Below are positions 1 to 64,000 of a stretch of 64,000 nucleotides of DNA, piece by piece. Where the stretch lies: positions 434,001 through 498,000 of the forward strand of contig NW_026515680.1 in assembly GCF_025526975.1 (NCBI RefSeq). The letters run 5' to 3'. The notes beneath the pieces are model-generated. The model was given only the letters and a program-made list of their open reading frames with translations, did not search any database and was not told the origin of the DNA. The position numbers were made by a program, and so were the translations under genes. The stretch comes from Fimicolochytrium jonesii. Lineage: Eukaryota. Each line of letters starts with the position of its first letter. Position 1 is the first letter of the stretch.

Positions 1-13031: not shown

Positions 13032-14585
13032 ATGAGCTCCTACCGAGCTCCTCAGTCCAGTGGCATGACAGTCCCAGTCTGTTCGCAACCCGTGCTCGCC
13101 AGGGCCTCTGTTGGCAGAAATCCGACTATGAACAACTTGAGCGACAAGCATACCCCGTTTGAGAAGCTGAGCTCGCCAGTATCCCAAAAGCTGACCCTCG
13201 ACGAGCTCGCGGCGAAGTCTGAGCAGCTGGCGTTGGCAAAAGGAATCAGAGTCAGTTCCTCTCGTGGCACCCGCTCAAACACCACGGCTGTTGAGCAGCC
13301 GTTGTCTACGAGCCACCAACAACGGAGCCATCCACAGCAAAATGTGAGAAGCTACCAGCCGCCGCCGCCGCAGCAGCAGCAACAGCAGACGCCATCGGTT
13401 CCGAGACATCAGCAGCATCCGGATCAAACTCGAGTAGTCCCACCCCAAATACGCGGAAACGTTCCTTCCTTCCATTATTGGATGCCGGTCCCTGCGTTAC
13501 TCCACGGAGCCAAGCTGCCGCCGGATCAGCGCAAGTCACTCGAAGCAGCATACGGCCGAGTTACCCCTCCATTCCCTCAAATGATCCCAACGGCTCACTA
13601 CCTGATGTCTCGTCGGGTCTCGGCTCCAAATTGCCTTACGGTTGCGCCACCCCCCGCGCGGGGTTCGGAGCTCCAGCCCAGGGACGGGATGTACGCAACG
13701 AATCCGCAGCATGGACCTGTTCGCATGGGGCGCCCGGTACAACGATCCGCGCAGACTCACCAGGCCGCTGGAGGCTCATACGGTAGATACTCGACATCGT
13801 ATCCCTACCCAATGCATATGCCTTCCGCAAAGCAACAAGTGAGTCAGTACTCGGTGACTCAGTTTTCCGGTCCCCGGCTTCAGACGCTGTCCACCCCTGC
13901 TGCACCCGCAGCCGAGAACCCGAATCTCCAGGCTTCTCGCCGGTTGTCGACTTTCATCAAGAAGCCACATGCGAAGGGCGGTTACGTTGCGTCGCATCCA
14001 ATGGCGTCGCCGCCGACACCGGTACATTCTACCACCGCAAGTCATCAAAGGTCAAAGGACCAGTATGCACAGGCATATCAAGCAGCAGCAACGCGCGCGC
14101 AACGTCCGGTGAAGACTGCTTCGCACCAGCCGCCTGCGCATAAGACCAGCGCTCAAGCAACGACGCAGAAATCGACGATTATCGAGACCATCCCATGTCC
14201 CATCGAACGACTCGACGTGACCGAAACAGACGAGAAGTGGAGGATAGACGCGCAGTTCTCGCCAAGGTTCGCTCGCGACGACATTTTCGTCATCGTTGTT
14301 GAAGGGCAAGATTCCTCTCTCAGGCCGAAGAGCTCACGAGAACCAGCTCACAAGCCGAGTGAGGCGGTCTCCTCTTCGGTCGCGGCGGCGCCCAGTGAAG
14401 TGGCTAACCTTGCGATATATATGGAAGCGATGCGGATCGAGAATCAGGCTGACGGCAAAAAGGATGTATACTCGTCACAGACTTCCGTGTCGTTAGGAAC
14501 TGCTCCTGGCATTGTTGGGTCGCTCGCGGTGAGCGATGTCGTGAACGGTCGTCTAACGGTGACCGTTGATAAAGCTGTACTGTGA
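13032..14585 (+). CDS. Q/P-rich low-complexity protein with a divergent C-terminal alpha-crystallin/HSP20-like domain
   Basis: Single ORF of ~517 aa. RLDVTETDEKWRIDAQF..FARDDIFV and the terminal VVNGRLTVTVDK resemble the alpha-crystallin beta3-beta5 and beta9 motifs. Confidence 0.55.
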   Translation: MSSYRAPQSSGMTVPVCSQPVLARASVGRNPTMNNLSDKHTPFEKLSSPVSQKLTLDELAAKSEQLALAKGIRVSSSRGTRSNTTAVEQPLSTSHQQRSHPQQNVRSYQPPPPQQQQQQTPSVPRHQQHPDQTRVVPPQIRGNVPSFHYWMPVPALLHGAKLPPDQRKSLEAAYGRVTPPFPQMIPTAHYLMSRRVSAPNCLTVAPPPARGSELQPRDGMYATNPQHGPVRMGRPVQRSAQTHQAAGGSYGRYSTSYPYPMHMPSAKQQVSQYSVTQFSGPRLQTLSTPAAPAAENPNLQASRRLSTFIKKPHAKGGYVASHPMASPPTPVHSTTASHQRSKDQYAQAYQAAATRAQRPVKTASHQPPAHKTSAQATTQKSTIIETIPCPIERLDVTETDEKWRIDAQFSPRFARDDIFVIVVEGQDSSLRPKSSREPAHKPSEAVSSSVAAAPSEVANLAIYMEAMRIENQADGKKDVYSSQTSVSLGTAPGIVGSLAVSDVVNGRLTVTVDKAVL

Positions 14586-14778
14586 GGGCTTCTGTTCCAT
14601 TGTGGGATGTTCTCATTAGCGGTTTTTTATTCTTTTCAATCATGATTATTTGGGTGTGTTTCTTCAACAAGCCTTTCTTGAGTCGTTGTTTCGATCTATA
14701 TAACGGCTTCACTACGTGATAATATACTTGTCCTCTATCTAAGCCATCCAATGTGACCTGGAAGCGTCAATCGCCATG

Positions 14779-15998
14779 TCATCCTGATAAAGGGCAGGTG
14801 GGGCTCGTTTCTCGCCAGAACTTGCATGCACGAATGAGGCCGAAGTAGTGGAATATTGCCGCAGACACAACGAGAACGTGAAATATTTGATGCGAATGGC
14901 CCTGTTGATAGACGGATGAGTTTTCCAAGCGCCGATGATGCGCTCCACGACACCGCGCGGCACTTACCCAAATGTCGAACGATCCAGGGTACCATCTTTC
15001 GGGAACTCTACTCGCGTAAATGAACGCGCCGATAAGGTAGCAAGCCGCCATGGCAATAAGGTACCAGAAGGACACCGCGGAATTGGTGTGAGTAAACTAC
15101 AAACGACCGATTCAGTCACTGAAGCGCGCACATGACCAAAGTAGGAGCTTTGCACGGCATTTCGCATCGTACCCCTTGGAGATGCATTATGTGAGCTACT
15201 GGGATTATCGCCGACAGACCGAGAGCGACAAAGTTGGAAGTCCGGATAATCCGATATTCGGGCGTTGCGAAATGATTGCTCAAACTCGTATACATCGTTC
15301 CCGCTCCGAATACGGTAATCCCGACCAGATATATTATTCTTTCCGTTGGATAGCATTGCAGCCCATAGTAGATGGAAGGATAGGTGCTGCCGCTAGGTGT
15401 GAGAGCGTCAGATTTAGGTATGAGCGACAAGCAGCGAAAGAGCCGTCTGTAATCTTGCTAACCAGATCAGTATCACTATGCCTGCATAATCTGCTTTGTT
15501 CCATATGCGACACACATGCTGGGAATGACACACCACCAAATGAAAGAATGCCGAAAGTCCAAGACAGGTGATGGCGGAGCACAAGAAGATTGAAATGAAG
15601 ATGATGTCCCCCCAGAGTAGTTTTGCTTCGCCGAGGACGTAGGAAAAAGTGAAGAAGAAGGATGCGATAAAAATCAAAGCTCCCAGAAGGTGCGAAAAGA
15701 CGTTCCCCGTCTCATTGTGGATGTAGCCGAGAGAGCGGATGCAGCCTAGATACGAGTATTGCAGCCTCCTATAGCCGGTTTGAATGAAAAAATTGTCCTG
15801 TGCGAAAATAAGAGGTGCATTCCAGGGCCTTCTTCAACTCTTTCCAGGCGCACTGACTTTTTGCCACGGATCCAACTCGTCATACAGTAGGGTTAGTGAT
15901 TTTGCGTGCGCGGGAGGGGACGGTCGAGAGGGAACGGTTGGCTCGTCTGACGTCGCTGCTGAATGGACAGGCTGTTGCCTCCGTCGCTCTGTGGCCAT
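14779..15998 (-). CDS. PAQR / adiponectin-receptor / hemolysin-III family membrane protein (Izh-like), multi-exon
   Basis: Motifs YDELDPWQ.DNFFIQTGYR, IHNETGNVFSH, SAFFHLVVCHS, DYAGIVILI, YASRVPERWYPGSFDIW and GHSHQIFH. Confidence 0.9.
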
Positions 15999-16623
15999 GG
16001 TGCTGGGAGGGCTGCCGTGGGAATCACTGGGAAAGAGGGATCTGTCGTGAGAGAGAGAGACAGGGGCAAGAACTGTCGGAGTCTGGACGCTTGGGAGGCG
16101 GGGGGCACTCGTCGAGCCTTCATCAGAGCGAGACGGAGGTTGCGGCTGCGCGTCGCTCCCACGTGCAAGACAGACGAGACGGACTGAACAATGAACTCTC
16201 ATCAGAATTTCAATGCAGCACCGTTGATGTAAACGTACACCATATCTGGATTCGTGCGCAATCACAGACTCAGCTACTTGCAGTTCTCCTCTCTCTCTCT
16301 CTCTCGCACGAGAGCAAAGGTTTTGGCATTGAGCGTACATACATTTACAGGTCACATCATGAAGAAACCCCACGACAATCGTGCAGTCAATGAGGTCAAG
16401 GTATGCATCGTGTCTGGAGATACACGCAAGACCCCTGACAGAATTCGACAGCGCGTATCGACATCGAACAGCTGAGAAACAGGACTCCAGCCGAAACTGA
16501 ACATCGAGAAGATATTACTTATAAAGATATTACCCAACGATGATATTACTTAGGAAGATACATATACATTACGTACACGGAACCCTCTTCACATACACAG
16601 CGGAAATGTACATTATGACTAAA

Positions 16624-19600
16624 TTATCGCCGCACTGTTTTTTCCAGTTGAACTCGCTTTTCCACAGGCTGAACGAATTCCGCGGCCTCCTGCCGACGTT
16701 GCTGAAGATCCTCATCAACATATAGCCCACGTCCGCGACCTCCTTGCTCCAATCCCATCGAGACCCGGTTCATATACCATTTCTTGGCCCGAGGAGGTAG
16801 CTCGCGAGGAATGGCCGGGGGCCTCACAGTGTATGACTGTATGGAGGGAAGCTTCACATCGGGCTGAAATGATTCGGAAAACCGGCTCAAGAGTTAGATC
16901 AACACAGTTCCATCACCGATTTCCAGAAATGAAGTTCTAGTTCACCTCAGGTACAGGTACGCTTTGGAGCTCGCTGCTAGGTAATAGCGGACCAACTCGG
17001 ACAATCGGCAAGAGGATCTTCCAGACGTCCGTATCCCCTCCGTAGGTGAACTCTTCTTGCCGTGCATAGTCGATCATTGCTTCGATGCTGTTATCTGCCC
17101 GTGAAAATGCTCTCAATCCTTCGCTGAAAAGCTGCATAGCGCCAAACACTCGTGCTGTAATACGTATGGGTATCGTTTTGGGTTCTGCAAGCGTCCGGGT
17201 ACGCAAGAATAACGAGATCTTTGCATCGCCGGGCCGCACACCTTTGACATATACAGTGAACTTTTGCTTCGTTCTGGGTTGGATTTGCGCGGCGGCCGGC
17301 TGGATTCGGAAGGTGATGTTTCCCCCGGGGATGGAGGAGAGCTCTTGTGAGGAGTTCTCTGAGCCACCGCTCATCCCCGCAAGTCCGAGCGGAACGCGAT
17401 TCTCATCCACCACGAGAACGTCTATCAGGGTATCTCCCACATTCTCCACCTCAAAATGCTTCTTCAGACGTTGCTTCTCGGGAACCTTAGCAAAGTTCAG
17501 CCGGATGGTTCCCCGAAGGTCGTCTTCTTCATCGGCTCCAAGCTGCAGCTCGACAACTGCTGACTGGGGTCGAACTTCTTTCTGTGGCTCGCCTTCTTCA
17601 TCGCCACTCAAGGCGGTAAATCCAAATTGTCCGGCGATACCTTCCAGCTCGATTTGGTCAAGAATCCGCTCGTGACCAGTGAAATGACGAGTACGCGGAG
17701 TAGCTCTGCGGCTTGGAGCACGTCCCGTAGGCGGTTGAAGCTTCTGGACCGAGCCCGGTGCCACTGAAGCCGGAGGCATTGCATCGCTTTCGGCCCCCTC
17801 CTGGTCGTCTGCTCTCAGAAGCTGCTCGAACTCCAGTCGGGCCTGGACCTCTTCAGCGTCCTCCTCCTCTAATTCCTCAACTTGGTCCAGACTAACGAAT
17901 CCGATGCGTCCGCTAGCCGCTTCTCCGGTGTGGCTCGGATTATAGAAGATCTTGACTTTCCGTGACTCGCCGGGGGGAATAGAGAGCTCTCTGGAGGATT
18001 CAACCACCTCGCGTCAGCATTTACGTCGACAAGCATGCCCATCCGCGAAGAACTCAAAGCAACACGTACTTGACATCGGTGGTGAATGCCTCACTGGTTG
18101 TTCTAGCCCCGACACGCATGGTGAGTTCGGTAGGATTCTTGATCTCAACCTCTCTGAACTCAGGGTTGCCGATGCCAACCACACCAAAGTCCGCGAAGCG
18201 TGTGTCCAATTCGACAGCAGGGTCTACACCGGCTCCTTGCAGCTGTACCGAAAAGGAACCCTCATCAGTTTCTAGGTATCCGCTGACGGCGTATCCAACC
18301 GCAATTTGAGGCTTGAATTTCAGGTTTATCTGCCCTTCTTGTCGGGGTCCGAGTTTACCCTGAAATGGAGATCAAAATGCGGTGAGCCGAGTTTATAGAA
18401 GCACCATAACGATGCCCGGGTTGACGAAAGGGGAAGTCTCGCTCCGTCTCTTGTAAACATTCAGCTATACCAACCTCAGAAGCACCATAGACCTCAAAAA
18501 CGTCGCCGTATGCAGGGTCGATATGAAACTTCCAATTGATAGACCTTCGGACAGGGTTGCGGAACGAGAATGACATGTCTTTTTTCCGATTTGTTTGAAC
18601 TGGCCCGAACCCAACTGGAGGGGGTGCCGTAAGTGGCAGAGGTTCCTGATATAAGAAGTTTGAAGGCCTCGTGAATACATAACTAAGGAAAATGAAGAAG
18701 TCGAGCGGAAGTATCCGCTTTCTTTGCATGAGGGTGTCTTACGTCAATTAATGTCCCTTTCAAGCTCAACGACAGAACTTCGTGTGCCTCAATGTCACTG
18801 AATATTTCCAGGAGGCCATCATGTGGCTCGCTGTTTGGTACCGTCGTCTTTGGATCGAAGGCGAAGGGCAGGAGCTCGCACCGGAACTCCCGGACCCCTT
18901 CCGGAGAGATGCTGCCATGATCGGGCGTGATTTGAAATTGCTGATATCGAAGAGATCCAAAACATAATCAGACTTAAGTGAATGTTTGAGAGAGCATTAT
19001 GCCGTGGTGTCTGCCTACCTTATCGCTGACGGTAGATGTGAAAATGACCCCGAAGCCATTGGGATTGTGGACCATGAAGCTGATGGAGGCACCAGTTTCA
19101 ATACTCTGAAAAGTCAGGAAGCTCATTAGTAATCAGCTATGAGGTGTCTCGCCGTATCGAACCCACCACTTCTCCAAAATCGACGCCTCTCAGTCGTTGA
19201 TTGTCTGAGAAGGCCCCATCTTTCATTATGGCCCCAGCCATGATGGTGGCCAGCTGTTTAAGTCCGAATCGATAGGCGAGAGGTACCAAATGGGTTGCCC
19301 CACCATCCACCTGGATGCAGAAAGTGGCACTACGGAGCCCTTTGCGAATCATATGCGTTATACTTTGACCATTCACACTGCCGTCATCATTGAGAGGAAG
19401 CGGGGCGTCAATCCGCACTGTAAATTCCTCTGTTGTCCTACGGAGTCATAAAATGTATGATTTCTGATAAATGTACAACCAGTTTCTCTTAACCTCTGAC
19501 TGTGCGCACCTTTGTGATGCGTCTGTATTTGCCGCCAAAAGAAGCGTTGGCGGCGTTACGCGAACGCCGATGGCGATTTCGGGCTCGGGTTGATTGTGGG

Positions 19601-22600
19601 TCGGGGGGGCGGTGAACATTTTGGCATTTACTTGCGCTTGATAAGCGCAATCGTTCGAGATGGGGAACTTTGACGTGAACGGAATCGCGCATCAAAAAAT
19701 ATGGTCTTCGCAAGCCTCCGAATGTTGCAGGTACTACCTTTCGTTCCTCAAAGCTTCCGATGTAGACAATGCCAAAATCCAGCACTTCAGGAAACTCGGC
19801 GTCGTAAATTTTGTACTCAGCTCCTGTTGTTTCGATGAGTTCGCTGCCAGGCAATCAAAGGGCTCACAGTGGAGCACATACCTTGACCCTTCACGACAAG
19901 CGTTTTTGTCTCAGCTTGCGTACGAATTTGCAGGTTTGCCACGTACGGGACGAGCTGGTCGGGTCGGAAAGATACCGGCAAGGATTGAATCTGATCTGCT
20001 TCAATGCGACCTTGCCGGGGAAAGTCTTCTGGGATGGAAATGATTCCTTCCCAGTCCCAGTTGGGAAGGACTTCATAGTTGACAGTGGCTGATCCCTAAT
20101 ACCAGGCGAACATTGTTAATCCAAGGACAAGATATACTTGATCACCGGTAAACGCACAAAAAGACAGATGCATCCTAAATTCCTCGCAAACATACCTCAT
20201 TACTCAGCTGTACGTTCATAGTCTTCCTCGCGCCCAAACCTGTATCTTTGAAATCGAGCTCTGATGGCAAGATGACCAGTTTTGGGTTGCCACTTGCTCC
20301 CACTACCCGGAATGAAGACACTTCCACCCAGTTCCCTGGTGCGTCAGTCTGCGGGAAAGCGAAAAAGTGAGACAGGGCAACTTCTGCGCTATCGTCCCGC
20401 CCCAGAAGATCAAAGTGAAAAGAGCCTCTCCAACTCAAAAAAGGCATACCGTGTATTTTTCGACAATCATTCTTGCCTCTTGCCAATCATCGTCGTCCTC
20501 GGTACATTCGAAGACGGCTTCCAAATGAGCGGTGCCATCCGCAACAAGTTCGCCCTCTGAAATGAGTTCTTGATTAGGATATATTCGACGAGAAGTAGAT
20601 GGATAGCTCCAATGCTACGGACCAGTAGCGCCCAATAGCTTCCACGAACTCGCCAATTGCGTCAAAGTGGTTCCTTTCTCGCCCGACTGCGGTGTCTTTG
20701 GCTTCTTCTTCCTCCTCGACGGCTTTCTGGTGCTATCGACGGCGTCCGTCTCTCCCTCACCGAGGGTGGGGCCAGTTTCCGGATCGTCTGGTACAGCTAC
20801 AGCTTCCAATCGGACCCTATACCGCACAGGGGTACTACCGAAGTTCGTAAGGCCACGCTTGACTGATGCCGTTTCCCCAACCATTATTCGTCCGACGGAA
20901 GCATCGCTCTCACTCTCAATCATAAGCTGTTCTTCATACGCTCGGAAGCTGAACTCGTGCTTTTTCTGGATAGGCTCTTTCCCCAGATTGGTGATCAGTG
21001 TCAACGTGCCGCTGACGACGGATGCTTTCAGCGGGGCCGCGATGATGTTCACGGTCACAGGAAGATGAGGGCTTAGGGGCTGTCCCACTTGCCAATCAAG
21101 AATGTTCATTGTGATCGGAGCATCACTATCATCGGGCTCAAGGAGGATATCGAGAGGTATGTCAAGGTCACCGATGTTCGTAACGGTCAGGGTACCCGTT
21201 TGCTTTTCACGGATTGGCATGTTTGTGAAGCTCAAGGCACCATCGACCTTCCAGTCCGTCACTCCGGATATAGCTTTCAACGCAATGACGCTGACATTGC
21301 CATCAGGTAGCCTAATCTGCACTCCTTCCTTGATTGTTTCCGAGCGAGAGGGCCAAAAAACGATTTTCACAGGCACCGCCGCCTGCGGGGCGACCACAAT
21401 CTCTCCGGAACTGTTGCGTTCAACATCGAAACGGAAGCAATCACTGCTGTGAGCCAAATTCACATTTCCTTCGACGTTCCCGAGATTCGTCAAAGAGAAC
21501 ATCTTTTCATACACGACGCCGACGACGCACATTCCCCAGTCCAGACCGTTAAATAGTTTATCCGCCTCTTCCGCAAATGTCGGCTTAATACGGTATCCAC
21601 CGCCGATGCCTTTGCACTCTAGCGATAAAGGATCCTTGCTCCAAAAGACATTGAAGACCTGAGAATACGCCCCTTCTTGTGGTGCTGTGAAGGTCACTTG
21701 CAATGGGAATTTCTCGCCAATGTCCACGTCTCCCTTGTAGGCACTGAGAACAAAAGGCAGCGAATCAATCGATGCACGAGACACTGGCCGTCCGCCCTCA
21801 GGAATTGCAGCTTCAATCCGGAATGAGTCTTTGTAAGACCCCACATTGTCGATCGTGAGCGTTTGGGAGGTTGCGCACTGTCGTGCTATCAAACCGAAGT
21901 CGATCGCATTGCCGCTCAAAACCAGCCTTGGAGCCCCGATCTTAGCTGTTGCCGTGAACGTCAAGACCACTTCGCCACCCGATATTAGCTCATACGCTTG
22001 CTGATACAACCCGGGCACATCCCCTTGAAAGGTCGCCGAGATGTTCACTGATTCTCGAGGTGCAATTTCCCCAGCGGGTGGCGTCAGCGTGAATAAGTCT
22101 GCACCACCCGACTCGAACCCCGGTGGTAAGAGAGCACCTCCCTCTTTCTTTTGAATCTTATAATCAAAGCCTAAATTGCCGACATTTGGGAGATTGAAAA
22201 GTAAGATTGGGGCGCTCGGCTCCCCTGCTCTCAGCAGGCCCATGTTGAAATCATTTTCTCCTGTGGTCGCTTGCTCTGGCACCTCCACCAAAGTTTCCAT
22301 CAGATGCGTCGTTTCTTGTAACCGCCTCAAAGCACCTGTCAGAAAGTCTCTGTTCCCAATCCAAGGGCTAGCGAGCTGCTCTCGCACAGCTTTCATGACC
22401 GCCCGTGTGCTCTCTAGGATCCTGTCACTTGCAGCAGTCAGTAGAGTTTGTTGCAAAGCTGGATCCGAGACTGCATCGTCATCAGGCATTGCAGCCTGCG
22501 CTTGCTGGATGAGGACCTCAATCGGCGCCTCAAGCTCCCTCAAGGCCCCAGTCGCTCCGGCCAATGAAGCTTTCTCTTCTTGTAGCTGGGTATTGGGTCG

Positions 22601-25600
22601 GGATTCCGTCGTACTGACTCGCCCATCCCTCGAGGACAAGAAGTCACGTACCGCCGCCTCGCGAGTTCGTTTTTCACGGCGCTTTCGGCCTGATCCTGGT
22701 TGGTATTTTCCCAGACCTGGGGAACCAGCTTTGTCACGACCTTGCGCGCTTTTTGGGGTTGCATTGAGGTCATGCAGCCCGATGGCCAAGTCTATTTCGT
22801 TTTCCAGCTGAGACAGCTCATCCATGTATTGCACGGCTGCAGACAGGTCTGCATCGCCGGATGATGGGGTAGTGGGTACTTTCGGGGTCGTCTCCCTGGA
22901 AAGCATCTCCGACGGTGTTTGACGACCACGCGATTGTAGCTGTGGCCGAACATCTGAGCCGTCCATGACCCTTAGTCCGTGCTGCTTCTGGTCTCCTACG
23001 GCCACCAGTTGTACATCGCGAGCGGACGAAGGGGGCCGTCGCCCGGTCGAAGGCCGGGAGCGTGAAAGCTGCGCTTCGGCGTTTGGAGGCATTGGCATTC
23101 TTTGCTGAGTCTTTGCCAAGTCCGCCAACATCGACTGGTCCATTTCAGCAGAACGTAGTCCCGCTAAAACTTCTTGCAAGTTATCCAAGTGTGATTGTAA
23201 GTTGAGTCGTGTCGCTTCGATCACACTTGGAAGGAAATGCGCCTCTTCCGCGGACGTGAGCCGGCCTGCTGTCGAAGACATTTCCGCGGTCTTTGGCTTC
23301 TTGATTGACGTCTCATCGGTGGCCAGAGACGGAGGGGCCAATTTGATGATGGCCTTTCCGCCCGTGGCCATCAGACGACCTCTGTACTGCTCTCCGTCTC
23401 GTGTGCGAATCATCCAATGCCCCGCATAAATGGCATTGTATTCTCTGGGCATCGTTTGCATATCAACCACCAATGAGCCCCCTGGCTCAATGATCTCGTG
23501 CGTGGGATTGATGAAGAAAACATCAAAATCATCGTTGGACATGATGGTCCCATCCTTTGTCACCATTGTGAGGTTGATCTCAAACTCGATGTGCCGTTTG
23601 CCTGTGTTATTCAGCACCATCCCGTGGGTGTGAGTCTTGTTGATGCACACGATACCAAAGTCGATGAACATGTCATCCTCAGAAATTTGCAGGTAGGGAA
23701 CACCAACAATTCCGTAGCACATGAGAATCTTGGACCCAACATCGGTGAAAAACGTTATGCTGTGATGGAGTGATTCGTAATCCTGAGGAGTAAACGTGAC
23801 TTCAAGAATCAGAGTCTCCCCGGGCTGCAAAGTGCCCCCCTCCGGGTCCATAGTCAGCGATGGCGTTTCCGAGCTGGCTTCCCAGTTACACATGGCGTTT
23901 CCGTCGTTCGTGACAACAAATTTCAACGCTTTATTGACATTGATGTACGTTGTGTGAAAGTCGAGTTCGGTATTTTGCAATCGGAACACCGGCATCCCCA
24001 CCTGGACCAACAAAGGGATGACGATCTCCTCCCAGGCTCCTATGGGATTCCGCAACCAACGGATGATGACTTGCGCGGAAGTTTCGATAATACGCTCACA
24101 GTTGCATTCAATCTCAAGCGACTCCAGGCCACCGCTGTCGATGAGGCCCTCGTGATCGAAGGGATCCTCGCTCAACAGCGTGAAGTCCTGACCTGTCTGC
24201 GCGATCTCCAGAAAATACTTGCATGCCAGAAGACCTCGATTGTGCAGGTGCAACGTTTTCGATCCGATCGAGCCCACTTTCAAGCTTCCAAAATCCACAG
24301 CTTCCTCCGTGGAGAGATCTGCGCTAGCTCCAGTTCCGGAGAGCCGCACAATGGATGTTCCGTAATTATGCAGGAAACGCGCCTCGCCATGATATTGAAC
24401 CTGTTCCTTCGGAGGATGAAATTCCACAGGGATGTAGATCTTTTCGCCAGCCTGCAGCGTCCATGTCCTCCCTTTGATCGTAAATTCCGGGTTGATCGAC
24501 TGAAGCGTCAAATTCTGTGCCTCCATTGACATGTTGAGAACTTCCAATTGGAGGAGCGCTACTCCGTCTTTCTGTCCTTCTCTCATCACTCCATACGAGT
24601 CGAGCAGTTCACGATGCTCCATCTTGCGCGTGTCAGGTGCGATGTACGCTTCGGCCGGTGCCAAGCCAAAATCGTGGTAAGGTGGGTAGAGTTCAAGCGT
24701 GCGATACACCCCACCGATGACGTGGACGGACATATTTTTATAAAGAGCTGACAAGCTCTCTGGGTCTTCGTCCGTGGTGATGGGCATATAATGGAAGACT
24801 AGGTCCGTGTCCTTCCTTGCCTGATATCTGCTAGTATAGCCTAAACGAAAGTGATACGAATAAAATGGGCGAAGTTGCGGTAGTTGTAGTAGCGATGCGT
24901 GATCCAAGAGATTGAGCTTCCCCGTGCGCTGAATGCGAATCGATTTTCCCTCCTCTTCCGATGGACCCTCGTTTCTACGGTTTTTATCCTTCACCTTCCT
25001 CACCCCTGTCGAACCTGAAAGTAACTGTTTCAGTACGCTAAAAACCGAAAACTTCCGCCTCAAGATGCTCCAAAAGTCCCGCTTTACTACGATGGCGTTG
25101 CGGCCCGCCCGCTGCCCCGAGTTCACTTCATAAGGAACTGTCGATGTTATCGTCAAGTAGTCCAATTTGACCAAATCCAGGTTATCAGCCGTCACAGCTT
25201 TCAAAGTCAGCGGCAGGGTCCCTTTGTTGGTGAGATGAAGAGATAGGTACCCGACAGTTCCTTCGCGTTGAAAGCCAAAATCAACGTCTTTCGTTTCGTA
25301 CTTTTCGCAGATGAGCTCGGCTGTCCCGCCAGTGCCGGTCAAAAGAACAAGATAAAGCTTATGATTTGAGAACGCTAGAACCTTGATCTGACTCGTCCGG
25401 GACTCCGTTGGTGAGTAGGTCACCACTATCTCTTGATTTCCTTTGGGAGGAAGATAAAACGACTTTGGACTGATATCAAAAGGAGGACGCGATAGAATGG
25501 TGACTGGCGCTTCCGTAGACCCATTGTTGGAGATAATAATCTTCCTTTTCTTTTTTTGGTATACTACCGTGCTACCAAAGTCCAACGTGTCTGGAAGCCC

Positions 25601-28600
25601 TGTCATTGACGTCGCCACGTTCTGCCCTCGCAAAATAACGTTCACCAGCTTGACTGGTTTGGCGAAACGGTCCACAGCCTCCTTGACATATATCTCCGCC
25701 GTTGTCTCGAAAGTACCGCTGGTATCGCAGTGGAATCGAAAGGGAATCGCAAAGCTTTCCATGGTCTGAATTTCTCCCATCATCATGGATGCATCAAAAG
25801 CGGAGAACTTCTGCTTTGTACCAACAAATTTGACGTTCCAAGAATAGCTGGTCAGGTAGGTGTTGCAGAGCAGAATATACTTCAAGTTTATATCCAAGGC
25901 TTGCACCGTCATCTCCACGCGTCCGAAGTCGAGAATCACTGCGTTTCCATCCTTACTTGGTTGAGGAAAAACGAGAATGTCGTGTAAAGGCTTCCCCACG
26001 GTCTGTATCGCGTGGAATGTGTGATCATGATCCGTGAGGGCGGCCGCAAATCCGAAAGTTGTCGCAGATTCACTTATATCGACCGGGGGTAAGAAAATCA
26101 CGTCCACATTGTCAACATCCGCTGGTTGCATTGATTTTGCTCGAGGGTCGACGCTGAATCCGGTAGACGCAAAAAACACTACGTTCCGGTTTTGACTGCC
26201 CGTATTCTGGATGAGAATGGGCTGAACATGTGACCTCCTGATGTTGGCGTCGGCCACAGAAGTGTTCGGCCGGGACAAATCTAGGTTGAAGAGCATCAGT
26301 TGACGACGGAGCTCATGAGAGCTTGCTTAACTGAAGAACGTACCTGGACGGAACATCACAAGCTCTTTTGCGAAAGTCAACTCGGGTCGGGCTCCAGGTG
26401 TGTAGGGCTTCGCAATGGGTCCCAAGTCAAACCTCTGCGCTCTTTCAGCTGATGATGGATATTCATCCAGAAGCCTCTTCGGATGAGACATCCACATTCG
26501 CAGGAAGTCCACACTATTCTTATCCGGTATCCCCCCAGGCCTATGAAGGTAGGGCTCGATGCAAATGCCAATAAGGTGCAGACTTTTCTCCATGATTGCC
26601 GCCATTGTTTTCAGTTTGAAAGGCTTTACAATACACAGCTCAACGAGCTGCAGTAAGGGTCCTCTCTGCTTCGCGGAAAACGTGAACGTGGCCGGAATCA
26701 TGGAAAACGCGGGAATGGTGGTCGGCTCATTGAATTTCGTTGAAAGTGTGGTCCTAATACAGCTTTCCATAATCGAGGATTCTCCATCGCTTCTTTCAGA
26801 AACATCTTCGCCTGCCACCCGAAGGCCGTCGACATGAAACTGAAGCTCATATTGGGAGACGTTGATGAAATTCAGTGTCAGATGCTCTTCTGCTCCGATG
26901 CGACAAGGCTTGAAGAAGGCGTACTCCCAAATCGGACAGAAGATGGGTTGCCCAACAAATGCACGAATGTTCAAGGGAATATTCTGAAACTCTGGGCAGA
27001 TAACTTCGATTGCAGTGAGGATATTTCCGCTCAAAGTGGAGCTCTCTTCCTTCTCGAAACGGACCTCTACAGTATTCGCCATTCGGGGCGCAATACGTAC
27101 TAGATACGGACACTTGATGGCGGAGTGATGGGGATAAAGACCGACTGTTACGGGAGTGTCAGCCAGGTTCATAAGGGTGAGGCACCGCAAACGGCAATGA
27201 GGTTCACTTGGACATATTCCAAAATCCATTGTATGGGCTTCCTTCCGTGAATCCTGATCAGAAGTAGCGGACATCATATTCTTCAAAATTGCAGTGTCAT
27301 CCGCGGTCAAGGCCACATGAGCCTTCTCCCCGCTGCGCGGATCAGGACGGCGGAACTTCCGCATGAAGTTGCATCGCTCCCTTGTGAGTTCGGCCGCTCC
27401 AGCCCGCGAATTTTCTTCGTTTTCTGGATAGACAGCGATAGGTATTCCGGCAATACCAGCAATTTTTACATGTATCAGATCGCCTCCCGGACCGTTGATT
27501 TCCACAACATCCGCGAAGTGCCCGAGTTTCGTCGGTTCGAAATACACGGGGATATTTTTGGACTCGTGCGGCTGCAGCTTCACTTGCCTGACGGGTAAGA
27601 CGAATGCTGAGGTGTCTCGATCGCTTTGCCTTTTGGATCCGTGCTCGTCCTTTCGTGGAGTGGATGATTGGGTTCCATATGCTTCTCCGTTATTCGATGA
27701 CACATTTTGCAATTCGCTTTCTAATTGAATAGCAACGATAGCGGGCGAGCTAGAGATGTTCTCCATGGTGAGTAGGACCTCTTTGCGCCGATCCGGGAGA
27801 GTCCAGCCGGCGTCTACACTGACTGGGTTGACCTTCAAAAAGCTTTTGCGGAAGGCAACGAGACTGCAAGAAGCCATTTTCTTCCCGGTGTCGTCAATCA
27901 AGTTCAAGGACCCTTCCACTTGATCAATCTTCATTGCATCCGGATAGTAGGTCAGCGAGATTTCCATGACCCCTTCTCCCTGAAGTTTGAGATGAAACAT
28001 CTTGACAGCAAACACATCGACCGGTTCGACTGACAAGAAAAAGTCACGTTCTCCGTAATCTCCACGTCCCGCACGGTATCTCAGTACCGCTGCTTTCGAC
28101 ACGGGGGCATGCACGCTTTGAAACTCGAGATTCCCTGGCTCGATTTGAACGCGAATGGCATTGGCCCGTAAATACGCAAGATCATCGCTGTCCCGCAAGA
28201 ACCCTACAATATCTTCGGGATCTTCCATGGTGACATCCCCAAGATCCTCTTCTCCCTCATCAAACCCATTGAGTCTCCTGAACTCCGCGACTCGCCGGAT
28301 CGTTCCCACAGCGCGCTTATGACCTTTCAAGAAGTTTTGTTTGAGCTGAGGCTGCGCTTCCTCAAGGTTCTCAACCAGTTGAGCCGTCATCTGTGCTTGA
28401 TCCATTGGCTTTGGTGGCCTCCGCCTCGCCGTACCACGAGCAGATCTTGTCAGGCTGAGCTGAGACTCTATGTGACTCACTGAGCCACTACCCTCATCCC
28501 ACTCCTCATCATCGTCCTCTTCAAAGGAGGGCCATGCAGCACGAACGGTCGCTGGCGGCGGAATAACCATCACTCCCCGATGATGCATCAGAGAGGGGAT

Positions 28601-31600
28601 ATCGTAGTAGGCAATTCCATCGTTGGTGAAACCAGCCGGGGGCGGCACAGTGCAGCCTCTCGGAATAAAGAAGGGCTGACCAACGTTATCGTATCCAGCA
28701 AGATGATTGCGAGAACCCTGATCCGTACTTGCTTTCCCGTCTACCGAGTAGAAGCGAGTGCCCATAGTCGTCATTCCCATTGGAATAGGTTTGATGGATG
28801 AAGTCCTACCAAAATACGGCACACCAAAAGCCGTGTATCCCACTGGGAATGGGGTCATATTGATTGGTGGTGCAAAATACGGCTCTCCTTGCGTCGTGAA
28901 CCCGCTTGGAATAGGGAATACGACTGTGGGCTGTGGGGCCTGGGAGTTGGGACCGGGCACGCCCGAGGTCTTCCTGACGGCGCTAGAGCGTAGCTCCCCA
29001 TCTTGCGATGACTTATCGCTACGAATATTTACAAGAGACTGCATTGAGCTTGGGCTTGATTGCAGCAAGGATTTAGGCTTTCCAAATGAGATATCTACAA
29101 GAACACGGTTTTAAGGACATCACTCTGGAGCTGAAGAAACAGCCAGTGAAGCACAACGTTACCGTCCTGGAAATCGTCGTCGACGACTTCGAGGTTCACC
29201 GTGATCCATTCATTGGGAGACTGGCGGGTGCGGATGAAAATGTTGAATGTAGCTCCGGTGGAAAGTGACTCGCTACGTGATCCCCAAAAGCGTCAGGCAT
29301 TGATAAAGAACAGCCGGGGAAAATGAACCTACTCTTCATCTGATCCTCTCTGCACGCTTACAGCTGCCATCTCCTTGTTAATACTCGCTACACGTGTCAT
29401 AACCCGTTGCAAGTGTGTCGATCCCGGCTGGATGATGTCAAATAGAACCGGGGCATTGATGGGAAAGTCTGTGGGATAGCGAGCGCTGCGAAGATTTCTG
29501 TACACGGGAGCGGTAAGAAGAGGTTGAAATGGCGGAAACGGAATGCAAAGCGTACTGACTGGATGCGACTGGGCCACAGTACTGGATGTCTGTCAGTGGT
29601 AAACCCCTCCGGAACATCGGCCCCTTGTCGAGTTTCACCAGCTGACTTAGTCTTTATCGGTGCAGAAACAGTATTACCGGTGACTTGGGCGCGGTTGAGT
29701 CCTGTCTGCTTCCCATATATCGCGGATACGGGCACAGCGGCTCGATCTACGCGGTCCGGATCATATCCAGGGAACGGACAGATGTTGAGAAACCCCGGTA
29801 ATATTCGTCTGCTATCGCTCGGCATCGTGTCCGATTTTTGAGGGATGCGTGCTGTTCCTGGGGGTATCTCATCCCGCCGCTTTCGTCTGGCTAGCGGTCT
29901 CTGTCGGGCAAGGGATTGGGTTGAACTATCCCTCCGCAGTGCCACGCGATCCTCGCTTGGAGACGAGGCACCTCTCAACGCATCGACAGCGCTGGGTCGA
30001 CGCGGTCGGCTGGAGGATAAGGGGCGACGTGCGGATCCAGTTTGACGACCCGGGGGGATAGCCGGCTTCTTGTTATTATCCAGCGAGGGGTTAGCGCGAA
30101 CGGAGGAGCGTTGGGGCCCTTTCGACGGTAAGGCCTCCTCAGATTCTCCCCCTGCCTTGCTAAACGTTTCTGCTCGGCCAGCGGAGCCTTCGACCAGACG
30201 TTGTGCACCGTCTGTCCGGAGGATACCTTTCGACTCCGGATTATCACCTTTCAGCAGCTCGGTAACATCAACCAACGGAGCCGGAGAGTATGTGTATCCA
30301 TATGGTACTCCAGGCACTTCCCCGGCGCGCTCCATATATTCATATCTATGTTCAGGCGCCTTTTGTCGTTCGGCCCACAACGGGTCCTTGGAATGAACCA
30401 AAGTCAATGCGTTTGAATGTCGAGAGGATAACGCAGTTTTGAAAACGTACCATGAAGACGGGAGGAATAGTAGTCACTGCTGGAGGAACTCCAGGAATAT
30501 TTGGGAGAGGGCGACTCAGTGTCACACTCGATTTCGGGTGAATCGGTAGGTTCACAACGATGCCCTTCGTGTACATCATGCTCGAATTCACTTCCACAAA
30601 GAAGCCGAGGTGACCAGGTACCGGAACAAGCTTGGCAAAGTTGCCCGGGACCAATAATAGTTGGCGAAGAAGCTTGGACCGCATTGCCATACGTGATTCT
30701 TCGATGCGCGTCCTCTTTGTAGTTCGGACGTCAGTCAGTAGGACAGTGGCAAAGCTCCGGGTGACAAGAAGCTGTCAGCCGCTTACCATTTTCAGCGCTT
30801 TGTATTCAGCATCATATTGCGTGCGGGAGAAATTTGGGACATGCAAATTCTTCGTATGCTCAAGACCGGAGATCAATGTTTCGATGCCAAGCAAGGATGC
30901 ATCGTCATTCATGATGGGGAGCCAGTTGCTGAAAGAAGAATCTAGTTCAGAGCTCGGCGTGAGCGGAGACATGCAGGCTAGCCTTCTCACCTAATGAACT
31001 GTACGGCCATTGTCTGCAATGTCTGGTGATTGGATCTCATCAGAGGATGCACATATTTCTTGAAAATCGCGCCGATGTATTTTTGATTACTATCCGTTCG
31101 CTTCATCTGAAAAGACGTCAAGGTTTCAAAAAAAAATCTCATTCACGTCGTACGCTGTGCAGCTTGGGCGAAATTCCGCGAAGTGCTTGAACGAATTGAC
31201 ATACCTCGTTGTTTAACGTACTTAGTAGAGCGCGGACGACATGTAACGCCGGAAAACTTTTCGCCTTGCGTGAAGATGCTGTCGTAGTACTTTGCGCCGC
31301 GGTACTCTGGGGATCGAGCTTCCTCAAGTCGGTTGCAGATTCGCCTCTCTCGAATTCCTCATGCAGCATGTACACCAGGAGGTCTTCCACAATCCGAGAC
31401 TGTTTATGTGCACATTGTGTGAATTTGCCAATAGCGTTCAGAAGGTAAATTTTCAACTCCCGGTTTCGGGCAGTGAACCGACTTGCACCCCGAGCCTTCC
31501 AATCGCAAAGGGGATGGACGCAAAGTCGTATGGAAGGAAACGTGCCTGGTAAGTGAGGTGCCAAGCGCCGTGGTCCGTCGTGACAAGGAATCAAAAACTT

Positions 31601-33214
31601 ACCGGATCACGTTTCTCCTCATACTGGATGGAGAGCAACTTCTTGGTGAGCTCTTTGAACGCCTGTAACATAGAAAGCGGTCAAGAACAGCGCCACCATA
31701 TTGCATGAGAGGATACGAAACCACATTGCCCAGACGCCCGCAAACATACGGTCATCAATAAGTCATCATGCTCTCGCACAGTGCCCAAGTAAAACCCAAG
31801 TTGCCCGAGCAAGTAAACAGCTTTCAGCCGATTTTCCGATCGCTCGTCTGACACCATCAAGTTGATTAACACCCGGATCAAACTCTATCACGTATGCGTG
31901 CACAGATTATGGTCAGCATTAACTGACGCCCTTCGCTGATAAGCAAAGGATGCGGTGAAAGCCCGAGTGCTTGTGGAAACTTTGGCAACGCTTACCTCCC
32001 TGGTGGTGGAATCCAGCAAAGTGTCGTTGATCACTGGGATAGCTCGACGAAGTGCTGCCATCGCCATGTATCGGGCAAGGGATTCTTGTTGCCCGAGACC
32101 AAGAAGAAGTAATTTCCACCCGCGGTTGAAATGAACTTGAACCGTATAGAAATCCGCCTCATCTGCAATGTATGACGTTGTGAGTGATGTGAGAAAACTC
32201 TCTATCAGAAACCTCTGCACGTGTTCAGCACACGACACTGCGGGAATACACACTCACCGAGGGGCTGCACATGGAGACCCTTCGATATTTGCATCAATTC
32301 TTTCGTCACGTTCGCGTTTGGTACGGTGTCCAAGCTCAGTCCCTCCAGCCCGTATCCACGGGTCCTCGCCGATGTGTACGCCCCAGATCCACCTCTCATT
32401 CCATCGTCGTCTCCCGTGACTTCTTCCCCTCCGCCTCCCAGCAGGCCTCCAATGGTCACGCCACCGGATTCCTCGCGGTCGTCCTCCATTTCGCCGTCGA
32501 AACCGTGCTCCGCGTTTTCCCCTCCAGTACCACCCGCACTGTGTACTCTCCCTCCACCGCGGCGATTTTGCAAAACACGAGTGTCCGGTAATCCTCCAAC
32601 CCCAGCATCGATTGCTCGGGCCCTCTGTCGTTCCAGTGCGTGCTGCTCAGCTTTGATTCTGGCCCACCCTGCCATCACAAACTCGGTTGTACTGTCTGGC
32701 TGCTGGTTCTGCCCCTTATGCTGCGAGGCCTGCTGCTGCTGCTGCTGTTGACGCGGACCTATGCTGCTTCTCGGCCGGGCCTGATGAACTAAAGTCCATA
32801 ACCGATCAACGAGGGACAAGAAGTCCGACGTGGCGCCTGTTCGAGTATTGAGGAGGGAATGAAAGAATCCCCGTCGCTAGAAGCAGCATTGAAAATTAGC
32901 AAAATCATAACGCAACACTCTAGCAGGTGATCTCTACTATCAGCCCATACCACGTGAGCCCGCAAACGCTCCCAGTATTTCTTCGCACGAGTGACCGTGT
33001 CCATTACAGGCTTATTACGTGCCGATCTCCTTCCTTCGGCGTTTGCAGCTAAAGAGGCAGGTCGGTCGCTGTCTATTGAAGAGTCTTGCGAGCCACGGCG
33101 GTCAACTCCGCCGTATGCCCCCTGCTGTTCACTTCCACCATCAGTGTTGTTGGCATGTGCAACGTCCGGGATGGGCGAAGTGGGATCTGACAATGCTCGT
33201 GGCGATATCGACAT
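16624..33214 (-). CDS. Giant multi-exon protein with N-terminal helical (HEAT/ARM-like) segments and many tandem ASH/MSP Ig-like domains (Hydin/DLEC1/CFAP47/CFAP65-type, probably ciliary)
   Basis: Long exons 20615-26280, 26344-29091 and 16937-18007 carry a recurrent xDFGxx...xxxNxG...PxxGxxxP domain pattern. In-phase splices were checked at 26343-26281 (CCAG/GT..TAG/AT) and near 29092-29160. The true start and some exon joins are uncertain. Confidence 0.7.
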
Positions 33215-33907
33215 GGCGTCTTGGCTCACGAGGGATAAGCGGTCCTAGGGTGATGGGACTCTACCAAACGAATGGGGGTATGCTTATGTCGGACATGCAA
33301 ATTCCGCTATATCTTTCTACTGTCTGTCTTCGATATCGGCCCTAGAATTGTGCAACGTGCACGCGACTAGCGACTCTGGCGACGCGATTCTGCTGACATA
33401 ATCGGGGCAGGATGGGCGGAGAGGGAACCAAATGACTGATGGGACTCGACGGGACGGCAGCAGACTAAAGTATATATGCTACCCACGCTGTGCATGGAGA
33501 GGGGTAGTTGAGATTTAGATCGGTTAGATAGAGGAGGCCGGGCCACCGCTATGAAAAGCCATGGAAGGTTGGTGGGTGTGGGGGGGAGATGCCAGCGTCG
33601 GGTGAGCCAAAGGAAGACCGTGGTGACTAACAGTGACCAGGCGGAGGATTTAGCAGTAAGGAACATATTGCCGGGCCTGAGAACCCGGCACACCCAACAT
33701 GCGGTGGGTGTGCGGAGCACTGGGGGAGGAAGCGGCGGCCACCGGGTGACGTCTATCGCCGCCGTCATCGTCGTCGTCCGAGGGCTGCATGCAGAACCAT
33801 GGTCAACCTCGCTCCGAACCTAGTTCGAATAAACCAAGTGCACTCACCAATCTCGGGCGCTTGCCCCGAGAGGCGCCAGTCGAGGACGAGGCCGACGATG
33901 AGGCTGC

Positions 33908-34360
33908 GGGAGGAGGTGGGGCTACCACCGTGACGGTCTGGCCCGTGCCCTTGGCAGCACAGGTGGTGCCGGAGGCAGCAGGGGTGGTGGACGAGGCGGC
34001 AGCGGCAGTTGAGCGGGTGGCAGGCGAGACGGCAATGGCAGTTGAGCGGGTGGTACGACGAGCCGGTCTTGAGCTCTAAGAACTCAAGAAAGCGCAGTTC
34101 TGACGCCTGGATATCTGATAAACGTTCCAGACATCTCAGAGCCTTCCAAGATGCGTCAAGATGCATCACACGGGGGAGGTAGGACTACGACTGTGATGGT
34201 CTGGCCCATACCCTTGGCAGCCAAGGTGGTGCCAGAGGCAGCAGGGGTGGTGGGCAAGGCGGCAGCGGCAGTTGGGTGGGTGGCAGGTGAGACAGCAACG
34301 GCAGTTGAGCGGGTGGCAGGCAAGATGGCAACGCCAGTTGAGCGGGTGGTACAACAAGCC
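33908..34360. repeat. Diverged direct duplication (33908-34064 vs 34172-34360) with internal ~30-bp subrepeats, separated by a Copia-LTR-like fragment (34071-34170)
   Basis: Direct sequence comparison. 34071-34160 resembles the Copia LTR segment at ~58335-58428 (GAGCTCTA.GAAC..AAAGCGCAGT.CTGACGCCTGGAT). Confidence 0.7.
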
Positions 34361-35348
34361 AGCAAGGCTGGTTTGGGCCATTCTTCAGGGATGAACAACA
34401 AACCCTCCGATCCCGTATCAACGTTGGTCACCGAAGGGGACCTGGCTTGTTCGAAGCGGGTTCTCTTAACAGGAGCAGGGCGCGCCATAGTGACGGAAGG
34501 GGGCGATAAGTACGAAGAAGAAGAGAGAGAGAGTTAGCCGTGGGGAATGGTGTTATGGGAGTGGGTCGCGAATGATGCGGGGCTAAGGGGGAAGCAGTTA
34601 CCCCCCGTTTTATAGCCGATTGGGAATGCTCCCTTCGCCTGTGCAGACGTCGGATGCGCCGCCTCACCACCCCGAGGCCCCCGGCTCCTCACCCCACAAG
34701 AAGGCTATCACGATACTGATCGATGGAGGTACCCATGCTGCGCTATCGACGACGGCCACATGCCAGGATGATTACGGCGGAGCGACTTTGCTATCTCGGA
34801 CATTCGGTATATTCATTCGGGGATAGGAGAGAAATGTGAAAATCGATTGCGGAGTTGTGTAGGAGCTGTCAGTCATCCCTCGCCGGTGGCCTCACACGTC
34901 TGGCCGTACGTAACCCACACGGCACGGGAGAATTGCATGCGCACACGCACGATCCTAAGGGGGGTGTGATGATGTGCCCCATATGTGCGGGTGTACGCTT
35001 GGGGACTTAGCGGTGTGTGGGAGTTGTCCCGGGAGGCTCCCCAGGCTGGGGGTATGTCCCAGATGGGGGTAGATGGGAGGGACAACGCTGCACGCCCATT
35101 GAGTCACCAGAAGTCAGCCCGATGGGCTCACTTGGCTCCGGATAAACGCTGGGGTGGTTGTGTGGCTTGGGACCAGTGCAAAGGGAAGCAAAGGGAGTGG
35201 GCGGTGCCCGCACCTAGTGAGAAGGTTAGGATTCTTTCAGAGGACAGAATAGACAATACTAGCTATTGGCACCGATACCTGGTAATATTACATTGAATAA
35301 GATTGGCGAAGACGCTTTTAGTGATGATAAAGCTCAGGGCTCATACCC

Positions 35349-35422
35349 TGTTGAGACCTTAGCTGATATAGGTGTATCTGAGAGGTCACTAAGACCAATT
35401 TGCCAATGACTGAGAGGCGCAG
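35349..35422 (-). repeat. Terminal fragment of a Copia 3' LTR (target of the outer Gypsy insertion)
   Basis: TGTTGAGACCTTAGCTGATATAGGTGTATCTGAGAGGTCACTAAGAC is near-identical to the LTR end at 57853 and 60081. Confidence 0.8.
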
Positions 35423-35690
35423 TGTAACGTCAGAGGAAACGTAGACGATATTGGGCCCTTCTGAGAGGGCTGAGAGCAGTGTATTGTAGTGAAGAAAAAA
35501 GTAAGAAGCTCTTCGCAGCGGCCGCTCGACTGACAGCTTTATATATGGGTTGCCAGTGGGGCTTGCGTGGCTTCAGTGAGGCTTGGCGCCTTATGAAATG
35601 TATCACCAAGAGCTCGGGTGGCCAGCTCGGATCAAATAGAAGTAATGAGGTATAATATGAAATACAAGTGAAGATGAGATATCCCCGACA
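35423..35690 (-). repeat. 3' LTR of the outer Gypsy (268 bp)
   Basis: On the minus strand it starts TGTCGGGGATATC, ends ACGTTACA and contains TATATAAA. Its first ~140 bp match 51082-51230. Confidence 0.9.
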
Positions 35691-36003
35691 CCTCCCTCAG
35701 ATCCTGAGGAGGGCGCCAAATAAATAAGAGGTGAACTACGAGGGATATGTGAAGAAAGGGAGAGCTCATGTTCATTTTAAAGTGTTGCCGCACTTGTTCA
35801 TTTTATAGTGTTGATGCACTGTGTGATGTGTGTGTTTGAGGCAAAGGCGTCCCTAAGCTGACGTCGTGTGTGATGTGTGTATGTAAGGTCGGTTCTTGCG
35901 TCGCCGCGTGTGATGTGATGTAGTTTACATCGCTATTGTCAGCGGTGTGATTGATGGTGAGCGGTTCTTGCGGCGTCGCGCGTGTGATGTGATATGAGAT
36001 GCT

Positions 36004-36547
36004 CTATGCTGTTTGTCTCCGTATCCACAAAGATTGTGGATGAGCTTTTTGCCATCGTTTGTAGGCAGGCGTGTAGCAAAGTGCGGATTCGGGTTCCCAA
36101 GTAGGGTCAGGATAACCAAGCCATTTGACTAGAAGATTTTGTACGGCGCGTCGCTCGTCGATGATGTCTTCTACAACCCATTCAGGTTGTCCGCGTTCTT
36201 CGATTGGTGGAGGAGGTTGTGGAACTGCACGTTGCGGATATTGCTCTTCGCGATGTGGTCGTAAAATATCGACGTGAAAGACGGGCCAGATGCCGCTGAT
36301 CTTCAATGGTGATAAATCGAGTTCGTAGGTATCAGGATGTGCTCCCAGTGCGATGATTTTGAATGGTCCGATCCACGTAGCTGAGTATCGAAGTCCACTT
36401 CGTGCGTCTACTTCTAGGTTGATTCCTTGTCGGTTCAGATCGACGAGGTTGCCAATTTTGTATGCGATTGGCGTTCAACCTTTGTCGTGTTGACGTGCGA
36501 ATTGATCTTGCGATCTCTGAAGGTTTTCGCGTACGATACGGGCGATG
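36004..36547 (-). pseudogene. Outer Gypsy integrase C-terminus: GPF module and chromodomain
   Basis: WIGPFKII, WPVFHVDILRP and PEWVVEDIIDERR..LVKWLGYPDPTWEP. Continues the integrase at 46545+ once the inner element is removed (..GQEDIARIVRENL..). Confidence 0.88.
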
Positions 36548-36971
36548 TGTGAACGTGATCAGGTTGACGGCGTACGAGGAGATGGGGAGATTCAAGGGAA
36601 GATTAGTATTTGTGCGCGCGTGACCAGGCGTGATCAGTAGTAGGATAGAGACACACCCCCTTCCCCCCCCCCCCCCACCATAAAATGGACAACACTGGCG
36701 TAGATTGCCCGGGGAGCATCTTACCGGCTATAGACTAGACCATAAGTTTGTACCATAGGAGCTCAATTGACCCAACTGACTAGCGTACCTACGCCTAGCA
36801 GTCCAGGGTTGCCAATATACGGAGTACGCCCAAGCGTGTCTACTTGTGTGGTGAGAATGGGGATTTAGTTGGTCTCTACCTTTTACCTTGCACTCTCCAC
36901 TAGTAGATCATCTCCACCCGCGAACGACCCGATTTAGGACCTATCTCAGGGAATAATCGACCACTTTCACA
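36548..36971 (+). repeat. 5' LTR of the inner Gypsy (424 bp)
   Basis: TG..CA ends. The last 132 bp (36840-36971) are repeated at 46409-46540 with 3 mismatches. Confidence 0.88.
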
Positions 36972-36974
36972 TTT

Positions 36975-36992
36975 TGGGGGCTCGGCCGGGAA
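36975..36992 (+). promoter_or_regulatory. Primer-binding site complementary to the tRNA-Pro 3' end
   Basis: TGGGGGCTCGGCCGGGAA, 3 nt after the LTR, matches the classical tRNA-Pro PBS TGGGGGCTCGTCCGGGAT at 16 of 18 positions. Confidence 0.8.
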
Positions 36993-37267
36993 CAAGGAGA
37001 GACCACCTTCAAGGAAAAACAAGGAAGGAATTACAAGGAATCTACGAGGTTATTTCCAAGATCGGATTGGCAAACCACATCTGCCACCTTACAAGAAACC
37101 TACCCACGCGTCGCATTCTCTCTTTCGCTACGGAGAAGCGAAGCACCAATCTCCACCAGAGATTGAAGATCAGTCGATAGATCTTCACGAAGATCAAGAT
37201 AGGGAAACTGGCCGAAGACGCAGAATTTATCGCCAGTCCCCGCTCCGCAAGCCGCTCTTCAAGCCGC

Positions 37268-39106
37268 TTGTCAACCAAGCAAGCAATTGCGGCGAGCAGC
37301 GCGACAGCCAAACGAGCAGCCTACGAGCGATACCGAAGTTCTCTGCTCCTCAAGAGAGAACGCAAGACTACAGGCAAAGCCAAGTCCACGGATTCCCCGT
37401 CCAAGGAATCCCAGTCCAAGGAATCCCAGTCCAAGGAATCTTCCTCTGAGGAATCCTCATCCGAGAATTTGTCGTCAAAACAAGGCCCATCATCCGGTGC
37501 GAACCCGTCCCAAACAACCACAAGACCAAGCAGCTTCCCAAGCGGCTTCCCAAGTACTCCACCAGCCCCAGTATCAAGGCCACCTGCTCAGGATTCCCCC
37601 GTGGACCCTCCAGCGCAACCCCCGTCTATCCATCCATCCATCCATCCAGCCACTGCTGCTGTTGCCCCGGCGACCTCACAGCAACAAGCCCGAGCGCAGA
37701 CTCCCGACCAAGAACGGGAGCAAGAGGACACCTGGTTCACGCCGGTTGCGAGAAGGAATCCCGAAATGGCAGACGGAACCCCCGCAGGAGTCCCCCGAGC
37801 GGCCTCGGCGGCCACGGTACTTGAAGCGGCCGCAAGAGGATTTGAGCGAGCCCACTGGAAGTTGAAGAATGACATCTCGGCGAGATTCAAAGGCAAGCCG
37901 GGCGAGGATGCATATGCATTCCTGGAGAGGCTGAGACAAGAAGCTCAAAGGGCCGTAGACCAAAAGTACTTCGAAAACCTCGACGACATGGTGCCCAAGT
38001 TCGGCCCCCTCTTCAAGGATGGAGCGAAGAAATGGTGGAGCAGTCTGTCGTCGACCGACATTCCATTTGAGCAATTCAAGGAACAATTCATGGCTCAATA
38101 CAACAAGAAGATACCTCCTATCTATCGCTCGGCGAAAGTAGCCAGTATGAAGAAGCTCAAGAAGGAAATGTCGCGCAACTTCGCCATTCGGATGAAAGAA
38201 GCCAATTCCCGCCTCGGCACCACTCCCCTAGACCTAGGCCAGCTCAAGTATGCCTTGTACCAAGGTCACAAGCCTCGTGAGCAAGACAAGATCGAGGAAG
38301 TCAAGATAGGGGGCAAGGACTGGTACGACAAGGCGGTGACCTTTGACCACTTTGCCGAAGACGCGTACCAAAGAATCGACAAGAAACGGCTCCGAAGCCG
38401 GCGCCACGCTCGTAGCTCCTCCTTGTCCTCCTCGGACTTGGAGTCGAGCTCTAGTGGCTCCTCCTCTGGTTCTTCCTCGGAAGAAGAACGCAGCTGTCGT
38501 CGCCGGAACAAGAAGAACAACAGGAGGTTCCGGCCCCAGCGACGAGGATCCCCGTCGCCCATTCTGAAGACGGCCGTCCAAGTTGCCCTGCCCAGTCCCA
38601 TGCCCACCGCCGACTTCGAGAAGCTAGCCAAACAGGCGGCGGAGAACGAGATAACCAAGTTCAAAGAGGAACTCCGCTTGACCGGTAGCCGACGTGGACA
38701 CATGGGACGGGCCATACACTTGATGGAATTTGACGATGACCGGGATGATTACGCCGGTTACGAGGCGTACATGATGGACCAACAACAAGGTCCATACCCC
38801 CGCCAGCCATATCCACGCAACGACTACGGCCAGCAGAGGCAGAACGACCTCAGTACGCAAGTACAGGAAGTCGTCAAGAAAGCGGTTGCCAAAATTGCCG
38901 CGCAAATGGCCAAGGTGCAGATTCACAATGGCCAGTCCTCAGGAGGATTACCAAGGATCGGAGACCGAAAGTGTTACGCCTGCGGAGGCGACCACTTCAA
39001 GGACGACGTGGACCGCGAGACGGGGCAACCAGTATGCCCCAAGAAGCAAAGCCCAGAGGCCGGACATGCCAATGCTGAGAAGCGGCATTTTCCCCGCCAG
39101 GGCTAG
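37268..39106 (+). CDS. Gag of the inner Gypsy (start codon uncertain)
   Basis: Capsid-like FKGKPGEDAYAFLERL..FKDGAKKWW..FEQFKEQF and an atypical zinc knuckle CYACGGDHFKDDVDRETGQPVC. Confidence 0.8.
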   Translation: MSTKQAIAASSATAKRAAYERYRSSLLLKRERKTTGKAKSTDSPSKESQSKESQSKESSSEESSSENLSSKQGPSSGANPSQTTTRPSSFPSGFPSTPPAPVSRPPAQDSPVDPPAQPPSIHPSIHPATAAVAPATSQQQARAQTPDQEREQEDTWFTPVARRNPEMADGTPAGVPRAASAATVLEAAARGFERAHWKLKNDISARFKGKPGEDAYAFLERLRQEAQRAVDQKYFENLDDMVPKFGPLFKDGAKKWWSSLSSTDIPFEQFKEQFMAQYNKKIPPIYRSAKVASMKKLKKEMSRNFAIRMKEANSRLGTTPLDLGQLKYALYQGHKPREQDKIEEVKIGGKDWYDKAVTFDHFAEDAYQRIDKKRLRSRRHARSSSLSSSDLESSSSGSSSGSSSEEERSCRRRNKKNNRRFRPQRRGSPSPILKTAVQVALPSPMPTADFEKLAKQAAENEITKFKEELRLTGSRRGHMGRAIHLMEFDDDRDDYAGYEAYMMDQQQGPYPRQPYPRNDYGQQRQNDLSTQVQEVVKKAVAKIAAQMAKVQIHNGQSSGGLPRIGDRKCYACGGDHFKDDVDRETGQPVCPKKQSPEAGHANAEKRHFPRQG

Positions 39107-39145
39107 GAGCCAAGAGCCTCCTAGTCCTGGAACCGACGGCTCTTG
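39085..39145 (+). promoter_or_regulatory. Predicted -1 ribosomal frameshift signal (slippery site plus H-type pseudoknot)
   Basis: G CAT TTT, a 5-nt spacer, a 13-bp stem CCAGGGCTAGGAG/CTCCTAGTCCTGG (one G-U pair), and loop CAAGAGC pairing with downstream GCTCTTG. The -1 frame is open 39079-39912. Confidence 0.7.
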
Positions 39146-39420
39146 AGCAGAAAGACCACGGAGAATCGCTGCCTCAAGGCCAGGATGAAAGTCTGACCTT
39201 TCCTGCTCGGTCACCATCAGAACCGAGAAGAGGCAGTGATTCCGACTCCGAAAGCGACTGGGGAACGCGCAGAGAACTAACGACAGCTGACAAATCATTA
39301 CAACCTCAACACCTGTCCAAGTCGGGAGAAGAAAAACCCGACTCGGAGGACCCTGACCGTACACGCTACCCGTCTCCGCCACCCGAAAAAGAACTCTACT
39401 TGATCAACTTGGTTGACAAG

Positions 39421-39720
39421 AACGATTGGCAATTGCACCCGGACATCTTTCAGCAACTCGATGACGGACCCTGGGGAGGCCCACACGGCCACACTGTGGA
39501 CCTCTTCGCCACGAAGCAGAACGCTCAAGTTTCAAGGTACTGCTCGGTCGACCAGACGGACACCAATGCAATTGCTCACGACGCCTTCAAGATTTGCTGG
39601 GACGCTGAGAATGGCTGGGTCAATCCCCCTTGGCTCGCCATTCAACAAGTGCTAGACAAGGTCGTCACGGACGGAGCGACCATTACGCTGATTACCCCCG
39701 TATGGCAAGAAGCTCCATGC
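39421..39720 (+). pseudogene. DIRS/Dam-type DNA N6-adenine methyltransferase domain at the N-terminus of pol; C-terminal end cut by a frameshift/deletion
   Basis: DWQLHPDIFQQL..WGGP..VDLFATKQNAQVSRYCS..DAFKICW..GWVNPPWLAIQQVLDK..TLITPVWQEAP contains the DLFA SAM-binding motif and the NPPW catalytic motif in the spacing typical of DIRS MT domains. Confidence 0.85.
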
Positions 39721-42700
39721 ACTTCCGAGACCGGTTGCGCCAAGCGTGGACCTTCAAGACCGGCCCCCGCCATGTCAAGCGCCTGCCATTCCAAGACTGC
39801 TACGCAGGGACTCTGTCCTTCCTACGCATTCCGTTCCGGACAATCCTCTCCATCCGTCGGCGCCCACCAGCAACAGCGGACAAAAAAGGGGAGGAGGACG
39901 CCAAGGCGGTAGCAATTGACACGGCCATATCGGACGCACACAAGAAGGGTTCACTGGAAGAGATAATGCTTCTGGAGAAGACGGTCAAGCGACGGAAACG
40001 CAAGGCATTGAAGAGAGAATTCCTCGACAGCCTTGTCTGGAAACAAGTCGGAACGGACGAGTACGATCCCAAGGCGCAATTCTTCCTGAAAGACTTGACG
40101 ATAGTCACGGGAGAATTGCTGAGCAAGGCAAGACCGTACCTCAATGTCCGAGAAAAGTACGAGATCACCGCGCATCCTGGGGACGACTTACCCACCCAGG
40201 ACACTTGGATGGCTCCGGTGGCTGGAAATGAAGAAAGATTCCACGCCTGGAAAGAGGCCCGAGAGCTGTCCCTCACGGACAGCCGCATCGTCATTCCTCC
40301 CGATGAAGGAAAAGAGGACACCCTCCTTGATTCACTTCATGCCCACGTTGAAAAGGACACGACAAGTAGTCCGGACCTACGCAAGATGTACACAATTGCG
40401 CAGATCTACGAGAAGATTGAGGACACGCCTCTCAACGAGCTCGTTGTCGAGACTGCAGCTAGTCTCAACGGCATGGACGCTACATTCTACATGATGCTGA
40501 AGACCAAGCATGGCTCGAAGATCAAGGCCACCAAGTATGAGCGCAAGCTGTTGGGGATTGGCGAAGGCCGTTCAATAGGCCACATTGAATTGAGAGTCAA
40601 GCCTGGCGTCAATGGAAGGCACAGTTACAAGTTGAAGTTCAACATCATACCCAACTTGGGACGATTGGTGCTTATCGGCATCCCAGGGCTCAATGCAATG
40701 GGGGCAGTCATGGACATGGAGAAGAGATCATTCGCCTTCCGACTACCAACCGAGGAGCAAATGACGACGCCCACGAAGATAACGCTAGAAGACCATCCCC
40801 TTCACACCCACCTCCCGACGATCGCTCCGCTAGGGCCATCACGCTACAACGTAGTTATCAAGCAAGATCGAGTGGTGTTGAAACCAATGGCGGTGACGCA
40901 CGTACGGGTCGGCGGAACGAAGCAAGGAATCCCCGGAACGACGCACCTAGTCGAAGGCAGCAAGGCGTTAGGCGAGTCAGGCATATGGTGTGCGAACCAA
41001 CTTGGAAAGGCCGACGAGAACGGAGAATGGCTGTACCCATTCGCAAATCTCACGCCCCGGAAGCGCATCCTTTGGAAGAATCATGTCGTCGGAACAAACA
41101 CCGCCAGCGACCACGACTTACGGGTAGAACCGGTACCTGAGGCGTATCTGACGGAGGAGAAGCTGAGCGGATGGTTGACCGAAAACCTGAAGAATGACCT
41201 ACCGCCACCGCCGCCCGCATGGCCGAGCAGCCCAAAGGCCGGAGGCCAACGCCATTGGATGATGCCCGGATTGAGAAGCACCACCGGCTCAGCATTCTAC
41301 ACGCTGCAGAGCCAAGAGGAAGTGAAGGCCTGTGGAACGGATGAGCCGGAAGAGGGACCAGTGGAGGTGAAAGGGTTGGGGCAGGAGGAAATTGGCGAAT
41401 TGGCAAAGACATCGGCCATTCACAAGATGAAGGATTTGGACGCGGCCGCTACCCCTCTGGAGGACGCGCAATCCTACACGTCACCAGCCGCCCGCCAAGG
41501 ACGAGACGAAATAGGAGCAATGGCGCCTCGAGCACACCTGGCACCGGAAGAAGACAAAGCATTGCGGGACGTACTGCTAGCAAATGCGGAAGCCTTCGAC
41601 TCCCAAATTCCGGACAAGCCGAACATTCCGTACGAACACCACATGGAGATCATGCCGGGGACTCTTCCCATCGCCCACCCTCCACGCCGACAGGGCCAGC
41701 AGAAGGAGAAGGTTCTACGCGAGCACACCGACACGATGCTGAAGGACAACCTCATCTGACCCAGTAGAACACCATGGGCCGCTCCGGTGTTGCTAGTTAA
41801 AAAGCCGGGGGGTGGACTAAGGTTCGTCACTGACTACCGTGAACTCAACGCAAAGACGATACCCGACTCCTATCCGCTGCCTCGAGTCGACTCGACCATT
41901 GAATTCCTCACCGGCAAAAAGTGGTTCACAACCATGGACCTATGCTGGGGTTTCTGGCAGATACTGATCAAGGAAGAGCACAAGCACCTCACAGCCTTCT
42001 GTACACCCCATGGGCTGTTCGAGTACAACAAACTCCCGTTCGGACTCAAGAATTCTCCGCCTACCTTCCAACGCGTGATGGACGCGGTCCTGGCAGGACT
42101 GAAGTACAGCTTCTGCCTGGTCTACGTGGACGACATCATTGTGTTCTCCGACACGTTCGAGGAGCACATGACCCATGTCTCCCAAGTCCTCACCCGCATT
42201 CAAGAATCTGGACTACGAGTGAAGCTGGAGAAGTGCCATTTCGCGGTACACGCAATTCACTTCCTCGGCAAGAAGGTAGACGGCCAAGGGTTATCAGTAG
42301 ACAAAGCCAAAGTGACCAAGATCCTCGATGTCAAACCCCCAAAGGAAAAGCGTCTGTTGCAACGCCTCCTCGCAATGTCTGTTTACCACCATCAGCACAT
42401 TAAGAGGTACGGCCAAATTGCTCGACCACTGTACGACTTGCTCAAGAACGACGCAGTGTGGAAATGGGGACCAGAAGAGCAAAAGGCATTCGAGGAATTG
42501 CGACAGGGAATGGCGGACGCGGCAATCCTGGAATTCCCGGAAGAAGGATGCCCGCTGGTCCTCAAGTGCGACGCGAGCAAACTCGGACTTGGAGCCGCGC
42601 TCTACAAGGTTAAGGGCGGAAAGGAGATCCCTCTGGTCTTCATCTGCAAGTCGCTAACGGACGCAGAGAAGCAATACTCGCACACGGAGAGAAAGGGATT

Positions 42701-44705
42701 GGCAATTCACTGGGCCGTGACAAAGCTGGAGTACTACATCTGGGGAAAACCATTCACGGTGGAAACAGATCACTCTGCGCTGCTGGCACTGGCCAAGCAC
42801 GGAGACATGGCAGGAAAGTGGGCGCGATGGAGATACGCGCTCCAAGACTACCAGATGGAGATTCGGTACAAAGCCGGCAGCTCACGGTCCCACGCAGTAC
42901 CGGACTTCATATCGAGAGCCTTGTTGGAAGAGAAAAGGTCGATAGGAACCCAGACGGAGGCAATTGAAGAAGCGTCTGGAGAGAGGAAAGACGAGGTGTT
43001 CCTGATGGGGGGAGAAGCGGCCGCCGCGGAGAAGACTTCAGCAACACCAGGTGTCATTACCCTGGAAGGAGCGTTCGCCAAGGAGATTGAACGCAAGCAG
43101 AAGGAGGACTACCGGACAACATCCTGACAAAGCAACTCATGCTACGGACGATATCCGACCTACGCGTCCAGGACGGCAGACTCTATCAAATTCAAGAGTT
43201 TTGCCAACCCGGGTACCGACGCCAGATGTTCAAACAGATTGTCGTACCAGCCAACTTGCGAAGACGATGCCTGGAGCTCTGCCACGACGACCTGTTGGCA
43301 GGACATCTGGGCAGAGACAAAACGTACAGCAGACTCCAACAGTCCTTCTGGTGGCCGGAATGCGTGGCGGACATGATCAATCACCTTGCCAGTTGCGTCA
43401 AATGCAATCAGCACAAGCCGGGAATGCCGAAGTCTGCAAGAGGAGGAGAGATGGACCCAATCGTCATTGGAGACGTGTGGTGGCGGGTCGGAATGGACTT
43501 GCTTGGACCTTTGCCGGCTACAAGGAATACGAAGTTCAAATACGTACTCGTTGTCATCGACTACGCCAGCAAATTCAGCTTCGCAATTCCATTGAAGGAC
43601 GCAAAGGCGTACATGGTTGCCCGGGCTCTTATGGAGCACGTGTTCACCATCTTCGGGGTCCCCGGAGTGATAACGTCGGACCGTGGACAGCCCTTCACGA
43701 GCGAGGTTCCGAAGGCGCTCCTGAAACTACTGGGGGCCGCCCCAGCATTAGCATTCATGGGAGGCGATTGGGAAAGGAGCAATGCCGGTTGGGGACTTGC
43801 AAGCGGAGATTGTCAGGCACCTGCAGATTGCATGGGATTTGGCCAAGGAGAACGTCGCCAAAGCCCAAGCACGACAAAAGGCGTGGTACGACAAGAACTC
43901 CGAGAAGACAAGCGCCCAGCTAGGAGAACAAGTCTGGCTGGCAATTCCCCAGTTTCGTAAGTCGACCAACGTGGAAAATGTGACGGCCATCAAGAAGTTC
44001 GCTGCCAAATGGAGTGGACCACACCGGGTTGTAGGTGTCGGCGACAACGGCCTCACCTACAAGCTTATGGAACTCCTCTTGCCAATTGAAGTCATCTACC
44101 AGACAGCCCATATCCGGCGCATGCGACCATTCACCGCCAGGCGACCGCTAGACCCGACGGAACTAATTGAGATGGACGAAGAGGAAATTTTGACAGCTCA
44201 ATTGGCACAGGCAGCGACGGCTCGAGTCTTGAAGAAGACGCCATTCAGGCGTAGAGCGTACGGGACGTCCCACGAACTGAAGAAGCGAGCGCTCGACCCG
44301 GACACGGACTCGGAAGACTCTGATGGCAATGTCGGGGATGAATGGGAGGTCAAGAAGATCATCGACCACCGTCAGGACGACAATGGGAAGTGGGAATTCG
44401 AAGGCCACTGGAAAAACTGGAACACAGGGCACGACAGCTGGGTGGTACTCTCGGACTTCCGAGGGCAGGAGCTACTGGATACGTACTGTCGCGCAAACGG
44501 CATCACCGTTGGGGACGAATCACCTACGGTGGACGCCCAGACCGGCGATGACAGCATGCAATTACGCCGGTCCACGAGACAATCCACGCAGAAGTCTCCA
44601 AAAAGGGGAGGAGATAAGAGCGCGGATACTTCAGAGGCCGCAGAGCGGAGGCAGAACAAAGGAGGGAACAGAGGGTCAGCTGGTCGGCACAGGAGCAGGG
44701 AATGA
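39721..44705 (+). pseudogene. Inner Gypsy pol: protease, spacer, RT, RNase H, integrase (core partly deleted), GPY/F, chromodomain
   Basis: Protease LVVETAASLN..VLIGIPGL; RT PWAAPVLLVKK, FGLKNSP and YVDD; RNase H CDASKLGLGA; integrase HHCC, GMDLLGP and SDRG; WSGPHRV; chromodomain EWEVKKIIDHR..HWKNW..DSWV (44340-44500). Stop at 41757 and frame breaks near 43105 and 43740. Confidence 0.9.
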
Positions 44706-44946
44706 GAAAAAAAAAAAAGGGAAAAAAGCACGCAACCGCGGACCAACCGGCATCTTCCACGTTGGTGGAGTACCCAGCGGCCCAGCGGGAGCAAGACGTG
44801 CAGCAAGAGAATGCTCAGCAGGACAGAAGGGAGAGAACGCCCAGAACCCAAGGGAATTCCCCCTCTTCGGAAATGCATAAATAGCGGGCATCAGAAGCCG
44901 CTTCCCTCAACCCCCACCAACCCTCAACCGACCACCGTCCCCCAGC

Positions 44947-46423
44947 ATGCTCCTACGCTACCCCTTCCCCCCTCTCGACCCCAAACCGGTACTCCCAGAA
45001 CTCCGACCATCACGTCCCGAAGATCCTCCACCACCTCCTCAAGAAGATCCAGCGTCGCAGACCTGTCCAATGCGGTCTCGAAGCCGCCTATCCTGCGACC
45101 AACAACCAGGACCGAGAATCAGCGCACGAAATCGCCGGTTCCCGATACCCCTGTCCGCCCCGTGTCCCCCACGCACCAATCAAGGTCGACTCTCCCCCTC
45201 AGCTCGACAGACGGTTCAGAGAAGCCACCGGCTCCCGTACTCCCGTTCCAGTGAAGGCAACGGGGAACAAACGTCCGCCAATCCGCTTGCCCAGAATCAC
45301 CGTGCGAAATGCCGGCGACACCCCTGTCGACACCCGCAAGAAAAGGAAGGTGTTGGACACGCCCGAAGAACGACGAAGAGGCGAAGCAATCATTGGCCCC
45401 GCCACTCTCAGCGTCTCCGGCCTGGACCCGGAAGAGGACGAGTTCACGAGGGAGACCCTGATGAGGGACGTGGAATACCAGCCCGGAAATAAAGAGGAGT
45501 ACTACGGAGCAGAGAAGAACGGGGCCGTCTGCATATGCGAAAACCCGGACAATAGCGCTTCCATTTATGGTCGCGTTGTCCAATGCGAACTCGAAGACCT
45601 CTGATGTGGAAGCCAATTCTACCCCCCAGAATGCCTCAACAATCAGAGACTTCCCCACCCCCAGGAAGACGAAGAAGTTCTGCAGGACTACTACGCCCAG
45701 TACAACTTTGTTTGCCCACCTTGCCTAGAAGACCTCCCGGAGAATGCGGAGACCGACGGCAAGATCACTGCGACCAAGCACCCGAACGTTGGCAAGACGA
45801 GGGGACTGCGTCTGGCGCCCTACGACCATGAGAACCGCAAGTGGAAGACCGACTTCAAGATGAAGACCGGGGAGGGGGATATAGAGGAAGGCCGACCGTA
45901 CCGGGTCTCAGGGAGGGACATCGAAACCATCATGCTCCCGAGCCAATACAAGGAGTATACGGACGTCCCATCCACCATGTACACCCGTGTGCACGGCCTC
46001 TTCCCCCACCCGGTGCTGACCTCGCGCTCGAGAGCCCACAACCACATGCAAGACTGGGAAAAGGAATTGATCTTGAAGCAAGCCGTCTTTGTCGTCATTA
46101 CCAACGTGGAGCCGCACTACACTCAATGTGCCAAGGCCCTCCGCAAAGAGCATGGCATCCATGAGACTCGGGACGACCTAGAGGACCCAGAAGCACTGCT
46201 CCTCCAAGCCGCCTTCCCCCGCATCGACCAGCCCAACTACCTTATCTACGCAGGCCCCAACCTTTGGGAACTCGAGATCATCGTTGCGAGCTTTGGCCCT
46301 AAACCCAAAGACAAGCCGGAGGACAAGGAGCTGACGTTTGGCATGCCAAGAGTAGAGTCTGAATTGTGGTCAAGCCTGGCGTTGAAATGCTTGCCACCGG
46401 CGACCTTGCTACTTGTGTGGTGA
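44947..46423 (+). pseudogene. ORF3 of the inner Gypsy containing a PHD finger (45530-45724); one internal TGA; 3' end lost by deletion into the LTR
   Basis: Frame 2 is open from 44885 to 46423 apart from TGA at 45602. It reads VCICENPD..IYGRVVQCELEDL*CGSQFYPPECL..FVCPPC. Start codon is uncertain (ATG 44947 is in another frame). Confidence 0.7.
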
Positions 46424-46540
46424 GAATAGGGATTTAGTTGGTCTCTACCTTTTACCTTGCACTCTCCACAAGTAGATCATCTCCACCCGCGAACGACCCG
46501 ATTTAGGACCTATCTCAGGGAATAATCAACCACTTTCACA
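46409..46540 (+). repeat. Truncated 3' LTR of the inner Gypsy
   Basis: 129/132 identity to 36840-36971. Ends TTTCACA and is followed by the TSD GATG. Confidence 0.9.
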
Positions 46541-49363
46541 GATGTCTTCCTGCCCTTTCTTGAAGAGTTCGATTTCGTTTCGATCTACAGCTTGAAGTTT
46601 GAGTTCTTGTCCTTTGAGTGTTGGATTCCAACCCGGGAGGATTGGAGAGCGTCCGAGATCTACTTTGAATGGCGATAAACCTTCATATTCCTCCCTCGGA
46701 GCGGTATTATATGCGAATTCGATTAAAGGCAATAGTTTCTTCCAATTGCTTTTGTCGTAGTTGAGGTATTGCTTCCAAATCCTTTTCAGGGTTTGGATGG
46801 CTCGCTCAACTTTGCCGTCGGTTTGCTGATGACGAGCCGTAGCGAATTCGTGTTTTACACCGAGGAGAATGTCGATCGCGAGGAAGAAGTCGGGTTGAAG
46901 TGCGCGAGGTTCGCGATCCGTAACGAAGACCTTTGGCGTACCGACATGTTTCCAAACATGATCTAGAAAAACTTGGGCTAGTTCACGTCCAGTAATTGTC
47001 TTCTTGATTGGTGTCAGAATCACACGTCCGGAAAAGAAATCAATGCAGACAAGACCAGAGTTTGTTTCATCTACTTTGAAAATGTCGAATCCGATCGTGT
47101 GCCATCTTCAAAAAGGTATAGGAAGAGGTCGTATCGACGATGACCAGGTTTGAATTGTCGACAGGATTTGCAAGTTCCAACGTTTTTGATAACGTCGGAG
47201 CGTACGGTAGGCCAGTAATAGTCCGTAAGAATTCTCGCAAGAGTCTTCTTAACACCAAGATGTCCTCCGGTGGCAAGTTCGTCATGGAATTTCCGCAAGA
47301 TCTTTGGGCGAATGTCTTCAGGAACATATAAACGTCCTTCGTGTCGTACTAATCCATTTTCAAACTATAACGGAGTTCTTTCGAAGTTTTCTCGTGTTGA
47401 GGCTTTCGAGAAATTTCATTGAGATAATCCGAATATGGATCTTCGCGTAGCGCTTTTTTCCATTCTTCTTCTGAGCAGGTAGGTGAGTTTTGTGGATCGT
47501 CTGTCGTAGCATTGGAGGAAGGTTTGTTGACAAGCATGTTGCTGATCTGCGTATGCATGTCGAGGCGTCGTTGACAATCTACACACCGAGGCGCATAGAT
47601 TGGATTGCGGGAGAGCATGTCGGCGATATGATTCCATTGTCCAGGTAAATACGGGATGTCAAAATCATACTCTTGTAGCTTCTCTTCCCAATTGGCTTGT
47701 CTTCTGCTCAAATGGGGGTGCGTTTGGATGAATTCGAGTCCCTTGCGACCGCTAAAACATCGGAAGTAACAACCGATGAGATATGGTCAATTGGCGACCA
47801 ACATCTTGACAAGAGCTAATAGCTCCTGTTCGGGCGTAGGATATCGTGTTTCTGCGTCCTTCATCTTTCTAGAAAAGAAGACCACAGGCCGGAGCCGAGG
47901 TAACTTCTTCCATTGTCCGACGAGAGTAGGCAGATTCGTAGGGATCGTTTCATCGCCAGAAGGTTGTCCAATCCAGCCAGCGATAGCGTAGCCTGATGAG
48001 TTGGTGTAGACATAAATTGGCTTGGTTTTATTGATTGTTGCTAGCGTAGGCGCATTGATCAACGCTTCTTTCAACTTTTGAAATGCCTCTTGTTGCTCAG
48101 AACCCCATCGAAATTTCACTTTCGAAGATTGAATACTTGATAGGGGCAGAGCGATGTCCAAATAACCTTGTACAAAGTCGAGGAAGTAGTTTGTGAACCC
48201 GAGAAAGCTTTGAACTCCTTTTGTTGACTTTGGAGTAGCCCAATCCTTGATAGCTAGGATTTTTGAGGGCGCGATGCGAACACCATGTCTTCCGACAATA
48301 TGTCCACACCATTCAAGTTCTTCTTTAGCCCATACGCACTTTGAAGGCTTGATGAAAAGGGCGTGTTCCTCAAGTTTCTTCAGGATACAATCGACGTGTT
48401 CCCGATGTTCGGCTAAGGTCTTTGAGAAAATGAAAATGTCGTGCAAGTAGGTAGCGAGGAATTCGTCGTAATCTTTATGGAAGATCTTATTCATAAGACG
48501 TTGAAGCGCAGCAGGTGCGTTGGTAAGCCCGAACGGCATGACCAAATACTTGAAATGTCCAAAGCGAGTTTGTATTGCCGTTTTTTCCCGATCTTGTTTC
48601 CGTATAAGAAGACGATGGTATGCTTCTCGAATATCAATAAGCGTAAACCATTTACAATCTTGAATCCGATCCCTCATCTCACGAATATTGGGTAAAGGAG
48701 TGCGATCTTTCTTGATGACGGCGTTGAGACCTCGGTAGTCCCAACAGATGCGTAATCCGCCATCTTTCTTTTTCGCAAAGACAACACTAGCTCCCCAGGG
48801 ACTTGAGGAGTGTTGTACCCATCCTTTTTCGAGCATTGAGGTGATTTGTTTCTTGAGTTCAGCGAGTTCTTCTTTGTTCATGTGCCAAAGAGGATGCCAA
48901 ACAGGTTCAGCACCTTCAGTGAGTTCGATCTTGAAATTATCTTCTCTGCGATCAGGGGGTAGACCTTCCGGTTCCTTGAAGAGCGTATTGACGTATTTAT
49001 TGAGGATATCCTTGAGATGTCCTGGAGTTCCTTTAAGCTCTTGAGGAGTGTCCGGTATTTCGTTAAGAGTGAGGCGACAGACCGTGTCTTTTTCAAACTT
49101 GTTCCGTCGCCAAGCCTCATTGAATCGCTTAGAAGTCATTTCTATGACTTGAGGATTGCGAAGGGCATTGGCTTGAGCGAATCGAGATACATAATGAGGT
49201 GCGGCTTGTAGAGGACGAGTATCCACAGGTTTAATGATCCAAACAGGTTGAAGGGTCTTTTGTCATAGACCGGATCTCGTTGTACGTCGAAGTAAGGGTT
49301 GTTGTGTTTCGGGATGGTATTTGACGTCTTCCCAGTTTCTTGGAGTTCTTTCGCACTTGATGG

Positions 49364-49525
49364 TGTCAAGGGAATCGTCCCGATCGCTCGGAACGCCCCG
49401 GAGAGGTGGTACAGTCACAGAAAGAAGAGAAAAATGTTTGGGGAAGGTAGGAATCGATCCCACGCCACCTGGGTGAGAGCCAGGTGTCTTAACCACTAAG
49501 CCAAGATGTGTGTGTTCCCGTTACA
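49364..49525 (-). mobile_element. 162-bp solo LTR (TRIM-like) containing a tRNA-Glu(CTC)-derived Pol III cassette
   Basis: Minus strand TGTAAC..TTGACA with 5-bp TSD GATGG (49359-49363, 49526-49530). Removing it restores the host pol frame (PQSVTI/KCERTP). Confidence 0.85.
49430..49510 (-). ncRNA. tRNA-Glu(CTC)-like sequence with A box, B box and T5 terminator; canonical acceptor stem absent
   Basis: A box TGGCTTAGTGG (49503-49493), anticodon arm CCTGG-CTCTCAC-CCAGG (49484-49468), T arm GTGGG-ATCGATT-CCTAC, and TTTTT at 49434-49430. Confidence 0.75.
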
Positions 49526-50001
49526 GATGGTGACAGACTGCGGTGCGTTTGGTATAGGGCCGTAAGTGGTCCAGCAAAGGATAGGTAAGGTACTCATCGA
49601 GAATTGTTCAGCGTAATTAAAGAAAAGCCAGAAAGGCATTCCAATAATAGCGTCGTAAGCCAGATTATCGACTAGCCAGGGAAGTTGTCCAACAAAGAAA
49701 AGGGACTGAGATTTGAGATCCCATAGATCTAACTTTTCCGAAACGACCGTGTCGAGAATCATGTATGATTCTTTGTCGGCCAGCCATATCTGCTTCGGTT
49801 CGATACGTTTCTTGGGAAATTTGTGCTTCTCAACGAATGCCTTATCAAGGAATAACCCAGTTGCGCCGCTATCGAAAAGAACACAAGCAAACTTGTTTCC
49901 GATGCGACAATGAGAGACCCAGAGTACAGCAGACAGTGGTTCGAAGGCAGGTTTATCGGTAGGATCGTATGTTGTAGGCTGAGCAGAGCTACCGAGGGGC
50001 T

Positions 50002-51081
50002 CTATCGACCTTGGAAAAAACTCGAAGATTGATTTGTAGTAGTATTCGTAGTATTCGCAGAGTTGACGGCGTCACCCAGAATTTCCGTAATGCGTGACCC
50101 AGCATCAACCTGATGGGCTGAACCTTGTTGTTGATTAGGTTGGCGACTGCGCTGCGGAGTTTGAGCGCCACGACCGCGCTGTCGAAAACCACCGCGTCGG
50201 TTCTGGGTTTGCGAGCCTTGCGGTCAATTTTCGGGATTTGACCAGCATTCAACTCTCCAATGTCTCATTTTGTTACAAAGGGGACAAGGAGTCGTTGGAC
50301 GTTGACGAGGAACGTGAGTAGTTTGCCATTGTCCACGTCGACAAAAGGGCTGTTGATGTTGGTAGGGAACTTGACCTGTAGTGAGACGTCTCACTCCAGG
50401 GGGATAGTATGACGTACCAAGGGCATTAAGCCCAGAGGTCATATCATCTAAGTCTTGCTCAAATTCCGTAATTCGAGGATTGGTGTAAGGGGCAAATCGT
50501 CCGCCACGACCACCGCCTTGACTACCTCGACCGCGACTGGCTCCACGGACGCCATGAGCACTTGTTGCCGAGGCAATTGGACGAGGTGTATTGGCTTGGT
50601 TGCCGTCAGTGAACCCATGAGCCACATGAGCTCGACGGGCTGCAGTGATAGCTTGATCGAGAGTGATAGGGGTGTTGATGTTGGTAGTGCTTGAGACTTC
50701 GAAGTTCGTAACGGCTTCAGCGAGATAATGACCGATTACTGTATTCTTGAGAAGACCGGCCTTGAAGTATCGAATCTGATCGATAAGGGGAATGGTGCCT
50801 TGAGTGTTATCGAGACGATGAGCGGCTTCGAGCTCATTATTGGTGTCTTGAAACTCCTTGATATTTTTTTCGAGAGAGTCACCGAGCTTGAGGCCGGAGA
50901 GCTTGAGCTCAATAGTATTACGCAAGTTGCGAGGATAAAAGTGAGCAACAAGAGCCGTTTGAAAAGCTGTCCAACTCGCGGGGGCGCCGGTGGCGTAAGT
51001 CGTGTTGTACCACTCGAGAGCAGTACCCTTGAGGTAGGTAGTGAGCGTAGGAGCGTACTCTGCCATAGTAAAGGCTATGGC
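50002..51081 (-). pseudogene. Outer Gypsy gag, 5'-truncated, with a premature TGA at 50226-50224
   Basis: YLKGTALEWY..SWTAFQTALVAHFYP and zinc knuckle CPLCNKMRHWRVEC. The frame continues past the TGA to TAG at 50004-50002. Confidence 0.85.
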
Positions 51082-51235
51082 GTTGGCAGTGGGGCTTGCG
51101 GGGCTTCAGTGAGGCTTGGCGCCTTATGTAATGTATCACCGAGAGCTCGGGTGGCCAGCCCGGGTCTTGGATCAAATAGAAGTAAAGAGGTATGATATGA
51201 AATACAAGTGAAGATGAGATATCCCCGACACGCAG

Positions 51236-52796
51236 CCCGTTCCCTTTGAGAGCTCTGAAGGCGAGAGCACTATCTCCGGTCTTCATTGCGCACACTGCAC
51301 TCGAGAACTCGACTTGTGCTCCGTCCTCAGTGAGCTGGGCTACTGAGATGAGGTTCTTTTCAAGTTAGGGAACAAACCAGATGTTTCGAAGGGTGCCAGC
51401 ATGCTCCCTGTGTGTTGTGATCGTAATGAAGTCCATTCCAATGGCTAGAACTGACCGGTTGTCAGCTAGCTGGACCTGGATCTCATTGTCCAGCGTCATC
51501 CAGTTGTGCAGCCATTCATTGACATGTGTCATGTGACAGGAAGCTCCTGAATTGGTAATCCAGCGTTCCGGGCTGATTTCACTGCGTTTAGGAAGAGGAA
51601 CACGGTTCCTTGGCTAGCCTGCTGTGACTCAACTTGATTTGCATTGTGGGCTTGAGCTAGCTCTCATTTGAGCTTCTTGCACTTGTTCTTCCAATGCCTT
51701 TCAATGCCACATTGATAACACTTTCCCTTCTTCCTGGCGAACCTGGCTGAGACCCTGGCCTCCTGCTGGCGCCCACCATCCCCAATGAACGCTTTTCCAG
51801 TCAATCTGACTGGTTTGGAGTTCTCTTGCACCTAGCTTCTCTATTTAGAAGTCTGGCCATCAAGAACACCATGTCTAAGTCATAGTCATAAGACCGAATG
51901 GTTTGTTCCCAAACTCAAAAAGACCCGCATCTCAGTAGCCCAGCTGCCTGGGATTGGAGCACAAGTTGAGTGCTCAAGTGCAGAACGCACAATCAAGATC
52001 ATAGATGATGCTCTAGCCCATGAAGGCTCAAGCTATACCTGAGCACGCCTACTAAGCAGGAGTACTTCACAGCAGTTCCTTCCATATTTGGCATCAGAGA
52101 CTCAGTCATCTGAATGCTCAAGACGTTCAGAAGCTCACCAACTGCTACCAACACAATATCAGAGTCACTGGACTCCCTGAAGGTCACATCTGCAAAGTCT
52201 GCACGCGTTCCAAGGAGTCCAGAGCTCCCTTTCCAAAGAAACAAGCTACCTGAGCCACAGAAGTATTGGCATTCATCTACACTGACTTCTGTGGGCCCAT
52301 AAGGATGTTTACCTTTGGCGGCTGCACCTATTTTGCATTACTCATTGATAACAAGTGAAGAACCTTTGACGCATGGGAACAGTACAAGGCTCTTATACAG
52401 AAGCAGACTGGGATGCCAATCAAAGTCCTCAGATCTGACAAAGGACGCAAATACAAATCCACCCAGTTCACCATCGCCCTCAGAAGGGCTGGAATACAAC
52501 ACCAGCGCGCTGCTACCAACATTCCACAGCTGAATGGTGTAGCGGAAGGCATGAACCGCACTCTGACTGAGGTTGCACGGTGCCTACTCACCCAGGCTGG
52601 TCTTGGACATAAATATTGGGCAGACGCCCTCCTTGCACCCGGGCATATTCGAAAGACAACTTCAAGATACCATATGAAGCATTCTTTGGTCGCAAGCCCA
52701 CCCGTCTTCACCTCAGAGTGCTTGGATACATAGCCTATGCAGTGGTTCTCAAGAAAAGACGAGGAAAGGTTTGGCTACAGCTCCTCCAGCATAGCC
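51236..52796. mobile_element. Ty1/Copia fragments: minus-strand gag/protease (51236-~51895) joined to plus-strand GAG-pre-integrase/integrase (~51897-52796)
   Basis: Minus: VPNLKKNLISVAQL and WITNSGASCHMT. Plus: HIWHQRL.HLN, IKVLRSDKG and PQLNGVAEGMNRTL. Confidence 0.8.
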
Positions 52797-53710
52797 TGTT
52801 ATGGACGACGCGCCCATACCATAAGCTTACCTCATGACAGCACACTGAGAGCCGCCAATGTCAAACGCCAATGTCAATGTCAGTGTCAATGTCTGTGTCA
52901 ATGTCAGTGTCAATGTCAATGTCAATGCCACTCCCCCTCTCTCCTCTCATTTCGCCAATCCTCCCGCAATATCGCCACTCCTCCTCTCTCCTCTCATTTC
53001 GCCAATCCTCCCGCAATACTCGCCACTCCTCCTCTCTCCTTTCATTTTGCCAATCCCCCCACGGCTTCTCCACACCTCCCACTACTTCTCCATAACCAGC
53101 AGCTGTAGCAATGCCCTCTACGCTCGCCACGGCCACTCTAGGAGCATAGCTGGCGCCCCCCCCAGTCCTCTCTTGTTGTTGTTGTTGTTCTTTGATCTGC
53201 TGGGTTGTCTATCTATAAATAGCCGGCCTCTCTTCGTCCATTGCCTTCCTCCCCAGCAGATCAACACCAGTTCTTCTCATCTCTTGTTCTGGTCCTTGTC
53301 TCTTGTTTCGCCAATACAATCTCCTGTCGCCCATCGCTCTCGCCTTGTCTTCTCTACTTCGCTTCCGCCTCAGTCGTCGAGATCATAAGAGTTTGATCTG
53401 CTGCAACACTGCGAAGTTCAGAACCCGTCCAGCCCTGCATCCGACAAACCTTTTTCGCCATGTCCCAACCCGAATCCGTACCTTTCACCGCCGAGCAATG
53501 GAACGATATGTGCCAAGCCATCGCCGCCTTGCAAAGCCAAAACGCCAACTTGCAGGCCAACCTAGCGCAAGCCCAAGCCGACGCACAAGCTGCCCAGAGC
53601 ATCGCCGCCCAGGTTCAAGCCGATACGTACACCCGCCCCCAAGTCACCAACCCTGCTCTGGAGCCAAGAATCAGCTCGCCCGAGAAGTTTGATGGTACCC
53701 ACAGCAAACT
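52797..53710 (+). mobile_element. 5' LTR (52797-53390), self-priming-type PBS and truncated gag of a Tf1/sushi-like Gypsy
   Basis: LTR TGTTATG..CATAAGA with TATA at 53214. PBS TTGATCTGCTG (53393-53403) is complementary to CAGCAGATCAA (53254-53264). Gag MSQPE..EPRISSPEKFDGTHSKL starts at 53460. Confidence 0.8.
52857..53060. repeat. (TGTCAA/TGTCAG)n microsatellite and three 47-48-bp repeats within the LTR U3 (mirrored at 63050-63253)
   Basis: Visible directly. Repeat unit GCCACTCCTCCTCTCTCCTCTCATTTCGCCAATCCTCCCGCAATA. Confidence 0.9.
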
Positions 53711-56700
53711 GACCGGTTGTCAGCTAGCTGGACCTGGATCTCAGTGTCCAGCGTCATGCAGTTGTGCAGCCATTCATTGACATGTGTCATGTGAGAGGAA
53801 GCTCCTGGATTGATAATCCAGTGTTCCGGGCTGATTTCATTGCGTTTAGGAAGAGGAACACGGTTTCTTGGCTAGCCTGCTGTGACTCAACTTGATTTGC
53901 ATTGTGGGCTTGAGCTAGCTCTCATTTGAGCTTCTTGCACTTGTTCTTCCAATGCCCTTCAATGCCACATTGATAACACTTTCCCTTCTTCCTGGCGAAC
54001 CTGGCTGAGACCCCGGCCTCCTGCTGGCGCCCACCATCCCCAAAGAACGCTTTTCCAGTCAATCTGACTGGTTTGGAGTTCTCTTGCACCTAGCTTCTTT
54101 ATTTAGAAGTCTGGCCATCAAGAACACCATGTCTAAATCATAGTCATAAGACCAAATGGTTTGTTCTCAAACTCGAAAAGACCCGCATCTCAGTAGCCCA
54201 GCTGCCTGAGATTGGAGCACAAGTCGAGTGCTCAAGTGCAGAACGCACAATCAAGATCATAGATGGTGCTCTAGCCCATGAAGGCTCAAGCTATACCTGA
54301 GCATGCCTACTACGCAGGAGTAGTTCACAGCAGTTCCTTCCATATTTGGCATCAGAGACTCGGTCATCTGAATGCTCAAGACGTTCAGAAGCTCACCAAC
54401 TGCTACCAACACAATATCAGAGTCACTGGACTCCCTGAAGGTCACATCTGCAAAGGCTGCACGCTCTCCAAGGAGTCCAGAGCGCCCTTTCCAACAAAAT
54501 AAGCTACCCGAGCCACAGAAGTACTGGCATTCATCCACACTGACCTCTGTGGGTCCATCAGGATGTTGACCCTTGGGGGCGGCACCTATTTCACATTATT
54601 CATTGAGCCCAAGACCCTCATAGCAAGCTCTAAACGCGAACCCATGGATGCTGAGTACGCATCCCTGGTCAAGAACGGCACCTGGGAGTCCTGTCCAGCA
54701 CCCAAAGGTCGCAACCTTGTCAGCTGCAATTGGACTTGCAACTTCAGGACGAAGGCTGATGGCAGCATTGAGCGCTACAAGGCCAGACTAGTTGCACAGG
54801 GCTTCTCACAAGAAGAGGGAGTCAACTACAACGAAACCTTTGCTCCAGTAGCCAATTTCGACACAAACAGACTTCTGCTCTCATGGGAAGCAGCCCAAGA
54901 TCTTGAAATGGACCAAATGGACGTATCTACAGCGTTTCTGAACCGAACACTCAGTGAAGAGATCTATATGAAGCAGTCACCGGGCTACATCAAGCCAGGA
55001 GAAAAGCGTCGCGTGCTTAAACTCAAGAAGACTCTCTATGGTCTTAACCAAGCTCCGAGGAATGGAAACATCGAAATACATGGCGCACTCGGCGAGAAAG
55101 GCTTCATACGCCTTGACTCAGACCACTGCGTCTACATCAGGCTCTTTGCGGGATGGCTACTCATCCTGATCCTCTATGTCGACAATCTCATACTTATGAG
55201 CAACAAGAGACTCGATCTTGATGACTTCAAGGCCAAGGAACTTCAGAAAGCCTACGAAATGCGCGACCTTGGTGCCCTACACTACTTCCTGGGCCTCCTA
55301 GTCACCAGAGACCAAGCCAAATGACTCCTGATGCTCAACCGGACTGGTTACATCGAAAATTGCCCTGGAACATATGGCATGGCTGATTGCAACCCGGTAG
55401 CGACACTCAATCTTGTCGGAAGCCCTCTCACCAAAGAAATGGAACCTCCGACGTCTGAGGAGACTGCAGAAATGCAGGACAAGCCCTGTCAATCTGATCT
55501 ATGCGATCATTGGGACAAGATCAGACATAGCGCAAGCAGTCGGAGCTGTGAGCCAGTTCTTAGCCAATGCAGGCAAACAACACTGGAAAGCTGCCAGGCG
55601 CATTCTAGCCTATCTCAAGGCAACCAAACACCATCAACTTCGACTTGGTGCTGTTGAAGGGTCAGACCCAGACTGGGGAGGTTGCCCAAACACCAAACGA
55701 TCGACCACTGGATACCTCTTCACCTTTGGCTGTCCAGTTAGCTGCAAATCACATAAACAACGCACTACAGCACTCTCCAGCACCGAAGGTGAATACATGG
55801 CATCCACAGATGCCTGTAAAGAAGCCATGTGGCTCAGAAACCTACTCAAGGAACTGAGCACACACCAAAACCAGACGGAGCTCGTCCAAGGCCCCACAGT
55901 CATCTGGGAGGACAATCAAAGCGCTTTTGCACTTGTTATGAACCCAGGTCATCACACACAAACCAAACATATTGATTTCAGATACCACTTCATTCGTGAA
56001 CAAGTCGCATGTCAAACAGCTATCCTCAAGTACTGCCCAACAAAGGAGATGATAGCCAAGGCGAAACTCCTGCCCATGCCAGACTTCACACACCTGAGAG
56101 CTGGTATGCACTTGTAGGCTGCAGAGCCTTCAAGTGAGAGGGAGTATTGAGATAGCATCAAGATGTGGCACTTGGAAGGCTCTGCAAGACCTAGGACGCA
56201 TCTTGGCTCTGAAGATATCTGGAACGTTTACCAGACATCCAGGCATCAGAACTGCGCTTTCACGATGTTCTTAGGGCTTACAGCGGTCAGTTGTGGCAGT
56301 GTGGACCTGTGATCGAGTTGTAGTAGCTACAGTGGGCATATGATGGTATAGAACGTTCTCTGGGCACTCCGCAGACTTGGCAAAAGCCCGTGGGGCATCC
56401 GCAGGTAGACTCTGGGGTACACAGACTTGGCAAAACCTTACCAACCTTACCAACCTGAACTGCGGCACTCAGAGCCGCCTTGGGCGACTTGAAGGGGTCT
56501 CAGAGGGTGCTTTGGAAGCCCCAGCACATAGCTAGATCCACAGAAATGTAGCTCCAGAATCCTAAAAAAGGCAGACGTGTTGCCCATCCCCTCCCTTCAC
56601 TTTATCCTCTTCAAGACACATCTTTTCCTCGCGCTACTCTAGCTACAGTACTGTCTTCTACATAGTAACACTGCCCTCTGGGCGCCCACATCTCTCAGTC

Positions 56701-56759
56701 ATCCGCGAATTAGGCTTAGTGACCTCTCAGATACACCTATGTCAGCTAAGGTTTCAATA
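53707..56759 (+). mobile_element. Degenerate Copia: inverted gag fragment, then plus-strand pre-integrase, RT, RNase H, PPT and 3' LTR (56145-56759); integrase core deleted
   Basis: RYKARLVAQGFSQEEG, QMDVSTAFLN, LYVDNL, RSTTGYLF, TALSSTEGEY and TKHIDFRYHFIRE. PPT GAGAGGGAG followed by LTR TATTGA..TCAATA. Confidence 0.9.
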
Positions 56760-57852
56760 TGGATTGCACCAAGTCGAACTGGATGGTTTTCGGTGGCTTT
56801 AAGATAGGAGAGAATGCGTTTGACAGCCTCCCAGTGTTCTTTGCCTGGGTTGGCTAAAAACTGGCTCACAGCTCCTACTGCTTGAGCTATGTCTGGTCTT
56901 GTACCAATTATCGCATAGGTCAGACGGCCTACAACGGCTCGGTAGAGCTTATCCTGCATCTCTGCAGTCTCTTCAGGCGTTTGAGGCACCATTTCTTTGG
57001 TGAGAGGGCTTCCTACGATGCTAGGTGTTGCCATTGCCTTGGAATTGATCATGCCATATGGTTCGAAGCATTTTCGATGTACCCAGTCTGGTTGAGCAGC
57101 AGGAGTTGTTTGGCTCGGTCTCTGGTGAAAAGTAGGCCCAGGAAATTGTGTAGGGCACCAAGATCCCGCATTGCCTATGCCTCCTGAAGTTCCTTGGCCC
57201 TGAAGTGGTCGAGGTCGAGTCTCTTGTTGCTCATATGTATCAGATACTCGACATAAGGGATCAGGATGAGTAGCCATCCCTCAAAGAGTCTGATATGAAT
57301 GCAATGGTGGGAATCAAATCTTGTGAAGCCTTTCTCAATGAGAGTGCTGTGGATTTCTATGTTCCATTCCCTTGGAGCTTGTTTACGACCATAGAGGGTC
57401 TTCTTGAGCTTGAGTATGAGATGCTCTTCTCCAGGCTTGATGTAGCCAGGTGGCTGCTTCATATAGAGCTCCTCACTGAGTGTCGGGTTTCAGGAATGTG
57501 GTGGATATGTCCATTTGGTCCTTTCGAGGTCTTGAACTGCTCCCCATGAGAGCAGTAGTCTGGTGGTGTTGAACTTGGCCACTGGGGCAAAAGTCCTGTT
57601 GTAGTGCACTCCCTCTTCTTGTGAGAACCCTTGGGCAACTAGTCAGGCCTTGTAACGTTTGATAATGCCATCAGCATTCATCTTGCTCTTGTAGACCCCC
57701 TTGCATCCAACAAGGTTGCGGTCTTTGGGCGCTGGGCAGAACTCCCAGGTCCCATTCTTGACAAGTGATTCATGTTCAGCGTCAGAATCACTCGGGTTCA
57801 ATGCTTGCTTGAAGGTTATGGGCTCTGTGTGCAGCACTTTGGTTGCGAGAGC
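56760..57852 (-). mobile_element. Degenerate Copia RT fragment (element A), interrupted at both ends by other Copia LTRs
   Basis: EPITFKQAL, KNGTWE, IKRYKA, KTLYGRKQAPREW and GTRPDIAQAVG, with frameshifts. Confidence 0.85.
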
Positions 57853-60800
57853 TATTGAAACCTTAGCTGATATAGGTGTATCTGAGAGGTCACTAAGACT
57901 GGTTCGCCGATGACTGATGGACGTAGCTGCCCAAAGGGCAGTGTTGTGATGTGGAAGACAGTAGTGTGGCGAGAGTAGTGCGATAGAAAGTAGTGTATTG
58001 AAGAGGATAAAGTGAAGAGAGGGGATGGGCAACAGGTCTGCCTTTTATACGAATCTGGGGCTTCTTTCTTGGGGATTCAGCTATGTGCCGGGGCGTCCAA
58101 AGCACCCTCTGAGACCCTCTCAGAACGCCCAAGGCGTCTCTGAGTGCCGCAGTTAAGGTTGGTAAGGTTTGTAAGGTTTTGCCAAGTCTGTGTAGCCTCA
58201 CAGGTACCTGCTGATGCCCCATGGGTGTCTGCCAAGTCCGCGGAAGGTGCTACAGGCTACGACAAGCTCAATCAAGCCCAATCTAGCTACCACAACCCGA
58301 TCACGACTCCATACGGGCACTACTGACCGCTATGAGCTCTAGGAACATCATGAAAGCGCAGTGCTGACGCCTGGATGTCTGGGAAACGGTCCAGACATCT
58401 TCAGAGCCTCCCAAGACGCGTCCTAAGTCTTGCAGAGCCTTCTAAGTGCCGCATCTTGATGCTATCTCAATACTCCCTCTCACTTGAAGGCTCTGCAGCC
58501 TCTAAGTGCATCGCAGCTCTCAGACGTGTGAAGTCTGGCATGGGGAGGGGCTCGGTGAGCGCATCAGCTATCATCTCCTTTGTTGGGCAGTACTGGAGGG
58601 TAACTGTCTTGTGTGCGACTTTTTCACGAATAAAGTGGTATCGGATGTCGATGTGCTTGGTTCGTGCATGGTGAACTGGGTTTGTGGCGAGTGCCATAGC
58701 TCCTTGGTTGTCTTCCCAGATGACTGTGGGGCCTTGGACGAGTCCTGTCTTGTCTTGGTGCGTGCTCAGTTCTCTGAGTAGAGATCTGAGCCACATGGCT
58801 TCTTTACAGGCGTCTGTAAGTGCCATGTATTCGCCTTCGGTGGAGGAGAGTGCTGTAGTGCGTTGTTTGCGTGATTTCCAGCTTACTGGACCGCCGAAGG
58901 TGAAGAGGTATCCTGTGGTCGATCTTCGAGTGTCTGGGCAGCCTCCCCAGGCTGAGTCTGACCATCTCACGAGTTTGGGGGTTCCTTGGATGGCTCCCAG
59001 TCGGAGTTGGTAGTGTTTGGTCGTCTTGAGATACGCCAGAATGCGTTTGGCAGCTTTCCAATGTCCTTTGCCTGGATTGGCTAAGAACTGGCTCACAGCT
59101 CCAACTGCTTGGGCTATGTCTGGTCTTGTACCGATCATTGCGTAGATCAGACTGCCTACAATGGCTCGATAGGGCTTGTTCTGCATCGCTGCAGTCTCTT
59201 CAGGCGTTTGAGGTGCCATTTCCTTGGTGAGAGGGCTCCCCACGACGCTGGGAGTTGATACAGGCTTGCAATCGGTCATCCCGTATGTTTCAAGGCATTT
59301 TTCGATGTACCCAGTCTGGTTGAGCGTCAGGAGTCGTTTGGCTCGGTCTCGAGTGACTAGGAGACCCAGGAAGTAGTGCAGGCCACCTAGATCCCGCATT
59401 TCGTACGCCTTCTGAAGTTCCTCGGCCTTGAAGCTGTCAAGATCGAGTCTCTTGTTGCTCATAAGTATGAGGTCGTCCACATAGAGAATCAGGATGAGTA
59501 GCCAGCCCTCAAAGAACCTGATATGAATGCAATGGTGGGAATCAAATCTTGTGAAGCCTTTCTCAATGAGAGTGCTGTGGATTTCTATGTTCCATTCCCT
59601 TGGAGCTTGTTTACGACCATAGAGGGTCTTCTTGAGCTTGAGTATGAGATGCTCTTCTCCAGGCTTGATGTAGCCAGGTGGCTGCTTCATATAGAGCTCC
59701 TCACTGAGTGTCGGGTTTCAGGAATGTGGTGGATATGTCCATTTGGTCCTTTCGAGGTCTTGAACTGCTCCCCATGAGAGCAGTAGTCTGGTGGTGTTGA
59801 ACTTGGCCACTGGGGCAAAAGTCCTGTTGTAGTGCACTCCCTCTTCTTGTGAGAACCCTTGGGCAACTAGTCAGGCCTTGTAACGTTTGATAATGCCATC
59901 AGCATTCATCTTGCTCTTGTAGACCCCCTTGCATCCAACAAGGTTGCGGTCTTTGGGCGCTGGGCAGAACTCCCAGGTCCCATTCTTGACAAGTGATTCA
60001 TGTTCAGCGTCAGAATCACTCGGGTTCAATGCTTGCTTGAAGGTTATGGGCTCTGTGTGCAGCACTTTGGTTGCGAGAGCTATTGAAACCTTAGCTGATA
60101 TAGGTGTATCTGAGAGGTCACTAAGACTGGTTCGCCGATGACTGATGGACGTAGCTGCCCAAAGGGCAGTGTTGTGATGTGGAAGACAGTAGTGTGGCGA
60201 GAGTAGTGCGATAGAAAGTAGTGTATTGAAGAGGATAAAGTGAAGAGAGGGGATGGGCAACAGGTCTGCCTTTTATACGAATCTGGGGCTTCTTTCTTGG
60301 GGATTCAGCTATGTGCCGGGGCGTCCAAAGCACCCTCTGAGACCCTCTCAGAACGCCCAAGGCGTCTCTGAGTGCCGCAGTTAAGGTTGGTAAGGTTTGT
60401 AAGGTTTTGCCAAGTCTGTGTAGCCTCACAGGTACCTGCTGATGCCCCATGGGTGTCTGCCAAGTCCGCGGAAGGTGCTACAGGCTACGACAAGCTCAAT
60501 CAAGCCCAATCTAGCTACCACAACCCGATCACGACTCCATACGGGCACTACTGACCGCTATGAGCTCTAGGAACATCATGAAAGCGCAGTGCTGACGCCT
60601 GGATGTCTGGGAAACGGTCCAGACATCTTCAGAGCCTCCCAAGACGCGTCCTAAGTCTTGCAGAGCCTTCTAAGTGCCGCATCTTGATGCTATCTCAATA
60701 CTCCCTCTCACTTGAAGGCTCTGCAGCCTCTAAGTGCATCGCAGCTCTCAGACGTGTGAAGTCTGGCATGGGGAGGGGCTCGGTGAGCGCATCAGCTATC

Positions 60801-61752
60801 ATCTCCTTTGTTGGGCAGTACTGGAGGGTAACTGTCTTGTGTGCGACTTTTTCACGAATAAAGTGGTATCGGATGTCGATGTGCTTGGTTCGTGCATGGT
60901 GAACTGGGTTTGTGGCGAGTGCCATAGCTCCTTGGTTGTCTTCCCAGATGACTGTGGGGCCTTGGACGAGTCCTGTCTTGTCTTGGTGCGTGCTCAGTTC
61001 TCTGAGTAGAGATCTGAGCCACATGGCTTCTTTACAGGCGTCTGTAAGTGCCATGTATTCGCCTTCGGTGGAGGAGAGTGCTGTAGTGCGTTGTTTGCGT
61101 GATTTCCAGCTTACTGGACCGCCGAAGGTGAAGAGGTATCCTGTGGTCGATCTTCGAGTGTCTGGGCAGCCTCCCCAGGCTGAGTCTGACCATCTCACGA
61201 GTTTGGGGGTTCCTTGGATGGCTCCCAGTCGGAGTTGGTAGTGTTTGGTCGTCTTGAGATACGCCAGAATGCGTTTGGCAGCTTTCCAATGTCCTTTGCC
61301 TGGATTGGCTAAGAACTGGCTCACAGCTCCAACTGCTTGGGCTATGTCTGGTCTTGTACCGATCATTGCGTAGATCAGACTGCCTACAATGGCTCGATAG
61401 GGCTTGTTCTGCATCGCTGCAGTCTCTTCAGGCGTTTGAGGTGCCATTTCCTTGGTGAGAGGGCTCCCCACGACGCTGGGAGTTGATACAGGCTTGCAAT
61501 CGGTCATCCCGTATGTTTCAAGGCATTTTTCGATGTACCCAGTCTGGTTGAGCGTCAGGAGTCGTTTGGCTCGGTCTCGAGTGACTAGGAGACCCAGGAA
61601 GTAGTGCAGGCCACCTAGATCCCGCATTTCGTACGCCTTCTGAAGTTCCTCGGCCTTGAAGCTGTCAAGATCGAGTCTCTTGTTGCTCATAAGTATGAGG
61701 TCGTCCACATAGAGAATCAGGATGAGTAGCCAGCCCTCAAAGAACCTGATAT
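57290..61752. repeat. Tandem duplication with period 2,228 bp (57290-59524 = 59518-61752)
   Basis: Identical ORFs offset by 2228 (57643/59871, 58467/60695). LTR copies at 57853-58472 and 60081-60700. Confidence 0.92.
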
Positions 61753-64000
61753 AGACGCAATGGTCTGAATCAAGACGAGTGAAGCCTTTCTCAACGAGAG
61801 TGCCGTGGATTTCGATGTTCCATTCCCTGGCGGCTTGTTTAAGACCATAGGGAGTCTTCTTGAGTTTAAGCACGAGATGCTCTTCTCCTGGCTTGATGTA
61901 GCCCGGTGGCTGCTTCATATAGATCTCCTCACTGAGTGTCGGGTTCAGGAATGCGGTGGACACGTCCATTTGGTCCATTTCGAGGTCCTGAGCTGCTCCC
62001 CACGACAGGAGTAGCCGAATGGTGTCGAACTTGGCCACTGGTGCGAATGTTCGTTGTAGTCAACTCCCTCTTCTTGTGAGAACCCTTGGGCGACTAGCCT
62101 GGCCTTGTAGCGTTCGATACTGCCATCAGCATTCGTCTTGATCTTATAAATCCACTTGCATCCGACAAGGTTGCGATCTTTGGGTGCTGGACAGAGCTCC
62201 CAGGTGCCGTTCTTGACAACGGACGCGTATTCAGCATCCATGGCTTCCTTCCACTTGTCTGAGTCGTTGGAGTTTAGAGCTTGCTTGAGGGCTTTGGGCT
62301 CGGTGTGCAGTACTTCGGTAGCCAGGGCATAGGCAAGGTTGCTTTGACGTATTCGAGTGCTCTGGGAGCGTGTGATGCGTCCGTAGTGCACCAAGTCGTC
62401 ATCTTCCTGGTCTTGCTGGTCGTCTAGGTCCTCTGGGGCCTCTGCCCATTGATCAGTGTCAGGTTGTGGGTTGGGAGACGCGTCAGGAAGCTCCGAATCC
62501 CCCTCGGCAGCGTGAGGGCGTGATTTGGTGTTGTCTGTGGGCTTGGGTGCGCGTGAAAGGGGGTCAAATTCAAAGCTCGCTAAGCTGTGGTAGGAGCAAG
62601 CTGACATGTCTGCATGCGTATCATCATCTTCCAGGCTGTTGGAGAACTTATTCTCATTGAACTGAACATCTCCGGATTCGATAATGGCACCTTGGTCATT
62701 AGGTTCGAGTGACTGGCTTTGTTATGATCTCGACGACTGAGGCGGAAGCGAAGTAGAGAAGACAAGGCGAGAGCGATGGGCGACAGGAGATTGTATTGGC
62801 GAAACAAGAGACAAGGACCAGAACAAGAGATGAGAAGAACTGGTGTTGATCTGCTGGGGAGGAAGGCAATGGACGAAGAGAGGCCGGCTATTTATAGATA
62901 GACAACCCAGCAGATCAAAGAACAACAACAACAACAAGAGAGGACTGGGGGGGGCGCCAGCTATGCTCCTAGAGTGGCCGTGGCGAGCGTAGAGGGCATT
63001 GCTACAGCTGCTGGTTATGGAGAAGTAGTGGGAGGTGTGGAGAAGCCGTGGGGGGATTGGCAAAATGAAAGGAGAGAGGAGGAGTGGCGAGTATTGCGGG
63101 AGGATTGGCGAAATGAGAGGAGAGAGGAGGAGTGGCGATATTGCGGGAGGATTGGCGAAATGAGAGGAGAGAGGGGGAGTGGCATTGACATTGACATTGA
63201 CACTGACATTGACACAGACATTGACACTGACATTGACATTGGCGTTTGACATTGGCGGCTCTCAGTGTGCTGTCATGAGGTAAGCTTATGGTATGGGCGC
63301 GTCGTCCATAACAGGCTATGCTGGAGGAGCTGTAGCCAAACCTTTCCTCGTCTTTTCTTGAGAACCACTGCATAGGCTATGTATCCAAGCACTCTGAGGT
63401 GAAGACGGGTGGGCTTGCGACCAAAGAATGCTTCATATGGTATCTTGAAGTTGTCTTTCGAATATGCCCGGGTGCAAGGAGGGCGTCTGCCCAATATTTA
63501 TGTCCAAGACCAGCCTGGGTGAGTAGGCACCGTGCAACCTCAGTCAGAGTGCGGTTCATGCCTTCCGCTACACCATTCAGCTGTGGAATGTTGGTAGCAG
63601 CGCGCTGGTGTTGTATTCCAGCCCTTCTGAGGGCGATGGTGAACTGGGTGGATTTGTATTTGCGTCCTTTGTCAGATCTGAGGACTTTGATTGGCATCCC
63701 AGTCTGCTTCTGTATAAGAGCCTTGTACTGTTCCCATGCGTCAAAGGTTCTTCACTTGTTATCAATGAGTAATGCAAAATAGGTGCAGCCGCCAAAGGTA
63801 AACATCCTTATGGGCCCACAGAAGTCAGTGTAGATGAATGCCAATACTTCTGTGGCTCAGGTAGCTTGTTTCTTTGGAAAGGGAGCTCTGGACTCCTTGG
63901 AACGCGTGCAGACTTTGCAGATGTGACCATCAAGGTGTCCGGTGACTCTGATGTCATGTTGGTAGCAGTTGGTGAGCTTCTGAACATCTTGGGCATTCAC
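60081..64000 (-). mobile_element. Copia element B: integrase, RT, RNase H, PPT and 620-bp 3' LTR (60081-60700); extends beyond the window
   Basis: The 447-aa RT/RH ORF (60695-62038) has LYVDD, SDSAWGG and RTKHIDIRYHFIRE. Frameshift near 62045. Integrase motifs at 63377-63697. Confidence 0.92.
62720..63313 (-). repeat. Solo LTR (594 bp) of the Tf1-like Gypsy inserted in Copia B
   Basis: TGTTATG..CATAACA on the minus strand. Flanks GGCTT (62715-62719) and GGCTA (63314-63318) form a 4/5 TSD. It is the reverse complement of 52797-53388. Confidence 0.88.

What the first reader, a model, noticed from the sequence alone, without database searches (positions are those of the whole stretch)
36548..46540. 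Gypsy LTR retrotransposon carrying its own chromatin toolkit: N6-adenine MTase + chromodomain + PHD finger
Seen: one TSD-bounded element (GATG, TGTGAA..TTCACA, tRNA-Pro PBS) encodes gag, pol ordered MT-PR-RT-RH-IN-chromo, and a third ORF with a PHD finger. Established: this MT family is normally found downstream of RT/RNase H in tyrosine-recombinase DIRS elements, not in DDE-integrase Gypsy elements. PHD fingers and chromodomains read methylated histone tails, and many early-diverging fungi carry abundant 6mA associated with active genes. Inference: the element may write adenine methylation on its own cDNA or integrated copy (mimicking active chromatin or marking self) while using two readers for targeting or anti-silencing. 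I do not recognise this three-domain combination from described LTR families. This copy is dead, so function must be judged from relatives.
Basis: partly seen in the sequence, partly recalled or inferred. Interest (0 to 1): 0.9.

Follow-up and report, generated by a model that had tools for sequence, protein, structure and literature searches.

The report
Chytrid retrotransposon with methylase and TET
A broken jumping gene, likely from a chytrid fungus, carries an adenine-methyltransferase-like domain, a chromodomain and a third gene whose longer relatives likely encode a TET-type DNA-demethylase domain, so the family would likely carry its own tools to look like active DNA and resist silencing.

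Summary
The element is real: a dead Ty3/Gypsy LTR retrotransposon with a GATG target-site duplication, nested in another Gypsy. Its 3' LTR is only the last 132 of 424 bp. The Dam-like domain (NPPW) ahead of the protease is a family trait, shared by relatives at 44-64% identity, and is not DIRS debris. Dam-plus-chromodomain LTR elements were described in a May 2026 preprint (algae, ichthyosporeans, Euglena; no fungi in its main text), and this scan noted Dam-like domains in chytrid Gypsy elements on other DNA. The new part is ORF3, which is cut off here. Five Fimicolochytrium jonesii gene models (72-84% identical) carry the PHD-like finger and, in the three longest, some 300-435 further residues. 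That part scores as a TET/JBP dioxygenase in the ESM Atlas (0.96; 25 of 30 hits) and shows H-x-N...H...R-x-S. Pfam, HMM, HHalign and AlphaFold did not confirm it, and the iron-binding Asp is Asn in 4 of 4 copies. A 2025 survey found no TET-encoding retrotransposon. F. jonesii has 1.84% 6mA. Likely function: mark itself with 6mA and bind or oxidise 5mC. Catalysis is untested, and ORF3-LTR linkage is seen in this one copy only.

The parts
36544..36547 (.). left target-site duplication GATG
36548..36971 (+). 5' LTR, 424 bp, TG...CA
36975..36992 (+). primer-binding-site-like sequence (tRNA-Pro type; label recalled)
37181..39106 (+). gag ORF (stop to stop), Retrotrans_gag E 5.6e-5, just under cut-off
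39412..39717 (+). Dam-like N6-adenine methyltransferase domain, NPPW at 39622-39633; C-terminal about 52 aa deleted at about 39720 with frameshift
40380..40780 (+). aspartic-protease-like segment, site ETAA (DSAA in P0121 and P0002)
41667..42900 (+). reverse transcriptase (YVDD) and RNase H; premature TGA at 41757-41759
43130..44130 (+). integrase (H2C2 finger and core), about 92 aa deleted at about 43755 with frameshift
44334..44490 (+). chromodomain; W/W/W at the three positions that align with aromatic residues of CDYL2
44702..46408 (+). ORF3, truncated and frameshifted. An ATG overlaps the pol stop (ATGA, 44702-44705); annotated relatives start at about 45012; the copy ends at about residue 447 of the 880-aa relative P0274
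45530..45724 (+). PHD-like C4HC3 finger; here with TGA at 45602 and Pro for the His
45860..46408 (+). start of the region that in relatives continues into the likely TET/JBP domain; the motif-bearing core is deleted in this copy
46409..46540 (+). 3' LTR remnant, last 132 bp, 129 of 132 identical to the 5' LTR
46541..46544 (.). right target-site duplication GATG

Best explanation
This is a dead copy of a Ty3/Gypsy LTR retrotransposon, likely of a Spizellomycetales chytrid, whose family carries a Dam-like adenine methyltransferase at the start of pol, a chromodomain at its end, and a third gene with a PHD-like finger and a likely TET/JBP-type domain, which together would likely protect new copies from silencing. 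Shown: the anatomy, the conservation of Dam ahead of the protease across diverged relatives, and the multi-copy ORF3. Inferred step 1: the protease would release the Dam domain inside the particle, where it would put 6mA on the cDNA or RNA:DNA hybrid; host maintenance methylation would then keep that active mark (model of the 2026 preprint). Inferred step 2: the chromodomain, with its aromatic positions kept, would steer integration to methyl-lysine-marked, repeat-rich chromatin; this copy sits inside another Gypsy. Inferred step 3: the ORF3 protein would be tethered to chromatin by its PHD-like finger and would bind 5mC, oxidising it if the His-x-Asn site still holds iron and otherwise shielding it. 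The residue five after the first His is Asp or Asn in 3 of 4 copies, the kind that in TET2, NgTet1 and CMD1 selects 5mC and blocks 6mA, so ORF3 would not erase the element's own 6mA.
For: Dam family-level: 4 hits at E<=4e-32 (55-64% identity), then a gap to 4e-19, among the 150 listed. P0121 and P0145 carry Dam and the same protease in one ORF; P0016, P0273 and P0022 carry Dam ahead of RT-RH-IN in one ORF. NPPW is kept in 6 of 6 rows of the element's Dam clade, which has support 97. RT groups with P0001 and P0002 (support 99) on the Gypsy side; these share their longest-contig length with Dam proteins P0123 (11,016) and P0122 (28,653), which suggests the same contigs. ORF3: 5 relatives at 72-84% on 5 contigs of F. 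jonesii, 81-85% to each other for the four compared. TET/JBP: Atlas features 0.96, 212 of 256 shared, 25 of 30 hits Tet_JBP for P0275 residues 330-700; 3 of 5 Atlas structure rows for P0274 are clusters with Tet_JBP, TM 0.51-0.61 by row. MAFFT lines up N587, H595, G615, H643 and R661-x-S663 with phage TET/JBP. +5 residue rule from PMC11040006 passages. Host context: F. jonesii 1.84% 6mA, an exception among chytrids. 7 of 13 C>T/G>A changes private to this copy are at CpG against 25% expected (p=0.027), and Copia-like repeats in the window have CpG o/e 0.55; both hint at 5mC on repeats.
Against: No sequence profile confirmed TET: Pfam gave no Tet_JBP on 5 of 5 relatives; HHalign probability 0.1-0.4%; an HMM of 21 phage TETs gave no hit; a chained PSSM found the motif in 3 of the 3 long relatives but 15 of 300 shuffles and 12 of 120 other proteins scored as high as P0275. 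Both AlphaFold models were poor (mean pLDDT 27 and 41). The Atlas structure rows are under the tool's bar for naming a family, and its two searches count as one source. The iron-binding Asp is Asn in 4 of 4 copies. Eukaryotic DAMs lack the first catalytic half and were inactive in E. coli; Iyer et al. judge DIRS MTases likely inactive. No DNA around any other ORF3 copy was obtainable, so ORF3 inside LTRs is seen once. No ORF3 relative turned up on the contigs of P0001 or P0002 (word-seeded, 281-896 aa only). The host species is inferred, not shown.
Confidence: 0.55

Rival explanations
1. Same architecture, but neither enzyme domain is catalytic: the Dam fold binds nucleic acid in the particle, and the TET-like fold with His-x-Asn only binds or masks methylated DNA or is a decaying relic.
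For: His-x-Asn in 4 of 4 ORF3 copies; no activity of eukaryotic DAMs in E. coli; DIRS MTases called likely inactive; earlier scan notes report chytrid Gypsy Dam domains without the motif.
Against: NPPW is kept in 6 of 6 rows of this Dam clade at 44-64% identity; DAM-LTR copies are enriched for 6mA in three species; both His, the upstream Asn and an R-x-S are kept in the three long ORF3 copies.
Confidence: 0.3
2. ORF3 belongs to another mobile element, such as a TET-bearing DNA transposon, and ended up in this one Gypsy copy; the Gypsy family is only Dam plus chromodomain.
For: All described transposon TET/JBP genes in fungi are in DNA transposons; the 3' junction is deleted; no flanking DNA of other copies was obtained; no ORF3 hit in the contigs of the nearest pol relatives.
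Against: ORF3 is on the same strand; an ATG overlaps the pol stop; AT skew 0.25 against 0.21-0.28 for gag and pol, though a host gene also gives 0.17; it aligns to P0275 in one tblastn block from residue 53 to the cut; no transposase frame lies between pol and the LTR.
Confidence: 0.15
3. The C-terminal half of ORF3 is not TET/JBP but another beta-helix or an unrelated fold, and the Atlas match is a language-model look-alike.
For: Negative Pfam, HMM, HHalign, PDB-sequence and AlphaFold results; the Atlas score calibration was not measured for protein parts.
Against: Score 0.96 is reached about once in 100 by shuffled whole proteins; 25 of 30 hits are one family; motif order and spacing fit; the PE-type fungal TETs were also found only by structure, HHpred E 1.4.
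Confidence: 0.12
4. The Dam domain is debris of a DIRS element nested in this copy.
For: Most of the 150 listed Dam relatives that have an RT carry it upstream of Dam, as DIRS do.
Against: Same Dam-protease fusion in P0121 and P0145, collinear with this copy; own clade with support 97.
Confidence: 0.02

Closest known systems
DAM-LTR retrotransposons and EpiLTRs (Fernandez-Moreno et al., bioRxiv 10.64898/2026.05.21.726589; whole main text read; figures and supplements not seen)
   Same: Ty3/Gypsy LTR element with a DIRS-type Dam domain keeping NPP, with a chromodomain, in a 6mA-rich host; same proposed mechanism.
   Different: The five lineages named are chlorophyte, chloro-ochrophyte, ichthyosporean, Pyropia and Euglena; 'fung' and 'chytrid' occur 0 times in the main text. 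Here Dam precedes the protease; Abeoforma Dam proteins P0229 and P0264 fall outside this clade. EpiLTRs add a cytosine methyltransferase; this family likely adds a TET-like domain and a PHD-like finger.
TET/JBP genes of fungal DNA transposons, PU, AG and PE types (Kojima 2025, PMC12730594; abstract, sections 2.1, 3.2.3, 3.4 and passages read)
   Same: Transposon-borne, multi-copy, very diverged TET-like gene; nearest Atlas clusters are basidiomycete and ascomycete Tet_JBP proteins.
   Different: [quoted passage not shown] Motif here is His-x-Asn, not HxD or HxE, and a PHD-like finger is fused upstream.
Orchid Ty3/Gypsy elements with an AlkB-type m6A RNA demethylase (PMC9289625; abstract only)
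   Same: Gypsy element with an extra ORF encoding a 2OG-Fe(II) nucleic-acid dioxygenase.
   Different: AlkB family, RNA substrate, plants; no Dam mentioned in the abstract.
DIRS1-type retrotransposons with an MT domain (Iyer et al., PMC4738411; passages)
   Same: Same methyltransferase-like domain family.
   Different: RT is Gypsy-type with a DDE integrase and direct LTRs with a TSD; Dam lies before RT, not after RNase H.
Chromodomain-bearing Gypsy elements (chromoviruses) and PHD-bearing retrotransposons (passages)
   Same: Chromodomain at the integrase C-terminus; PHD as a retrotransposon accessory domain.
   Different: RT does not group with the chromodomain-bearing host element or P0141; no named chromovirus reference was in the tree.

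Membership tests
Ty3/Gypsy LTR retrotransposon | Direct LTRs with TG...CA ends and a 4-6 bp TSD | tested here: met
   3' LTR truncated to 132 bp
Ty3/Gypsy LTR retrotransposon | pol order PR-RT-RH-IN with DDE integrase | tested here: met
Ty3/Gypsy LTR retrotransposon | RT groups with Gypsy, not DIRS-like, RTs | tested here: met
   quick tree, 125 of 178 RT cores, split support 99; the DIRS-like label rests on domain order, not on named references
DAM-LTR (2026 preprint) | Eukaryotic Dam domain with Asn-Pro-Pro inside a non-DIRS LTR element | tested here: met
DAM-LTR (2026 preprint) | Belongs to one of the five named lineages | tested here: inconclusive
   Only Abeoforma references were at hand (P0229, P0264) and they fall apart from this clade; the preprint's supplements were not seen
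DAM-LTR (2026 preprint) | Copies enriched for 6mA; host encodes AMT1 | not testable with these tools
   No genome or reads held; probable host has 1.84% 6mA
EpiLTR | Dam plus a cytosine methyltransferase plus a chromodomain | tested here: not met
   No DNMT hit in the element's ORFs or in ORF3 relatives; this copy has deletions
Chromovirus clade | Chromodomain at the integrase C-terminus | tested here: met
Chromovirus clade | RT falls in the chromovirus clade | tested here: inconclusive
   Does not join the chromodomain-bearing host element and P0141; no named references
TET/JBP dioxygenase (ORF3 of relatives) | Double-stranded beta-helix fold like TET/JBP | tested here: inconclusive
   Atlas features 0.96 and structure rows support it; own AlphaFold models too poor
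TET/JBP dioxygenase (ORF3 of relatives) | Match to a TET/JBP sequence profile | tested here: not met
   at background level
TET/JBP dioxygenase (ORF3 of relatives) | HxD/E...H iron triad | tested here: not met
   Both His present in 3 of 3 long copies, but Asn for Asp in 4 of 4 copies that cover the site
TET/JBP dioxygenase (ORF3 of relatives) | 2-oxoglutarate-binding Arg after the second His | tested here: inconclusive
   R-x-S 18 residues after the His aligns but not; another Arg lies 11 after
TET/JBP dioxygenase (ORF3 of relatives) | Oxidises 5mC or thymine in DNA | not testable with these tools
   needs an assay
PHD finger | C4HC3 zinc-ligand pattern | tested here: met
   Whole in P0274; one or more ligands changed in P0276, P0277 and this copy; out of frame in P0275
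PHD finger | Profile match above cut-off; methyl-lysine reading | tested here: inconclusive
   PHD_NSD E 0.0038-0.081, below cut-off; no PDB match
DIRS retrotransposon | Tyrosine recombinase, MT after RNase H, no TSD | tested here: not met

The most novel reading that the evidence does not exclude
The first retrotransposon family to encode a TET/JBP-type protein, and the first mobile element to pair a writer of the active mark (Dam, 6mA) with an eraser or shield for the silent mark (TET-like, 5mC) plus two histone readers: a complete 'look active, undo silencing' kit inside one pair of LTRs, and a sixth, fungal DAM-LTR lineage in one of the few 6mA-rich chytrids.
Probability: 0.6. Interest if true: 0.85.

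Novelty: new variant of a known kind. Interest (0 to 1): 0.72.

Why it matters
Two recent surveys leave gaps that this family would fill. One found Dam-bearing LTR elements mostly in hosts with the 6mA machinery but names no fungal lineage. The other states that no retrotransposon encodes a TET/JBP enzyme and offers a reason why. A fungal element with both would extend the 6mA link to an independent lineage and overturn that absence. It also makes the open question of what these Dam domains do directly testable, because long-read 6mA data already exist for F. jonesii: 6mA and 5mC over this family can be compared with other LTR families in the same genome.

Tried and rejected
No whole genome is held. 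No sequencing run was listed, so copy number, expression and methylation stay open. A word-seeded search with the Dam region among 486-2000 aa proteins found nothing; the full HMMER search did. Locus searches gave no usable DNA of relatives: metagenomes with RT, 1 distant locus at 36%; viral contigs with ORF3, Dam and P0002, none; prokaryote genomes with Dam and P0001, none. tblastn of ORF3 against phages gave 3 chance hits; PHROGs nothing useful for ORF3. AlphaFold on 5 close relatives failed (pLDDT 27). A second model on an alignment padded with 35 phage TET/JBP rows, a partly circular set-up, reached only about 30 over the core; fold searches with it were uninformative and are not evidence either way. 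HHalign, a phage-TET HMM and a chained PSSM did not separate ORF3 from background. PDB sequence searches with ORF3 and its finger gave only chance rows. ORF3 relatives matched no other stored protein. No ApT or GATC depletion stands out in the element. Iyer et al. 2014 on fungal TET/JBP transposons was not held. Repbase, GyDB and Dfam could not be searched. No complex was predicted, as no protein-protein claim is made. Scan look-ups by place and by sequence found nothing.
Full report
1. The observation. The element spans 36548-46540 between two GATG copies. The 5' LTR is 424 bp. Only its last 132 bp recur at the 3' end, 129 of 132 identical. The element interrupts the integrase of a minus-strand Gypsy whose frame resumes across the duplication, so the borders are real. 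Pfam finds gag, Dam (E 0.0013, under cut-off), RT, RNase H, integrase and chromodomain in that order. A protease-like segment between Dam and RT is seen by alignment only; it reads ETAA where P0121 and P0002 read DSAA. The copy is dead: about 52 residues are deleted from Dam and about 92 from the integrase, each with a frameshift, and stops lie in RT and in the finger.

2. The host. No genome or reads are held. Flanking genes include Cep120 and a hydin-like protein, and two host proteins are in NCBI on a 787-kb contig. ORF3 is 72-84% identical to five gene models of Fimicolochytrium jonesii, a Spizellomycetales chytrid; four of these are 81-85% identical to each other. The host is therefore likely that species or a close relative; this is an inference. 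Lax et al. 2024 (PMC11258239; passages and one supplementary row read) list F. jonesii among the few chytrids with high 6mA, 1.84%.

3. The Dam domain is a family trait. HMMER over 1.84 billion representatives gave four hits at E<=4e-32 and then a gap. P0121 carries Dam, the same protease and the start of RT in one frame, collinear with this copy; P0145 carries Dam and the protease. The two nearest RT relatives, P0001 (67%) and P0002 (62%), end in chromodomains and share their longest-contig lengths with Dam proteins P0123 and P0122; that they lie on the same contigs is inferred from this. In a quick RT tree (125 of 178 RT cores: all with Dam, the two from the window, P0001-P0066 and P0072) the element joins P0001 and P0002 with support 99 on the Gypsy side. 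In a quick Dam tree (69 of 155 domains: those with an RT or named above) it joins P0121-P0124 and P0145 with support 97. NPPW is kept in all six. One-off DIRS debris is thus rejected.

4. ORF3 is the surprise. The window holds about the first 447 residues of an 880-residue protein. The relatives restore the C4HC3 pattern, whole in P0274; the profile match stays weak. In the three longest relatives the protein runs on for some 300-435 residues. For P0275 residues 330-700 the ESM Atlas gives 0.96 with 212 of 256 features shared, and 25 of 30 hits are Tet_JBP clusters, the top three fungal. For P0274, 3 of 5 structure rows are clusters with Tet_JBP, under the tool's naming bar. MAFFT aligns N587, H595, G615, H643 and R661-x-S663 of P0275 with phage TET/JBP proteins (the last Arg not). 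Against this: Pfam, HHalign and an HMM of 21 phage TETs give nothing; a chained PSSM picks the same motif in 3 of 3 long relatives but only at background level (15 of 300 shuffles); both AlphaFold models are unusable. The phage profile did find TET2, CMD1 and NgTet1 in the PDB, so it is a valid but distant probe, and Kojima's PE-type TETs also needed structure to be seen. I put the TET-like fold at about 0.85. The iron-binding Asp is Asn in 4 of 4 copies, so membership in the catalytic family is not met; the claim is 'TET-like'. The residue at His+5 is Asp, Asp, Asn and Ala in the four copies; in TET2, NgTet1 and CMD1 an Asn or Asp there binds 5mC and blocks 6mA (PMC11040006, passages).

5. 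Does ORF3 belong to the element? It is inside the LTRs in this copy, on the same strand, with an ATG overlapping the pol stop, a similar AT skew and one unbroken tblastn block against P0275. It is multi-copy on five contigs. But no DNA around other copies could be fetched, and no ORF3 relative was found with P0001 or P0002. I put linkage at about 0.8.

6. How it most likely works. Shown: anatomy and conservation. Inferred: Dam would mark the new DNA copy with 6mA, the active mark in such hosts, as the preprint proposes. The chromodomain has Trp at the three positions that align with aromatic residues of CDYL2 (their role as a methyl-lysine cage is recalled) and would guide integration to repeat-rich chromatin. 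ORF3 would bind, and perhaps oxidise, 5mC on the integrated copy. That repeats here carry 5mC is hinted by CpG-biased changes in this copy (7 of 13, p=0.027) and CpG loss in nearby Copia-like repeats; the host Gypsy shows no CpG loss. The main rival is that both enzyme folds are non-catalytic binders: eukaryotic DAMs were inactive in E. coli, and ORF3 lacks the Asp.

7. What is known. Dam in LTR elements, with chromodomains, is described in bioRxiv 10.64898/2026.05.21.726589 (whole main text read; figures and supplements not seen, and they may list fungal cases). Its introduction cites TET among domains acquired by 'retroelements'; the reference list is not in the text held, so I could not check that citation. 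[quoted passage not shown] PHD fingers in retrotransposons are called widespread (passages). An orchid Gypsy carries an AlkB demethylase (abstract). Ten full-text searches (listings seen) showed no TET-encoding retrotransposon and no fungal DAM-LTR; the library lacks most subscription papers, Iyer et al. 2014 was not held, and Repbase was not searchable. Other papers opened: PMC4738411, PMC6338049, PMC13297926, PMC6673714 and bioRxiv 10.1101/2021.11.30.470311, passages only. Earlier notes of this scan report Dam-like domains before the protease in chytrid Gypsy elements, there without the catalytic motif, and fungal Gypsy elements with PhyH-like or JmjC third genes; these are unchecked, and I found the preprint and the TET lead before reading them.

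8. Verdict. A new variant of a known kind: a fungal DAM-LTR with an intact NPPW motif and, likely, a PHD-TET-like third gene. Interest 0.72.

Noticed in passing
window 36004-36474, 46541-51105, minus strand: The target is another Gypsy element (gag, RT, RH, IN, SH3, chromodomain). Its RT is closest (60%) to P0141, a chromodomain Gypsy with Dam between RNase H and integrase. The translated frame at 47349-47786 shows no NPP motif; it was not scanned with Pfam.
   Followed up: partly
window 51400-64000: Copia-like RT pieces in tandem with a 2,228-bp period, inside large inverted repeats (52111-53388 and 62722-63999, 99%); CpG o/e 0.55 with raised TpG and CpA.
   Followed up: partly
window 44599-44615: A purine tract (AAAAAGGGGAGGAGA) near the end of pol, upstream of ORF3; it could be the original polypurine tract from before ORF3 was captured (inference).
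   Followed up: no
P0022, P0016, P0273: A second Gypsy clade with Dam before the protease; P0022 also has a dUTPase ahead of Dam, and all three have a weak C-terminal chromodomain signal or none. Its Dam neighbours this element's clade with low support (78).
   Followed up: partly
P0072: A 2,089-aa Gypsy polyprotein with a PHD finger fused after the integrase.
   Followed up: no
window 3064-29110: Host genes: Mpv17/PMP22, a PhyH-type dioxygenase (4157-5191, minus), Cep120 and a hydin/CFAP65-like ciliary protein, consistent with a flagellated host.
   Followed up: partly

Follow-up and report, generated by a model that had tools for sequence, protein, structure and literature searches.

Retrotransposons of the "DAM-LTR" kind were described in a preprint dated 22 May 2026 (Fernandez-Moreno et al., bioRxiv 10.64898/2026.05.21.726589), the main text of which names five lineages (green algae, chloro-ochrophyte, ichthyosporean, Pyropia, and Euglena) and gives a screening threshold of Pfam Dam E<=1e-5. 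According to this text, 6mA is higher on DAM-LTR copies, the 6mA level of dam- E. coli was not raised by related eukaryotic DAM domains, and eukaryotic DAMs have no equivalent of the catalytic subdomain found at the N-terminus of prokaryotic Dam. The class was thereby established, the activity and substrate of the enzyme being putative. The terms "fung", "chytrid", and "protease" do not occur in that main text; the figures or supplement could hold such a case. As far as the text of Muszewska et al. (2013; PMC3783388) goes, methyltransferase (MT) domains occur in DIRS elements only, and tyrosine-recombinase (YR) elements were undetected in two chytrids, S. punctatus and B. dendrobatidis. For S. 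punctatus, passages of another article (PMC12695648) report that genes have a high level of 6mA and that transposons carry 5mC.

The locus examined here lies in a stretch of DNA of 64,000 nucleotides, the whole of which is referred to as the window. In the reading that we consider quite likely, it holds a degenerate chromodomain Ty3/Gypsy element from a chytrid-like fungus, whose Pol is led by a DIRS-type, Dam-like MT 5' of the protease; in intact relatives this MT, a predicted part of Gag-Pol, would methylate adenines of the element's replication intermediates.

General Features of the Element

The element is a degenerate chromodomain Ty3/Gypsy LTR retrotransposon of 9.7 kb, with the order LTR-gag-MT-PR-RT-RNase H-IN-chromodomain-extra ORF-LTR, and all of its features lie on the plus strand. 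It is bounded by direct repeats of 132 nt sharing 98% identity, namely the 5' LTR (36840..36971, with TGTG...CACA from 36845) and the 3' LTR (46409..46540). A candidate primer-binding site beginning with TGG (36975..36992) was picked out by reading the sequence 3 nt past the LTR, and a tRNA scan for a primer match found no tRNA genes across the window. The gag ORF (37181..39106, frame 2) gave a Retrotrans_gag match slightly below the Pfam cut-off (E 5.6e-5; 23.7 bits vs 24.1), and a Cys/His knuckle can be read in its translation at 38972-39037.

Downstream, reverse transcriptase and RNase H (41760..43127, frame 3; RVT_1 E 3.4e-36, RT_RNaseH E 6e-27) are followed by the zinc-binding and core regions of an integrase (43091..43960, frame 2; Integrase_H2C2 E 3.9e-19, rve E 1.7e-8) and by the integrase C-terminus with a chromodomain (43752..44705, frame 3; Chromo E 1.5e-5, 25.3 bits vs a cut-off of 25.1). 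The frame of the zinc-binding and core part differs from that of both the RT and the integrase C-terminal part. The chromodomain, situated at the integrase C-terminus and scoring above the Pfam cut-off, places the element among the chromoviruses, and the LTR pair combined with RT, RNase H, and DDE integrase of the Ty3/Gypsy type gives it the make-up of a DAM-LTR. The ORF listing also contains an extra 3' ORF (44885..46423, frame 2) with one in-frame TGA (45602-45604); when this TGA was read as X, the sole Pfam line was PHD_NSD at E 0.081, which was not accepted. An Rfam scan of the whole element returned nothing at E<=0.1.

The element is itself nested within another Gypsy on the minus strand, nesting being common in the window. 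A PhyH-like ORF (4157-5368, minus strand) shares 57% identity with Powellomyces hirtus, 55% with Spizellomyces sp., and 47-50% with Geranomyces. The genes of the host thus suggest a chytrid similar to the Spizellomycetales, a group in which AMT1 and gene-associated 6mA occur.

Identification of the Methyltransferase Domain

The pol frame was originally predicted to open at 39079 in the -1 frame relative to gag, and a stop-to-stop ORF was indeed found there (39079-39912, frame 1), overlapping the end of gag by 28 nt. Its first part is a low-complexity linker rich in Ser, Asp, Glu, and Pro (39079..39411), within which the alignment with the relative P0003 begins at 39292. The linker leads into the N-terminal two thirds of a Dam-like (DIRS-type) adenine-methyltransferase domain (39412..39717), recognized by homology and by conserved motifs. 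The motifs quoted beforehand were located as claimed, DLFA at 39499-39510 and NPPW at 39622-39633, with DWQLHPDIF before them and VLDK and LITPVW after; DAF (39577-39585) and TPVW are further landmarks. Also in keeping with the prediction, the NPPW catalytic motif reads as intact.

When the 114-aa stretch encoded at 39379-39720 was used as a phmmer query against 1.84 billion representative proteins, 2470 matches were obtained at E<=1e-3, of which 170 reached E<=1e-10 and 4 reached E<=1e-30, and a chance motif was ruled out by these E-values. The four closest matches share 55-62% identity with the window MT. After them, the best matches are RT-RNaseH-Dam ORFs of the DIRS type (E 1e-19 to 1e-11), which agrees with the DIRS/Dam-type identity first proposed. 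A Pfam scan of 49 matched proteins detected RVT_1 in 47 and Dam at E<=1e-5 in 24 (21 above the Pfam cut-off), and a separate Pfam scan of matches detected Dam at E<=1e-3 in 12 of 19. In the profile check that had been suggested, the window copy gave a weak match to Dam (PF05869), at 18.8 bits (E 1.3e-3), below the 28.1-bit cut-off. Placement of the window MT in the Dam/DIRS MT family is consequently by transitive homology. Its close relatives, which are metagenomic proteins, score 21.0 (P0001), 22.6 (P0002), 16.7 (P0004), and 15.9 bits (P0024), no Dam line at E<=1e-3 was obtained for P0003, and Dam E-values across the window family range from 1e-2 to 9e-5.

No second copy of the MT was found within the window. 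With the MT ORF as query, a word-indexed search among proteins of similar lengths gave nothing at E<=0.01, and the same type of search with residues 55-300 of P0001 found, besides P0001, just two DIRS-like proteins. A JGI metagenome scan with a four-sequence alignment gave four loci at 33-38% identity and no close relative with DNA context; at two of these loci (L001 and L002) the MT terminates an ORF of 500-700 aa, a DIRS-like arrangement.

All 13 residues that are at least 90% conserved in a 66-row family alignment are kept by the window copy. P113 and P114 are invariant in this alignment and the Asn of NPPx is present in 46 rows, its absence from the other 20 indicating that the wider family tolerates loss of a catalytic residue. 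This loss would suit a pseudo-enzyme, in which the retained MT fold serves the Gag-Pol precursor or the particle structurally or by binding nucleic acid, and transfers no methyl group. Such a role would also suit the negative heterologous assay and the one prokaryotic Dam catalytic subdomain missing from eukaryotic DAMs, both reported in the main text of the preprint (Fernandez-Moreno et al.). We nevertheless consider it unlikely, as NPPW, DLFA, and DAF are retained in the window, P0001, P0002, P0004, and P0024, and in P0003 as far as it is covered; the MT is moreover better conserved than the remainder of the ORF, and the same main text records more 6mA on DAM-LTR copies.

Position of the Domain within Pol

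The original prediction put the MT at the head of a Gypsy pol, 5' of the protease, and the MT is indeed the first domain there that is folded. The same order is displayed by P0001, a metagenomic protein in which the MT, a region of retropepsin fold, and the start of the RT succeed one another in a single ORF of 817 aa collinear with the window. In P0024, also metagenomic, the MT is followed by a "DCGA" protease-like motif. These two proteins come from separate contigs and are only 27-55% identical; between the window and P0001 the identity is 55% over the MT vs 34% over the other 600 residues, the MT being the best conserved part. The protease region of P0001 (residues 405-545) has an Atlas cosine of 0.95 to retroviral aspartyl proteases and TM values of 0.75-0.80 to Ddi1-type retropepsins. 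Collinear with it is a retropepsin-like region of the window (40400..40760), on the ORF of which no Pfam protease match was obtained. The Dam domain belongs to the same polyprotein as these regions in P0001, and the window shares the order with the frame broken. Between the MT and the rest of the ORF lies a conserved extension specific to the family (39720..39880, frame 3), which aligns with P0001 217-276 and P0002 201-260 and is modelled in P0002 as a helix and a small beta unit (block-mean pLDDT of 74-98 over residues 190-260).

It had also been claimed that no DIRS RT or tyrosine recombinase adjoins the MT, and this was found to hold: P0045, a DIRS protein in which RT and MT are combined with Phage_integrase, has only its MT part in common with the window. 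With its protease-like region and DDE integrase, the element is not of the DIRS type. A nested DIRS fragment, inserted by chance into the Gypsy copy and peculiar to this locus, would be in line with the nesting seen in the window and with the location of the element inside a minus-strand Gypsy. However, the MT-then-protease order recurs in P0001 and P0024, collinearity with P0001 extends through to the RT, DIRS RT, RNase H, and YR are all absent alongside the MT, and the family-specific extension joins the MT to the rest, which makes such an insertion hardly credible; it was rejected on the collinear relatives and on the restricted match to P0045. The domain capture favoured in the original prediction is argued for by the presence of MT and protease in one ORF in both relatives, together with the lack of an adjoining DIRS RT or tyrosine recombinase.

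Lesions of the Window Copy

The window copy is dead. A frame break near 39720 with loss of the C-terminal part of the MT had been predicted, and both are real, but the lesion is not a simple frameshift. Alignment with P0001 places a change from frame 1 to frame 3 at 39705..39730 (~39718), with ~52 C-terminal codons absent: residues 63-164 of P0001 align with 39412-39717 (frame 1), residues 217-817 align with 39705-41756 (frame 3), and residues 165-216 are unmatched in the window. The deleted part includes W144, L148, and G194 (P0002 numbering), which are conserved family-wide. A complete domain of ~160 residues, running through the conserved W..L and G, is found in P0001, P0002, P0004, and P0024 and is lacking in the window. 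The protease active site reads E-T-A-A (40449-40460) vs D-S-A-A or D-C-G-A in relatives, an Asp to Glu change, and the integrase is frameshifted. Just one copy, this broken one, was examined, and its gag/pol frame relation and the TGA upstream of its RT could be lesions of its own.

Putative Recoding Sites

A candidate -1 frameshift site is located in the gag/pol overlap (39088..39130), where a U4C4 run is followed by a 13-bp hairpin spanning the gag stop codon. The RNA fold of 39086-39200 has an energy of -42.4 kcal/mol (z -2.26), with 5 of 200 shuffles equally stable. The frameshift signal referred to in the original prediction consists of this run and hairpin, and a canonical X XXY YYZ heptamer is absent. 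From these features we infer that pol is reached by a -1 shift from gag. A second candidate site is an in-frame TGA (atc TGA ccc; 41757..41759) separating the protease part from the RT, which coincides with the end residue of P0001. This possibly conserved TGA may be read through, and the fold 3' of it is no more stable than shuffles (z 0.68). The two events together would yield the MT-PR product at a higher dosage than RT-IN, and the possible conserved PR/RT stop bears in this way on the amount of enzyme produced. The recoding scheme is drawn from a single broken copy and from the place where P0001 ends.

A more elaborate reading, which we hold to be rather doubtful, is that of a chytrid-borne sixth DAM-LTR lineage missed by the Pfam-threshold screen. 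In it the MT would have moved into a "pro"-like MT-PR module delimited by the -1 frameshift on one side and by a leaky, conserved TGA on the other, and would for that reason be produced in larger amounts than RT-IN. By writing 6mA on new cDNA, it would let insertions be taken for active genes in a host whose genes bear 6mA and whose transposons bear 5mC.

Predicted Fold and Possible Substrate

Structure prediction, which had been proposed as a check, was run on the intact relative P0002 and not on the window copy. The AlphaFold model (core pLDDT 85-98) has a class-I SAM-dependent methyltransferase fold, and all of its top structural matches are of that class. Foldseek returned PCIF1/CAPAM (ranks 1-5 and 7), KsgA/Erm, and M.TaqI as top matches, and VIA-align superposed the model on CAPAM with a Z of 10.9 (rmsd 3.1 over 153 residues, 14% identity), followed by DIMT1 (8.6), M.TaqI (7.7), M.BseCI (7.3), CamA (7.2), and T4 Dam (7.0). 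The fold as modelled is thus nearest to N6-adenine enzymes. The nearest structure of all, CAPAM, is an RNA enzyme and not a DNA enzyme. Searches against solved structures gave nothing meaningful with the window MT as a single sequence; with the family profile they gave RNase H alone, through DIRS fragments in the alignment, and no methyltransferase.

The clear margin by which PCIF1/CAPAM is the best structural match (Z 10.9 vs 8.6 for the next), the rRNA adenine methyltransferases that come after it (KsgA, DIMT1, Erm, and METTL5), and a weak PCIF1_WW line in P0024 (E 4.7e-3) are all consistent with an enzyme acting on RNA. Its action would be N6-adenosine methylation, cap-proximal or internal, of the genomic or messenger RNA of the element, affecting stability, translation, or packaging. 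We judge this distinctly improbable, given that in sequence the family is that of Pfam Dam, which comprises phage DNA N6-adenine methyltransferases, and that the DNA enzymes M.TaqI, M.BseCI, CamA, and T4 Dam fall within about 1-1.6 Z of the rRNA enzymes. A common fold does not give the substrate, and DAM-LTRs are tied to DNA 6mA in the main text of the preprint (Fernandez-Moreno et al.).

For the preferred reading, that of an adenine methyltransferase in Pol, the functional model is taken from the main text of the same preprint. The MT of intact relatives would be translated as part of Gag-Pol and is predicted to place 6mA, within the particle, on cDNA or on the RNA:DNA hybrid. The packaging of the MT next to nascent cDNA, as originally proposed, is likewise a prediction. 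Where a host puts AMT1-dependent 6mA on its active genes and 5mC on its transposons, such marking would make new insertions resemble active chromatin. Retrotransposon-borne adenine methyltransferases suggest that mobile elements can write the host "active chromatin" mark on themselves. A chytrid lineage would extend the class to fungi, in a group with strong AMT1-dependent 6mA, and one relative, Spizellomyces punctatus, is transformable.

Phylogeny of the MT and RT

In the MT tree, a quick search with no bootstraps from which 41 of the 151 rows had been left out for insufficient length, the window, P0001-P0004, and P0024 form a single clade (SH-aLRT 97). This clade lies inside one of 16 rows (SH-aLRT 96) that holds all five LTR elements having Dam after RNase H or before IN and includes two Abeoforma whisleri proteins. 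The RT of the window element is 27-31% identical to those LTR elements vs 30% to an unrelated Gypsy in the window. Judged from these comparisons, the MTs of LTR elements are one subclade among DIRS MTs, and their RTs resemble one another no more than they resemble the unrelated Gypsy. The MT would have come from a DIRS-like donor by capture, or from another DAM-LTR by transfer.

Comparison with Known Systems

The catalytic motif of PCIF1/CAPAM is NPPF. This cap-specific adenosine N6-methyltransferase (PDB 6irx, 6irv) is the nearest solved fold to the P0002 model, and differs in being a cellular enzyme that acts on RNA and has helical and WW domains in addition. The MT of DIRS1-like tyrosine-recombinase retrotransposons (Pfam Dam PF05869) is homologous to the window MT and has the same conserved residues. 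There, however, the MT ends the RT-RNaseH ORF and accompanies a tyrosine recombinase, whereas the window MT heads a protease-RT-RNaseH-DDE-integrase Pol.

Capture of a DNA-modifying enzyme by a Gypsy or DIRS Pol has a parallel in the retrotransposons with captured cytosine methyltransferases that de Mendoza and colleagues reportedly described in 2018. Those enzymes are C5-cytosine DNMTs, in other positions of the element and in dinoflagellates and charophytes. As to position, the betaretroviral dUTPase sits upstream of PR, and the Dictyostelium chromovirus Skipper has a separate pro ORF. Both resemble the window element in placing an extra enzyme or the protease between gag and RT, reached by recoding and with a dosage between those of Gag and RT-IN; they differ in the enzyme, and in the window the recoding is a deduction from the sequence.

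The closest likeness is with DAM-LTRs, in that a Ty3/Gypsy element, here with a chromodomain in addition, carries in Pol a Dam-like domain that derives from DIRS and has an Asn-Pro-Pro-aromatic motif, in a host group with AMT1-type 6mA. The MT and RT trees are incongruent, as the main text of Fernandez-Moreno et al. describes, and the window MT shares a subclade with the DAM-LTR proteins of Abeoforma whisleri. It differs in lying 5' of the protease, whereas in the DAM-LTRs inspected the domain comes after RNase H and/or before IN (P0023, P0059, P0121, P0117, and P0146) or, in P0082, after IN. Set against the five lineages named in the main text, the window MT clade is separate (SH-aLRT 97), yet inside the 16-row clade with A. 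whisleri, and architecture and host differ. All members of the window family score weaker than the Pfam Dam threshold given there (E<=1e-5), and since such a screen misses diverged members, the DAM-LTR class may be wider than reported. The window family is probably an undescribed lineage of the known DAM-LTR kind, and the position of its MT ahead of the protease and its host group are likely to be new; a different domain position would show that the MT module has changed its place in Pol on more than one occasion.

Structure of the element

An LTR retrotransposon of ~9.7 kb spans positions 36840-46540 (+) of the window. It is bounded by 132-nt direct repeats with 98% identity at 36840-36971 (5' LTR, +, with TGTG...CACA from 36845) and 46409-46540 (3' LTR, +). 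The gag ORF (37181-39106, +, frame 2) has a Cys/His knuckle and a Retrotrans_gag match slightly below cut-off (E 5.6e-5), and it overlaps by 28 nt the ORF bearing the Dam-like, DIRS-type adenine methyltransferase (MT) domain (39079-39912, +), whose frame 1 is -1 relative to gag, as originally predicted. This is followed by a frame-3 ORF of 716 codons (39609-41759, +), for which a Pfam search gave no match, reverse transcriptase (RT) and RNase H (41760-43127, +; RVT_1 E 3.4e-36), integrase (43091-43960, +; Integrase_H2C2 E 3.9e-19, rve E 1.7e-8) and the integrase C-terminus with a chromodomain (43752-44705, +; 25.3 bits vs. a cut-off of 25.1). The chromodomain is separated from the 3' LTR by an extra ORF of 512 codons (44885-46423, +) with one in-frame TGA at 45602. 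This ORF contains a Cys-rich stretch with a faint, non-significant likeness to a PHD finger (PHD_NSD E 0.081).

The methyltransferase domain

The presence of an MT domain in a Gypsy pol is real and was correctly read in the original prediction, with the motifs DLFA (39499-39510) and NPPW (39622-39633) located exactly. A 114-residue query (39379-39720) searched against 1.84 billion representative proteins matched 2470 at E<=1e-3, 170 at E<=1e-10 and four at E<=1e-30. Beyond four close relatives, the matches are typical DIRS ORFs that start with RT and end with the matching domain; RVT_1 was found in 47 of 49 scanned DIRS-type ORFs and Pfam Dam at E<=1e-5 in 24 of the 49 (21 of these above cut-off), while among 19 further proteins Dam was found in 12 at E<=1e-3. 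The window's own match to Pfam Dam is weak (E 1.3e-3, 18.8 bits; cut-off 28.1 bits) and the link of MT to Dam is therefore transitive.

In a 66-row alignment of DIRS-type MT domains both NPPW prolines are invariant and 11 more positions are at least 90% conserved; the window MT retains all 13. In 20 of the 66 rows another residue (F, C, V, S or H) takes the place of the Asn in the NPP-aromatic motif. Many DIRS-type MT domains may, judging from these substitutions, be catalytically dead, and the loss of the catalytic Asn in these rows also speaks for the less likely rival reading of MT as a pseudo-enzyme.

Predicted fold

An AlphaFold model of P0002, a metagenomic relative with an intact MT, was built with the 66-row alignment (mean pLDDT 76, pTM 0.69; block means 85-98 for residues 51-170, a dip to 67 for 171-180 and 74-98 for 181-260). 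Foldseek against the PDB gave five matches at E<=1e-3, all to the cap-specific adenosine N6-methyltransferase PCIF1/CAPAM, followed by KsgA/Dim1/Erm rRNA adenine methyltransferases and M.TaqI. An independent all-against-representatives structural alignment also placed CAPAM first (Z 10.9, rmsd 3.1, 153 residues), clearly ahead of DIMT1 (8.6), ErmE (8.1), M.TaqI (7.7), METTL5 (7.5), T4 Dam (7.0) and EcoDam (6.6). The modeled fold belongs to the adenine-N6 type of class-I SAM methyltransferases and does not give the substrate; CAPAM as nearest structure speaks for the less likely alternative that MT targets RNA. The ~55 residues past the end of the DIRS-type domain (P0002 196-250) are confidently modeled as a helix and a small beta unit of three short strands, an extension common only to the P0001/P0002-type family and window 39720-39880 and absent from DIRS MT domains.

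Domain capture

The MT tree (quick IQ-TREE search without bootstraps) included 110 of 151 rows, the 41 covering <115 profile positions being left out. The window, its four closest metagenomic proteins (P0001-P0004) and P0024 form one clade (SH-aLRT 97), with P0001-P0004 having 55-62% identity to the window over MT. In P0001 (817 aa) MT occupies residues 63-164, which align to window 39412-39717 (frame 1, 55% identity), and the same ORF runs on to the conserved RT start, with residues 217-817 aligning to 39705-41756 (frame 3, 34% identity, E 6e-103). Residues 405-545 of P0001 resemble a retroviral aspartyl protease (language-model cosine 0.95, the ten top-ranked named clusters all belonging to that clan; Ddi1-type retropepsin domains match with a structural TM of 0.75-0.80), and P0024 (890 aa) has an N-terminal MT followed by a D-C-G-A protease-like motif. 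The match of P0045, which is of DIRS type and combines RT, MT and Phage_integrase, to the window is confined to MT, and thus no DIRS RT or recombinase adjoins the domain. This, with the MT-protease order of P0001 and P0024, upholds the proposed domain capture. A nested DIRS fragment is contradicted by the collinearity of P0001 with the window and the MT-only match of P0045.

State of the window copy

The reading frame switches from 1 to 3 at ~39718 and a counterpart of P0001 residues 165-216, a block conserved in P0002, P0004 and P0024, is missing, bearing out the predicted frame break at ~39720 that removes the C-terminal strands of MT. The missing third holds the family-wide conserved W144, L148 and G194 (P0002 numbering). 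At the protease active-site position (40449-40460) the window has E-T-A-A, P0001 D-S-A-A (residues ~432-435) and P0024 D-C-G-A. The protease of this family deviates from the usual D-S/T-G-A, and Pfam protease models do not match it. The integrase is divided between two frames. On account of the MT deletion and frame switch, the E-T-A-A protease, the split integrase and the TGA in the 3' ORF, the copy is dead, despite LTRs differing at only 3/132 positions.

Expression and possible role

Pol would be reached by a -1 shift from gag. The overlap contains CAUUUUCCCC followed by a 13-bp hairpin (fold z -2.26, 5/200 shuffles equally stable); no canonical slippery heptamer was found in it. An in-frame TGA at 41757-41759 (context atc TGA ccc) lies within the conserved RT lead-in motif and coincides with the last residue of P0001, with unremarkable RNA folding downstream (z 0.68). 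Judged from a single broken copy and the end of a single protein, the TGA may be a conserved leaky protease/RT stop and not a lesion; leaky termination would be the simplest reading, and MT-protease would then outnumber RT-integrase. An intact enzyme is predicted to methylate adenine N6 of the element's cDNA or RNA:DNA hybrid, in line with the proposal of a recent preprint (bioRxiv, 10.64898/2026.05.21.726589), and new insertions would then bear the active-gene mark of the host. In S. punctatus, genes reportedly carry high 6mA, and transposons 5mC (Romero Charria et al., 2025, PMC12695648).

Genomic surroundings

The element is inserted into a second, minus-strand Gypsy with a chromodomain (36004-36727 and 46526-49262), with integrase at 46526-47107 (-), RT/RNase H at 47790-49262 (-), gag at 50227-51105 (-) and a chromodomain-like ORF at 36004-36474 (-). 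No clear target-site duplication was found at their junctions. Three RT fragments of the Copia type (RVT_2, E 6e-52 to 2e-34) occur at 54503-55321 (+), 58470-59717 (-) and 60698-62059 (-), and this transposon cluster makes up the right third of the window. Just upstream of it, a direct repeat family (145 nt, three copies, 61-100% identity, 33909-34349) encodes Ala/Val/Glu-rich low-complexity repeats.

The neighboring ORFs code for RasGEF, a dioxygenase of the PhyH type, a Cep120-like protein and an uninterrupted Hydin/CFAP65-like product of 1903 codons (20618-26326, -) with Hydin/CFAP65/Cep192-type Ig-like domains, which fits an intron-poor flagellated host. Among named proteins, the closest to the PhyH ORF come without exception from Spizellomycetales chytrids: Powellomyces hirtus (57%), Spizellomyces sp. 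(55%), Thoreauomyces (50%) and Geranomyces (47-50%).

Comparison with known Dam-bearing elements

LTR retrotransposons with a Dam-like domain (DAM-LTRs) were described in the preprint, dated 22 May 2026, and the window element is therefore not categorically new. That source proposes that eukaryotic DAM domains form a single clade, which arose in DIRS elements and passed to Ty3/Gypsy at least four times. It distinguishes five lineages (green algae, chloro-ochrophyte, ichthyosporean, Pyropia and Euglena), associates DAM-LTRs with AMT1-encoding hosts, and reports that DAM-LTR copies have more 6mA and transcription and that an assay in dam- E. coli was negative; the terms "fung", "chytrid", "oomycete", "protease", "gag" and "frameshift" are absent from its main text (10.64898/2026.05.21.726589). 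Its screen used Pfam Dam at E<=1e-5, and all members of the window/P0001-type family are weaker than this (9.1e-5 to 1.1e-2, or no hit). Neither S. punctatus nor B. dendrobatidis yielded tyrosine recombinase elements in an earlier survey, which, in the part available, found MT only in DIRS (Muszewska et al., 2013, PMC3783388). A literature search for adenine methyltransferases in chromoviruses or fungal LTR elements found no earlier account.

In other LTR proteins among the matches the domain is placed differently: Dam separates RNase H from integrase in P0023, P0059 and P0121; in the two proteins with the source name Abeoforma whisleri it follows RNase H (P0117) or precedes rve (P0146); and in P0082 it comes after integrase, whereas in the window MT precedes the protease. 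The swapped order in P0121 and P0023 was seen by tblastn on the window. The window's clade falls inside a 16-row MT clade (SH-aLRT 96) that also includes five of these proteins (P0023, P0059, P0121, P0117 and P0146) and one with a DIRS-like RT. Identity to these five is 47-53% over MT but 27-31% over RT (30% for the RT of the unrelated adjacent Gypsy), and the movement of MT between retroelement backbones therefore postdates their divergence. The window element is most likely an undescribed, diverged DAM-LTR lineage, with a different domain position and a fungal host.

Follow-up and report, generated by a model that had tools for sequence, protein, structure and literature searches.

The DNA analysed here is a stretch of 64,000 nucleotides from Fimicolochytrium jonesii (GCF_025526975.1, NW_026515680.1, positions 434,001 to 498,000 of the forward strand), referred to below as the window; positions are counted from its first letter, and all features described lie on its + strand. 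Nested elements fill the window, and the element at 36548–46540 interrupts the integrase of an outer element. This inner element is a TSD-bounded LTR retrotransposon of the Ty3/Gypsy chromovirus type, arranged in the order LTR, PBS-like site, gag, DAM-like domain, RT/RNase H, integrase, chromodomain, a third open reading frame (ORF3) and an LTR remnant. The left TSD copy, GATG (36544–36547), is identical to the four bases that follow the 3′ LTR (46541–46544). The 5′ LTR (36548–36971) is 424 nt long with TG...CA ends, and its last 132 nt (36840–36971) form a direct repeat, 98% identical, with the remnant of the 3′ LTR at 46409–46540. Excising 36548–46540 together with one GATG copy brings the interrupted outer integrase back in frame. 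The start of the 5′ LTR is therefore placed at 36548 by both the TSD and the restored frame of the host element, and these rule out the 132-nt repeat as the entire LTR. Searches of the window with tblastn and blastn matched only the element's own locus and the LTR pair, with no further copies.

A putative PBS-like sequence (TGG...), read off the sequence, begins 3 nt past the LTR (36975–36989). The gag ORF (37181–39106) matches Retrotrans_gag at E 5.6e-5 with 23.7 bits, just under the cut-off of 24.1; a CCHC-like motif is seen near the C-terminus of its translation. An N6-adenine methyltransferase-like domain of the DAM type lies at 39421–39666 within the ORF 39079–39912 and contains an NPPW motif. 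Its match to the Pfam family Dam (PF05869; E 0.0013, 18.8 bits) is below the cut-off of 28.1. A PHROG DNA methyltransferase was matched at E 0.012, and Atlas related the domain to eukaryotic clusters with a score of 0.93, Dam being found on 11% of the members of one cluster. Sequence searches of the PDB with this ORF returned nothing meaningful. The reverse transcriptase and RNase H (41760–43127) are clearly recognized (RVT_1, E 3.4e-36; RT_RNaseH, E 6e-27), as are the zinc-binding domain and core of the integrase (43091–43960; Integrase_H2C2, E 3.9e-19; rve, E 1.7e-8), which a frameshift has put out of frame with respect to the main pol frame. The chromodomain at the integrase C-terminus (44343–44486) scores just over its cut-off (Chromo, E 1.5e-5, 25.3 bits against 25.1), and the pol frame closes with a TGA at 44703–44705.

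Between the pol stop and ORF3 lies a spacer of 306 nt (44706–45011), all 102 codons of which are open in the frame shared by pol and ORF3. A spacer of this length stayed open in that frame in 1286 of 20000 shuffles, and the remaining two frames are each stopped near 44880. A purine-rich run is found at 44703–44728 and CATAAATA at 44876–44883; the latter is the candidate TATA-like sequence from which the earlier note discussed below had proposed that a separate transcript may start. The N-terminus of ORF3 lies on the strand of pol and in pol frame 0, 306 nt beyond the pol stop. This N-terminal part, in the ancestral (pol) frame, covers 45012–45170, where tblastn aligns residues 15–53 of the relative P0002 at 87% identity. 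The N-terminus of the relatives (MSQRSSTTSSRRSSVADL...) is encoded from 45012 to about 45170, in a frame other than that of downstream ORF3, and a frameshift must therefore lie near 45165–45172. ACG stands at 45012, where relatives carry the start Met. Past the frameshift, translation and the tblastn frames delimit a basic, disordered region that runs up to a zinc finger (45167–45601). An earlier note on this DNA, made from the sequence alone, had joined two pieces of open reading frame into a single frame. This proved correct, as 44885–45604 and 45605–46423 are separated by one TGA (45602–45604). The start that it gave for ORF3, 44885, did not hold: the position is a stop-to-stop boundary, and the N-terminus of the relatives lies in the other frame from 45012. 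The GC content of ORF3 is 0.57–0.62, that of gag-pol 0.54–0.57 and that of the surrounding element 0.45.

ORF3 carries a second frameshift near 46386 and, as the earlier note had also claimed, is cut off by a deletion, whose junction falls at 46408|46409. Lost with it are some 440 codons of ORF3, the PPT along with the rest of the 3′ untranslated part, and roughly 290 nt of the 3′ LTR. The C-terminal 450 residues of the relatives, which are missing from this copy, have no match in the window (best E 0.26). A tblastn extension at 46409–46510, which would have placed the relatives' C-terminus in or beyond the LTR, was discarded as unsupported for the same reason. The window copy of ORF3 is dead: its start codon is gone, it contains two frameshifts and one stop, the His ligand of its finger has become Pro, and the catalytic core has been deleted.

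The finger is a PHD-type C4HC3 zinc finger at 45530–45724 that keeps six of its eight ligand codons. Reading through the stop (X) gives VCICENPDNSASIYGRVVQCELEDLXCGSQFYPPEC...FVCPPC. The intact codons are C1 (45530), C2 (45536), C3 (45584), C5 (45632), C6 (45713) and C7 (45722), and the two altered ones are the TGA at the fourth-Cys site (45602–45604) and a CCC (Pro) codon at the His-ligand site (45623–45625), each exactly where the earlier note had placed it. Relatives carry His at the latter site, within [FW]YH, in agreement with the proposal that CCC replaces the codon of the His ligand. The accompanying guess that the TGA arose from CGA is unsupported, because the relatives have Cys rather than Arg at this site (DLCCGSQFYH), as seen in P0002, P0004, P0005, P0007, P0009, P0015, P0016, P0017 and P0019.

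The pattern C-x-C-x10-15-C-x5-C-x6-8-H-x2-C-x17-49-C-x2-C is complete in six of the ten database proteins covering the finger (P0002, P0007, P0009, P0016, P0017, P0019); the remaining four show a frameshift, a truncation or one altered ligand. Among the F. jonesii sister proteins spanning the finger, one of four has it fully intact. The copies keep the His and Cys spacing even at 21–25% identity, and the reading frame is also kept among them. The earlier note had named both as the points on which its reading hung, so the reading stands. Neither the six frames of the window nor any of 20 shuffles contain the full C4HC3 pattern (0 matches in each), which makes the count uninformative as a test of chance. 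That the finger goes beyond chance follows from its homology to the database relatives and not from the pattern count.

The affinity of the finger was addressed with profiles. Profile A5 was built from distant ORF3 relatives, and profiles A4 and A7 are weighted to the clade of the window copy. Against the PDB, all four matches of A5 under E 0.001 were PHD fingers of ING1, ING2 or ING3 (ING2, 2.9e-5; ING3, 1.9e-4; ING1, 6.3e-4; ING3, 8.3e-4), with Yng1, Pygopus, ING4 and BPTF next in rank. The clade-weighted profiles match weakly (A4: ING2, E 0.91; A7: EBS, 0.05, and ING2, 0.1). All Pfam PHD matches fall under the curated cut-offs: PHD_NSD is matched by three of 17 members, at best with E 0.0093 and 16.7 bits where the cut-off is 23.9, and PHD by two of 17 (best E 0.68). 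Together, the ligands of the relatives and the A5 profile support the proposal of the earlier note that ORF3 encodes an ING-like PHD finger, of which the His and one Cys are mutated in the window copy.

The ORF3 finger and those of ING1, ING2, ING3 and Yng1 (PDB 9M4S, 1X4I, 9M4R, 7ZMX, 2JMI) have in common the C-x-C start, the G..[MV]..C motif, W[FY]H..C and the late C-x2-C, and the ING fingers are the best profile matches. As a further likeness, P0007, P0009 and P0015 have an aromatic residue ahead of the first Cys, and most ORF3 relatives a Trp two residues ahead of the His. In ING2 these two aromatic positions belong to the H3K4me3 cage. In contrast to ING, Val and Phe occupy them in the F. 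jonesii copies, the first loop is longer in the clade of the window copy (x15 versus x10-11) and so is the last loop. The ORF3 finger, known here from sequence, also differs in being joined to an oxygenase-like domain without an ING scaffold.

The earlier note had described about 230 residues after the finger as unrecognized and truncated. The truncation by the deletion stands, but models of the relatives indicate that the segment is the start, the N-terminal ~40%, of a TET/JBP-like dioxygenase fold. In the window, the N-terminal ~150 residues of this predicted fold are encoded at 45935–46408, with the frameshift near 46386, and map to residues 293–442 of P0007; the catalytic core of the fold is absent from this copy. 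Among the Foldseek matches listed for the P0007 model, those at E <= 0.001 (12 in all) were to CcTet (best 3.3e-6), with CMD1, NgTET1 and TET2 coming after. For the P0017 model (pTM 0.61), the matches listed at E <= 0.001 (26 in all) were to CcTet, CMD1, NgTET1 and TET2, the best at 2.1e-9. VIA-align, in which residues 293–664 of P0007 align with CcTet, gave Z 13.6 for CcTet (rmsd 4.7 Å over 280 residues), 12.2 for NgTET1, 10.8 for TET2 and 9.9 for CMD1; the best Z among non-TET oxygenases was 8.0. Both models are low in overall confidence (mean pLDDT 50.8 and 57.6), with high rmsd values. On these predicted structures, the fold of the intact ORF3 relatives is closest to TET/JBP structures.

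At the level of sequence, Pfam Tet_JBP (PF12851) is matched by one of 17 members, P0020, at E 1.2e-4 and 21.8 bits, below the cut-off of 34.9; P0020 in turn matches P0002 at E 8.8e-6. Leads from Atlas also ended in Tet_JBP clusters. Sequence searches of the PDB with profiles A4, A5 and A7 reached no TET chains, and P0002 alone gave only a chance match to a designed TIM barrel.

The core positions conserved in the family are DCH..D, a second His and R[FY]xH. Within the HxD...H triad, placed by motif position, both His are invariant and the Asp site of HxD varies. Asp stands there only in P0009, P0017, P0019 and P0020; the F. jonesii copies, P0007, P0010 and P0012 have Asn, and P0011 has Lys. 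Most members have R[FY][SV]H about 20 residues past the second His, with His replacing Arg in P0011; from its position, this Arg is a candidate 2-oxoglutarate-binding residue. Catalysis in the clade of the window copy appears uncertain because Asn occupies the position of the iron-binding Asp of HxD.

All five significant database matches of ORF3 are F. jonesii proteins, from five contigs, with 74–85% identity and E values from 9e-196 to 6e-90; more distant relatives share 21–43% identity. An exhaustive search collected 15 proteins at E <= 0.001, nine of these at <= 1e-30. The hosts of the family are F. jonesii, where it is multi-copy and decaying (gene models EV422DRAFT_571922, _503065, _569215, _506929, _330223, _503674, _526601 and _526600), Geranomyces variabilis and Borealophlyctis nickersoniae (KAJ3164019, KAJ3266258), and environmental sequences. 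The sister copies are spread over at least seven contigs and decay in a transposon-like manner. All four sister models that extend to the N-terminus keep the start Met, as does P0015. Among 4705 candidates, no longer protein fusing pol and ORF3 was found, which is weak evidence. A word-indexed search with profile A5 returned only its query, P0017, and searches with alignment A3 gave 58 pattern matches in metagenome contigs and 14 in viral contigs, 0 of them confirmed in either set.

We consider it very probable that 45012–46408 is a decayed gene for a PHD finger and a TET/JBP-like domain inside the LTR element 36548–46540. ORF3 presumably travels with the whole element family, beyond the window copy; since the linkage of pol, ORF3 and LTR was observed once, in the decayed copy of the window, its carriage by the family rests on this one copy. 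The fuller reading, to which we give an even chance, is that this was the third gene of a chromovirus, whose product docked on methylated histone H3 and oxidized bases, thereby keeping chromatin permissive. By analogy with ING fingers, the finger would dock on methylated H3 tails and may read H3K4 methylation. By analogy with CcTet, the dioxygenase-like domain would likely oxidize methylated bases, 5mC or 6mA in DNA. We propose that the protein would thus keep the chromatin of the element permissive, likely resisting silencing. Alternatively, it may tune 6mA/H3K4me3, the state characteristic of active chromatin in early-diverging fungi. ORF3 may also work jointly with the DAM-like domain and the chromodomain that the element itself encodes. 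The corresponding claim for the lineage, namely that one lineage of chytrid chromoviruses unites four epigenetic modules, a DAM-like domain in pol, a chromodomain on the integrase and a third gene or pol extension fusing an ING-like H3K4me3-reader PHD finger to a TET/JBP-like dioxygenase, seems to us as open to doubt as to acceptance.

Other explanations can be weighed against this. It is possible, though rather unlikely, that ORF3 is an element-borne pseudo-enzyme, whose TET-like domain only binds (methylated) DNA and, together with the PHD finger, forms a chromatin tether without base oxidation. Such a tether might steer integration or the pre-integration complex, as a chromodomain does. The HxN or HxK found in the F. 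jonesii copies, P0007, P0010, P0011 and P0012 is in line with this, and the conservation of the other core positions over 38–45% identity despite these changes suggests selection for a non-catalytic function. However, little or no variation is seen at the two His, the +5 Asp and R[FY]xH, a degree of conservation beyond the needs of a mere DNA-binding scaffold. The location of ORF3 in the pol frame behind the integrase and chromodomain, across an open spacer, would be expected of a C-terminal targeting module, and PHD fingers and chromodomains of retrotransposons are discussed as targeting devices in the available part of PMC6673714. Against such a module speak the start Met of the sister models and P0015 and the failure to find a fused pol-ORF3 protein among the candidates.

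It is also unlikely that ORF3 is foreign to the retrotransposon family. In that case, a piece of a multi-copy host gene, or of a different mobile element bearing a PHD-TET-like gene, would have inserted between pol and the 3′ LTR of the window copy only, and a later deletion would have removed its far boundary. The single pol-ORF3 junction would fit this account, as would the deletion at 46408|46409, which took whatever was downstream, and the crowding of the window with nested elements. In addition, according to the accessible portion of PMC12730594, TET/JBP genes travel in fungi with Helitrons and with many superfamilies of DNA transposons, and are missing from retrotransposons. Yet ORF3 shares the strand and reading frame of pol across the stop-free 102-codon spacer, and its base composition is like that of its own element, unlike the surrounding one. 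No sign of a transposase ORF, of a second TSD or of a terminal repeat was apparent around 44706–46408, and the sister copies, on at least seven contigs, decay as transposon copies do. Were ORF3 an env-like gene of an errantivirus-like element, or some other gene for a virion or structural protein, its place between pol and the 3′ LTR would fit, but we regard this identity as extremely improbable. The maximum 19-residue Kyte-Doolittle mean is 0.96–1.37 in six proteins, with no hydrophobic segment, and the domain content is a zinc finger and an oxygenase-like fold. Env was rejected as an identity on this profile, which lacks a signal peptide or TM anchor, in keeping with the earlier note, which had denied both an env function and a clear TM segment.

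Returning to the reading of ORF3 as chromovirus cargo with a finger and a dioxygenase-like domain, its closest known counterparts are the transposon-borne TET/JBP genes of fungi described by Kojima 2025 (PMC12730594; here and below, as far as its available text goes). These comprise PU, AG and PE types, are carried by Kyakuja, Dileera, Zisupton, hAT, Harbinger, IS3EU, EnSpm, ESTA, Plavaka and Helitron elements, and are thought to aid escape from methylation-based silencing. In both cases a TET/JBP-like 2OG/Fe(II) dioxygenase is a passenger gene of a mobile element, present in many, often decayed, copies, and the PE type, like ORF3, is recognized mainly through its structural resemblance to CcTET, NgTET and CMD1. 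In contrast, the carrier of ORF3 is a chromovirus LTR retrotransposon; TET/JBP cargo has been reported for DNA transposons and not for retrotransposons, and the same source found no retrotransposon with a TET/JBP gene and speculated on the reasons. The host of ORF3 is a chytrid, whereas the hosts there are Basidiomycota or Ascomycota. ORF3 also has an N-terminal PHD finger, a term that occurs 0 times in the text available from that paper, and HxN in the clade of the window copy replaces the HxD of those systems.

CcTet of Coprinopsis cinerea (PDB 7VPN, 7W5P, 8JKK), likewise a fungal protein, is the top structural match of both predicted ORF3 models and, according to the PDB titles, binds 6mA DNA and 5mC DNA. 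It shares 8–14% sequence identity with the ORF3 relatives in structural alignments, without a sequence-level match, and no PHD finger is evident in the matched PDB chains, so that the likeness is one of fold, suggested by low-confidence models.

The DAM-LTR or "EpiLTR" retrotransposons (bioRxiv 10.64898/2026.05.21.726589, as covered by its accessible main text) assemble toolkits of DAM, DNMT and chromodomain. Both they and the window element are Ty3/Gypsy or chromovirus-like, and EpiLTRs add a DIRS-type DAM, a chromodomain and, in some, a post-pol DNMT. The window element has a chromodomain as DAM-LTRs do and a putative DAM-like domain, whose NPPW resembles their motif of Asn-Pro-Pro plus an aromatic residue, the domain match itself being sub-threshold. 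The five EpiLTR lineages come from green algae, an ochrophyte, ichthyosporeans, Pyropia and Euglena; the strings "fung" and "chytrid" occur 0 times in that main text, whereas the window element is fungal. The extra module is a DNMT, a writer, in EpiLTRs versus a PHD finger with a TET-like domain, a reader and putative eraser, here. Unlike in DAM-LTRs, the DAM-like domain of the window element, itself a sub-threshold call, would lie between gag and RT.

Two further groups of retroelements are comparable in part. The Ty3/Gypsy elements of orchids, like the window element, are LTR retrotransposons with a fixed 2OG/Fe(II) dioxygenase domain; theirs is an AlkB-type m6A RNA demethylase, with an RNA target, a plant host and no PHD finger mentioned in the available text (PMC9289625), whereas ORF3 is TET/JBP-like. 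PHD fingers have been cited for CR1-like non-LTR elements and a Chlamydomonas LTR element. These fingers are retroelement-encoded, as that of ORF3 is, and are discussed as readers of histone marks guiding integration, but they sit in the elements' own ORFs without an attached oxygenase-like domain, as described in the accessible part of PMC6673714. Our literature search, with subscription papers outside its coverage, found no retrotransposon-borne TET/JBP gene and no fungal PHD-TET fusion.

Transposon TET/JBP genes are the clearest case of mobile elements with an anti-silencing enzyme, and according to the available text of PMC12730594 they are so far found only in DNA transposons and Helitrons of Dikarya. 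If our interpretation is correct, this asymmetry between DNA transposons and retrotransposons would disappear with a TET-like gene on an LTR retrotransposon of a chytrid. Among TET/JBP-like genes, ORF3 would be the first carried by a retrotransposon, and among transposon TETs the first joined to a histone reader. The fusion with an ING-like PHD finger would provide a direct link between histone reading and DNA base oxidation, and the retroelement could both place and remove DNA marks wherever it recognizes the chromatin itself. In chytrids and other early-diverging fungi, 6mA occurs with H3K4me3 on active genes, as reported in the accessible parts of PMC12695648 and PMC12019607. Together with the binding of 6mA and 5mC by CcTet and the DAM-like domain of the element, this would make the family a testable system for the possible manipulation of adenine or cytosine methylation by a retroelement. 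The clade with HxN would offer a natural test of whether TET-like cargo must be catalytic.

The element that contains ORF3 is a chromovirus-type Ty3/Gypsy LTR retrotransposon of 9.99 kb (36548-46540, plus strand), with domain-search matches on that strand to gag, reverse transcriptase (RT) and RNase H (RVT_1, E 3.4e-36), integrase (E 3.9e-19) and a chromodomain (E 1.5e-5). A 132-nt direct repeat (36840-36971 and 46409-46540, 98% identical) marks the LTR ends, and a PBS-like site starting with TGG lies 3 nt past its 5′ copy. The whole element interrupts the integrase gene of a second, minus-strand Gypsy element. Excising 36548-46540 with one copy of GATG joins ...ELFKKGQEDI in frame to ARIVRENLQRSQ..., and this rejoining fixes the 5′ LTR at 36548-36971 (424 nt, TG...CA), GATG as the flanking target-site duplication (TSD) and the 3′ LTR as a remnant of only 132 nt (46409-46540). 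The outer, minus-strand element, at 36004-36547 and from 46541 to about 51231, is likewise a Gypsy chromovirus, richer in AT, and its integrase is split; direct repeats at 35549-35691 and 51082-51231 (93-95% identical) are its candidate LTRs. Farther downstream, an inverted repeat of at least 1278 nt (52111-53388 and 62722-63999, 99% complementary) reaches the window end and flanks about 9.3 kb. Both arms contain 45-48-nt tandem repeats, and between them (56760-62238) lie three tandem 2228-nt units with further inverted copies of these units; the whole structure (52111-63999) is a candidate DIRS-like or other complex repeat.

Between gag and RT, the ORF at 39079-39912 carries, at about 39421-39666, a predicted DAM-like (N6-adenine DNA methyltransferase-like) domain of DIRS type with an NPPW motif. 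The database matches of this ORF are all sub-threshold: Pfam Dam (E 0.0013), a PHROG DNA methyltransferase (E 0.012) and Atlas neighbours (0.93), one cluster of which has Dam on 11% of its members. A May 2026 preprint (10.64898/2026.05.21.726589) describes Ty3/Gypsy elements with captured DIRS-derived DAM domains as DAM-LTRs, and those to which a DNMT and a chromodomain were added as EpiLTRs. The hosts it names are green algae, an ochrophyte, ichthyosporeans, Pyropia and Euglena. The present element, in contrast, comes from a chytrid, and neither "fung" nor "chytrid" occurs in the preprint's main text, although its supplements may list more taxa. A 716-residue ORF (39609-41759) occupies the expected protease site between the DAM-like domain and RT; it has no Pfam match, and its translation contains no obvious D[ST]G motif.

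In ORF3 itself, 44885-45604 and 45605-46423 form one reading frame split by a single TGA (45602-45604), as the earlier note had observed. Read through, with X for the stop, it gives VCICENPDNSASIYGRVVQCELEDLXCGSQFYPPEC...FVCPPC, in which six of the eight C4HC3 positions are intact; the TGA takes the place of the fourth Cys, and the His codon reads CCC (45623-45625). The full finger pattern, as a regular expression, has no match in the window's six frames or in any of 20 shuffles, so the pattern is rare, although such a count is uninformative for a damaged copy. The case for the finger being real rests on homology.

Searching with residues 150-512 of the read-through, we obtained five matches at E ≤ 0.001 from 5316 candidates. 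Each is a Fimicolochytrium jonesii (chytrid, Spizellomycetales) model annotated "uncharacterized protein", each lies on a different contig, and identity to the window copy is 74-85%. With one F. jonesii protein, P0002 (880 residues), as the query, exhaustive HMMER searching yielded 15 proteins at E ≤ 0.001, 11 at ≤ 1e-10 and nine at ≤ 1e-30. This set adds three further F. jonesii fragments, one protein each from Geranomyces variabilis and Borealophlyctis nickersoniae, and environmental proteins. Among the latter, P0007 is uninterrupted (1066 residues); it shares 43% identity with P0002, and 162 of its 409 residues aligned with the window read-through are the same. P0007 and two other relatives, P0012 and P0014, have an extra C-terminal alpha/beta domain (about residues 900-1060 of P0007, pLDDT 70-84 in its model) without family assignment, which is absent or truncated in the F. 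jonesii models.

At the two damaged sites the relatives read DLC[CSVAT]G..[WF]YH.EC, with Cys opposite the TGA and His opposite CCC. The prediction that CCC replaces a His ligand was therefore right, whereas the suggested CGA>TGA change is unsupported. The pattern C-x-C-x10-15-C-x5-C-x6-8-H-x2-C-x17-49-C-x2-C is complete in six of the ten database proteins spanning the finger; P0003 is frameshifted, P0015 truncated, and P0004 and P0005 have one ligand changed.

Pfam matches to the finger are sub-threshold, with PHD_NSD in 3 of 17 members (best E 0.0093) and PHD in 2 of 17 (best E 0.68). Among profiles built from alignments of the relatives, A5, whose finger columns derive from P0017, P0019 and P0009, matched PDB sequences of ING2 (E 2.9e-5), ING3 (1.9e-4 and 8.3e-4) and ING1 (6.3e-4), followed by Yng1, Pygopus, ING4 and BPTF. 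Profiles weighted to the window's clade, in which the first loop of the finger is longer, gave only ING2 at E 0.91 (A4), or EBS at 0.05 and ING2 at 0.1 (A7). The features by which an ING-like finger was originally recognized are visible in the A4 and A5 alignments to PDB, which share C-x-C, [FY]G.[MV]..C and W[FY]H..C with ING fingers. We therefore accept an ING-like PHD finger for the family, which the window copy carries minus two ligands.

The part after the finger had been called unrecognized, and Pfam indeed returns no match to it; models of the relatives, however, point to a TET/JBP-like fold. A core conserved in the alignments, DC-H-x-[DNK]-x-x-D-x-G ... G ... E-H ... R-[FY]-x-H, resembles that of 2OG/Fe(II) oxygenases. 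Atlas Tet_JBP clusters (feature score 0.80, TM 0.29-0.35) are leads only. P0020, a relative found at E 8.8e-6 with P0002, has a sub-threshold Pfam Tet_JBP match (E 1.2e-4, 21.8 bits, cut-off 34.9). An AlphaFold2 model of P0007 (17-sequence alignment, mean pLDDT 50.8) gave 12 Foldseek matches to PDB at E ≤ 0.001, all to CcTet of Coprinopsis cinerea (best 3.3e-6), followed by CMD1, NgTET1 and TET2. VIA-align superposed its residues 308-664 on CcTet with Z 13.6 (rmsd 4.7 Å, 280 residues), ahead of NgTET1 (12.2), TET2 (10.8), CMD1 (9.9) and the top non-TET oxygenase (8.0). For the model of P0017, a compact distant relative (pTM 0.61), 26 matches had E ≤ 0.001 (best 2.1e-9); those listed for ranks 1-26, with repeat chains of the same entries omitted, are CcTet, CMD1, NgTET1 and TET2, NgTET1 with a TM of 0.60 normalised by target. 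By these model comparisons, the family thus combines a PHD finger with a TET/JBP-like fold. The mushroom "PE-type" TET/JBP was named from the same kind of evidence (PMC12730594, section 3.2.3). PMC12730594 reports TET/JBP genes to be absent from retrotransposons, and in the literature searched we found no report of a retrotransposon-borne TET/JBP gene or of a PHD-TET fusion in fungi.

Iron-ligand position divides the family into two clades, HxD versus HxN/HxK. A5 shows no variation at either His or at the Asp five residues past the first of them, and this Asp is constant in both clades. The Asp of HxD is kept only in P0009, P0017, P0019 and P0020; Asn replaces it in each of the four F. jonesii copies that cover the site and in P0007, P0010 and P0012, and Lys does so in P0011. 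The window's clade thus lacks one defining feature of the TET/JBP family, and we therefore name it TET/JBP-like rather than file it as a member; it may possibly oxidise a substrate. HxN in this clade is the ground for a rival reading as a non-catalytic reader or tether, a role we consider rather unlikely for the ORF3 protein.

That ORF3 is an unrelated nested insertion or a captured host fragment seems slightly less likely again. It lies within the TSD-delimited unit on the element's strand, and neither a transposase nor another set of element ends was seen near it. Its GC content is 0.57-0.62, against 0.54-0.57 in gag-pol and 0.45 in the outer host element, and the family is dispersed and decaying in a transposon-like manner. 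The ancestral N-terminal frame of ORF3 is the pol frame, with TGA 44703-44705 as the sole stop between them. The 102-codon spacer from this TGA to the Met-equivalent is stop-free, with stops in both other frames; 1286 of 20000 shuffles (6.4%) were likewise stop-free. A purine-rich run (44703-44728) lies at the pol stop. We consider it probable that ORF3 is carried by the element family, a linkage seen in a single decayed copy; its reading as env is rejected. Against carriage by the family, no pol-fused ORF3 protein occurs among 4705 longer candidates. The Met is conserved in sister models reaching the N-terminus and in P0015. ORF3 may be a separate gene or, alternatively, an extension of pol made by readthrough or fusion.

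The window copy (about 45012-46408) is degraded. A frameshift near 45165-45172 places roughly its first 53 residues in another frame, and 45012 reads ACG where relatives have the start Met; 44885, the start proposed earlier, is therefore not the true one. Besides the stop in place of the fourth Cys and the His-to-Pro change, a second frameshift lies near 46386. The truncation by deletion that had been suspected is located at junction 46408|46409, where a single deletion took about 440 ORF3 codons together with the PPT and some 290 nt of LTR; the lost C-terminal part has no match anywhere in the window (best E 0.26). Residues 293-442 of P0007 map onto 45935-46408, so about 40% of the TET/JBP-like domain is kept and the catalytic core is missing. 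Pol is broken in several places, and the whole window element is dead.

Beyond the domain content and position of ORF3, which the comparisons demonstrate, we propose that the protein, when intact, would use its ING-like finger to bind methylated H3K4. Its TET-like domain would oxidise 5mC or 6mA in DNA by analogy with CcTet, whose action on both is taken from the PDB titles of 7W5P and 8JKK. The outcome would be that the element's chromatin is kept permissive or that silencing is countered, the same role as that proposed in PMC12730594 for the TET/JBP cargo of DNA transposons.

What the first reader, a model, noticed from the sequence alone, without database searches (positions are those of the whole stretch)
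49364..49525. 162-bp solo LTR built around a tRNA-Glu-like Pol III transcription unit
Seen: a tiny insertion with TG..CA ends and a perfect 5-bp TSD (GATGG) splits the outer Gypsy pol. Inside are an A box, a perfect 5-bp anticodon stem with CTC, a T arm/B box (GGATCGATTCC) and a T5 terminator. The normal acceptor stem is missing, although GGGAA near the 5' end could pair with the 3' TTCCC. There is no poly-A tail or long TSD, so it moved by LTR integrase rather than as a SINE. Established: non-autonomous LTR elements with small-RNA genes in their LTRs exist (5S in Cassandra; tRNA-like in Helenus-type elements, from memory). Inference: this is a solo LTR of such a family in a chytrid-like genome, possibly producing a ~75-nt RNA.
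Basis: partly seen in the sequence, partly recalled or inferred. Interest (0 to 1): 0.7.

Follow-up and report, generated by a model that had tools for sequence, protein, structure and literature searches.

The report
Chytrid solo LTR with tRNA promoter
A 162-base piece of jumping DNA carrying the remains of a glutamate tRNA gene has landed inside a dead retrotransposon of a likely chytrid fungus; it is likely the leftover end of a miniature retrotransposon of a kind described in 2024 (Helenus), so it would add a new host group, not a new mechanism.

Summary
Window 49364-49525 has TGT...ACA ends with a 9/11 inverted repeat and a perfect GATGG duplication, and shifts the frame of a decayed Gypsy pol by exactly insert plus one duplication. 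It holds the window's only Rfam hit (tRNA, 31.7 bits): A box, intact anticodon arm, B box with T54A, then T5. The acceptor stem is gone (0 of 7 pairs), so it is no tRNA. Its 20-base anticodon arm matched only true tRNA-Glu(CTC) genes in metagenomes (10 of 10 matches). The host looks like a Spizellomycetales-type chytrid. All this fits a solo LTR of a Helenus-type mini-retrotransposon (Kojima 2024, PMC10886601), whose tables list no chytrid and whose consensus file lacks this Glu arm. Its ends resemble Gypsy and animal Helenus ends more than rust ones, hinting at a Gypsy helper. The defining test, a two-LTR copy with PBS and PPT, could not be run: no genome is held, no run was listed and no second copy was found. 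Verdict: probable new member of a known kind; transcription and helper are inferred. Interest 0.27.

The parts
49364..49525 (-). 162-bp inserted element, likely a solo LTR (TGTAAC...TTGACA in tRNA sense)
49359..49363 (.). 5-bp target-site duplication GATGG, left copy
49526..49530 (.). 5-bp target-site duplication GATGG, right copy
49515..49525 (-). 5' terminus; one arm of the 11-bp imperfect terminal inverted repeat (9/11); its GGGAA (49519-49515) is predicted to close the short RNA; shares its outer 7 bases with the end of the outer Gypsy LTR
49364..49374 (-). 3' terminus; other arm of the terminal inverted repeat
49493..49503 (-). Pol III A box (TGGCTTAGTGG), 23 nt from the 5' end; predicted to fold with 49506-49487 into an 8-bp hairpin in place of the D arm
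49468..49484 (-). intact tRNA-Glu(CTC) anticodon arm (5-bp stem, 7-nt loop; CTC at 49477-49475)
49447..49463 (-). T arm with B box GGATCGATTCC (49460-49450; A instead of T at tRNA position 54)
49441..49445 (-). TTCCC, predicted partner of the 5' GGGAA (replaces the lost acceptor stem)
49430..49434 (-). T5 run, candidate Pol III terminator (only T-run of 4 or more in the element)
49376..49395 (-). predicted 8-bp hairpin near the 3' end (U5-like part); not more stable than shuffles (z -0.7)
35423..51230 (-). context: decayed outer Gypsy (gag, protease, RT-RNaseH, integrase; 3' LTR 35423-35690; 5' LTR partly deleted; 5-bp duplication CTGCG) whose protease-RT linker holds the element

Best explanation
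The 162-bp insert is likely the solo LTR of a Helenus-type miniature retrotransposon (TRIMp3), whose LTR carries A and B boxes taken from a tRNA-Glu(CTC) gene that would serve as an internal RNA polymerase III promoter. Shown: integrase-type ends, 5-bp duplication, frameshifting insertion in a Gypsy pol, tRNA-Glu arm, lost acceptor stem. Inferred mechanism: in a full two-LTR parent, Pol III starts about 4-11 bases inside the 5' LTR (U3 is only a few bases, since the promoter is internal); most transcripts stop at T5 as a roughly 90-nt non-aminoacylatable RNA, some read through U5, PBS, a short gene-less middle and PPT and stop at T5 of the 3' LTR, giving a terminally redundant RNA; a helper retrotransposon's Gag, RT and integrase package, copy and insert it with a 5-bp duplication; recombination between the two LTRs then left this single LTR. 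The helper is more likely Gypsy than Copia (about 60:40, weak).
For: Ends, duplication and 167-base frame offset. Ten of 15 tested pol homologues aligned on both sides; their implied linker across the site has median -4.5 residues (expected +2 if the 162 bp is foreign, +58 if it were pol; 1 of 10 near +58). tRNA hit above gathering score, the only one in 64 kb. Anticodon arm found only in real tRNA-Glu(CTC) genes, 10 of 10 matches in 9 loci; positions 8-65 are 42/58 to 48/59 identical to three of them. A box fits the Helenus pattern TRGCY...YGG. Length 162 lies within Helenus LTR lengths (104-323 in Table S1), fungal Helenus make 5-bp duplications, and solo LTRs are common. A T-run right after the B box is seen by eye in many Helenus LTRs. 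The neighbouring outer Gypsy also makes 5-bp duplications and its LTR ends in the same 7 bases, CGTTACA; 'tgtaacg' occurs 22 times in the Helenus file, first in part 5, where the animal (Gypsy-driven) families begin.
Against: Only one copy is known: none elsewhere in the window, none among earlier scan notes by sequence or place, none in metagenome, viral or prokaryote contigs by exact patterns. PBS, PPT and the non-coding middle are therefore untested. The B box departs from the GGTTC that Kojima calls conserved (though 'ggatcga' occurs 16 times in his file, some in B boxes). The predicted closing stem ends 6 nt before T5, and in yeast a hairpin that close strengthens weak terminators (PMC9278858, passages), which makes the needed read-through less easy. 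The shared 7-base end lies at the opposite end relative to the tRNA strand in the outer Gypsy, and TGTNR ends are common to Gypsy and Ginger, so the helper hint is weak; no Copia LTR was found in the window to compare. The linker test is coarse (range -38 to +57).
Confidence: 0.72

Rival explanations
1. Solo LTR of an autonomous (or large non-autonomous) LTR retrotransposon whose LTR happens to carry a tRNA cassette; the element would be transcribed by Pol II and the A/B boxes would act as TFIIIC sites or be passengers.
For: A solo LTR does not show what lay between the LTRs. Ends match those of the local Gypsy in kind. Kojima notes that not a few Repbase LTRs hold tRNA-like parts and only some could be classed as TRIMs.
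Against: The element matches neither Gypsy LTR in the window; only about 15 bases lie upstream of the tRNA part, leaving no room for a U3 Pol II promoter in that orientation; 162 bp is typical of Helenus LTRs.
Confidence: 0.1
2. One-off composite: an ordinary short LTR into which a tRNA-Glu SINE head or tRNA fragment inserted at this locus only.
For: Single copy known; Kojima proposes SINE-into-LTR insertion as the origin of Helenus.
Against: No internal duplication longer than 4 bases flanks the tRNA part and there is no A-tail; both acceptor strands are replaced while the promoter boxes are kept, which suggests a longer history as a unit.
Confidence: 0.07
3. Non-autonomous DNA transposon (MITE) of the Ginger/TDD type, cut and pasted by a Gypsy-like integrase, carrying a tRNA cassette.
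For: 11-bp imperfect inverted ends; Ginger ends follow TGTNR and TDD-4/5 make 5-bp duplications (PMC2836005, passages). An earlier scan note reports a tRNA-cored family with one long-inverted-end copy (e1-9844839, unchecked).
Against: Described Ginger inverted repeats are about 40-270 and 50-180 bp and most make 4-bp duplications; here 11 bp with mismatches at positions 4 and 6, as in LTRs. No Ginger transposase seen among 37 ORFs scanned.
Confidence: 0.07
4. A tRNA-derived SINE, tRNA retrocopy or a working tRNA-Glu gene.
For: Rfam tRNA hit above threshold; intact anticodon and T arms.
Against: 0 of 7 acceptor pairs, broken D stem, T54A; ARAGORN finds nothing; score 31.7 against 64-78 bits for true tRNA-Glu genes; TGT..ACA ends, 5-bp duplication, no tail.
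Confidence: 0.03

Closest known systems
[quoted passage not shown]
   Same: Short TG..CA unit with A and B boxes, non-functional tRNA, T-run after the B box, 5-bp duplication as in fungal families, solo-LTR form, length inside the 104-323 bp range.
   Different: Host phylum (chytrid) not in Table 1 or the supplement (0 hits for chytrid, spizellomyc); Glu(CTC) arm not in the consensus file (0 hits for ctctcaccc; line breaks can hide hits); cassette near the 5' end with about 65 bases after T5, where most rust LTRs read have it near the 3' end (Helenus-1_MLe is a 5'-end precedent); end TGTAACG like animal families, not TGTTG/TGTTA of most rust families; two-LTR form untested.
Animal Helenus (bivalve, wasp, fish; Gypsy-mobilised), e.g. 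Helenus-1_BaPl, same paper
   Same: First 12 bases on the tRNA-sense strand are identical to Helenus-1_BaPl, which also has the A54 B box and T5.
   Different: Animal families make 4-bp duplications; no similarity seen by eye in between; the 12-base match is within what common LTR ends could give by chance; no alignment was run.
Cassandra and Ajax (5S rRNA-bearing TRIMs), as described in PMC10886601
   Same: Pol III internal promoter inside the LTR of a gene-less element; 5-bp duplication (Ajax).
   Different: 5S-type promoter rather than tRNA A/B boxes; Cassandra transcripts overlap by only 18 bases, whereas here the redundancy would be about 90 bases and need terminator read-through.
Ginger2/TDD DNA transposons, Bao et al. 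2010, PMC2836005 (12 passages read)
   Same: TGTNR ends; 5-bp duplications in TDD-4/5.
   Different: Long inverted repeats (about 50-180 bp), mostly 4-bp duplications; no tRNA cassette in the passages read.

Membership tests
Helenus / TRIMp3 | tRNA-derived sequence with box A and box B inside the LTR | tested here: met
   B box has A at position 54
Helenus / TRIMp3 | LTR-type termini TG...CA with short inverted repeat | tested here: met
Helenus / TRIMp3 | 5-bp target-site duplication (fungal families) | tested here: met
   GATGG both sides; frame offset 167
Helenus / TRIMp3 | tRNA part not a functional tRNA | tested here: met
   0 of 7 acceptor pairs; no ARAGORN call
Helenus / TRIMp3 | two LTRs around a short non-coding spacer with PBS and PPT | not testable with these tools
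   no genome held; no run listed
Helenus / TRIMp3 | dispersed multi-copy family | tested here: inconclusive
   one copy in 64 kb; none in other collections, which need not hold this organism
Helenus / TRIMp3 | Pol III transcription from the LTR | not testable with these tools
   no reads available; also untested for Helenus itself
Fungal Helenus (rust/agaric lineage) | Copia-type PBS, mobilised by Copia | not testable with these tools
   no internal portion; termini lean to Gypsy
tRNA-derived SINE (SINE2) | A-rich or simple-repeat tail and variable longer duplication, no TG..CA ends | tested here: not met
   defining features recalled from general knowledge
Ginger/TDD non-autonomous DNA transposon | terminal inverted repeats of about 40-270 bp | tested here: not met
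   11 bp, 9 matching
tRNA-Glu gene | 7-bp acceptor stem and full cloverleaf | tested here: not met

The most novel reading that the evidence does not exclude
An independently born, Gypsy-driven Pol III mini-retrotransposon of chytrids: it captured a tRNA-Glu(CTC) gene recently enough to keep the anticodon arm letter for letter, shrank U3 to a few bases, and rebuilt the cloverleaf (8-bp hairpin in place of the D arm, LTR-end GGGAA closing the fold) into a roughly 90-nt RNA whose structure tunes termination versus read-through at T5. This would break the published split 'fungal Helenus use Copia, animal Helenus use Gypsy' and give a small model for how tRNA-type TRIMs get past their own terminator.
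Probability: 0.2. Interest if true: 0.5.

Novelty: new member of a known kind. Interest (0 to 1): 0.27.

Why it matters
If confirmed it extends tRNA-promoter mini-retrotransposons to Chytridiomycota and to a new source tRNA (Glu-CTC), which supports repeated independent origins. It also warns that such LTRs pass the Rfam tRNA threshold and can inflate tRNA counts in chytrid genomes. A Gypsy helper in a fungus would correct a published generalisation. It does not reveal a new mechanism.

Tried and rejected
No own genome is held, so the genome-wide BLAST was impossible. The sequencing-run search listed none: no RNA holder listed, no evidence either way; read mapping was not run. Earlier scan notes: nothing by sequence, by genome, by relatives or by the chytrid word set. 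Exact-pattern scans: 17-base arm in viral contigs gave 5 loci, 0 of 5 tRNAs or element copies; structured LTR+A+B pattern and the A-box 20-mer gave 0 in viral contigs; the 21-base 3' hairpin gave 2 prokaryote loci with no similarity beyond the motif, taken as chance. TG..CA plus 5-bp repeat alone rejected as evidence. The TGGT two bases beyond the + strand end looks like a PBS start but is the duplication plus pol coding sequence. The CRISPR-DR16 hit nearby (E 6.4) is chance. The bacterial promoter/terminator scan found nothing and is not relevant to a eukaryote. The stem probabilities used wrong indices and were discarded; one search has the corrected ones. In the linker test 15 of the 120 listed homologues were used (highest identity or chytrid-named) and 5 of the 15 were dropped for spurious upstream alignments (score 51 or less). 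No alignment to Helenus consensus sequences was computed; comparisons to them are by eye and by term counts.

Full report
Observation. The window shows GATGG at 49359-49363, a 162-bp segment 49364-49525 with TGT and ACA ends, and GATGG again at 49526-49530. TG..CA with a 5-bp repeat is common by chance (111 segments of 100-400 bp in the window, 61-95 per shuffle in 10 shuffles), so I looked for independent signs. Requiring TGT..ACA leaves 6 (shuffles 2-7); adding an 11-base terminal inverted repeat with at least 9 matches leaves only this one (1 in all 10 shuffles), a post-hoc threshold. The segment is 53% GC against 45-46% in the flanks. It lies between the protease ORF (49499-50071) and the RT ORF (47790-49262) of a minus-strand Gypsy. 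The two frames agree only if 167 bases (insert plus one duplication) are discounted; 162, 166 and 168 do not fit, and one further stop lies in the linker. With 15 of 120 listed homologues, 7 gave tblastn hits on both sides, in different frames; 10 aligned usefully on both sides and implied a linker of median -4.5 residues (range -38 to +57), against +2 expected for a foreign insert and +58 for coding sequence; 5 were dropped for spurious upstream alignments. The insertion is real.

The cassette. Rfam gives one gathering-level hit in all 64 kb: tRNA, 49502-49439, 31.7 bits against a threshold of 29. ARAGORN finds no tRNA. In tRNA numbering positions 8-65 are kept: A box at element base 23, anticodon arm with CTC, 4-base variable loop, T arm with A at position 54, then T5 at bases 92-96. 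The acceptor stem has 0 of 7 pairs and the D stem has a C-A mismatch. A 20-base stretch over the anticodon arm, scanned in metagenome contigs, gave 10 matches in 9 loci and all 10 are complete tRNA-Glu(CTC) genes; the core is 42/58, 43/58 and 48/59 identical to three of them. A shorter 17-base pattern gave 5 viral loci, none a tRNA. So the source is a tRNA-Glu(CTC) gene or a SINE made from one; the host's own tRNA genes could not be compared. Folding bases 7-96 gives three hairpins closed by GGGAA/TTCCC (z -2.9, 2 of 200 shuffles as stable); the A-box region is predicted to form an 8-bp hairpin instead of a D arm. The same GGGAA is part of the terminal inverted repeat, so its pairing may be incidental; without more copies covariation cannot be tested.

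Host and setting. The PhyH-family gene at 4157-5368 has its best named relatives in Powellomyces (57%), Spizellomyces (55%), Geranomyces and Thoreauomyces (47-50%); the Gypsy RT's closest named relatives by identity are from Powellomyces (45-50%); Hydin and Cep120 genes indicate a flagellated organism. The host is therefore likely a chytrid near Spizellomycetales; this rests on one host gene searched. The outer Gypsy spans 35423-51230 with a CTGCG duplication, LTR ends TGTCGG and CGTTACA, and 7 substitutions over the 156 aligned columns its LTRs still share; it sits in Copia sequence and is itself split by a second Gypsy at 36548-46540. The small element is most simply younger than the outer Gypsy (inference).

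Mechanism. Shown: ends, duplication, cassette, loss of tRNA structure. Inferred, from established Pol III type-2 promoter biology (recalled): start about 12-19 bases before the A box, i.e. at element bases 4-11, giving an 86-93 nt RNA to T5. In a two-LTR parent, read-through of the first T5 and termination at the second would give a terminally redundant RNA that a helper's proteins copy and insert; LTR-LTR recombination leaves a solo LTR with one 5-bp duplication. In budding yeast T5 is weaker than T6, but a hairpin within 7 bases strengthened T4 and T12 terminators (PMC9278858, 12 of 50 passages read); here the predicted stem ends 6 bases before T5, so read-through may be rare. T-runs after the B box are seen by eye in many Helenus LTRs, so the puzzle is family-wide; the word terminator appears once in Kojima's main text, for Cassandra.

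Comparison. Kojima 2024 (PMC10886601; read as listed under Closest known systems) defines Helenus as TRIMs with tRNA-like LTRs, found in rusts, three agarics, six animal phyla and Selaginella; fungal ones make 5-bp duplications, often survive as solo LTRs and appear Copia-driven, animal ones make 4-bp duplications and appear Gypsy-driven. Four testable features are met; two-LTR structure, copy number, helper and transcription are open. Differences: chytrid host (0 hits for chytrid in main text and supplement), Glu arm (0 hits for ctctcaccc), 5'-placed cassette, and TGTAACG end, which in the supplement first appears in part 5 with the animal families (22 hits) and equals the outer Gypsy's other end. 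Helenus-1_BaPl shares the first 12 bases, the A54 B box and T5; with three LTRs there already starting tgtaacggg this is weak and I do not claim common descent. Supplement parts 2-4 and 6-8 were only term-searched.

Novelty. Searches for a chytrid case found nothing relevant: Helenus+tRNA+LTR retrotransposon 4 papers, 3 listed; chytrid+TRIM+tRNA-derived+LTR 0; TRIMp3 6, only Kojima's relevant; Spizellomyces+transposable elements+LTR retrotransposons+SINE 1, unrelated by listing; early diverging fungi+terminal-repeat retrotransposons in miniature 0; Ginger+Chytridiomycota set 1, unrelated by listing. Subscription papers and Repbase were not searchable. Earlier scan notes (unchecked AI notes) report at least 8 Helenus-type solo LTRs in other genomes, two in early-diverging fungi, so the kind recurs and each new host adds little.

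Verdict. Real element; likely Helenus-type solo LTR (0.72); new member of a known kind; interest 0.27. The boldest open reading, an independent Gypsy-driven chytrid lineage with a rebuilt tRNA fold, has probability 0.2 and would deserve 0.5.

Noticed in passing
window 36548-46540: Second Gypsy (+ strand; gag, RT, integrase, chromodomain; PBS that looks like tRNA-Pro, label by comparison with Kojima Fig. S2) inserted in the outer Gypsy's integrase with a 4-bp duplication GATG. Its two LTRs share only their last 132 bp (129 identical); the first 292 bp of the left end have no match on the right, where extra ORFs of no Pfam family (44706-46423) lie after the integrase.
   Followed up: partly
window 35423-51230: Outer Gypsy with 268-bp 3' LTR; its 5' LTR is cut after about 155 bp and joined straight to gag, so the PBS is lost. 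Three levels of nesting: Copia > Gypsy > Gypsy and the 162-bp element.
   Followed up: partly
window 36544-36547, 46541-46544, 49359-49363: Both insertions into the outer Gypsy duplicated a site beginning GATG (GATG and GATGG); two cases, may be chance.
   Followed up: no
window 51449-64000: Cluster of decayed Copia RT copies in direct and inverted repeats (for example 52111-53388 against 63999-62722, 99% identical; 56760-60080 against 58987-62328, 94%), without recognisable LTRs; could include assembly duplication.
   Followed up: no
window 20615-29110: Hydin-like gene read as two long stop-to-stop frames (1903 and 927 aa) separated by a single in-frame stop near 26327; may be an intron or a true stop.
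   Followed up: no
L006-L014: Metagenome contigs with very dense arrays of 6-14 eukaryote-type tRNA genes of many isotypes on both strands within 0.8-1.5 kb; origin not examined.
   Followed up: no
window 33909-34316: 145-bp direct repeat (88%) in a GC-rich ORF-like stretch that is interrupted by an 88-bp Copia fragment at 34070-34157.
   Followed up: no
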